A stretch of DNA of 44,680 nucleotides from a virus (taxonomy: Duplodnaviria; Heunggongvirae; Uroviricota; Caudoviricetes). Of this stretch, positions 1-44,680 are shown one piece after another. Numbering within the stretch: the first letter of the stretch is position 1; each line of letters starts with the position of its first letter. Both the position numbers and the translations under genes were made by a program. The DNA lies in the IMG/VR virus record IMGVR_UViG_2721755657_000002; one strand, given 5' to 3'. The notes beneath the pieces were generated by a model. That model did not search any database. It saw nothing but the letters and a program-made list of their open reading frames with translations, and was not told the DNA's origin.

Positions 1-1
1 A

Positions 2-1297
2 TTAATTTTTCATTGCTTCGTTATGGGGCATGGTTGGGGCAAACTCGCTTAACTGTGTATTTAACAAAGCTACCTGTGCATTATTGTTTTCAGACATCCA
101 TTTTCCGTATACCTGAAATACCATTTGCGCATCTGCATGGCCCATCTGGTTTGCTATAAATGCCGGGTTAGCACCAGCTGTCAGCGACCAGCAGGCATAA
201 GTATGTCTCGACTGATATGATTTTCGATGGCGGAGTCCGGCACGTTTTATCGCTGCGTCCCACATCTGCCTTATTGAGTCAACGGTAAAATGGTCACCAT
301 AATTTTTTACTCTCGCTGACACTTCAGGTTGAAAAACAAAGGTGCATTTATGTTTTTCTGTTCTGCCATACTCTCTGAGGTGAACATCAATGATATGCTC
401 TTTGCTCAGTCTCGTTAATGTCATCTGACTCCGGAGAGCGTCGATTGCTGGCTTAATAAGATGAATGACCCGATTGGTTCCCGCCTGTGTTTTTGGGACC
501 GTGAAACGGTCTTTTGCTAAATTTCTCCTGATCATCATTGTTCCATTTTTCAGATCTATGTCCTCCCATCCAAGTGCACACAGCTCACCAGGGCGAACGC
601 CAGTATAAACAGAAACACACCATAAATTTTTGGCTTGCTGATTTCTGCACGCATCGATAAGACGGATGAATTCCTCCCGCGAAAGAGGATCCGGAATGGT
701 TCTTGATTCCTTTAATGGCGAGATCCCCTTAAACGGGTTATCTGCCAGGTAACCGTTATCAACACCAAACTGGAACACGGCGTTAAGATTTGTCATGTAA
801 TTATTTACAGTTACAGCCGATCTCCCTGGTTGTGTAACAATATAGTTACTTTTGGGGATCTGGTATCCAGTCAGTAGCTCTTTACGAACCTCCAGTAATT
901 TTTCTTTATTAATCGATGAGGCAAGATTTTTTTCACCGATTATGCTCAGGATATTTTTGATGACGGCACGGTATGTGTTGAGTGATGTTTTTGCGACTTC
1001 AGTTTCTTTCAGTGCCAGAAATTTTTCAGCCAGTTCTTTTATGGTTAAATCTTGTCGGGCCTCACCAAATTTTTCCAGATTGCGTGAGGAGGGAAACTGT
1101 TTTGCATAGTCGAAAACACCAGTTTTTATTGCGTAACAAACAGAGGCGCGTAGCTCACCTGCAACGCGCCTGTTTTTTGCTGTGTCAGGAACCCCCAGGT
1201 TTTCCCTGACTCTTACGCCTTTATAAACAAACCAGATACGTAATTTCCCTCCATGGTTTTCCACGCCTGTCGGATATTTCATTTCAACTTCTCTCAT
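2..1297 (-). CDS. int: Tyrosine-type site-specific integrase (phage integrase family)
   Basis: 431-aa ORF at the prophage edge next to an excisionase; C-terminal region with HxxR...Y-type catalytic layout (...RHRKSYQSRHTYACW...). Alternative start at internal MKYPTG. Confidence 0.85.
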   Translation of the reverse strand: MREVEMKYPTGVENHGGKLRIWFVYKGVRVRENLGVPDTAKNRRVAGELRASVCYAIKTGVFDYAKQFPSSRNLEKFGEARQDLTIKELAEKFLALKETEVAKTSLNTYRAVIKNILSIIGEKNLASSINKEKLLEVRKELLTGYQIPKSNYIVTQPGRSAVTVNNYMTNLNAVFQFGVDNGYLADNPFKGISPLKESRTIPDPLSREEFIRLIDACRNQQAKNLWCVSVYTGVRPGELCALGWEDIDLKNGTMMIRRNLAKDRFTVPKTQAGTNRVIHLIKPAIDALRSQMTLTRLSKEHIIDVHLREYGRTEKHKCTFVFQPEVSARVKNYGDHFTVDSIRQMWDAAIKRAGLRHRKSYQSRHTYACWSLTAGANPAFIANQMGHADAQMVFQVYGKWMSENNNAQVALLNTQLSEFAPTMPHNEAMKN

Positions 1298-1316
1298 TAG
1301 TTAGTGTGGCTTTTAG

Positions 1317-1568
1317 TCAAGTAAGATGACGTCTTGGTCTTGCTGATGCCTGGCGCTCAATCCAGCGATCAATTTCTTCCAGGTTGTAAAAGCATGGACT
1401 GTTATCCCATGGCATACCGTCATGAGCGACATGCTTATATTCCCTTCCTTCCATAAACGATTTTTCCCGGGCCTTTTTTAACGTACCTTTTTTTATTCCT
1501 TTCAGCGCAATTAACTGCTCTTCGGATACCCATTTGCCGGGAGAGACAATCATGATTACTTCGCTCAT
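1317..1568 (-). CDS. xis: Excisionase-like DNA-binding protein
   Basis: 83-aa ORF immediately upstream of int on the same strand; ...GREYKHV... resembles the lambda/HK022 Xis core. Confidence 0.6.
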   Translation of the reverse strand: MSEVIMIVSPGKWVSEEQLIALKGIKKGTLKKAREKSFMEGREYKHVAHDGMPWDNSPCFYNLEEIDRWIERQASARPRRHLT

Positions 1569-1640
1569 CGATTTCTTTATCTCTTACATCAGACGAGCGC
1601 CGGTTGCAGAATACCAGTCACAACCGGCGACAGTTGAACA

Positions 1641-4112
1641 TTAAGAATCAGCCTGACTCGGGATCAGTTTTTGCCAGATAGCTGAAACGTATTTTGCCTG
1701 GTAACGGGCGTCATCAAGTGCATTATGGCGCTCACCTTCGAATGGAATAGCCGTTCTGGCATCGAAGTCTATGGCTTTCCCCAGCTCAACGATTGTGCGT
1801 ACATCGCGATCGTTGTAGTAACGCCACGGGCAGGGGATCCCCTGCCGTTCGTATGAACGGCGCAAAATCGTGTTGTCGAAGTTGGCTCCATTTCCCCAGA
1901 CATGAACAAAAAATTCACCGGAGTTTTCGTCGATAAATTCCCGCAATTGTAACAGTGCATCATCTAACGGGATTTCATCGGTCATAATGGCAGATTGCGC
2001 TTCGCGTGATTGTTTAAGCCACCATTTAATGGTGTCCCGATCAATGACTCCGCCAGCAGTTTCCAGATCGATAGTCTTACTAAATTCCGGTCCCATATCT
2101 CCGGTTTGCGGATCGAAAAATATTGCACCTATTGAGATAATCGGGGCATCGGGATTTTTTCCCATGGTTTCAAGGTCGATCATCAGATGAATCCCCGCTC
2201 TGCTGGTGGATGTGAGATTATGATGACCGTTTGCCTTAATTAAGGGATCTGACGCCTCGCCAGTTTCACTATCGCTGGCATGATGCTGATTGCCGCCAGT
2301 GTTCTCCTTGTGCTGATGCGCAGTGCCTTCCATTTCCTCCGGATCATTTTCCTGAACTTCAGGCTGATTCTCTCCATCGAATATTTCCTGGTATGTTGCG
2401 TCACCCATCACCGCACCACAATCAGGGCAGTTGCCGCCACCGCTCTGACCGCAGGCGGTGCAGATCTTTTCCGGTTCCTGTTGCACTACTGGTTCAGGTT
2501 GTTTCGTTTCTGGCTCGTTTTGTTGCGTATTTGGGCTGTTTTGTTCCGCTTTCTGGTCGTTCTGTTCCGTTTCTTGCTGGTTCTGGTTCACAGAATCGCG
2601 GGTCTGGATCCCCTTAATCCATTTCGGATCATTCGGGTCGCTAATCCCTTCAACAAATTCACCACGTGATACTGCAAGCAGTTCATCGGCGTCAGGCTGG
2701 CTGATATTGGCTGCCTGCATAATTTTGTTTACTTCGTCAGCGGTAACTTTTACTGACCCTGGTTGTGCGGTCGTGTCAGATGCACCAGTATTTTGTTGTG
2801 AACCTGAGTATGTACCGTTTTTGCGGGCGAAATATTCTTCTTTCGTGATTTCAGTAGCCCCAGCAGACAGCGCCTTATCCAGACCAGAAAGTTTATTTGC
2901 GCGACCGTATTTTTCGCCATCCTTGTCGGTGAAGAGGAAGTAGAACGGCCCCTCACGTTCTACAGATGGTTCGACTTCCACTTTGCATTCGGTTTTTTCG
3001 TTGTCTGGAATTGCCGTTTCCACTGCATCAGTTTCTGGTACTGGCGACGAGAGAGTATCAGTTGCGCTCTGATTTGTTCCTTCATCTTCAAACACGCCCT
3101 TTGTAGTCAGGTATTCAGTAATGTATTTGTTCAGTGCCACAGGGTCTTTGTGAATGTCGATCGGACGTTCACGGACAAGGCCAAAAATAGTCTGGCGGTC
3201 GTAGCGAAGGGCATCAGGCTGTTTGCGCATTGATGCCGAGATACGCTTCCAGTCTTCGCGGTCGTTGTCGATAACTTCATTTTTTGCCCAGCGATGGATG
3301 CTGCCGTCAATGTTTCCGGCATCCACATCACCAGGCCAGAGAGCGTAGGCCAGTTCGTCATCCAGTGTTTTCCATGTCTGCTTGTATTCGCGATGAATGG
3401 CAGCAATGACCGGGTTGATTTTTCCTGTTGAATTTTCAGTGTGCTGTTGATTGGCTCTGGCGCGGGCGAGATCAACAACAGACGTGTATTTTCCGGCTTC
3501 CTTGCGTTCACCTTCGCGACGTTTTTTCCAGATGCGCATCTCTGCCTGAATTTCGGGCCATTTGGCACCAGGCTTACATTTATGCTTAACCCACCCGATG
3601 GCATGCAGCTTAAGCTCCGGATACATAGCGTTAACTTCTGGCATTTTCATCAACGCTTCAACGATATGGCCGTCGAATGTTGCCATGTCTTCCTGCAACA
3701 ATTCCTGTGCGCTAATCACCATATCAACAGTGATGTTTTCACATGTGTCGAACTTAACCATGACAGCGTTCTGTACTTCAGGGGCTAGGTTGTCAAAAGT
3801 GACGTTCATCGGATCGGATTCAGTCTCGACCGGGACAAAGGAAGCAGACGCCTCATCCCAGCGGTTTTCCTGCATATATTCAGCATCCCAGGAATCGAGG
3901 GCAGGGCGGGGTATACCGGGTTTATCCTCGCAAACAAGAAATTTATAAGCGCAGTCCTGAGCAGCCGGATAATGTTCCAGGAATTGCCAGTGAAATTTTG
4001 CGCGGGCGCGACGTTCATCACCGGCTTCAATGGCAGTGGCTACAGCGACGGCACCTTCTTCCTTTATTGCCTGTTCGTCCGGAATGGCGGCGCAAATAAA
4101 GACTTTACTCAT
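1641..4112 (-). CDS. Large early-region protein with C-terminal DnaQ-like (DEDDh) 3'-5' exonuclease domain and internal zinc ribbon
   Basis: 823 aa; C-terminus IHLMIDLETMG...VWGNGANFD...HNALDDA (Exo I/II/III motifs); CTACGx7CPDCG zinc ribbon; acidic Q/E/N-rich linker; position equals the exo/recE slot of lambdoid phages. Confidence 0.7.
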   Translation of the reverse strand: MSKVFICAAIPDEQAIKEEGAVAVATAIEAGDERRARAKFHWQFLEHYPAAQDCAYKFLVCEDKPGIPRPALDSWDAEYMQENRWDEASASFVPVETESDPMNVTFDNLAPEVQNAVMVKFDTCENITVDMVISAQELLQEDMATFDGHIVEALMKMPEVNAMYPELKLHAIGWVKHKCKPGAKWPEIQAEMRIWKKRREGERKEAGKYTSVVDLARARANQQHTENSTGKINPVIAAIHREYKQTWKTLDDELAYALWPGDVDAGNIDGSIHRWAKNEVIDNDREDWKRISASMRKQPDALRYDRQTIFGLVRERPIDIHKDPVALNKYITEYLTTKGVFEDEGTNQSATDTLSSPVPETDAVETAIPDNEKTECKVEVEPSVEREGPFYFLFTDKDGEKYGRANKLSGLDKALSAGATEITKEEYFARKNGTYSGSQQNTGASDTTAQPGSVKVTADEVNKIMQAANISQPDADELLAVSRGEFVEGISDPNDPKWIKGIQTRDSVNQNQQETEQNDQKAEQNSPNTQQNEPETKQPEPVVQQEPEKICTACGQSGGGNCPDCGAVMGDATYQEIFDGENQPEVQENDPEEMEGTAHQHKENTGGNQHHASDSETGEASDPLIKANGHHNLTSTSRAGIHLMIDLETMGKNPDAPIISIGAIFFDPQTGDMGPEFSKTIDLETAGGVIDRDTIKWWLKQSREAQSAIMTDEIPLDDALLQLREFIDENSGEFFVHVWGNGANFDNTILRRSYERQGIPCPWRYYNDRDVRTIVELGKAIDFDARTAIPFEGERHNALDDARYQAKYVSAIWQKLIPSQADS

Positions 4113-4204
4113 TTTGTTTTACCTCATTACAGATTTAAGGGTGAACAAATCCCTGCCATTGCTGGCATATAAGAATGAAATCGGATGTTTATTACGGAAC
4201 TGTT

Positions 4205-4396
4205 TTAAAGACCTGCCGGGATTTCGTTATTATCCTGGTGAATAACTTTATCGACCGGGTAACAGTTACCGGGAATTTTCTGTTCGGTTGCTGCAGTCAT
4301 ACACTCCTGCATTGTCCTGTGAACACTGACTGCAATATCAACTGGCTCTCCGGAAACAAGAAAAACTGTCAGAACAAGCGCAAATGCTGAATTCAT
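4205..4396 (-). CDS. ydfD: YdfD-like small membrane lysis protein (63 aa, N-terminal TM segment)
   Basis: MNSAFALVLTVFLVSGEPVD...; start ATG overlaps the dicB stop (ATGA); same position as ydfD in K-12 Qin. Confidence 0.65.
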   Translation of the reverse strand: MNSAFALVLTVFLVSGEPVDIAVSVHRTMQECMTAATEQKIPGNCYPVDKVIHQDNNEIPAGL

Positions 4397-4581
4397 TGTG
4401 CACATCCTTTTGGCATCAGACGTAAACGAGCCAGCATTGAAACAATGCATATTTTATTTAATAGCTCCCGTTCTTGTTTTCTCTTGTTAATGGCATCTTC
4501 AGTAAATACAGGGTTACTGATAGTGACACCAATTTCAAAACAACCTTCAGACGTATTAACGTTTGGTAATAACGTTTTCAT
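4393..4581 (-). CDS. dicB: Cell-division inhibitor DicB
   Basis: 62-aa product MKTLLPNVNTSEGCFEIGVTISNPVFTEDAINKRKQERELLNKICIVSMLARLRLMPKGCAQ matches DicB as I recall it; lies downstream of dicF as in Qin. Confidence 0.85.
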   Translation of the reverse strand: MKTLLPNVNTSEGCFEIGVTISNPVFTEDAINKRKQERELLNKICIVSMLARLRLMPKGCAQ

Positions 4582-4750
4582 TATCGCGTCCTCAACAATG
4601 AATTTTGTGATGCAGTGCCTGGTGCCTCCAGGTGACGTTAACCAGTTAACAATTAACGCCGGATACAGAGAATCCACCCATAACACTGTTTTTGGTTTTA
4701 ACTGTTCCGCGTGCGCTTAGCCGCATTCACCGCATCACAAAATTCACTTT

Positions 4751-4808
4751 AAAAACGGCGGCAGAGCAGTCACGGAGTAAAACTGATACCGCCAAACGTC
4801 ACCAGAAA
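4751..4808 (-). ncRNA. dicF: DicF small regulatory RNA (ftsZ/manX-targeting sRNA)
   Basis: Minus-strand sequence TTTCTGGTGACGTTTGGCGGTATCAGTTTTACTCCGTGACTGCTCTGCCGCCGTTTTT matches the remembered DicF sequence including the terminal stem and U-run; immediately upstream of dicB. Confidence 0.8.
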
Positions 4809-5067
4809 ATTGATAACAGAGGGCGTTGCAGCGGGGTTGTCACTTAAGCGTATGGTCAACCTGACAACTCGGTGTCCTCAACGGGGAAGGAATAACCCCG
4901 CCATACTTACCGCCGCGCCATTTTGCGGGTTGCCACAACCGGAAGCGCACGGTCGAATTAAATTTAACGACACCGTACAGTGAGACGAACTTCGCCGTGC
5001 GCTTTCGTGTTGTGTGCCTGCTTTTAACCACGTCAGGCGAGGTGGTATCCTTAAAATCACCACAGTT

Positions 5068-5643
5068 TTAAGGATTCATTAAGCAATGTCGCAACCACCA
5101 ATAAATCCGCTTAAGAACATGAAAATTGATTACTGGTATAAAGCGCTTACAGTTGTTGGCGCTGCGTTGTTTGTCTTTAATGGAACGTCTTTTTTTGACA
5201 GATATCCCGTTGTTCCATTGGGTTTTTTGTCCTCCGGCATCTTTTTTATTGGTTTGGGGGAGTGGATTAATCACCCTCTCAAAGTGAGATTTATTGGTCC
5301 TGGAGTTTGGACTTGTGGATATAATCGTTCTTCGTGCGCACTCGGTATCATCTTCGACATACTTGGTTGTTTCCTGATTGTTACAGGAGTCGTCAAGTTC
5401 TTCTGATGTAAAACCGCAAATGGGGCACGTAACGGGAATTTTGAAAAGCGTTTCTCCGGGTTCCAGAACAAAATTTTCTGCGGTCTGATTTTGCTTCTCA
5501 TATTTGTGCTCCGCGTCATTGTGAGAGCACATTCTTATTCTGAGTGCCTGTTTAAACTCACTGAAGCTGAGAGCTTCTTCGCCTTCGGCAAGGCCTTCGA
5601 AGTATTCTTCGTAAGCCTTTTCCATGATTGTGTCGAAATCCAT
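5068..5643 (-). CDS. ydfB/ydfC-region ORF of the dicB operon (single 191-aa ORF here; C-terminal half may be non-coding)
   Basis: Starts 1 nt after the ydfA stop (MDFDTIMEKAYEEYFEGLAEGEE...; ...PVTCPICGF...); K/N/R-rich low-complexity C-terminal half is antisense to a hydrophobic plus-strand ORF. Confidence 0.35.
   Translation of the reverse strand: MDFDTIMEKAYEEYFEGLAEGEEALSFSEFKQALRIRMCSHNDAEHKYEKQNQTAENFVLEPGETLFKIPVTCPICGFTSEELDDSCNNQETTKYVEDDTECARRTIISTSPNSRTNKSHFERVINPLPQTNKKDAGGQKTQWNNGISVKKRRSIKDKQRSANNCKRFIPVINFHVLKRIYWWLRHCLMNP
5086..5406 (+). CDS. Candidate small inner-membrane protein (3 predicted TM helices), antisense to the ydfB/C region
   Basis: 106-aa ORF with AAGGA about 10 nt upstream of ATG; hydrophobic segments LTVVGAALFVF, SGIFFIGLGEWI, GIIFDILGCFLIVTGVV; preceded by a perfect 10-bp inverted repeat. 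Confidence 0.3.
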   Translation: MSQPPINPLKNMKIDYWYKALTVVGAALFVFNGTSFFDRYPVVPLGFLSSGIFFIGLGEWINHPLKVRFIGPGVWTCGYNRSSCALGIIFDILGCFLIVTGVVKFF

Positions 5644-5644
5644 A

Positions 5645-5800
5645 TCACTCACCTGAGTTTCTTTCCAGCCAGCGACGGGCACCATTTTCGGTTTTAAACG
5701 TTTTGCTTTTGGTATACGTCATCGCGGTGAACGTGCCGTCCTGGTTGGGGAACACGCCGTACACCAGAGATTCGTTGTTGCCAAGATCGATAGTATCCAT
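5645..5800 (-). CDS. ydfA: YdfA-like small protein (51 aa)
   Basis: MDTIDLGNNESLVYGVFPNQDGTFTAMTYTKSKTFKTENGARRWLERNSGE; first gene downstream of dicA on the dicB-operon strand. Confidence 0.65.
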   Translation of the reverse strand: MDTIDLGNNESLVYGVFPNQDGTFTAMTYTKSKTFKTENGARRWLERNSGE

Positions 5801-5880
5801 GCTGACCTCATTTCCCCTTAACGCTGGGGTAGCGGAACTGTTTGCTGAGAACACCGTGCGGTGTGTTGATGCAAATAAGA

Positions 5881-5932
5881 TTAGCCATGGCTAACATATA
5901 GGTCAAGTGATTTTGTATGTTATGGCTAACAT
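5881..5932. promoter_or_regulatory. Putative DicA operator pair at the dicB-operon promoter
   Basis: Perfect palindrome TTAGCCATGGCTAA (5881-5894) and inverted repeat ATGTTATGGCTAACAT (5917-5932) between dicA stop and ydfA start; same TTAGC-N4-GCTAA architecture as in the dicA/dicC intergenic region. Confidence 0.45.
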
Positions 5933-5966
5933 GATTGATGTGGTAAAAGATAACTCATTGATGATG

Positions 5967-6374
5967 TTATCTTTTATTTGTCCGCTGACGGGCTTTTAGT
6001 AATTCTTCAAAGAGTTTATTGAAGTTTTTTACTCGAGCTCGCATTTCGGCGAGCTGGGTATCCTGTTCTGATTCTGGCAGTGCATTAAACAGCTCAAGGA
6101 GCTCTAGTTCTTTGGGGGATAAGGCAACTGGCTTCTCAACAGGTGGTGTTGGTTGCTTGTCTTCATCGCCAAATAGAATCCATGTTGGTGAGCATTGCAA
6201 TACTTTGCTGAGGGCAAAAAGGTTCTTCCCTGTAGGTTCACTATCATCCCGTTCCCATTGTGATACAGACACATGGGAGATTTTCAGGGCTTTAGCAAGA
6301 GACCTTTGGGTGTGTTTGAGGTTTTTCCGACGATACCTAATGCGTTCGCCGATAGTTAAATTTTTTGTTTCCAT
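5967..6374 (-). CDS. dicA: Repressor DicA (XRE/P22 C2-like HTH)
   Basis: 135-aa product with HTH ...QRSLAKALKISHVSVSQWERD...; divergent from dicC. Confidence 0.9.
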   Translation of the reverse strand: METKNLTIGERIRYRRKNLKHTQRSLAKALKISHVSVSQWERDDSEPTGKNLFALSKVLQCSPTWILFGDEDKQPTPPVEKPVALSPKELELLELFNALPESEQDTQLAEMRARVKNFNKLFEELLKARQRTNKR

Positions 6375-6376
6375 AG

Positions 6377-6443
6377 TTAGCTAATGCTAAATCGTATTGA
6401 CTATGTTTTTGTTAACATCTATTTTGTTAGTCATAACTAACAA
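6377..6443. promoter_or_regulatory. dicA/dicC divergent promoter-operator region
   Basis: Palindrome TTAGCTAATGCTAA (6377-6390) and perfect 20-bp palindrome TTGTTAGTCATAACTAACAA (6424-6443); TTGACT -35-like hexamer at about 6397. Confidence 0.6.
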
Positions 6444-6457
6444 TAAAGGTGTTTTAA

Positions 6458-6688
6458 ATGCTTAAAACTGACGCTCTTTTGTATTTCGGTTCAAAAACAA
6501 AACTTGCACAAGCAGCAGGTATTCGTTTGGCTTCGCTTTATAGCTGGAAAGGGGATTTAGTTCCCGAAGGTCGCGCGATGCGTCTACAGGAGGCATCTGG
6601 CGGGGAGCTTCAGTATGATCCCAAAGTTTATGATGAATATCGTAAGACGAAGCGGGCGGGGCGGTTGAACAATGAAAATCACTCCTGA
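6458..6688 (+). CDS. dicC: Cro-like regulator DicC
   Basis: 76-aa ORF divergent from dicA (MLKTDALLYFGSKTKLAQAAGIRLASLYSWKGD...). Confidence 0.85.
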   Translation: MLKTDALLYFGSKTKLAQAAGIRLASLYSWKGDLVPEGRAMRLQEASGGELQYDPKVYDEYRKTKRAGRLNNENHS

Positions 6689-7193
6689 ACAGGCTCGTGA
6701 GGCTCTGGATGCCTGGATATGTCGACCAGGAATGACACAGGAGCAGGCGACGATATTAATCACTGAAGCATTCTGGGCTTTGAAAGAGCGCCCGAACATC
6801 GATGTTCAGCGTGTCACAGATGAAGGTGGCGCGGTTGATCAGCGAGCGCTTGGCGTTAATCGAGTGAAGATATTCGAACGCTGGAAGGCTATCGACACCA
6901 GGGATAAGCGTGAAAAGTTCAGGGCGCTAGTGCCTGCGATTATGGAGGCTATCCGGATTAGTGATTTCAGGTTGTATCGTGAGATCAGTGATGGAAAAAG
7001 TATTACGTACATGATCGCCGGGTTAAATAAAGAATATGGCGATGTGGTGGAATCCGGACTGCTTTTTGCAGATCCTGCCGTTGTAGATCGTGAAACTGAC
7101 GAACTTATAGAAAAAGCAATTGCTTTCAAGCTTGCGTATCGACAGCAATACCAACAAAAAGCTGGATGGAATTATGAGTCTTCTTTTTGCTGA
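6672..7193 (+). CDS. Hypothetical early protein, possibly YdaT-like (CII-position protein)
   Basis: 173-aa ORF directly after the Cro-like gene; ...DKREKFRALVPAIMEAI... resembles the Rac YdaT region as remembered. Confidence 0.45.
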   Translation: MKITPEQAREALDAWICRPGMTQEQATILITEAFWALKERPNIDVQRVTDEGGAVDQRALGVNRVKIFERWKAIDTRDKREKFRALVPAIMEAIRISDFRLYREISDGKSITYMIAGLNKEYGDVVESGLLFADPAVVDRETDELIEKAIAFKLAYRQQYQQKAGWNYESSFC

Positions 7194-8139
7194 ACGCCCA
7201 CTGGTTATAAACACGCAGCTGGCAATGAAAATTGGCTTAAACGAAGCCATTGTTTTGCAACAACTGCACTACTGGTTGAGAGATACCAACTCCGGCATGG
7301 AATGTGATGGTGTTCGCTGGATTTATAACACAACGGAACAATGGCTGGAACAGTTCCCATTCTGGTCAGAGTCAACGTTAAAGCGCGCGTTTGCAAGTCT
7401 GAAAACGCTGGGGCTTTTGCGTTGTGAAAAGCTCAATAAATCAAAGCGCGATATGACCAATTTCTACACGATCAACTACGGGAGCGAGCTTTTAGATGGT
7501 GGCAAATTGAGCGAATCCATCGGTTTAAAATGCGCCGCTCCATCAGGTCAAAATGACACGATGGAAGAGGTCAAAATGAAACGCTCCATTGGTTCAAAAC
7601 GACTCAATGTCATCGGGTCAAAATGGCCTGATGATCTTACAGAGAATACAACAGAGATTACTACAGAGAATAAAAAGACTTCTCGTCCGGAAGCTTCGCA
7701 ACCGGACCCGCAGACGGTTGAACAGGATTTTTTAACCCGACACCCTGACGCGGTTGTGTTCAGTGCGAAAAAACGCCAGTGGGGCAGCCAGGAAGATTTG
7801 GCGTGTGCGCAGTGGATCTGGGGGCGAATCGTGAGTCTTTACGAGCAGGCCGCCAGCGATGATGGCGAGATTTCGCGACCGAAAGAACCCAACTGGACCG
7901 CATGGGCCAACGACGTGCGCACAATGCGGATGCTGGATGGCAGAACTCACAGACAAATTTGTGAAATGTTTGGTCGGGTGCAGCGGGATCCATTCTGGGT
8001 AAAAAATATCATGAGTCCGTCAAAGCTTCGCGAAAAATGGGATGAACTGGTTATCCGCCTGGGGCGTTCGTCTGTACAGCGTTGTGTGAATCATATTTCT
8101 GAGCCGGATACCGAAATTCCGCCGGGCTTCAGGGGGTAA
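7174..8139 (+). CDS. Replication initiation protein (phage replisome-organiser N-terminal HTH domain; lambda O-like role)
   Basis: N-terminus ...LAMKIGLNEAIVLQQLHYWL... typical of the replisome-organiser N domain; iteron array lies inside the gene. Confidence 0.7.
   Translation: MSLLFAERPLVINTQLAMKIGLNEAIVLQQLHYWLRDTNSGMECDGVRWIYNTTEQWLEQFPFWSESTLKRAFASLKTLGLLRCEKLNKSKRDMTNFYTINYGSELLDGGKLSESIGLKCAAPSGQNDTMEEVKMKRSIGSKRLNVIGSKWPDDLTENTTEITTENKKTSRPEASQPDPQTVEQDFLTRHPDAVVFSAKKRQWGSQEDLACAQWIWGRIVSLYEQAASDDGEISRPKEPNWTAWANDVRTMRMLDGRTHRQICEMFGRVQRDPFWVKNIMSPSKLREKWDELVIRLGRSSVQRCVNHISEPDTEIPPGFRG
7521..7690. repeat. Putative replication origin: 4-5 iterons GGTCAAAATG at about 23-bp spacing, then an A-rich tract
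   Basis: ggtttaaaatg (7521), ggtcaaaatg (7546), ggtcaaaatg (7569), ggttcaaaacg (7591), ggtcaaaatg (7616); followed by acagagaatacaacagagattactacagagaataaaaag. Confidence 0.55.
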
Positions 8140-8179
8140 GTGTTAATTTCTGGTCATGAGGTAATTTTCAGGAGGGCTT

Positions 8180-18935: not shown

Positions 18936-19166
18936 ATGAAAAAAATAATAGTTTTTTTTAACTCTGAACCAGCAATGGTAGTGCCAGTGATGACCGGAGT
19001 TAACACCATCATGCGTGAATATCCAAATGGCGAAACAACACACCTCACTGTAATGGCTGCAGGGTTTCCATCTCTGACCGGAGATCATAAAGTCATTTAT
19101 GTAGCAGCGGATCGACATGTAACTTCAGAAGAAATTCTGGAAGCAGCAATGAGACTCTTGAATTGA
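18936..19166 (+). CDS. Small hypothetical protein (YnfN-like position)
   Basis: 76-aa ORF MKKIIVFFNSEPAMVVPVMTG... Confidence 0.35.
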   Translation: MKKIIVFFNSEPAMVVPVMTGVNTIMREYPNGETTHLTVMAAGFPSLTGDHKVIYVAADRHVTSEEILEAAMRLLN

Positions 19167-19338
19167 TTTGATTCTAATGCATTGATAATAAATGATAATC
19201 ATCTTTATCTGTTTGTGTGAAATTTAGACCGTCGTATGTTGATTATTGCGATGTTTCATCTTATCTTTTATACGTTTGCTCCATATAATTGACACTACTG
19301 TGTACCAGGACAGTCATAACAGACTAAAAGAGGAAATG

Positions 19339-19512
19339 ATGAACATTGAAGAGTTAAAAACAAAAACAGAAGCAGATATTTCTGAATATATAACAAAAAA
19401 AATCATTGAGCTTAAGAAAAAGACCGGGAAAGAAGTTACCAGTATCCAGTTTACTGCACGGGAAAAAATGACTGGTCTTGAAAGCTATGATATCAAGATT
19501 GATTTAATCTAG
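19339..19512 (+). CDS. gnsB: GnsA/GnsB-family protein
   Basis: MNIEELKTKTEADISEYITKKIIELKKKTGKEVTSIQFTAREKMTGLESYDIKIDLI. Confidence 0.8.
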   Translation: MNIEELKTKTEADISEYITKKIIELKKKTGKEVTSIQFTAREKMTGLESYDIKIDLI

Positions 19513-19807
19513 CATGTTTATAGTATTAGCATCAATTTCTCATCAGATGCTATTCAACAATACAAATTACCCATAAACCTCGTTTTTACGGGGTTTTGTT
19601 ATATTTAAACATTACCGAATAGATATAAATCTCGATTGTCGATGGTATTGGTTGTGTGACAATACCTAGTCTTTCCGGTATGCCTGAAGAGAATACAAAC
19701 GACAGATTATGTAAGGGAAACGCGCTGAAACTTTCACTCTTTCATGCTGAGTGATTTGACGTTATATTTTTAGCCGCAAGTGAAGAGCAAACGAATGGAG
19801 CGACAAA

Positions 19808-20014
19808 ATGCATAAAGATCAATACACCGATGCCCCCTCCCAGGAGCAGGTTCGTGTAAAAACTATGCTTAATAGCACCATTTCGATGGGTTACCCGGAT
19901 GTTGTAATTGCATGTATAGAACATCAAGTATCTCTGGAAGCATTCAGGGCAATTGAGGCCGCGTTAGTAAAGCACGATAAGAATACGAAGGATTATTCCC
20001 TGGTGGTTGACTGA
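19808..20014 (+). CDS. Hypothetical small protein (68 aa)
   Basis: ORF with GGAG RBS upstream of cos. Confidence 0.35.
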
Positions 20015-20371
20015 TCACCATAACTGCTAACCATTCTGACCATTTCACAAGTGACAGAGTCAATATCGTATTCTGTCACTGTAAGGCTAATACAGTACTG
20101 CAATTCAACTACAGCAATGCCTCGTATTTAGGTGAATTTACAATATCGTCCAGTTCGGATGCCGGCTGCATTTCTGAAGATAAGGCATTTCGGTTCGCGT
20201 ATTTTCCCCTCATGCTCGTCAGTCCTGCGCGTAGTAAGAAACAGGACACTCACACTAATTTGTGTGGGCATGCTGTGATGTCCTTCTGAATTATCCCCAG
20301 CCATTATGTAAAGCTCTGTTTCAGATGCTCGTCACGGTTGTCAGGCTGTCGGGTCCTCCCAGTGGGGGTCC

Positions 20372-20400
20372 CTGCCACGGGGCGGGAGCGTCGCGGAAAA
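20372..20400. other. cos site (cosN-like core)
   Basis: cacGGGGCGGGAGCGTCGCGG resembles lambda cosN GGGCGGCGACCTCGCGG; about 180 bp upstream of the terminase small subunit. Confidence 0.5.
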
Positions 20401-20575
20401 AGGCTAGTTTTTGCATTTCCATGGCGGCGGCAGCATGTTTGGTAATTTATTGATAATTAAAAGTTATTTCTCTTTTCACCTGTACAATATTTTTTTCTCC
20501 CTGTCATTAGACCAGTTTGCAATTAATTGAAATATATAAATAAACATGATTTTCACCTGCCAGATGGAGTTGCTT

Positions 20576-21103
20576 ATGTCAAATGTGAGCGGGATCGGTG
20601 ATGCTTATTACTGGAGTGTTTTTAAAATCGCTGAGGCCTTTGGGCTTCACCGGGACACAGTAAAAAAACGGCTCCTCGCGGCCAACACTCCTGTGGCTGC
20701 GACTATCAGGGGGAACCCCGTTTACGCCCTGCAGCATGTCGGGCCAGCCCTGTTTAGTGTGAAGCATGAGGCAGCAGACTCTGTTCATGATCCATCCCGT
20801 ATGGAGCCGAAAGAGAGAAAGGACTGGTACCAATCTGAAAATGAAAGGATCAAGCTGGAAAAGGAGCAGCGAAAACTCATCCCCGTTGATGAAGTAGTCA
20901 TCGTCTATTCGTCCATGAGAAAGGCTGTCGTCCAGGTTCTGGAGACAATTCCGGATGTTCTTGAACGCGATTGCGCCCTGACTCCTCAGGCCGTCGGCGT
21001 TGTACAGCAGGCCATTGATGACCTGCGATACACTCTTCAGGAAAAATCCTACGAGGCTTGTGCTGCTGAATTAATTCCTGATGAGGAAGGAGAGAGTCTC
21101 TAG
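20576..21103 (+). CDS. nohA: Terminase small subunit (lambda Nu1 / NohA-like)
   Basis: MSNVSGIGDAYYWSVFKIAEAFGLHRDTVKKRLL... ; first gene after cos. Confidence 0.75.
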   Translation: MSNVSGIGDAYYWSVFKIAEAFGLHRDTVKKRLLAANTPVAATIRGNPVYALQHVGPALFSVKHEAADSVHDPSRMEPKERKDWYQSENERIKLEKEQRKLIPVDEVVIVYSSMRKAVVQVLETIPDVLERDCALTPQAVGVVQQAIDDLRYTLQEKSYEACAAELIPDEEGESL

Positions 21104-21111
21104 GAGGAATA

Positions 21112-23211
21112 ATGGGTTTTTCATCAGCCCGAAATTTGGGAAGGGACATATCGGCAGGATTTTCCCCACCACGTCGCATGCCGATTTCGGAGGCTGTTAA
21201 AAAATTCATGCGTGTTCCCAAGGGGGCTGGTAACTCGGTGCCATGGGATCCTGAACTGACACCCTACATCATTGAGCCCATGAACTGCCTGGCATCGCGT
21301 GAATACGATGCGGTGATTTTTGTTGGTCCTGCGCGAACAGGGAAGACCATTGGTCTGATCGATGGATGGATTGTCTATACCATCGTTTGCGATCCTTCGG
21401 ACATGCTCGTTGTGCAGATGACCGAAGATAAGGCCCGCGAGCATTCTAAAAAGCGCCTCGACAGAACGTTCAGAAGCAGTGCGGCGGTAAAGAAAAGAAT
21501 GAGTCCACGTCGTAACGACAATAATGTCCATGATAAGACGTTCAGGGATGGCTCGTTCCTTAAAATTGGTTGGCCCTCGGTCAACATTATGTCGTCGTCG
21601 GATTACCGGTTTGTCGCCTTAACCGATTACGACCGTTTTCCGGAGAATATCGACAGCGAGGGTGATGGTTTCTCCCTGGCCTCAAAACGTACCACCACAT
21701 TTATGTCCGCCGGGATGACTCTGGTGGAGAGCTCGCCGGGACGTGACATCTGCGACAGCAAATGGCGACGTAAGTCGCCTCATGAAGCGCCACCGACGAC
21801 TGGTATTCTTTCCCTTTACAATCGTGGTGACCGCCGCCGCTGGTACTGGTCATGTCCGCACTGCGGTGAATATTTTCAGCCAGCCATGGATGCCATGACC
21901 GGCTACCGTAATGAACCGGATCCCTTTAAAGCCAGTGAGGCGGCGTATCTACTTTGCCCGCACTGCAGCGGCATTATCACTGCGGAGAAAAAGCGTGAGC
22001 TCAATAGTGCAGGAGTCTGGTTGCGTGAAGGTCAGGTCATTGATCGTAACGGCAACGTTTCCGGTGAACCGCGCCGCTCCCGTATCGCCAGTTTCTGGAT
22101 GGAAGGGCCAGCTGCTGCGTATCAGACCTGGGCGCAACTGGTTTACAAATTACTGACTGCAGAACAGGAGTATGAAGCGACAGGAAGCGAAGAAACACTC
22201 AGGGCGGTTATCAACACCGACTGGGGATTGCCTTATCTTCCTCGTGCCAGCATGGAGCAACGAAAAAGTGAACTGCTTGAGCAGCGGGCAGAGCCAGTTC
22301 CTTCCCGCAGTGTGCCGGATGGCGTTAATTTCCTTGTGGCGACAGTGGATGTGCAGGCGGGACGTCATCGCCGTTTTGTGGTTCAGGTAACGGGCTATGG
22401 CAGTCGTGGCGAACGCTGGATTATTGATCGTTACAACATCACGCAGTCATTGCGCAGTGACTGCGACGGGGAGAGCCAGCGAATTGATCCGGCCAGCTAT
22501 CCGGAAGACTGGGATGTCCTGCTGACGGATGTTTTTCATAAAAGCTGGCCGCTGGCCTCCGATCCTTCTCAACAAATGCGACTGATGGCAATGGCGGTGG
22601 ACTCCGGCGGTGAAGACGGGGTCACTGATAATGCCTATAAATTCTGGCGTCGTTGCCGTCGTGATGGCCTTGGTAAACGTATTTACCTGTTTAAGGGTGA
22701 CAGCATCCGGCGCGCAAAACTGATCAGCCGTACATTCCCTGATAACACCGGACGAACGGGCCGCCGGGCGCAGGCCGCAGGTGATGTGCCGCTCTGGCTT
22801 CTTCAGACGGATGCCCTGAAAGACCGGGTGAATAACGCGTTATGGCGTGACTCGCCAGGTCCAGGCTATGTGCATTTCCCTGACTGGCTGGGGAGCTGGT
22901 TTTACGACGAACTGACGTATGAAGAGCGGAGCAGTGACGGGAAATGGAGTAAGCCGGGTCGCGGTGCCAACGAAGCTTTTGACCTGATGGTGTATGCCGA
23001 GGCTCTGGTCATTCTGCATGGATACGAAAAGATCCGCTGGCCGGATGCACCGGAGTGGGCGAGCCGGGAGACCTGGCTGGAGTGTGTCCAGGACAGTACC
23101 GAACCGTCATCCTCACCGGAACCGGTATCCACGCCTGTTAAAAAACAAAAACGGAAGAAAACAGTAACTGACGATGTTAACCCCTGGCTGACTTCCGGAG
23201 GATGGTTATGA
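21112..23211 (+). CDS. Terminase large subunit (lambda gpA-like)
   Basis: 699 aa; Walker A VGPARTGKT; zinc-finger-like CPHCGEYF...CPHCSG. Confidence 0.9.
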   Translation: MGFSSARNLGRDISAGFSPPRRMPISEAVKKFMRVPKGAGNSVPWDPELTPYIIEPMNCLASREYDAVIFVGPARTGKTIGLIDGWIVYTIVCDPSDMLVVQMTEDKAREHSKKRLDRTFRSSAAVKKRMSPRRNDNNVHDKTFRDGSFLKIGWPSVNIMSSSDYRFVALTDYDRFPENIDSEGDGFSLASKRTTTFMSAGMTLVESSPGRDICDSKWRRKSPHEAPPTTGILSLYNRGDRRRWYWSCPHCGEYFQPAMDAMTGYRNEPDPFKASEAAYLLCPHCSGIITAEKKRELNSAGVWLREGQVIDRNGNVSGEPRRSRIASFWMEGPAAAYQTWAQLVYKLLTAEQEYEATGSEETLRAVINTDWGLPYLPRASMEQRKSELLEQRAEPVPSRSVPDGVNFLVATVDVQAGRHRRFVVQVTGYGSRGERWIIDRYNITQSLRSDCDGESQRIDPASYPEDWDVLLTDVFHKSWPLASDPSQQMRLMAMAVDSGGEDGVTDNAYKFWRRCRRDGLGKRIYLFKGDSIRRAKLISRTFPDNTGRTGRRAQAAGDVPLWLLQTDALKDRVNNALWRDSPGPGYVHFPDWLGSWFYDELTYEERSSDGKWSKPGRGANEAFDLMVYAEALVILHGYEKIRWPDAPEWASRETWLECVQDSTEPSSSPEPVSTPVKKQKRKKTVTDDVNPWLTSGGWL

Positions 23212-23420
23212 ACCAGAATGATATCGAAGCCATGATTCAGCGTTATACGGAAGCTGAAATGGCGGTGCTGGACGGAAAATCCGTCACCTTTAATGGTCAG
23301 CAGATGACCATGGAAAACTTATCTGAGATCCGGCAGGGACGGCAGGAGTGGGAGCGCCGCCTTGCGGCTCTGATTACACGACGACGGGGGCATCCCGGGT
23401 ACCGGCTGGCGAGGTTCTGA
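23202..23420 (+). CDS. Head-tail joining protein (lambda gpW-like)
   Basis: 72 aa, C-terminal ...RRRGHPGY... ; stop overlaps portal start (TGATG). Confidence 0.7.
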   Translation: MVMNQNDIEAMIQRYTEAEMAVLDGKSVTFNGQQMTMENLSEIRQGRQEWERRLAALITRRRGHPGYRLARF

Positions 23421-24928
23421 TGGCAATTCTTGATGATGTGATTGGCGTTTTTTCACCAGGATGGAAAGCGGCAAGGCTGCGTTCCCGTGCGGTGATCCAG
23501 GCTTATGAGGCCGTAAAAACGACGCGGACACACAAAGCCCGACGGGAGAACCGAACTGCCGACCAGTTAAGCCAGTACGGGGCCGTGTCGTTACGTGAGC
23601 AGGCCCGTTACCTTGATAACAACCACGATCTGGTTATTGGTGTATTTGACAAGCTGGAAGAACGGGTGGTGGGGAAAAACGGGATTATTGTCGAGCCACA
23701 TCCGGTATTACGCAATGGGGCCATTGCCCGTGACCTGGCTGCGGAGATTCGCACCCGATGGAGTGAATGGTCTGTCAGCCCGGAAGTCACCGGGCAGTTT
23801 ACCCGTCCGATGCTGGAACGTCTGATGCTTCGTACCTGGCTGCGCGATGGTGAGGTGTTTGCCCAGATGGTTTCCGGGCGCATAAACAGCCTGGCGCCTT
23901 CTGCCGGTGTTCATTTCTGGCTGGAGGCGCTCGAGCCGGACTTTATTCCCATGACCAGTGATGAGAGCAACAGGCTGAATCAGGGCGTGTTTGTTGATGA
24001 CTGGGGGCGTCCCGAAAAATATCTGGTGTATAAAAGCCGTCCCGTATCCGGACGGCAGATGGAAACCAAAGAAGTGGATGCAGAGCGAATGCTGCATCTT
24101 AAATTTGTTCGCCGTCTGCACCAGATGCGCGGGACGTCTTTGTTGTCCGGTGTGCTGATCCGCCTCAGTGCCCTGAAAGAATATGAAGATTCTGAGCTGA
24201 CTGCAGCAAGGATCGCCGCTGCTCTGGGGATGTACATCCGGAAAGGCGACGGGCAGAGCTATGAACCGGATGGTAATGGCAGAAAGGAGAATGAACGTGA
24301 GCTTACCATTCAGCCGGGCATTATTTACGACGATCTGAAACCCGGCGAAGAAATCGGAATGGTGAAGTCGGATCGCCCCAATCCTAACCTTGAAACTTTT
24401 CGTAATGGTCAGTTGCGTGCCGTGGCGGCGGGCAGTCGTCTGAGTTTTTCCAGTACAGCGCGCAACTATAACGGCACTTACAGCGCCCAGCGTCAGGAGC
24501 TGGTTGAATCCACTGATGGCTACCTGATCCTGCAGGACTGGTTTATTGGTGCCGTCACCCGCCCGATGTATCGTGCATGGCTGAAACAGGCTGTGGCATC
24601 CGGTGTTATCAGGCTACCCCGCGATCTTGACCGTTCTTCACTGTATACCGCGGTGTATTCCGGACCAGTGATGCCGTGGATTGACCCTGTTAAGGAGGCT
24701 GAGGCCTGGAAAATCCAGATTCGTGGTGGAGCGGCGACAGAATCAGACTGGGTACGTGCTGGTGGTCGTAATCCGGATGATGTCAAACGTCGGCGCAAGG
24801 CCGAAATTGATGAAAACCGCAATCTGGATCTGGTATTTGATACCGATCCGGCCAGTGATAAAGGAGGCAGTAGTGCCGCAACGAAACGACAGGAGCCGCA
24901 GCACACCGACGACCAGTCCGAAGAATAA
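23420..24928 (+). CDS. Portal protein (lambda gpB family)
   Basis: 502 aa from MAILDDVIGVFSPGWK...; between W and protease. Confidence 0.9.
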   Translation: MAILDDVIGVFSPGWKAARLRSRAVIQAYEAVKTTRTHKARRENRTADQLSQYGAVSLREQARYLDNNHDLVIGVFDKLEERVVGKNGIIVEPHPVLRNGAIARDLAAEIRTRWSEWSVSPEVTGQFTRPMLERLMLRTWLRDGEVFAQMVSGRINSLAPSAGVHFWLEALEPDFIPMTSDESNRLNQGVFVDDWGRPEKYLVYKSRPVSGRQMETKEVDAERMLHLKFVRRLHQMRGTSLLSGVLIRLSALKEYEDSELTAARIAAALGMYIRKGDGQSYEPDGNGRKENERELTIQPGIIYDDLKPGEEIGMVKSDRPNPNLETFRNGQLRAVAAGSRLSFSSTARNYNGTYSAQRQELVESTDGYLILQDWFIGAVTRPMYRAWLKQAVASGVIRLPRDLDRSSLYTAVYSGPVMPWIDPVKEAEAWKIQIRGGAATESDWVRAGGRNPDDVKRRRKAEIDENRNLDLVFDTDPASDKGGSSAATKRQEPQHTDDQSEE

Positions 24929-26900
24929 TTCCTGGTTCAGGATGCAGGCTGGTCACCAGAGTGACGCGGATATTTATATTTATGACGAGATTGGTTTCTG
25001 GGGTGTTACAGCGAAGCAGTTTATCAGTGATCTGAATGCACTGGGCGATATCACCCACATTAATCTCCATATTAATTCACCGGGTGGCGATGTCTTTGAA
25101 GGCATCGCCATTTTTAATGCGCTGAAAACACATGGTGCGTCCATTACCGTTTATGTCGACGGTGTGGCGGCGTCAATGGCGTCGGTCATTGCGATGGTAG
25201 GAAATCCGGTCATTATGCCGGAAAACACCTTCATGATGATTCATAAACCATTTGGCTTTACGGGCGGTGATGCGGAGGACATGCGCACCTATGCCGACCT
25301 GCTCGATAGAGTTGAGGCGGTTCTGTTACCCGCTTATGCACAGAAAACCGGGAAAACCACCGATGAAATTGCTGCCATGCTGGCGGATGAGACCTGGATG
25401 TCCGGTGCCGAATGTCTGGCACAGGGATTTGCTGATCAGGTGACACCAGCCGTTAAGGCAATGGCATGTATTCAGTCAAAACGTACAGAGGAATTTAAAA
25501 AGATGCCGGAATCCATTCGAAATATGATTACTCCGCCACGCAACAGTGCTCCACGCGTACAGGATGATGGACCTGCAGCCTCCCGGACGCCAGTGCAGGC
25601 AGCAGCACCCGTGGTGGATGAAAACAGCATCCGTGCGCAGGTCCTGGCAGAGCAAAAAGCGCGTGTAAACGGTATTAATGATCTGTTTGCCATGTTTGGC
25701 GGGCGTTATCAGTCGTTGCAGGCTCAGTGTCTTGCCGATCCTGAATGTTCGCTGGAGCAGGCCCGCGAAAAGCTGTTGAACGAGATGGGGCGCGAGTCCA
25801 CGCCATCCAATAAAAATACCCCGGCTCATATTTATGCCGGTAACGGTAATTTTGTGGGGGACGGGATCCGCCAGGCGCTGATGGCGCGCGCCGGGTTTGA
25901 AAAAACTGAACGTGATAATGTCTACAACGGGATGACCCTGCGTGAATATGCCCGTATGTCACTGACTGAACGTGGTATTGGTGTTTCCAGTTATAACCCG
26001 ATGCAGATGGTCGGTGCGGCGTTCATACACAGTACGTCTGACTTCGGTAATATTCTGCTGGATGTTGCGAACAAAGCCATTCTGCAGGGCTGGGAAGATG
26101 CCCCTGAAACCTATGAACAGTGGACGCGGAAAGGTCAGTTGTCTGATTTTAAAATTGCCCATCGTGTGGGTATGGGGGGCTTCAGTGCTCTGCGTCAGGT
26201 GCGTGAAGGGGCAGAATATAAATACGTCACCACCGGAGATAAACAGGCCACTATTGCACTGGCGACCTATGGCGAGCTGTTCAGTATCACCCGTCAGGCC
26301 ATTATCAATGATGATCTGAATATGCTGACCGATGTCCCGATGAAGCTGGGCCGTGCGGCGAAATCCACTATTGCCGATCTGGTTTATGCCATTCTGACGT
26401 CTAACCCGAAAATCTCCACAGATAATGTAAGTCTGTTCGATAAAGCGAAACATGCAAACGTACTGGAGAGCGCGGCAATGGACGTGGCATCGCTGGATAA
26501 AGCCCGCCAGTTGATGCGCGTTCAGAAAGAGGGTGAGCGTCATCTGAATATTCGTCCTGCGTTCGTACTGGTACCGACGGCGATGGAGTCTGTTGCTAAC
26601 CAGGTCATTCGCTCCTCAAGTGTCAAGGGGGCTGACATTAACGCCGGTATTATTAACCCGGTGAAAGATTTTGCGACCGTTATTGCAGAGCCTCGTCTTG
26701 ATGATAACAGCCAGACCACCTTCTACCTGGCTGCGTCCAAAGGCTCCGATACGATTGAAGTGGCTTATCTCAACGGTGTGGATACGCCATATATTGATCA
26801 GATGGAGGGCTTCAGTGTGGATGGCGTGACAACGAAAGTGCGTATTGACGCTGGTGTTGCGCCAGTTGATCACCGCGGCCTGGTGAAATGTACGGCGTAA
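24873..26900 (+). CDS. Prohead protease (ClpP-like, S49) - scaffold - major capsid fusion protein
   Basis: N-terminal ...IYIYDEIGFWG...INSPGGDVFEG...MASVIAMVG...; C-terminal capsid-like region; GTG start with AAGGAGG 5 nt upstream (alternative ATG at 24942). Confidence 0.8.
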   Translation: MPQRNDRSRSTPTTSPKNNSWFRMQAGHQSDADIYIYDEIGFWGVTAKQFISDLNALGDITHINLHINSPGGDVFEGIAIFNALKTHGASITVYVDGVAASMASVIAMVGNPVIMPENTFMMIHKPFGFTGGDAEDMRTYADLLDRVEAVLLPAYAQKTGKTTDEIAAMLADETWMSGAECLAQGFADQVTPAVKAMACIQSKRTEEFKKMPESIRNMITPPRNSAPRVQDDGPAASRTPVQAAAPVVDENSIRAQVLAEQKARVNGINDLFAMFGGRYQSLQAQCLADPECSLEQAREKLLNEMGRESTPSNKNTPAHIYAGNGNFVGDGIRQALMARAGFEKTERDNVYNGMTLREYARMSLTERGIGVSSYNPMQMVGAAFIHSTSDFGNILLDVANKAILQGWEDAPETYEQWTRKGQLSDFKIAHRVGMGGFSALRQVREGAEYKYVTTGDKQATIALATYGELFSITRQAIINDDLNMLTDVPMKLGRAAKSTIADLVYAILTSNPKISTDNVSLFDKAKHANVLESAAMDVASLDKARQLMRVQKEGERHLNIRPAFVLVPTAMESVANQVIRSSSVKGADINAGIINPVKDFATVIAEPRLDDNSQTTFYLAASKGSDTIEVAYLNGVDTPYIDQMEGFSVDGVTTKVRIDAGVAPVDHRGLVKCTA

Positions 26901-26923
26901 ACGTCGCAGACAACAACTCTGAT

Positions 26924-26946
26924 GGCCCGTAAGGGCTTTTTTTGTA
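26924..26946 (+). terminator. Hairpin plus T-run after the capsid gene
   Basis: GGCCCGTAAGGGC followed by TTTTTTTG. Confidence 0.45.
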
Positions 26947-26986
26947 CCTGAAATCAGCCCCTGAACGGGGCTGTGCGGAGACAGTT

Positions 26987-27310
26987 ATGGCAAAGAATTT
27001 TGTAGAAGAAGGAAAAACGGTGGCGATTGTTGCAAGTGCAGCCATCAGCAGCGGAGATCTGGTGCAGGTGGGTGATGTTTTTGCGGTGGCGCTGACCGAT
27101 ATTCCACAGGGAGAAACAGGCGACGGCATAACCGAAGGTGTGTTTATGCTGCCTAAGCTGAAAACGGATGACATGAAAACGGGTAAGAAGGTTTATCTGA
27201 AGTCAGGAAAAGTTCAGCTGACTAACAGCGGCTCTGATCCGCTGGTCGGGGTTGTCTGGGCAGATGCCGGAACCAGTGCAGAAGAAGTGCCGGTAAAACT
27301 CAATGTCTGA
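26987..27310 (+). CDS. Head-associated structural protein (DUF2190-like; possible decoration protein)
   Basis: 108-aa MAKNFVEEGKTVAIVASAAISSGDLVQVG... Confidence 0.5.
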   Translation: MAKNFVEEGKTVAIVASAAISSGDLVQVGDVFAVALTDIPQGETGDGITEGVFMLPKLKTDDMKTGKKVYLKSGKVQLTNSGSDPLVGVVWADAGTSAEEVPVKLNV

Positions 27311-27578
27311 TCCCTTTTCCCGGCTGGCAGCGCGTATGGATGCGATCACGGTCAGAAAGATGGGAAAGACAGCCTCGATTAATGATGTCGATATGACTGT
27401 GATCCCGGGAGAAACACTGGCAGAGCTGAATGCTCTTTCCGGACCTGCGGTCTCTCTGGTGGTGTTTTCTTCGGGATACCGCCCACGGCGCGGGGATCGC
27501 GTTGTTTATGACGGACAACAATGGACGGTCACACGGCATGAACGTTTTAACGGTAAGCCAATGATCTTTATTGAGTAA
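27303..27578 (+). CDS. Head-tail connector / head completion protein
   Basis: 91-aa ORF in the FII position between capsid and gpZ. Confidence 0.5.
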   Translation: MSDPFSRLAARMDAITVRKMGKTASINDVDMTVIPGETLAELNALSGPAVSLVVFSSGYRPRRGDRVVYDGQQWTVTRHERFNGKPMIFIE

Positions 27579-28168
27579 TGAGGTGTGGGATGAAGGGGCT
27601 TGAGAATGCCATCCGCAATCTGAACAGCCTTGATACCCGTATGGTGCCACAGGCCAGCGCATGGGCGATAAACCGTGTGGCACAGAAAGCGGTCTCGGTT
27701 GCCACCCGGCAGGTTGCCGGGAATACCGTTGCGGGAGATAACCAGGTGAAAGGGATCCCCCTGAAACTGGTACGTCAGCGTGTCCGGGTGTTTAAAGCCA
27801 GTCCGTCAGGAAAAATGACGGCCAGGATCCGCGTTAACCGGGGCAATCTGCCCGCCATTAAGCTGGGGACAGCCCGGGTCAGACTGGCCCGGCGTGGTGG
27901 AAAACTGCAGTACCGTGGCAGTGTGCTGAAGGTGGGTAAATATCTTTTCCGGGATGCGTTTATTCAGCAACTGGCGAATGGTCGCTGGCATGTGATGCGA
28001 CGTATTGATGGCAAAAATCGTTACCCCATTGATGTGGTGAAAATCCCGCTGTCCGGACCGCTGACACAGGCATTTGAAGATGCCCGCGACCACATCATTG
28101 CTGCGGAAATGCCGAAACAGCTGGGGTATGCACTGAAACAACAACTGAGGTTATGGCTGACCCGATGA
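27578..28168 (+). CDS. Minor tail protein Z-like
   Basis: 196-aa ORF immediately upstream of gpU; alternative start MKGLENA at 27590. Confidence 0.6.
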   Translation: MRCGMKGLENAIRNLNSLDTRMVPQASAWAINRVAQKAVSVATRQVAGNTVAGDNQVKGIPLKLVRQRVRVFKASPSGKMTARIRVNRGNLPAIKLGTARVRLARRGGKLQYRGSVLKVGKYLFRDAFIQQLANGRWHVMRRIDGKNRYPIDVVKIPLSGPLTQAFEDARDHIIAAEMPKQLGYALKQQLRLWLTR

Positions 28169-28566
28169 ACCGACATACACAAATCCGCCAGGTCGTACTG
28201 GCACGCCTTCGGGAACAGTGTGGAGACAGCGCCACGTTTTTTGACGGGCTTCCGGCATTTGTTGATGCGCAGGAACTGCCTGCCGTGGCGGTGTGGCTGA
28301 GTGATGCTCAGTACACCGGAAAAATGACGGATGAAGATGACTGGCAGGCTGTTCTGCATATTGCTGTCTTCATCCGGGCAGAGGCACCGGATTCAGAGCT
28401 GGATATGTGGATGGAGAGCACCATTTTCCCGGCCCTGAATGATGTACCAGCACTTTCCGGACTCATCGACACCCTGATCCCACTCGGTTTTAACTATCAA
28501 CGTGATAATGAGATGGCCACCTGGGCGATGGCGGAAATCACGTACCAGATCACGTACACGAATTAA
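28165..28566 (+). CDS. Tail terminator protein (lambda gpU-like)
   Basis: ...ATFFDGLPAFVDAQELPAVAVWLSDAQYTG...ELDMWMES... parallels lambda U. Confidence 0.8.
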   Translation: MNRHTQIRQVVLARLREQCGDSATFFDGLPAFVDAQELPAVAVWLSDAQYTGKMTDEDDWQAVLHIAVFIRAEAPDSELDMWMESTIFPALNDVPALSGLIDTLIPLGFNYQRDNEMATWAMAEITYQITYTN

Positions 28567-28576
28567 GGAGGTGGTA

Positions 28577-29320
28577 ATGACCACACCAAATCCACTGGCA
28601 AAAACGAAAGGTGCGGGAACGACGTTCTGGATGTATACCGGCAAGGGCGATGCGTTTGTGAACCCTTTATCGGACACTGACTGGCTGCGTCTTGCGATGG
28701 TGAAGGATCTGCAACCTGGCGAAATGACCGCTGATGCAGAAGATGACACTTATCTCGATGATGAAGATGCAGACTGGAAAACGACAACCCAGGGGCAGAA
28801 ATCAGTCGGTGATACTTCGGCGACGCTGGCCTGGCGTCCGGGGGACAGCGGGCAGAAAAAACTGGTTCAGTTGTTCGACTCCGGTGAAGTCTGCGCGTTT
28901 CGTATCAAATATCCCAACGGTACTGTTGATGTTTTCCGTGGCTGGCTGAGTTCACTGGGTAAAACCATTGCTTCAAAAGGCGTGATGACCCGCACAGTGA
29001 AAATCAGCGGTGTGGGGCGTCCGTATCTGGCAGAGGAAGGCACTGAAACCGTGGGCGTTACCGGGCTGACGGTGGCACCGGCATCTGCCAGTGTAAAAGT
29101 GGGAGCAACCACCACGCTGACCTTTACAGTAAAACCTGACGGAGCCAGTGACAAAGCGATCAGTGTGCATTCGACAGATCCACAGACTGCCACGGTGACC
29201 CTGAACGGGCTTGTGGCCACGGTGAAAGGCGTGAAGCAGGGCAGTGTCAGCATTGTGGGCATGACTTCTGACGGCGATTTTGTGGCAGTGGCTACGGTGG
29301 CTGTCAGCGCCGCAGGTTAA
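28577..29320 (+). CDS. Major tail protein (lambda gpV-like) with C-terminal Ig-like domain
   Basis: AAGGAGG RBS; 247 aa; C-terminal Big_2-like ...TGLTVAPASASVKVGATTTLTFTVKPDG... Confidence 0.85.
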   Translation: MTTPNPLAKTKGAGTTFWMYTGKGDAFVNPLSDTDWLRLAMVKDLQPGEMTADAEDDTYLDDEDADWKTTTQGQKSVGDTSATLAWRPGDSGQKKLVQLFDSGEVCAFRIKYPNGTVDVFRGWLSSLGKTIASKGVMTRTVKISGVGRPYLAEEGTETVGVTGLTVAPASASVKVGATTTLTFTVKPDGASDKAISVHSTDPQTATVTLNGLVATVKGVKQGSVSIVGMTSDGDFVAVATVAVSAAG

Positions 29321-29340
29321 CAGGACGATACTCATCATTT

Positions 29341-29365
29341 GCCCCGGTTATCCGGGGCTTTTTTG
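29341..29365 (+). terminator. Hairpin plus T-run after the major tail gene
   Basis: GCCCCGGTTATCCGGGGC followed by TTTTTTG. Confidence 0.5.
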
Positions 29366-29377
29366 CAGGTGGAGAAC

Positions 29378-29767
29378 ATGATGTTTCTGAAACAGGGCAC
29401 GTTTAATTATGAAAAGCAGTCCGTGGTGCTCAGTGAGCTGTCCGGGCTGCAGAGAATTGAATATCTGGCGTTTGTTCAGCAGCGAACGGCAAAGTTTGAT
29501 GCCGAAGAGGGAGAACTGCCGGAGGCTGAACGACAGATTGCTTTTCTGCGGATGGGGATGGATATCAATGCCTGGCTGGTTTCCCGCTCACTGTGGAATG
29601 CGGAACAGTCTCAGGATGTTGAGACGCTTTGCGCATCCGTTATTACAACATGGTCGTATGATGCCCTGGGAACGGGGGCGGAGATGGTTCTGTCGCTGAG
29701 CGGTATGGAAGCCATTGAGAATGCCGGGGATTTGGAGCATGAGGTGCTGACGCCGGAAAAGTCCTGA
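29378..29767 (+). CDS. Tail assembly chaperone (lambda gpG-like)
   Basis: MMFLKQGTFNYEKQSVVLSELSGLQRIEYLA... parallels lambda G N-terminus. Confidence 0.8.
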   Translation: MMFLKQGTFNYEKQSVVLSELSGLQRIEYLAFVQQRTAKFDAEEGELPEAERQIAFLRMGMDINAWLVSRSLWNAEQSQDVETLCASVITTWSYDALGTGAEMVLSLSGMEAIENAGDLEHEVLTPEKS

Positions 29768-30105
29768 CGCGGGAAATGCAGTTTGTCATGCGGCTTGCCC
29801 GGGAGTTCAGGCGGGCAGACTGGCGGCGGATGCTGTCGGAAATGTCGGCCACTGAGCTTGGTGAGTGGGGCGATTATTTCCGGATGCAGAGCTTCAGTGA
29901 TGTGTGGATGGATGCGCAGTTTGCCTCGCTGAAGGCATTGATCGTGAGAATGGTGTCCGGCAGCAGTGATGCTGCGGTGGCTGATTTCAGCCTTTTACCG
30001 GAAGAGAACGGGATACCGGAGCGAACGGACGAAGAACTGATGCATCTTGGGGAAGGTATTTCCGGAGGTGTGCGTTATGGACCAGATAGCCAACCTGGTC
30101 ATTGA
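29378..30105 (+). CDS. Tail assembly chaperone GT, product of -1 programmed frameshift from G into the T frame
   Basis: T-frame ORF (to 30105) is open from 29743 and offset -1 from G; shift must occur within ccgGAAAAGtcc (29753-29764). Confidence 0.55.
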
Positions 30106-33100
30106 TTTGGGGATTGATGCGGCAGAGTTTAAAAATGAAATTCCCCGTATCAAAAACCTTCTGAATGGTGCAGCCAGCGATGCAGAACGGTCTTCTGCCC
30201 GTATGCAGCGTTTTATGGAGCGTCAGACTCAGGCCGCCCGGCAGACAACGCAGGCGGCTTCTTCGGCTGCAACAGCCGCATCCGTCCATGCGCAGACGGT
30301 GGAGAAGAACGCACAGGCTCATGAACGCATGGCCCGCGAGGTGGAGAAAACCCGCCAGCGCATGGAGGCGCTGAGCCAGAAAATGCGCGAGGAACAGGCG
30401 CAGGCCATGGCTCTGGCGGAGGCTCAGGATAAAGCGGCTGCTGCGTTTTATCGTCAGATTGACAGTGTGAAACAGGCCAGTGCGGGGCTGCAGGAATTAC
30501 AGCGTATTCAGCAGCAGATCCGACAGGCCAGAAACAGTGGCGGGATTGGTCAGCAGGATTATCTGGCGCTGATTTCTGAGGTTACTGCGAAAACCCGTGT
30601 TCTTACACAGGCTGAGGAAGAGGCTACCCGACAGAAAGTGGCGTTTATCCGTCAGCTTAAAGAGCAGGCAACCCGCCAGAATCTTTCATCTTCTGAGTTG
30701 CTTCGTGCCAAGGCAGCCCAGCTGGGGGTAAGCAGTGCTGCAGAAGTGTATATCCGCAAAATGGAGCAGGCAGGAAAAGCCACGCATTCGCTGGGTCTGA
30801 AAAGTGCAGCAGCCCGCCAGGAGATAGGCGTTCTGATAGGTGAACTGGCCCGCGGCAATTTAGGGGCGCTGAGGGGATCCGGGATAACGCTGGCTAACCG
30901 TGCCGGATGGATAGACACACTGATGTCACCGAAAGGCATGATGCTTGGCGGGGTTATTGGCGGTATTGCCGCGGCCGTCTATGGTCTGGGTAAAGCCTGG
31001 TATGACGGTCAGAAGGAGGGGGAAGAATTTAACCGCCAGTTGTCGCTGACGGGGCATTATGCCGGAGTCACTGCCGGGCAGCTGTGGACGCTCAGTCGTG
31101 CTATTTCCGGGAATGGTATCACGCAACATGCTGCAGCCGGTGCGCTGGCTCAGGTGGTGGGGAGTGGTGCATTTCGTGGAAACGATATCGGTATGGTGGC
31201 GAGAGCTGCCGCACAGATGGAGCGATCGGTTGGCCAGTCGGTCAGCGATACCATAAATCAGTTTAAGCGGCTGAAGGATGATCCTGTAAATGCCGCGAAG
31301 GCTCTGGACAATGAGCTGCATTTTCTTACTGCCACTCAGCTTGAGCAGATACGCGTCCTTGGGGAGCAGGGGCGGTCCAGTGATGCTGCACGGATAGCCA
31401 TGTCTGCACTGGCAGAGGAAACCGGTCGGCGTACTGCGGATATTGATAATAACCTCAATGCGCTTGGCAGTACGCTGAAGTATCTGTCTGATTTGTGGAG
31501 TCGTTTCTGGGATGCGGCCATGAATATTGGTCGTGAAGACTCGCTGGATGAACAGATTGCCGCTTTACAGGAGAAAGTGTCGCGGGCGAAAAGACTCCCC
31601 TGGACGGCATCATCTTCTCAGGTTGAATACGATCAGCAGCGTCTTAACGATCTTCAGGAGAAAAAACGCCAGAAGGATTTGCAGGATGCAAAAGAGCAGG
31701 CAGAGCGGAATTATCAGGAGCAACAGAAACGACGTAATGCTGAAAATGCTGCTCTGAACCGGATGAATGAAACGGAAGCAGCACGACATCAGCGTGAAAT
31801 TGCGCGTATTAATTCCATGCAGTACGCCGATCAGGCTGTCAGGGATGCAGCGATACAACGTGAAAATGAACGTTACGAGAAAGCCCTGGCATCCGGTAAG
31901 AAAAAAACACGCGAAACCCGTAATGATGAGGCCACCCGGTTATTGCTGCAGTACAGTCAGCAACAGGCACAGGTGGAAGGACAGATTGCTGCTGCAAGAC
32001 AGTCAGCAGGCATTGCCACTGAAAAGATGACAGAAGCGCATAAACAGCTTCTGGCTCTGCAGCAGCGCATCAGCGATCTGGACGGGAAAAAACTGACGGC
32101 AGATGAAAAGAGTGTGCTGGCCCGTAAAGATGAACTGATTCAGGCACTGACGCTGCTGGATGTAAAACAGCAGGAACTTCAGAAACAGACGGCACTCAAC
32201 GATCTGAAGAAAAAAACAATTCAGCTGACCAGTCAACTGGCTGAAGAAGAGCGCGCTCAGCGCCAGCAACATGACCTGCATATCGCCACGGTGGGTATGG
32301 GTGATCAGCAGCGGCAGCGATATCAGGTACAACTGAGTCTTCGCCAGAAATACCAGCAACAGCTGGAGCAGTTGAGGCGGGATAGTGAGCAGAAAGGGAC
32401 ATATAACACGGATGACTACAGAAAGGCCGAGCAGGCGCTGACGGAGAGCCTGAACCGACAACTGAATGAGAATCGCCGTTACTGGCAACAGCTTGAAGTT
32501 GTGCAGGGTAACTGGAAAAACGGAGTCCTGCGTGCATTTCAGGATTTTACCGTGGATGCAGATAATACGGCAGGAACAGCAGAACAGGTGTTCTCGTCAG
32601 CCTTCAGCAACATGGGAAATGGCCTGGCAACTTTTGTCACTACCGGCAAACTCAACTTCAAATCCTTCACCTCTTCGGTGCTGTCAGATATGGCGAAAAT
32701 CCTGGCGCAGGCAACCATGATGAAATCGATAAAAGGGATTGGCAGTGTACTGGGATTTGATCTCAGCAGCCTTTCCCTGAATGCCAATGGGGGGATTTAT
32801 CAGTCTGCTGATTTGAGTCGTTACAGTGGCACGGTGGTTAACCGTCCGACGTTTTTTGCTTTTGCAAAAGGCGCGGGTGTGATGGGGGAAGCTGGACCTG
32901 AAGCCATTCTGCCACTGCGTCGTGGTGCTGACGGTAAGCTGGGGGTTGTGGCGGATATTGGTGGTTCAGGTATGGCGATGTTTGCCCCGCAGTACAACAT
33001 CGAGATCAATAACGATGGCACGAACGGGCAGATAGGTCCGGCTGCCCTGAAGGTGGTTTATGACCTTGGGAAAAAAGCGGCAGCGGACTTTATGCAACAG

Positions 33101-33142
33101 CAGGCCCGTGATGGTGGTCGGTTAAGTGGAGCATATCGGTAA
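30077..33142 (+). CDS. Tail tape measure protein (lambda gpH-like)
   Basis: 1021 aa, coiled-coil-rich, C-terminal ...NNDGTNGQIGPAALKVVYDLGKKAAADFMQQQARDGG... Confidence 0.9.
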   Translation: MDQIANLVIDLGIDAAEFKNEIPRIKNLLNGAASDAERSSARMQRFMERQTQAARQTTQAASSAATAASVHAQTVEKNAQAHERMAREVEKTRQRMEALSQKMREEQAQAMALAEAQDKAAAAFYRQIDSVKQASAGLQELQRIQQQIRQARNSGGIGQQDYLALISEVTAKTRVLTQAEEEATRQKVAFIRQLKEQATRQNLSSSELLRAKAAQLGVSSAAEVYIRKMEQAGKATHSLGLKSAAARQEIGVLIGELARGNLGALRGSGITLANRAGWIDTLMSPKGMMLGGVIGGIAAAVYGLGKAWYDGQKEGEEFNRQLSLTGHYAGVTAGQLWTLSRAISGNGITQHAAAGALAQVVGSGAFRGNDIGMVARAAAQMERSVGQSVSDTINQFKRLKDDPVNAAKALDNELHFLTATQLEQIRVLGEQGRSSDAARIAMSALAEETGRRTADIDNNLNALGSTLKYLSDLWSRFWDAAMNIGREDSLDEQIAALQEKVSRAKRLPWTASSSQVEYDQQRLNDLQEKKRQKDLQDAKEQAERNYQEQQKRRNAENAALNRMNETEAARHQREIARINSMQYADQAVRDAAIQRENERYEKALASGKKKTRETRNDEATRLLLQYSQQQAQVEGQIAAARQSAGIATEKMTEAHKQLLALQQRISDLDGKKLTADEKSVLARKDELIQALTLLDVKQQELQKQTALNDLKKKTIQLTSQLAEEERAQRQQHDLHIATVGMGDQQRQRYQVQLSLRQKYQQQLEQLRRDSEQKGTYNTDDYRKAEQALTESLNRQLNENRRYWQQLEVVQGNWKNGVLRAFQDFTVDADNTAGTAEQVFSSAFSNMGNGLATFVTTGKLNFKSFTSSVLSDMAKILAQATMMKSIKGIGSVLGFDLSSLSLNANGGIYQSADLSRYSGTVVNRPTFFAFAKGAGVMGEAGPEAILPLRRGADGKLGVVADIGGSGMAMFAPQYNIEINNDGTNGQIGPAALKVVYDLGKKAAADFMQQQARDGGRLSGAYR

Positions 33143-33471
33143 TGGAGACGTTTCACTGGAAAGTGCGCCCGGATATGAATGTGGTATCAGAGCCGAAAGT
33201 GGTGACAGTGAAGCTGGGCGATGGTTATGAACAGCGTCGTGCGGCGGGACTGAATAACCAGTTGTCGATTTACAGCGTGACGATACGTGTTCGTAAATGT
33301 GAACACCCATCTTTAAAAGCCTTTCTGGAACGGCACGGTGGCGTCCGCGCATTTCAGTGGACGCCACCTTATGACTGGAAGCCGATCAGGGTGGTTTGTC
33401 GTAAATGGTCGGCAAGCGTGGGGGCGTTGTGGGTAACCATAACGGCAGATTTTGAACAGGTCGTGGCATAG
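33142..33471 (+). CDS. Minor tail protein M
   Basis: 109 aa, same length and position as lambda M. Confidence 0.85.
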   Translation: METFHWKVRPDMNVVSEPKVVTVKLGDGYEQRRAAGLNNQLSIYSVTIRVRKCEHPSLKAFLERHGGVRAFQWTPPYDWKPIRVVCRKWSASVGALWVTITADFEQVVA

Positions 33472-33480
33472 GAGTCTCTG

Positions 33481-34179
33481 ATGCAGGATATTCCACAGGA
33501 AACACATCATGAGACGACATGCCTCACTCAGTCAGCCCAGGTGGTGCTCTGGGAAATCGATCTGACAGTGGTCGGTGGAGAACGTTATTTTTTCTGTAAT
33601 GAGCAGAACGATAAAGGTGAGCCGGTCACCTGGCAGGGGCGACAGTATCAGGCGTATCCCATTCAGGGGACGGGATTTGAACTGAACGGCAAAGGCAGTG
33701 CTGCCCGTCCGACACTGACGGTTTCTAACCTGCACGGCATGGTCACCGGGATGGCGGAAGACCTGCAGAGTCTGGTCGGAGGAACGGTGGTCCGGCGTAA
33801 GGTTTACGCCCGTTTTCTGGATGCGGTGAACTTCGTCAACGGAAACAGTGACGCCGATCCGGAGCAGGAGGTGATCAGCCGCTGGCGCATTGAGCAGTGC
33901 AGCGAACTGAGCGCGGTGAGTGCCTCTTTTGTACTGGCCACGCCGACGGAAACGGACGGCGCTGTTTTTCCGGGACGTATCATGCTGGCCAACACCTGCA
34001 CCTGGACCTATCGCGGCGATGAGTGCGGTTATCACGGTCCGGCGGTCGCGGATGAATATGACCAGCCAACGTCCGATATCACGAAGGATAAATGCAGCAA
34101 ATGCCTGAGCGGTTGTAAGTTCCGCAATAACGTCGGCAACTTTGGCGGCTTCCTTTCCATTAACAAACTTTCGCAGTGA
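33481..34179 (+). CDS. Minor tail protein L
   Basis: 232 aa, same length and position as lambda L; C-terminal Cys cluster. Confidence 0.85.
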
Positions 34180-36971
34180 ATCCCATGACAGAGACAGAAT
34201 CAGCGATTCTGGCGCACGCCCGGCGATGTGCGCCAGCAGAGTCGTGCGGCTTCGTGGTGAGAACACCGGAGGGGGAAAGATATTTTCCCTGCGTGAATAT
34301 CTCCGGTGAGCCGGAGGCGTATTTCCGGATGTCGCCGGAGGACTGGCTGCGGGCAGAGATGCAGGGTGAGATTGTGGCGCTGGTCCACAGCCACCCCGGT
34401 GGTCTGCCCTGGCTGAGTGAGACCGACCGGCGGCTGCAGGTGCAGAGTGATTTGCCGTGGTGGCTGGTTTGCCGGGGGGCGATTCACAAGTTCCGCTGTG
34501 TGCCACATCTTTCCGGGCGGCGCTTTGAGCACGGGGTGACGGACTGTTACACGCTGTTCCGGGATGCTTACCATCTGGCGGGGATTGAGATGCCGGATTT
34601 TCATCGCGAGGATGACTGGTGGCGTCACGGTCAGAATCTCTATCTGGGATCAGATAAGGTGTGGACCTATAACCGCAGTAATGTGGTGATGCCGGATGAT
34701 GGCGCGCCGTTCCGCTACAGCTTCAGCGCCCTGAAGGACCGCCATAATGCCGTTGAGGTGAACTGGATTGACCCGGATAACGGCTGGGAGACGGCGACAG
34801 AGCTTGTGGAGGACACGCAGGCCATTGCCCGTTACGGTCGTAACGTCACGAAGATGGATGCCTTTGGCTGTACCAGTCGGGGGCAGGCACACCGCGCCGG
34901 GCTGTGGCTGATTAAAACAGAACTGCTGGAAACGCAGACCGTGGATTTCAGCGTGGGTGCTGAAGGGCTTCGCCATGTACCGGGCGATGTCATTGAAATC
35001 TGTGATGATGACTATGCCGGTATCAGCACCGGTGGTCGTGTGCTGGCGGTGAACAGCCAGACCCGGACGCTGACGCTCGACCGTGAAATCACGCTGCCAT
35101 CCTCCGGTACCACGCTGATAAGCCTGGTTGACGGAAGTGGCAATCCGGTCAGCGTGGAGGTTCAGTCCGTCACCGACGGCGTGAAGGTAAAAGTGAGCCG
35201 TGTTCCTGACGGCGTTGCCGGATACAGCGTATGGGGGCTGAAGCTGCCGACGCTGCGCCAGCGCCTGTTCCGCTGCGTGAGTATCCGTGAGAACGACGAC
35301 GGCACGTATGCCATCACCGCCGTGCAGCATGTGCCGGAAAAAGAGGCCATCGTGGATAACGGGGCGCACTTTGACGGCGAACAGAGTGGCACGGTGAATG
35401 GTGTCACGCCGCCAGCGGTGCAGCACCTGACTGCCGAAGTCACCGCAGACAGCGGGGAATATCAGGTGCTGGCGCGCTGGGACACGCCGAAGGTGGTGAA
35501 GGGGGTGAGCTTTATGCTTCGCCTGACCGTGGCCGCGGATGAAGGCAGTGAGCGGCTGGTCAGCACGGCCCGGACGGCGGAAACCACATACCGCTTCACG
35601 CAACTGGCGCTGGGGAACTACAGGCTGACAGTCCGGGCAGTAAATGCCTGGGGGCAGCAGGGAGACCCGGCGTCGGTATCGTTCCGGATTGCCGCCCCGG
35701 CAGCGCCGTCGCGGATTGAGCTGACACCGGGCTATTTTCAGATAACCGCCACGCCGCATCTTGCGGTTTATGACCCGACGGTACAGTTTGAGTTCTGGTT
35801 CTCGGAAAAACGGATTGCTGATATCAGGCAGGTTGAAACCACAGCCCGCTATCTTGGCACGGCGCTGTACTGGATAGCTGCCAGTATCAATATCAAACCG
35901 GGCCATGATTATTACTTTTATATCCGCAGTGTGAACACCGTTGGCAAATCGGCATTCGTGGAGGCCGTCGGTCGGGCGAGCGATGATGCGGAAGGTTACC
36001 TGGATTTTTTCAAAGGCCAGATAACCGAATCCCATCTCGGTAAAGAGCTGCTGGAAAAAGTCGATCTGACGGAGGATAACTCCAGCAGACTGGATGAGTT
36101 TTCGAAAGAGTGGAAGGATGCCAACGATAAATGGAATGCCATGTGGGCTGTCAAAATTGAGCAGACCAAAGACGGCAAACATTATGTCGCGGGTATTGGC
36201 CTCAGTATGGAGGACACGGAGGAAGGCAAACTGAGCCAGTTTCTGGTTGCCGCTAACCGTATCGCGTTTATTGACCCGGCAAACGGGAATGAAACGCCGA
36301 TGTTTGTGGCGCAGGGCAACCAGATATTCATGAACGACGTGTTCCTGAAGCGCCTGACAGCCCCCGCCATTACCAGCGGTGGCAGTCCTCCGGTATTTTC
36401 CCTGACATCAGACGGAAAGCTGACCGCTAAAAATGCGGATATCAGTGGTAGTGTGAATGCGAACTCAGGAACGCTCAACAATGTCACGATTAACCAGAAC
36501 TGTACGATTAAGGGCATGCTGGAGGCGACCCAGGTCAGAGGGGATTTCGTTAAAGCTGTATCAAAAGCCTTCCCGAAAAAAGTCGGTACGTGGGGTAACA
36601 CGGAAACACCAAACGGTACGGTTACAGTCACCATCAGCGATGATCATAACTTTGACCGCCAGATTATTATTCCGCCCATTATTTTTAACGGTATAGCGTA
36701 TGACGATCCGGGGAGCGGAAATAACCCGGGAGGCACGCGATACACGGGTTATGGTTTTGAAGTTCGCAAAAACGGCGTATTAATCGCATCCAGAGAAACT
36801 AAAGGGGCCATTCCCGGTAGTTACAGTGCAGTTATTGATATGCCTAGTGGTGGTGGTAGCGTCACTCTGGAGTTTAAGATTTTCCAGAAAGGCAATCAGG
36901 GGGCAGGCAATATCACCGACTGTACGGTGATTGTGACCAAAAAAGCGGCTTCCGGCATCAGTATTCGTTGA
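34176..36971 (+). CDS. In-frame K'-'J fusion: tail assembly protein K N-terminal region (JAB/MPN plus part of NlpC/P60) joined to the C-terminal about 770 aa of tip attachment protein J
   Basis: N-terminus has ...[12 protein letters not shown]... (JAMM) and ...[17 protein letters not shown]... (NlpC/P60 Cys), then switches at about residue 160 (...[14 protein letters not shown]...) into J-like sequence with FN3-like repeats; no gene I and no J N-terminal region present. Confidence 0.7.
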
Positions 36972-36993
36972 AATATTTATAACCCCAATAAAT

Positions 36994-37018
36994 GGCGTCA
37001 GGAATGACGCCTTTTTTA
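36994..37018 (+). terminator. Rho-independent terminator after the J-like gene
   Basis: GGCGTCAGGAATGACGCC followed by TTTTTTATT. Confidence 0.6.
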
Positions 37019-37041
37019 TTGCAGAAAAGCGAGAGGTAATT

Positions 37042-37641
37042 ATGCGTAAAGTTTGTGCCGCCATTTTGTCCGCAGCCATTTGTCTGGCCGTATCCGGTGC
37101 GCCTGCATGGGCGTCTGAACATCAGTCCACGCTGAGCGCGGGGTATCTTCATGCCCGGACCAACGTTCCCGGCAGTGATGATCTGAACGGGATTAACGTG
37201 AAATACCGTTATGAGTTTACGGATACGCTGGGGCTGGTGACGTCATTCAGCTATGCAGGAGACAAGAATCGCCAGCTGACCCGTTACAGCGATACCCGCT
37301 GGCATGAAGATTCCGTTCGTAACCGCTGGTTCAGCGTAATGGCGGGGCCGTCTGTGCGCGTGAATGAATGGTTCAGCGCGTATGCGATGGCGGGTGTGGC
37401 TTACAGCCGTGTGTCGACTTTCTCCGGGGATTATCTCCGCGTAACTGACAACAAGGGGAAAACGCACGACGTGCTGACCGGAAGTGATGACGGTCGCCAC
37501 AGCAACACGTCTCTGGCGTGGGGAGCTGGCGTGCAGTTTAACCCGACCGAATCCGTGGCCATTGATATTGCTTATGAAGGCTCCGGCAGTGGCGACTGGC
37601 GCACTGACGGTTTCATCGTGGGTGTCGGTTATAAGTTCTGA
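37042..37641 (+). CDS. lom: Outer-membrane protein Lom (Ail/Lom family beta-barrel)
   Basis: Signal peptide plus alternating beta-strand pattern, terminal ...GVGYKF; lambda lom position between J and stf. Confidence 0.85.
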   Translation: MRKVCAAILSAAICLAVSGAPAWASEHQSTLSAGYLHARTNVPGSDDLNGINVKYRYEFTDTLGLVTSFSYAGDKNRQLTRYSDTRWHEDSVRNRWFSVMAGPSVRVNEWFSAYAMAGVAYSRVSTFSGDYLRVTDNKGKTHDVLTGSDDGRHSNTSLAWGAGVQFNPTESVAIDIAYEGSGSGDWRTDGFIVGVGYKF

Positions 37642-37667
37642 TTAGCCAGGTAACACAGTGTTATGAC

Positions 37668-37696
37668 AGCCCGCCGGTTCAGGCGGGCTTTTTTGT
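37668..37696 (+). terminator. Rho-independent terminator after lom
   Basis: AGCCCGCCGGTTCAGGCGGGCT followed by TTTTTTG. Confidence 0.7.
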
Positions 37697-37705
37697 GGGG
37701 TGAAT

Positions 37706-40700
37706 ATGGCAGTAAAGATTTCAGGTGTACTGAAAGACGGCACAGGAAAACCGGTACAGAACTGCACAATCCAGCTGAAAGCAAAACGTAACAGCACCAC
37801 GGTGGTGGTGAACACGCTGGCCTCAGAAAATCCGGATGAAGCCGGGCGTTACAGCATGGACGTTGAGTACGGTCAGTACAGCGTTATTCTGTTGGTGGAA
37901 GGATTCCCGCCGTCACATGCCGGGACCATCACCGTGTATGAAGATTCCCGACCCGGTACGCTGAATGATTTTCTCGGTGCCATGACGGAGGATGATGCCC
38001 GTCCGGAGGCTCTGCGCCGTTTTGAACTGATGGTGGAAGAGGTGGCGCGTAACGCGTCCGCGGTGGCACAGAACACGGCAGCCGCGAAGAAGTCAGCCAG
38101 TGATGCCGGCACATCTGCCCGTGAGGCGGCAACCCATGCGACTGATGCTGCAGGCTCAGCGCGTGCAGCCAGCACGTCAGCCGGACAGGCCGCGACTTCG
38201 GCTCAGGAGGCGTCTTCCAGCGCAGGAACGGCATCAACAAAGGCCACTGAAGCATCAAAAAGTGCTGCCGCTGCAGAGTCCTCAAAAAGCGCGGCGGCCA
38301 CCAGTGCCGGTGCGGCGAAAACGTCAGAAACGAATGCTGCAGCGTCACAAAAATCAGCAGCCACTTCTGCATCCACTGCGACGACGAAAGCGTCAGAAGC
38401 CGCCACTTCAGCCAGAGATGCGGCGGCCTCCAAAGAGGCGGCAAAATCATCAGAAACGAACGCCTCCACAAGCGCCAGCAGTGCAGCCTCCTCGGCAACG
38501 GCGGCAGGAAATTCCGTGAAGGCGGCAAAAACGTCCGAGACGAATGCCAGGTCTTCTGAAACGGCAGCGGAACAGAGCGCCTCAGCTGCGGCAGACTCTG
38601 AGACAGCAGCTGCATCATCGGCCCGTGAGGCGTCCATTAAGGCAGAGGAGGCAGCAGTCAGTGCCACCGCCGCCGGAAAATCGGCAGAAAGCGCCGCATC
38701 GTCTGCTTCAACAGCCACAACGAAGGCTGGCGAAGCCACTGAACAGGCCAGCGCAGCAGCGAGGTCTGCTTCCGCAGCGAAGACATCCGAAACGAACGCG
38801 AAAGCGTCGGAAACCAGCGCAGAATCCTCAAAAACGGCTGCCGCATCGTCAGCCAGTTCGGCGGCGTCATCGGCATCATCGGCGTCTGCTTCAAAAGATG
38901 AGGCGACCAGACAAGCGTCAGCAGCGAAGAGCAGCGCCACGACGGCATCCACGAAGGCGACAGAGGCTGCTGGCAGTGCGGCAGCGGCAGCACAGAGCAA
39001 AAGTACGGCGGAATCCGCGGCAACGCGCGCCGAGACAGCAGCAAAACGGGCAGAGGATATTGCATCCGCCGTGGCGCTTGAGGATGCGAGCACGACGAAA
39101 AAGGGGATAGTACAGCTCAGCAGTGCGACCAACAGCACTTCCGAGTCACAGGCGGCAACGCCAAAAGCCGTTAAGGCCGCGTATGACCTGGCTAACGGGA
39201 AATACACCGCACAGGATGCAACGACAGCACAGAAAGGGATAGTTCAGCTCAGCAGTGCGACCAACAGCACTTCCGAGTCACAGGCGGCAACGGCAAAAGC
39301 CGTTAAGGCCGCGTATGACCTGGCTAACGGGAAATACACCGCACAGGATGCAACGACAGCACAGAAAGGGATAGTTCAGCTCAGCAGTGCGACTAACAGC
39401 ATTTCCGAGTCACAGGCGGCAACGCCAAAAGCCGTTAAGGCCGCGTATGACCTGGCTAACGGGAAATACACCGCACAGGACGCTACGACAGCACAAAAAG
39501 GAATTGTCCAGCTCAGTAGTGCAACCAACAGCACATCTGAAACGCTTGCTGCGACACCGAAAGCAGTGAAAGCAGCTAATGACAATGCGAATGGTCGGGT
39601 ACCTTCTGCCCGTAAGGTGAATGGTAAGGCGCTTTCAGCGGATATAACACTGACGCCGAAAGATATTGGTACGCTTAACTCAACAACAATGTCATTCAGC
39701 GGTGGTGCTGGTTGGTTCAAATTAGCAACGGTAACCATGCCACAGGCGAGTTCTGTTGTTTCAATTACGTTGATTGGTGGCGCTGGATTTAACGTGGGGT
39801 CACCTCAACAGGCAGGTATATCTGAACTTGTTTTACGTGCAGGTAATGGTAATCCGAAGGGGATTACTGGTGCTTTATGGCAGCGCACATCGACAGGGTT
39901 TACAAATTTTGCCTGGGTCAATACATCTGGTGATACTTACGATATTTACGTTGCAATCGGAAATTATGCGACTGGTGTAAATATTCAATGGGATTATACC
40001 AGTAATGCCAGCGTGACGATTCATACGTCACCAGCATATTCTGCTAATAAGCCGGAAGGGTTAACGGACGGTACAGTTTATTCACTCTATACGCCATCAG
40101 AGCAGTTTTATCCGCCTGGCGCACCAATCCCGTGGCCATCAGATACCGTTCCGTCTGGCTATGCCCTAATGCAGGGGCAGACTTTTGACAAATCTGCATA
40201 CCCGAAACTTGCAGCCGCTTATCCGTCAGGCGTGATCCCTGATATGCGTGGCTGGACGATTAAGGGCAAACCTGCCAGTGGTCGGGCCGTATTGTCTCAG
40301 GAACAGGACGGCATTAAATCGCATACCCACAGCGCCAGCGCATCCAGTACGGATTTGGGGACGAAAACCACATCGTCGTTTGATTACGGCACTAAATCCA
40401 CGAATAACACTGGTGCGCATACCCATAGTTTAAGTGGCAGCACGAATGCAGCTGGTAATCACAGCCATAGAGATGGCCGTCGATTTAACCCCAGTGTTTT
40501 TAAAGATACTTATCAATATGGTTATACAAGCTCAGGTCAAAATACCTGGGGTGTACAAGGCTCAGTAGGTATGTCTACGGGGTGGTTAGCGAATACCAGT
40601 ACAGATGGTAATCATAGCCATTCACTGTCCGGCACAGCAGCATCTGCAGGTGCACACGCGCATACTGTCGGTATTGGTGCTCATACGCACTCCGTTGCGA

Positions 40701-40798
40701 TTGGTTCACATGGACACACCATCACCGTTAACGCTGCTGGTAACGCGGAAAACACCGTCAAAAACATCGCATTTAACTATATTGTGAGGCTTGCATAA
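37706..40798 (+). CDS. stf: Side tail fibre protein (Stf)
   Basis: N-terminus [34 protein letters not shown]... ; long Ala/Ser/Thr-rich shaft; tandem 44-aa repeats; C-terminal HxH repeats (GAHTHSLSG...GNHSHSLSG...GAHAHTVG...GAHTHSVA...GSHGHTI). Confidence 0.85.
39091..39600 (+). repeat. About 3.8 tandem copies of a 132-bp (44-aa) coding repeat inside stf
   Basis: Near-identical units encoding [44 protein letters not shown]. Confidence 0.8.

Positions 40799-44680: not shown

Follow-up and report, generated by a model that had tools for sequence, protein, structure and literature searches.

Where does a lambda-like prophage start its replication when the initiator is its only recognizable replication gene? 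The window analyzed here, the whole stretch of 44,680 nucleotides, belongs to a lambdoid, mEp460-like prophage at the Qin site of E. coli. In record NZ_LR778153, the tail-tip gene J is frameshifted, and the late region is not collinear with the window at the predicted coordinates. An earlier note on this DNA had read a group of repeats inside the initiator gene as a putative origin, within a replication module that might be incomplete. The first part of that reading stands, with a lambda-like layout, but the second does not. As far as sequence comparison can tell, this prophage very probably has its replication origin in these repeats, inside the gene for its own initiator.

The initiator gene and the repeats within it

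The initiator gene (7174..8139, plus strand) encodes a protein of 321 aa with a putative winged-helix N-domain, a disordered linker, a lambda-O-type C-domain, and a DnaT-like tail. The protein matches phrog_391 ("replication initiation O-like") at 4.5e-95, has no match at E ≤ 0.01 in Pfam (including PF04492, RepA_N, DnaD_N, and PF17948), and is named "hypothetical protein" by PGAP. Homologues number 4317 at E ≤ 1e-5, and the best 120 of these 4317 are all "hypothetical protein" or unnamed. The arrangement of the putative origin is textbook, yet PGAP and Pfam both miss this widespread E. coli prophage gene. The N-domain codons (7174..7476, plus strand) were assigned through homology to a Staphylococcus phage, the N-domain of the fPfSau02 initiator being 51% identical, and through a weak fold match. 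The best Foldseek matches for this domain (pLDDT 59–75) are the plasmid initiator/Rep N-domains 4pql, 4pt7, and 5kbj, all of them weak (E 0.017–0.06, TM 0.5–0.56); we take these to be RepA_N-type structures of the pSK41 / pTZ2162 initiators. The C-domain (aa 183–296; 7720..8061, plus strand) is homologous to lambda O, with 39% identity over aa 183–294 (E 6e-18), and is predicted by AlphaFold2 to be helical (pLDDT about 70–85); a search for similar folds with the full-length model, itself of low confidence, returned nothing for it. Residues 86–175, between the winged-helix-like N-domain and the helical C-domain, are predicted to be unstructured in the same model (mean pLDDT only 56), in keeping with the placement of the repeats in the linker-coding part of the gene by the earlier note.

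The repeats begin with five iterons in register (direct-repeat family D1) at start-to-start distances of 23, 23, 23, and 24 bp, which settles an initial count of four to five copies at about 23-bp phasing. Together they occupy nucleotides 331–460 of the initiator gene. The iteron core, GGTCAAAATG, is present in three exact copies, at 7546, 7569, and 7616, and in two degenerate ones, GGTTTAAAATG at 7522 and GGTTCAAAACG at 7591. No further exact site occurs in the 44.7-kb window, where 0.16 copies would be expected, and three copies were reached in none of 100 shuffles. By our reading of the sequence, each iteron in full spans 25 bp and forms an imperfect dyad, CCATCnnGTCA-AAA-TGACnnGATGG. Iteron 1 (7516..7540) is degenerate in the window copy and a perfect CATCAGGTCAAAATG in most close relatives, iteron 2 (7540..7564) is the best dyad (CCATCAGGTCAAAATGACACGATGG), and iteron 4 (7585..7609) carries GGTTCAAAACG. 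Iteron 3 (7563..7587) and iteron 5 (7610..7634) both have the exact core, the latter as the reverse complement of iteron 2 (inverted repeat I1). Iterons 1 and 4 were found by the repeat search and the other three by repeat and core searches alike. An inverted iteron-like sequence at 7723–7740 (I2, I5) is probably coincidental, since it lies in conserved EQDFLTRHP codons that are common to relatives with other iterons.

Promoter-distal to the iterons is an A-rich tract (7636..7676), the proposed unwinding element, which corresponds to the A-rich region with ACAGAGA(A/T)TA repeats described previously. It contains three ACAGAGAWTAC 12-mers at 7638–7675 with 12-bp spacing (repeat family D2); allowing up to one mismatch, the window holds five such 12-mers against 0.46 expected, three of them in the tract. 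On the T-rich strand, CTG recurs every 12 nt. The tract is only 70% A+T (48% A on the top strand), and of all 41-bp stretches of the gene it is the least stable, with a nearest-neighbour dG of -45.6 where the gene averages -56.7 (sd 3.9). The tract also has the strongest synonymous-site constraint (2 of 17 third positions variable), is about 90% identical to Bacillus phage BtCS33 over about 50 nt, and is found in 58 of 60 distant homologous genes. The conserved right flank, AAAAAGACTTCTCGTCCGGAAGCTTCG (7672..7698), includes an 8-bp palindrome, GAAGCTTC, and is kept in BtCS33, in Klebsiella ST147phi7.2, and in a sister module that carries a lambda-type P gene (L115).

Exact cores in three reading frames and low synonymous variability both indicate that the repeats act at the DNA level. 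The identical 10-mer core is translated as G-Q-N, V-K-M, or S-K-W depending on the copy. Among 56 distinct relatives, variable third-codon positions amount to 13 of 60 across 7504–7683 and 155 of 262 in the remaining coding sequence (p = 1.3e-7 by Fisher's test), such that variability in the repeats is about 3-fold lower. Conservation in related prophages was one of the points on which the earlier note would have let its origin fall, and the repeats are kept in these relatives with their synonymous sites constrained. Over longer distances, the origin DNA shares 84–90% nucleotide identity with Firmicute phages vs about 50% or lower protein identity.

The iterons also vary together with the N-domain. 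The GGTCAAAATG core is retained in 34 of 60 distant N-domain homologues, and the remaining ones, whose recognition-helix motif differs, have other cores in the same place and register. In a Staphylococcus phage whose N-domain is 51% identical, GGTCAAAATG is present three times, 22–23 bp apart. Conversely, where the same C-domain is joined to another N-domain, other iterons occupy the same place, as with the 15-bp GTCAAAATCTGAC repeats in PhiR29_2, P7641, and LLS. A change of the recognition helix from SESTLKR to TGKTIQR (L090 type) is predicted to shift specificity to GGACAATTTGTCC. The initiators of this group can be regarded as assemblies of exchangeable parts: an N-domain with matching iterons, the 12-mer tract, the C-domain, and the tail. 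Phages of E. coli, Bacillus, and Staphylococcus have nearly the same core and 12-mers, which shows that an origin-initiator cassette can keep its DNA specificity across phyla.

Two other readings of the repeats need to be weighed against an origin. Repeats can arise as the by-product of a low-complexity protein linker and have no function as DNA, and this region does code for a predicted disordered linker; further, the 12-mers are always read in one frame (T-E-x-T), so some constraint on them may lie at the level of the peptide. Such an account is scarcely credible for the array as a whole, given a 10-mer that is identical in three frames, third positions that vary three- to five-fold less than in the flanking coding sequence, the excess of nucleotide over protein identity to the Firmicute phages, and an iteron sequence that tracks the recognition helix and not the linker. 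It is likewise improbable, if somewhat less so, that the iterons are mainly regulatory (autoregulation, copy-number control/handcuffing, or incompatibility) and that initiation takes place elsewhere in the prophage. Plasmid iterons serve in both regulation and initiation, and the placement of the origin at the array is itself a prediction. Against a mainly regulatory role, no second iteron cluster was found elsewhere in the window, the array adjoins a conserved tract of the unwinding type, as in lambda, and the window has no replication gene other than the initiator.

A replication module without a loader gene

The lack of a DnaC/P-like loader gene after the initiator, remarked on earlier, extends to the whole window, in which tblastn searches that included lambda P and L115 P detected no P-, DnaC-, YdaV-, or DnaB-like gene. 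Loader assignments were made by BLAST and not by motif because P-loops of the DnaC type (GKN) escape the regular expression used for Walker A; a clear Walker-A motif was seen in a single ORF of the window, at the position of the terminase large-subunit gene. The 140-aa ORF that follows the initiator (8180..8602, plus strand) would have told against the earlier reading had it proved to be a fragment of a helicase loader. It is no such fragment: the ORF is a full-length PF06163 protein (1.5e-28; residues 1–135 on profile positions 1–133 of 134) with no similarity to DnaC/YdaV or P. It is a DUF977 / Ren-like gene of the YdaW family, matching phrog_142 at 2e-44 and, among reference proteins, lambda Ren only. 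In sister modules the DUF977 gene comes after P (L115) or after a DnaC-like gene (Rac and L328).

The idea that the replication module may be incomplete fares no better. The gene order cI-cro-YdaT-initiator-DUF977 is identical in phage mEp460 (initiator 96% identical), for which lytic and lysogenic growth are documented (bioRxiv 10.1101/2022.06.30.498228), and the loader-less order is also present in the phage records PhiR42_1 and HannyBb, with 97–98% identity over the origin. Further loader-less phages with the same tail are LLS, SPN1S, Tritos, and PhiR29_2. PMC12315714 (Genome Res 2025) reports modules with O as their only replication gene as a natural class, found in 34 of 314 lambdoid phages, and calls their replication mechanism not understood; one such phage is LLS, which was grown in the laboratory on E. 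coli K-12. The window module, with an O homologue and no phage-encoded helicase or loader, belongs to this O-only class. The comparison with Rac and other related prophages that had been proposed gave a divided result: L328, Rac, and L115 have loaders, and mEp460, PhiR42_1, and HannyBb do not. In L328, an initiator gene of 94.9% nucleotide identity is followed 6 nt downstream by a DnaC-like gene, thus a phage-encoded loader is optional for an initiator of the window type. To that extent the earlier doubt about completeness had some ground. Going without a helicase-loader gene is a design that occurs naturally among phages.

The DnaT-like tail and a proposed route to helicase loading

A tail shared with DnaT possibly explains the missing loader gene. 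The tail codons (VQRCVNHISEPDTEIPPGFRG) and the stop codon (8071..8139, plus strand) were identified by their match to DnaT residues 158–179. The initiator has the C-terminal peptide of DnaT at its own end, ..PDxxIPxGFRG (..VNxVSEPDxxIPPGFRG in DnaT), with about 21 final residues in common, 17 of them identical. The sole NCBIfam match of the protein is to the DnaT model, at only positions 158–179 of 179 and 17 bits vs a cut-off of 201. Since the protein lacks the N-domain of DnaT as well as its DNA-binding domain, RAST misnames the phage gene in calling it "Primosomal protein I". Homology to the P-carrying L115 ends at 8063 (residue ~297), the boundary of C-domain and tail. Host dnaT was rejected as a recent source of the tail, the tail-coding DNA being only about 55% identical (54 matches in 99 columns with dnaT; 50 in 90 with ydaU).

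Gene neighborhoods suggest that the type of tail predicts the helicase-loading partner encoded downstream. The gene after 116 tail-bearing IMG/VR initiators is DnaC-like in 65 cases, no loader in 39, and P or DnaB in none, with 12 contig ends leaving 104 assessable loci; these counts are inflated by related prophages, and the loci with no loader may include defective prophages. For W-rich, ..WxxxL-type tails, the next gene is P in all eight initiators examined. The same tail ends host DnaT, encoded before dnaC, and Rac YdaU, encoded before the DnaC-like ydaV, and in total at least four scaffolds with no relation to each other (DnaT, YdaU type, O type, and 75/02 type) have it directly before a DnaC-family gene; two unclassified tail-bearing scaffolds were found besides these four. 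Among phages, the tail was seen only in those of Escherichia, Shigella, Salmonella, and Klebsiella. The LLS O protein ends in ..IPEGFRG, and the SPN1S initiator combines a whole DnaT DNA-binding domain (PF17948, 3.9e-18) with the tail.

The explanation that best accounts for the locus, and which we consider likely as a whole, is a putative vegetative origin in the linker-coding DNA of the initiator gene. Dimers of the initiator N-domain would bind the five phased dyad iterons and form an O-some-like complex, which would destabilize the adjacent A-rich tract of three 12-mers, and the replicative helicase DnaB would then be loaded at this tract. As the prophage has neither P nor DnaC, loading would have to use the host DnaB-DnaC complex; the DnaT-like peptide at the C-terminus of the initiator would dock this complex, serving as the adaptor for loaders of the DnaC family. 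We therefore infer that the tail recruits a DnaC-family loader, in this case host DnaC. More generally, the peptide of ~20 residues found in DnaT, YdaU, and enterobacterial phage initiators (..R-D-V-N-x-I-S-x-P-D-x-x-I-P-x-G-F-R-G-COOH) may be a portable docking motif for the DnaC family (DnaB6-DnaC6) that phages have grafted onto unrelated origin-binding scaffolds, rendering a phage dnaC paralogue dispensable. This generalization is tentative, a good possibility that we would not yet call probable. Should it be true, it would explain how O-only lambdoid phages load their helicase and would indicate which part of DnaT brings in DnaB/DnaC in replication restart. Testable answers would thereby be offered to two questions that have been called open, the replication of lambdoid phages with only an O homologue (PMC12315714) and the recruitment of DnaB-DnaC by the restart primosome (PMC11087952, PMC13377028). 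A DnaT-DnaC contact has never been shown (PMC11087952). In the literature searched, which covered DnaT structure, DnaC variants, and reviews, neither a role for the extreme C-terminus of DnaT nor a phage initiator with this tail is described; the term "initiator-solo" is absent from the papers listed for it, an interactome preprint that mentions YdaV has no bearing on the matter, and the available portion of PMC12315714 makes no mention of the tail.

The proposed contact competes with a tail that does not touch DnaC at all and may instead bind PriA/PriB and so bring in the restart primosome once the origin is open, make direct contact with DnaB, bind ssDNA, or serve in oligomerization. This is a possibility to be taken seriously, though we hold it in some doubt. 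In a 2026 preprimosome structure, conserved hydrophobic residues attach the C-terminal domain of DnaT to PriA, and recruitment of DnaB/DnaC is proposed to fall to the N-terminal domain instead of the C-terminus (PMC13377028); the composition of the SPN1S initiator fits with this as well. On the other side, the recurrence of a DnaC-family gene immediately downstream on at least four unrelated scaffolds, and of P or a phage DnaB helicase at 0 of 104 loci, is what would be expected if the loader were the partner of the tail. A further alternative leaves the origin sequence intact but makes the module a dead remnant, incapable of self-replication after loss of a P or dnaC-like loader gene. The sister modules that keep a loader (DnaC-like in L328, lambda P in L115) and the degenerate iteron 1 of the window copy would agree with such a loss, and natural variants with four iterons deleted, by a loss of 93 bp, occur in E. 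coli genomes, so some genomic copies are probably dead. As an account of this module it is nonetheless unlikely, in view of the identical loader-less order in viable mEp460 and in PhiR42_1 and HannyBb, the same tail in loader-less LLS, SPN1S, Tritos, and PhiR29_2, the purifying selection on synonymous sites of the origin in 56 variants, and the frequency of O-only modules among lambdoid phages (PMC12315714).

Comparison with known systems

The origin-initiator cassette with a DnaT-like tail combines features of several known systems. With host DnaT it has only the last ~21 residues in common, and it lacks both the DnaT N-domain and the DNA-binding domain (PF17948). RepA_N plasmid initiators and the DnaD-like organizers of Firmicutes may resemble the window initiator in the winged-helix fold of the N-domain and have iterons central in their own gene, and the Staphylococcus phage homologues have the same iteron core; however, their C-terminal halves are DnaD-type, their partners are DnaD/DnaB/DnaI-type or phage helicases, and the window initiator matches neither the RepA_N nor the DnaD_N Pfam model. 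Rac ydaU-ydaV-ydaW and the Gifsy / Stx 75/02-type modules share the Cro-like gene upstream (followed in Rac by the YdaT gene), the ..PDxxIPxGFRG tail, and the DUF977 gene (ydaW) downstream. Unlike the window, they encode their own DnaC paralogue, 48–51% identical to DnaC, and the body of YdaU is DUF1376 and not O-type. The O-only phage LLS agrees in having one initiator gene and neither helicase nor loader (PMC12315714), its mid-gene iterons, and its ..IPEGFRG end, but has an HTH_36 N-domain, a Phg_2220_C C-domain, and 15-bp iterons.

The closest parallel is lambda itself. The window differs in having no P gene, in a DnaT-like tail in place of the one that lambda O has of its own, in an unwinding tract of three specific 12-mers that is less A/T-rich, and in an initiator that does not match PF04492, to which lambda O and Gifsy-2 O match at 1e-30 to 1e-36. 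Conversely, the two agree in where the origin lies within the initiator gene (331–460 here, and four iterons at O nucleotides 349–435 in lambda), in four or five dyad iterons about 20–24 bp, or two helical turns, apart, each with an A-tract (TCAAAA), and in an A/T-rich tract and palindrome to their right. Both initiators are encoded in a pR operon after cro and a cII-like gene, with a Ren-like gene downstream. The likeness to lambda, with ori inside O, that the locus had first suggested holds because the C-domain is homologous to that of lambda O.

Repeats within the initiator gene

The window consists of a lambdoid prophage located at the Qin site of E. coli, running from the integrase end through dicB, dicA and dicC to the late genes, and the 2.3 kb around the putative origin (6400-8700) has 100% identity to several E. 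coli chromosomes. Ahead of the initiator gene (7174-8139, + strand, 966 nt) stand genes for a cI-like repressor (5967-6374, - strand), a Cro/DicC protein and a YdaT/cII-like protein. The product matches PHROGs phrog_391 'replication initiation O-like' (4.5e-95) and no Pfam family; Pfam has a model neither for its N-domain nor for the lambda-O C-terminal domain. AlphaFold2, at modest confidence, predicts a winged-helix-like N-domain (~residues 10-100), an unstructured stretch (86-175), a helical C-domain (183-296) and a disordered tail. The family carries inconsistent labels: PGAP has 'hypothetical protein', other annotations have 'DNA replication protein O' or 'transcriptional regulator', and RAST has 'Primosomal protein I', a misnomer that stems from the 21-residue C-terminal tail. 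In some E. coli records a predicted protein of 448 aa (P0002-P0004) joins a YdaT-like domain (PF06254) to the initiator; given the 20-nt overlap of the two genes in the window, this may be a frameshift or gene-calling artefact.

The repeat search identified five in-register iterons, spaced by 23, 23, 23 and 24 bp, and after them three 12-mers (ACAGAGAWTAC, 7638-7675), giving exact form to the four to five copies and A-rich repeats of the earlier note. That these lie in linker codons agrees with the AlphaFold2 model, in which the unstructured residues are exactly those encoded by the iterons and 12-mers. GGTCAAAATG is present in exact form three times, all in the array and nowhere else in the window (0.16 expected; no shuffle gives three), the longer form CATCAGGTCAAAATGAC has four matches at ≤3 mismatches (0.12 expected), and the 12-mer has five at ≤1 mismatch (0.46 expected), three of them inside the array. 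Read from the sequence, the complete iteron forms an imperfect dyad of 25 bp, CCATCnnGTCA-AAA-TGACnnGATGG; copy 1, perfect in most relatives, shows slight degeneracy here. Within the gene, the 12-mer tract is the 41-bp stretch of lowest stability. An inverted iteron-like CAGGATTTTTTAACCCGA beyond the A-rich tract (7723-7740), 78% complementary to iteron 5 and overlapping the conserved EQDFLTRHP codons, may be a coincidence, and an isolated exact ACAGAGAATAC and an iteron-like 17-mer (3 mismatches) elsewhere in the prophage, at 13660-13670 (-) and 38016-38032 (-), are probably chance matches.

A DNA element conserved across phyla

The iterons and 12-mers are a DNA element and not a protein repeat, as indicated by reading frames, synonymous constraint, co-variation with the N-domain and cross-phylum conservation. 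Each of the three exact iteron 10-mers is in another reading frame. In a set of 56 distinct gene versions from IMG/VR, third-codon positions vary at 57/110 sites in the N-domain codons and 98/152 in the C-terminal part, but at 11/43 in the iterons and 2/17 in the 12-mer tract (13/60 for the repeats combined versus 155/262 for the rest; Fisher p=1.3e-7). Several E. coli genomes encode a 290-aa initiator (P0016, P0018-P0022) with an in-frame 31-aa (93-bp) deletion, equivalent to 7516-7609, that takes out four of the five iterons, the outcome expected of recombination between them; judged from sequence, the origin is probably dead and the protein intact. Classical in-frame ori-minus deletions of lambda are similar.

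Iterons change with the N-domain. PhiR29_2, Klebsiella phage P7641 and LLS combine another N-domain with another array, which occupies the same part of the gene and consists of 15-bp GTCAAAATCTGAC repeats; the C-domain of PhiR29_2 and P7641 is the same as in the window. At one comparison locus (L090) the N-domain is ~50% identical, TGKTIQR replaces SESTLKR in the predicted recognition helix, and the iterons are GGACAATTTGTCC. In Staphylococcus phage fPfSau02 (N-domain 51% identical), the initiator gene has 84% nucleotide identity to 7518-7579 and three GGTCAAAATG copies 22-23 bp apart. Of 60 distinct distant N-domain homologues taken from IMG/VR, on contigs of 32-53% G+C, 34 contain the window's iteron core two or more times. 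The iterons are invariably placed at gene nucleotides ~310-450, and in 58 of the 60 genes 12-mers follow at ≤2 mismatches. Thirteen of the 15 more distant C-domain homologues scanned, from other species, have their own mid-gene array of 3-7 copies, mostly phased at 21-24 bp (15 bp in two).

The 12-mers are paired with differing N-domains, iterons and C-domains, in one reading frame throughout, and are kept as a specific sequence beyond A/T-richness. In Bacillus phage BtCS33, with a different N-domain and iterons and an O-type C-domain, they are ~90% identical over ~50 nt. The 12-mers and the following AAAAAGACTTCT(C/T)GTC are near base-for-base the same in E. coli, Klebsiella, Bacillus and Staphylococcus phages (window 7638-7675; comparison loci L122:2490-2560 and L124-L203). 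CTG, the start triplet of E. coli primase, recurs every 12 nt on the T-rich strand of the tract; primase start sites as the cause of the conservation are speculation.

A replication module without a loader gene

Nothing resembling DnaC, YdaV or a P protein was found anywhere in the window, in line with the earlier note's remark that no loader gene follows, and the only clear P-loop ORF is at the place annotated as the terminase large-subunit gene in the matching chromosome record. The note had entertained the 140-aa ORF as a loader fragment; this is ruled out because the ORF is a full-length DUF977 / Ren-like gene, which stands after true loaders in Rac (ydaU-ydaV-ydaW, the comparison the note had proposed, with DnaC-like ydaV before the DUF977 gene ydaW), in the P-carrying sister module L115 (O-P-DUF977) and in L328. 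Its suggestion that the module is incomplete does not hold either. Phage mEp460 has the same loader-less order (initiator protein 96% identical) and is among 26 phages with confirmed lytic and lysogenic cycles (bioRxiv 10.1101/2022.06.30.498228), and a 2025 paper on phage LLS (PMC12315714) gives an O homologue only, with neither helicase nor loader, for 34 of 314 lambdoid phages. The loader-less module is thus a recognised but unexplained type. The repeats are kept in relatives, the origin being 98.6% identical in mEp460 and 97-98% in phage records PhiR42_1 and HannyBb. The next gene in loader-less cases varies (DUF977, PerC/YfdN, DUF1064 or methyltransferase); since none is consistent, these downstream genes offer no candidate for a hidden alternative loader.

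The FRG-domain gene (8840-10174, -) has positional counterparts behind the DUF977 gene in mEp460 (1350 nt) and in phage Tritos (1335 nt), whose initiator body differs, and so has the look of a moron or accessory cassette that moves together with DUF977. Downstream of the replication module in the P-carrying sister is a DNA polymerase III theta-like (PF06440) gene (L115:6936-7193).

The C-terminal tail and comparison with known initiators

The initiator ends in 21 residues (VQRCVNHISEPDTEIPPGFRG) that match the very C-terminus of host DnaT and that of Rac YdaU, whose DUF1376 body is otherwise unrelated. Within the O-C-domain homologues, the gene that comes next can be predicted from the tail: P follows all eight initiators examined with a W-rich tail (..GGHWNSxEAWENTL, ..GDWNSADGWEDVL or lambda's own) and none examined with a ..GFRG-type tail. 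L115, a Qin-like module, has 80% DNA identity to the window from the repressor gene to position 8063 (residue ~297, the C-domain end), beyond which the tail is of the P type and is followed by a P gene and then DUF977. The L328 initiator gene is 94.9% identical over its full length, tail included; homology to the window ends at the stop codon, and a DnaC-like gene, 81% identical to YdaV, begins 6 nt later. A pattern scan of IMG/VR (P-D-x-x-[IV]-P-x-G-F-R-G-stop) gave at least 120 loci, a sample. All 120 matches listed are ORF ends, 116 of them of ORFs of at least 120 aa, and of these 116, 65 are followed by a DnaC-like gene, 39 by no loader and 12 by the contig end; a P-like or DnaB-like gene follows none.

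The tail occurs on at least four classifiable initiator bodies, namely O-type, YdaU type (Rac, Gifsy-2, SPN3UB), Phg_2220_C type (LLS, ST147phi7.2) and a complete DnaT DNA-binding domain (SPN1S), and on at least two unclassified ones (Tritos, 75/02 Stx). The initiator of Salmonella phage SPN1S (L208:1748-2563) fuses a phage N-domain to that complete domain (PF17948, 3.9e-18; 65% identical to DnaT) and the tail, and no loader gene is next to it. The long tail form is present in 40 of 50,697 phage records, with hosts solely in Escherichia, Shigella, Salmonella and Klebsiella; phage DnaC paralogues are 48-51% identical to DnaC.

By analogy with lambda and iteron plasmids, N-domain dimers would bind the dyad iterons, the nucleoprotein complex with pR transcription and supercoiling would open the 12-mer tract, and DnaB would be loaded there. 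Gene neighbourhood suggests that the tail may contact a DnaC-family loader, the host's or a phage paralogue, which would make a phage DnaC copy dispensable. The tail could instead bind PriA, PriB, DnaB or single-stranded DNA: the JBC 2024 paper (PMC11087952) states that contact of DnaC with PriA, PriB or DnaT is yet to be shown, and the 2026 preprimosome paper (PMC13377028) suggests the DnaT N-domain as recruiter. Because of these statements, the tail-DnaC contact is unproven and a different partner is a serious rival. In the literature searched, no description of the association between tail and partner gene was found, and it is here that the interest lies, the origin itself being of a well-known kind.

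In lambda, four iterons at O nucleotides 349-435 are followed by an A/T-rich tract and a palindrome; here, iterons at gene nucleotides 331-460 precede an A-rich tract (461-510) and a small palindrome, GAAGCTTC. This layout, a C-domain (residues 183-294) 39% identical to that of lambda O, and the constraint on the DNA bear out the proposal of a lambda-like origin inside the initiator gene. The N-domain differs from lambda's in that it is not Phage_rep_O, and its closest folds, though weak matches, are plasmid initiator/Rep N-domain structures (4pql, 4pt7, 5kbj), which we take to be RepA_N-type. The initiator is therefore probably a chimera of a putative DnaD/RepA_N-like iteron binder and a lambda-O C-domain.

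Follow-up and report, generated by a model that had tools for sequence, protein, structure and literature searches.

The Qin prophage of Escherichia coli K-12 has lost nearly all of its structural genes. Prophages occupying the Qin attachment site are reported to range from 11 to 97 kb in size (PMC6379469). The gene order M-L-K-I-J-lom-stf-tfa is the same in lambda, in the mEp460 group of phages and, apart from the lesion described below, in the stretch of DNA analyzed here in full (44,680 nucleotides, hereafter the window). In the classical lambda genetics of Katsura and Kuhl, J, and then I, L, and K, are reported to act at the start of tail assembly. Published lambda structures describe gpI as a plug of the tail tube that binds the C-terminus of the tape-measure protein. 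The N-terminal region of J forms the last tail ring together with gpL and binds gpI (PMC10721106), and gpK is absent from the virion, yet is required for tail assembly (PMC12617516).

Here, we show using protein and DNA alignments, complemented with profile searches and surveys of public sequence collections, that the tail genes K and J of the window are joined in frame into a single open reading frame (ORF), and that gene I and parts of both K and J are gone. We consider it very probable that a single recent illegitimate deletion within an otherwise intact Qin-type, mEp460-like prophage gave rise to this chimera and left tail assembly defective.

Results

Judged by its gene content, the window represents a Qin-type lambdoid prophage of full length, located at ydfJ, the Qin attachment site (PMC6379469). 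A search of the flanks identified a tyrosine integrase, an excisionase, and an exonuclease at the left end, and tfaQ, pinQ, ydfK, and ynfT followed by a 5′-truncated ydfJ at the right end. Membership of the Qin type is apparent from the terminal integrase and the truncated ydfJ, together with dicB, DicF, hokD/sok, cspI, pinQ, and tfaQ. Four RNA elements score above the Rfam gathering score: the DicF sRNA (4756-4807, minus strand), the sok antitoxin RNA beside hokD (10807-10981, plus strand), a cspA-type thermoregulator upstream of cspI (18294-18710, plus strand) and the IS009 sRNA within the 3′ end of tfa (41141-41339, plus strand).

The nearest complete genome is that of E. coli SC480 (NZ_LR778153.1), in which the corresponding prophage is collinear with the window. 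Positions 1-34648 of the window match 98-34745 of the SC480 locus (L003) with 4 mismatches and no gaps, and positions 34649-44680 match L003 36723-46754 with 54 mismatches and no gaps. At the gap between these two blocks, SC480 has separate K, I, and J genes. K and I are 247 and 182 aa long, the lengths annotated in this phage group, which replace the approximately 200 and 220 aa assumed in the preliminary description of the locus. All remaining genes for head, tail, lysis, and regulation that are annotated in the SC480 prophage occur in the window at unchanged length. The differences from SC480 that are nearest to the junction are found at 28381 on the left and at 34955 on the right, the first 306 bases rightward being identical; as the deletion thus sits inside more than 6.5 kb that are identical to SC480, it is a recent event. 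The gene for gpJ in SC480 (L003 35631..39045) is itself annotated as frameshifted, owing to one extra base near L003 36256-36333. This base may reflect an error in the sequencing of SC480; if it does not, the SC480 prophage may be tail-defective as well.

The window also carries cargo outside the tail region. In the early region, a 444-aa FRG-domain protein (8840..10174, minus strand) matches PDC-S15, a PADLOC candidate anti-phage defense family (E = 7e-99); in SC480, the annotation of this gene goes no further than "FRG domain-containing protein". Non-phage cargo genes (13546..16342) separate the Q antiterminator from the lysis genes; they encode a lipocalin on the minus strand, a YbgA-like 2-thiouracil desulfurase/DUF1722 protein, and an AraC-type regulator.

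In the tail region, the ORF listing contains one plus-strand ORF at 34176..36971 with a GTG start and a length of 931 aa. The GTG at 34176 overlaps the stop codon of L, and an ATG at 34185 lies six bases past this stop. As the relatives are annotated with K starting at the ATG equivalent to window position 34185, the likely product is 928 aa long, and this start is more likely than the mechanically assigned GTG. The chimeric K'-'J ORF is therefore placed at 34185..36971 on the plus strand, based on the ORF listing, Pfam, and BLASTP, with the start taken from the annotation of the relatives. The mass of the chimera is roughly 101 kDa, and residue numbers in the protein comparisons refer to the 928-aa product. 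The neighboring genes on the plus strand are intact according to the ORF listing, Pfam, and the SC480 annotation: M (33142..33471) and L (33481..34179) are upstream, the latter directly so, and lom (37042..37641), the side tail fiber gene stf (37706..40798, 1030 aa), and tfa (40798..41373) are downstream. On the minus strand opposite the fusion, the ORFs at 34650..36182, 33532..34506, and 36182..34 have no Pfam match and are therefore treated as shadow ORFs. A PADLOC scan of the fusion likewise returned no match.

BLASTP comparison with the intact proteins divides the fusion into two parts on either side of a single junction glycine, residue 155. Residues 1-154 correspond to residues 1-154 of K (152/154 identities, 99%), and residues 156-928 correspond to residues 365-1137 of J (757/773 identities, 98%). 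At the DNA level, the K' segment (34185..34648, plus strand; Pfam, BLASTP) consists of K codons 1-154 and two bases of the junction codon, and the 'J segment (34649..36971, plus strand; Pfam, BLASTP, PDB match, NCBIfam) of J codons 365-1137 and the stop codon. Absent from the fusion are K residues 155-247 (93 residues), the entire I protein, and J residues 1-364. The alignment to intact K, I, and J of the relatives thus bears out the in-frame K'-'J fusion that had been proposed from the sequence at first reading, and BLASTP and the DNA alignments agree with the loss of I, of the C-terminal part of K, and of the N-terminal third of J that had been proposed with it. The switch from K to J, originally placed near residue 160 or nucleotide 34650, occurs at residue 158 of the 931-aa ORF, between nucleotides 34648 and 34649. 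That the sequence resumes within J also holds, with the point of resumption moved from about residue 400 to residue 365.

The missing parts are not encoded elsewhere in the window. The I protein gave no match below E = 2.8 against the fusion (BLASTP) and none below E = 3.4 against the whole window (tblastn), and neither the K C-terminus, nor I, nor the J N-terminus was found at another place in the window by tblastn and blastn; the window thus contains no I-like coding sequence. K, I, and J are intact in mEp460_ev081, mEp460, HannyBb, and Tritos, whose structural modules share 96-97% identity with that of the window. Separate K and I genes followed by a J of full length, the arrangement against which the preliminary description had set its own reading, are therefore seen in the relatives and not in the window.

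The domain content of the fusion agrees with these boundaries. On the K side, Prok-JAB is found at residues 7-101 (51 bits against a Pfam cut-off of 25), and the JAB/MPN domain is complete with an intact JAMM motif, H-x-H-x7-S-x2-D, at residues 68-81. The NlpC/P60 cysteine, Cys121, is retained along with approximately the first 44 residues of this domain, and the K stretch downstream of Cys121 that bears the histidines (NHAAIY, LHHIPEQ) is lost. Hence the fusion has the JAB/MPN domain of K but not a complete NlpC/P60 domain with both its Cys and the downstream His; the K-like JAB/MPN and NlpC/P60 motifs and the missing NlpC/P60 histidines had both been recognized correctly beforehand. In Pfam searches, the fusion matches neither NLPC_P60 nor FNIII-A_GpJ (PF24801), whereas the intact K and J of mEp460_ev081, used as controls, match these two families, respectively. 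Phage-tail_3 is represented by its distal part only (profile positions 35-162 of 164), while Ig_J, Ig_J_second, Phage_Tail_Tip, and Ig_GpJ_C are all present above their cut-offs. The 'J part therefore keeps two Ig/FNIII domains, the helical shaft, the central fiber, and the C-terminal receptor-binding domain, and the fusion matches residues 364-1131 of chain J in PDB entry 8iyk. In the intact relatives, NLPC_P60 extends over K residues 111-224 and is cut at 154, and Phage-tail_3 extends over J residues 330-498 and is cut at 365. As both break points fall within Pfam domains, the fusion does not combine complete modules; taken together with published cryo-EM structures, the Pfam boundaries place both break points inside folded domains.

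Can the fusion still be called J? Against the NCBIfam model for full-length lambda J (NF049904, lambda_TipJ; cut-off 1950 bits), the fusion scores 1421.6 bits and aligns with model positions 365-1163 only, compared to 2277.4 bits over positions 1-1163 for the intact mEp460_ev081 J as control. Below the cut-off, the fusion would not be named a full-length J by the NCBI model. In terms of domains, the N-terminal hub of J (the HDII-insertion with FNIII-A, and HDII) is missing, and the distal Ig/FNIII domains, fiber, and receptor-binding domain are present. The concern that annotation pipelines may call an intact J is thus weakened by the lambda_TipJ score; simpler pipelines that transfer the name of the best hit could still label the fusion "host specificity protein J".

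The junction was located by alignment to mEp460_ev081 and SC480, between 34648 and 34649, with CTATCTGGG to its left and ATCAGATAAGG to its right; the 35-mer CAGAATCTCTATCTGGGATCAGATAAGGTGTGGAC identifies the junction allele. Window positions 33100-34647 align with 1501-3048 of the mEp460_ev081 locus (L001), and positions 34649-37700 with L001 5026-8076. The stretch that is missing amounts to 1976 nt relative to mEp460_ev081 and 1977 nt relative to SC480, the difference being due to the one extra base that the SC480 J carries inside this stretch; the initial estimate of about 2 kb was close. The parental frames of K and J differ, and a loss of 1976 nt, a multiple of three plus two, joins them, giving a hybrid junction codon with GG to the left and A to the right of the junction (Gly155). 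Such an in-frame outcome is expected by chance in one deletion in three.

The two parental end points share no microhomology at the joint, are not flanked by direct or inverted repeats, have no in-register repeat within 40 nt, and have no in-register k-mer of 6 or more bases in common. A GATC at the junction was created by the join. It is absent from both parental ends, on which ground an origin by restriction and ligation was rejected. With neither microhomology nor an in-register repeat, and with a newly created GATC, the junction points to homology-independent illegitimate joining rather than to slippage, homologous recombination, or restriction-ligation. In E. coli, joins without microhomology are less common than microhomology-mediated deletions.

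A junction without microhomology and with flanks nearly identical to an intact relative is also what a chimeric read, a misjoin in the assembly, or an edited sequence might leave behind, in which case the real K, I, and J would be intact, and the rarity of the junction fits such an artifact as well. In a search of 5,426 complete E. coli genomes, one or both halves of the junction query were found in 4,483, with a median of 4 places per genome, but no place reached a coverage of 80% of the query. Neither exact nor degenerate junction patterns occur in the GTDB representatives, the JGI metagenomes, or IMG/VR, and the product, searched with four alternative starts, is absent among 15 billion proteins. 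The stf allele of the window is likewise not on record. A query of 160 aa centered on the junction, compared with 5.8 billion protein clusters, retrieved proteins that match K only or J only, none of which spans the junction. The top match (P0001) was rejected as a fusion, as it is a K protein with an internal duplication, and the "72% coverage" of many K matches reflects over-extension of BLAST alignments into unrelated sequence.

However, a collapse during assembly needs a repeat at both ends, which does not exist here, and the window holds no second copy of the deleted segment. Nor is the window simply a database genome from which a piece was removed, as the best complete genome still differs from it at 58 positions. 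Moreover, comparable chimeras produced by deletion are common in real E. coli assemblies. We therefore regard an artifact as improbable. Other lambdoid tail chimeras in public E. coli data include a J'-'Lom (P0059), a K'-'Lom (P0086), and a J fused at about residue 357 to an unrelated N-terminus (P0053), from which it follows that deletion-derived fusion ORFs are common debris in lambdoid tail regions. The junction described here is a previously unrecorded allele, and both the process, prophage inactivation by deletion, and the gene block that it affects are very well known.

The differences between the window and SC480 are unevenly distributed, with 54 in the right-hand 10 kb versus 4 in the left-hand 34.6 kb, and they are clustered at 34955-34961 and 36359-36408 in J and at 38701-39402 in the stf repeats. 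The repeat region of stf holds most of them; at 39100-39583, it consists of diverged tandem repeats of ~132 nt with self-matches of 88-94% and four Phage_fiber_2 repeats. This clustering suggests that other lambdoid prophages have been partners in patchy gene conversion. It might also be read as a sign that the junction itself arose by recombination between two lambdoid prophages, one of which supplied K and the other J. However, a long distance separates the junction from the clusters in J and in the stf repeats, SC480 and the window do not differ in the first 306 bases rightward of the junction, and the collinearity with SC480 reaches the same ydfJ flank, a pattern that fits later patchy gene conversion. 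As an exchange between prophages at different sites would alter the right flank, which is still that of Qin, we consider recombination between two prophages extremely improbable as the origin of the junction.

Discussion

What would the loss of these three tail functions mean for the prophage? On the reading that we prefer, a deletion of ~1976 bp, extending from K codon 155 to J codon 364, would have occurred in the prophage residing at ydfJ. The resulting chimera would be translated from the K start just past the stop codon of L, presumably at the expression level of K, and would combine a complete JAB domain with interrupted NlpC/P60 and J hub domains and with the full distal fiber and receptor-binding domain. 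As gpI, a complete gpK, and the J N-terminus are lost, tail assembly should fail at its start, and the prophage, if induced alone, would be expected to produce DNA-filled heads without tails. The deletion, its end points, its recency, and the domains lost with it can be read from the alignments; the assembly defect is what we infer from the published structure and genetics of lambda. As the fusion preserves the reading frame, lom, stf, and tfa are not expected to suffer polar effects.

Could the chimera instead have been retained because it serves a function, either as a soluble fiber that blocks receptors or as part of a tail tip in which JAB replaces the J hub? All 928 codons are open, neither the JAMM motif nor any of the distal J domains, the receptor-binding domain included, is damaged, and C-terminal fragments of J have been solved on their own as trimers, with LamB in 8xcj and 8xck (PMC11101478). 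Nonetheless, one deletion in three would preserve the frame without any selection, and the deletion, so young that 4 differences in 34.6 kb separate the window from an intact relative, has left selection too little time to become visible. The architecture occurs in no other sequence searched, each of the break points interrupts a folded domain, and J no longer has the parts of its hub by which it is connected to L, M, and I. In addition, the chimera presumably has neither a signal peptide nor any route to the surface other than lysis. We therefore hold a retained, functional chimera to be very improbable. The same low probability applies to its most specific form, in which a stable trimeric J fiber with an active JAB cap would be made upon induction and released by lysis, block the receptor on adjacent cells, and protect kin from mEp460-type phages; if true, it would represent an accidental step toward a domesticated receptor-blocking protein.

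With deletion and a loss of tail assembly as the preferred reading, it is plausible that co-resident lambdoid prophages rescue the defect, either in trans or by recombination. In the E. coli genomes with any sequence similar to the K or J half of the junction query, the median number of such places is 4, so that donors for such a rescue are common. Similarly, many of the defective lambdoid prophages of E. coli O157 Sakai are inducible and some are transferable, which the authors credit to interaction and recombination between prophages (PMC2669165).

The locus presents a clean and datable first inactivating step of prophage decay, and its importance is limited, as it does not indicate new biology. 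It does illustrate that an open, J-like ORF of 928 codons can mask the fact that three essential genes have been lost, which is relevant to predictors of prophage completeness and to the annotation of host-range proteins.

In conclusion, the window combines features of several described systems. Its structural module shares 95-97% DNA identity with the mEp460 group (mEp460, mEp460_ev081, HannyBb, Tritos, and the cdtI phage), but unlike these phages the window is without 1976-1977 bp of K-I-J, and the remainders are fused in frame. It resembles the prophage pool of O157 Sakai (Asadulghani et al, 2009), in which lambdoid prophages carry individual lesions in morphogenesis genes, and for which induction and transfer have been observed. 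With the Qin prophage of K-12, it shares the ydfJ site as well as dicA, dicB, dicC, DicF, hokD/sok, ydfU, and cspI, together with essD, rrrQ, pinQ, tfaQ, ydfK, and ynfT. In contrast to K-12 Qin, however, the copy in the window is nearly complete at ~44 kb and, except for the lesion described here, retains all head and tail genes.
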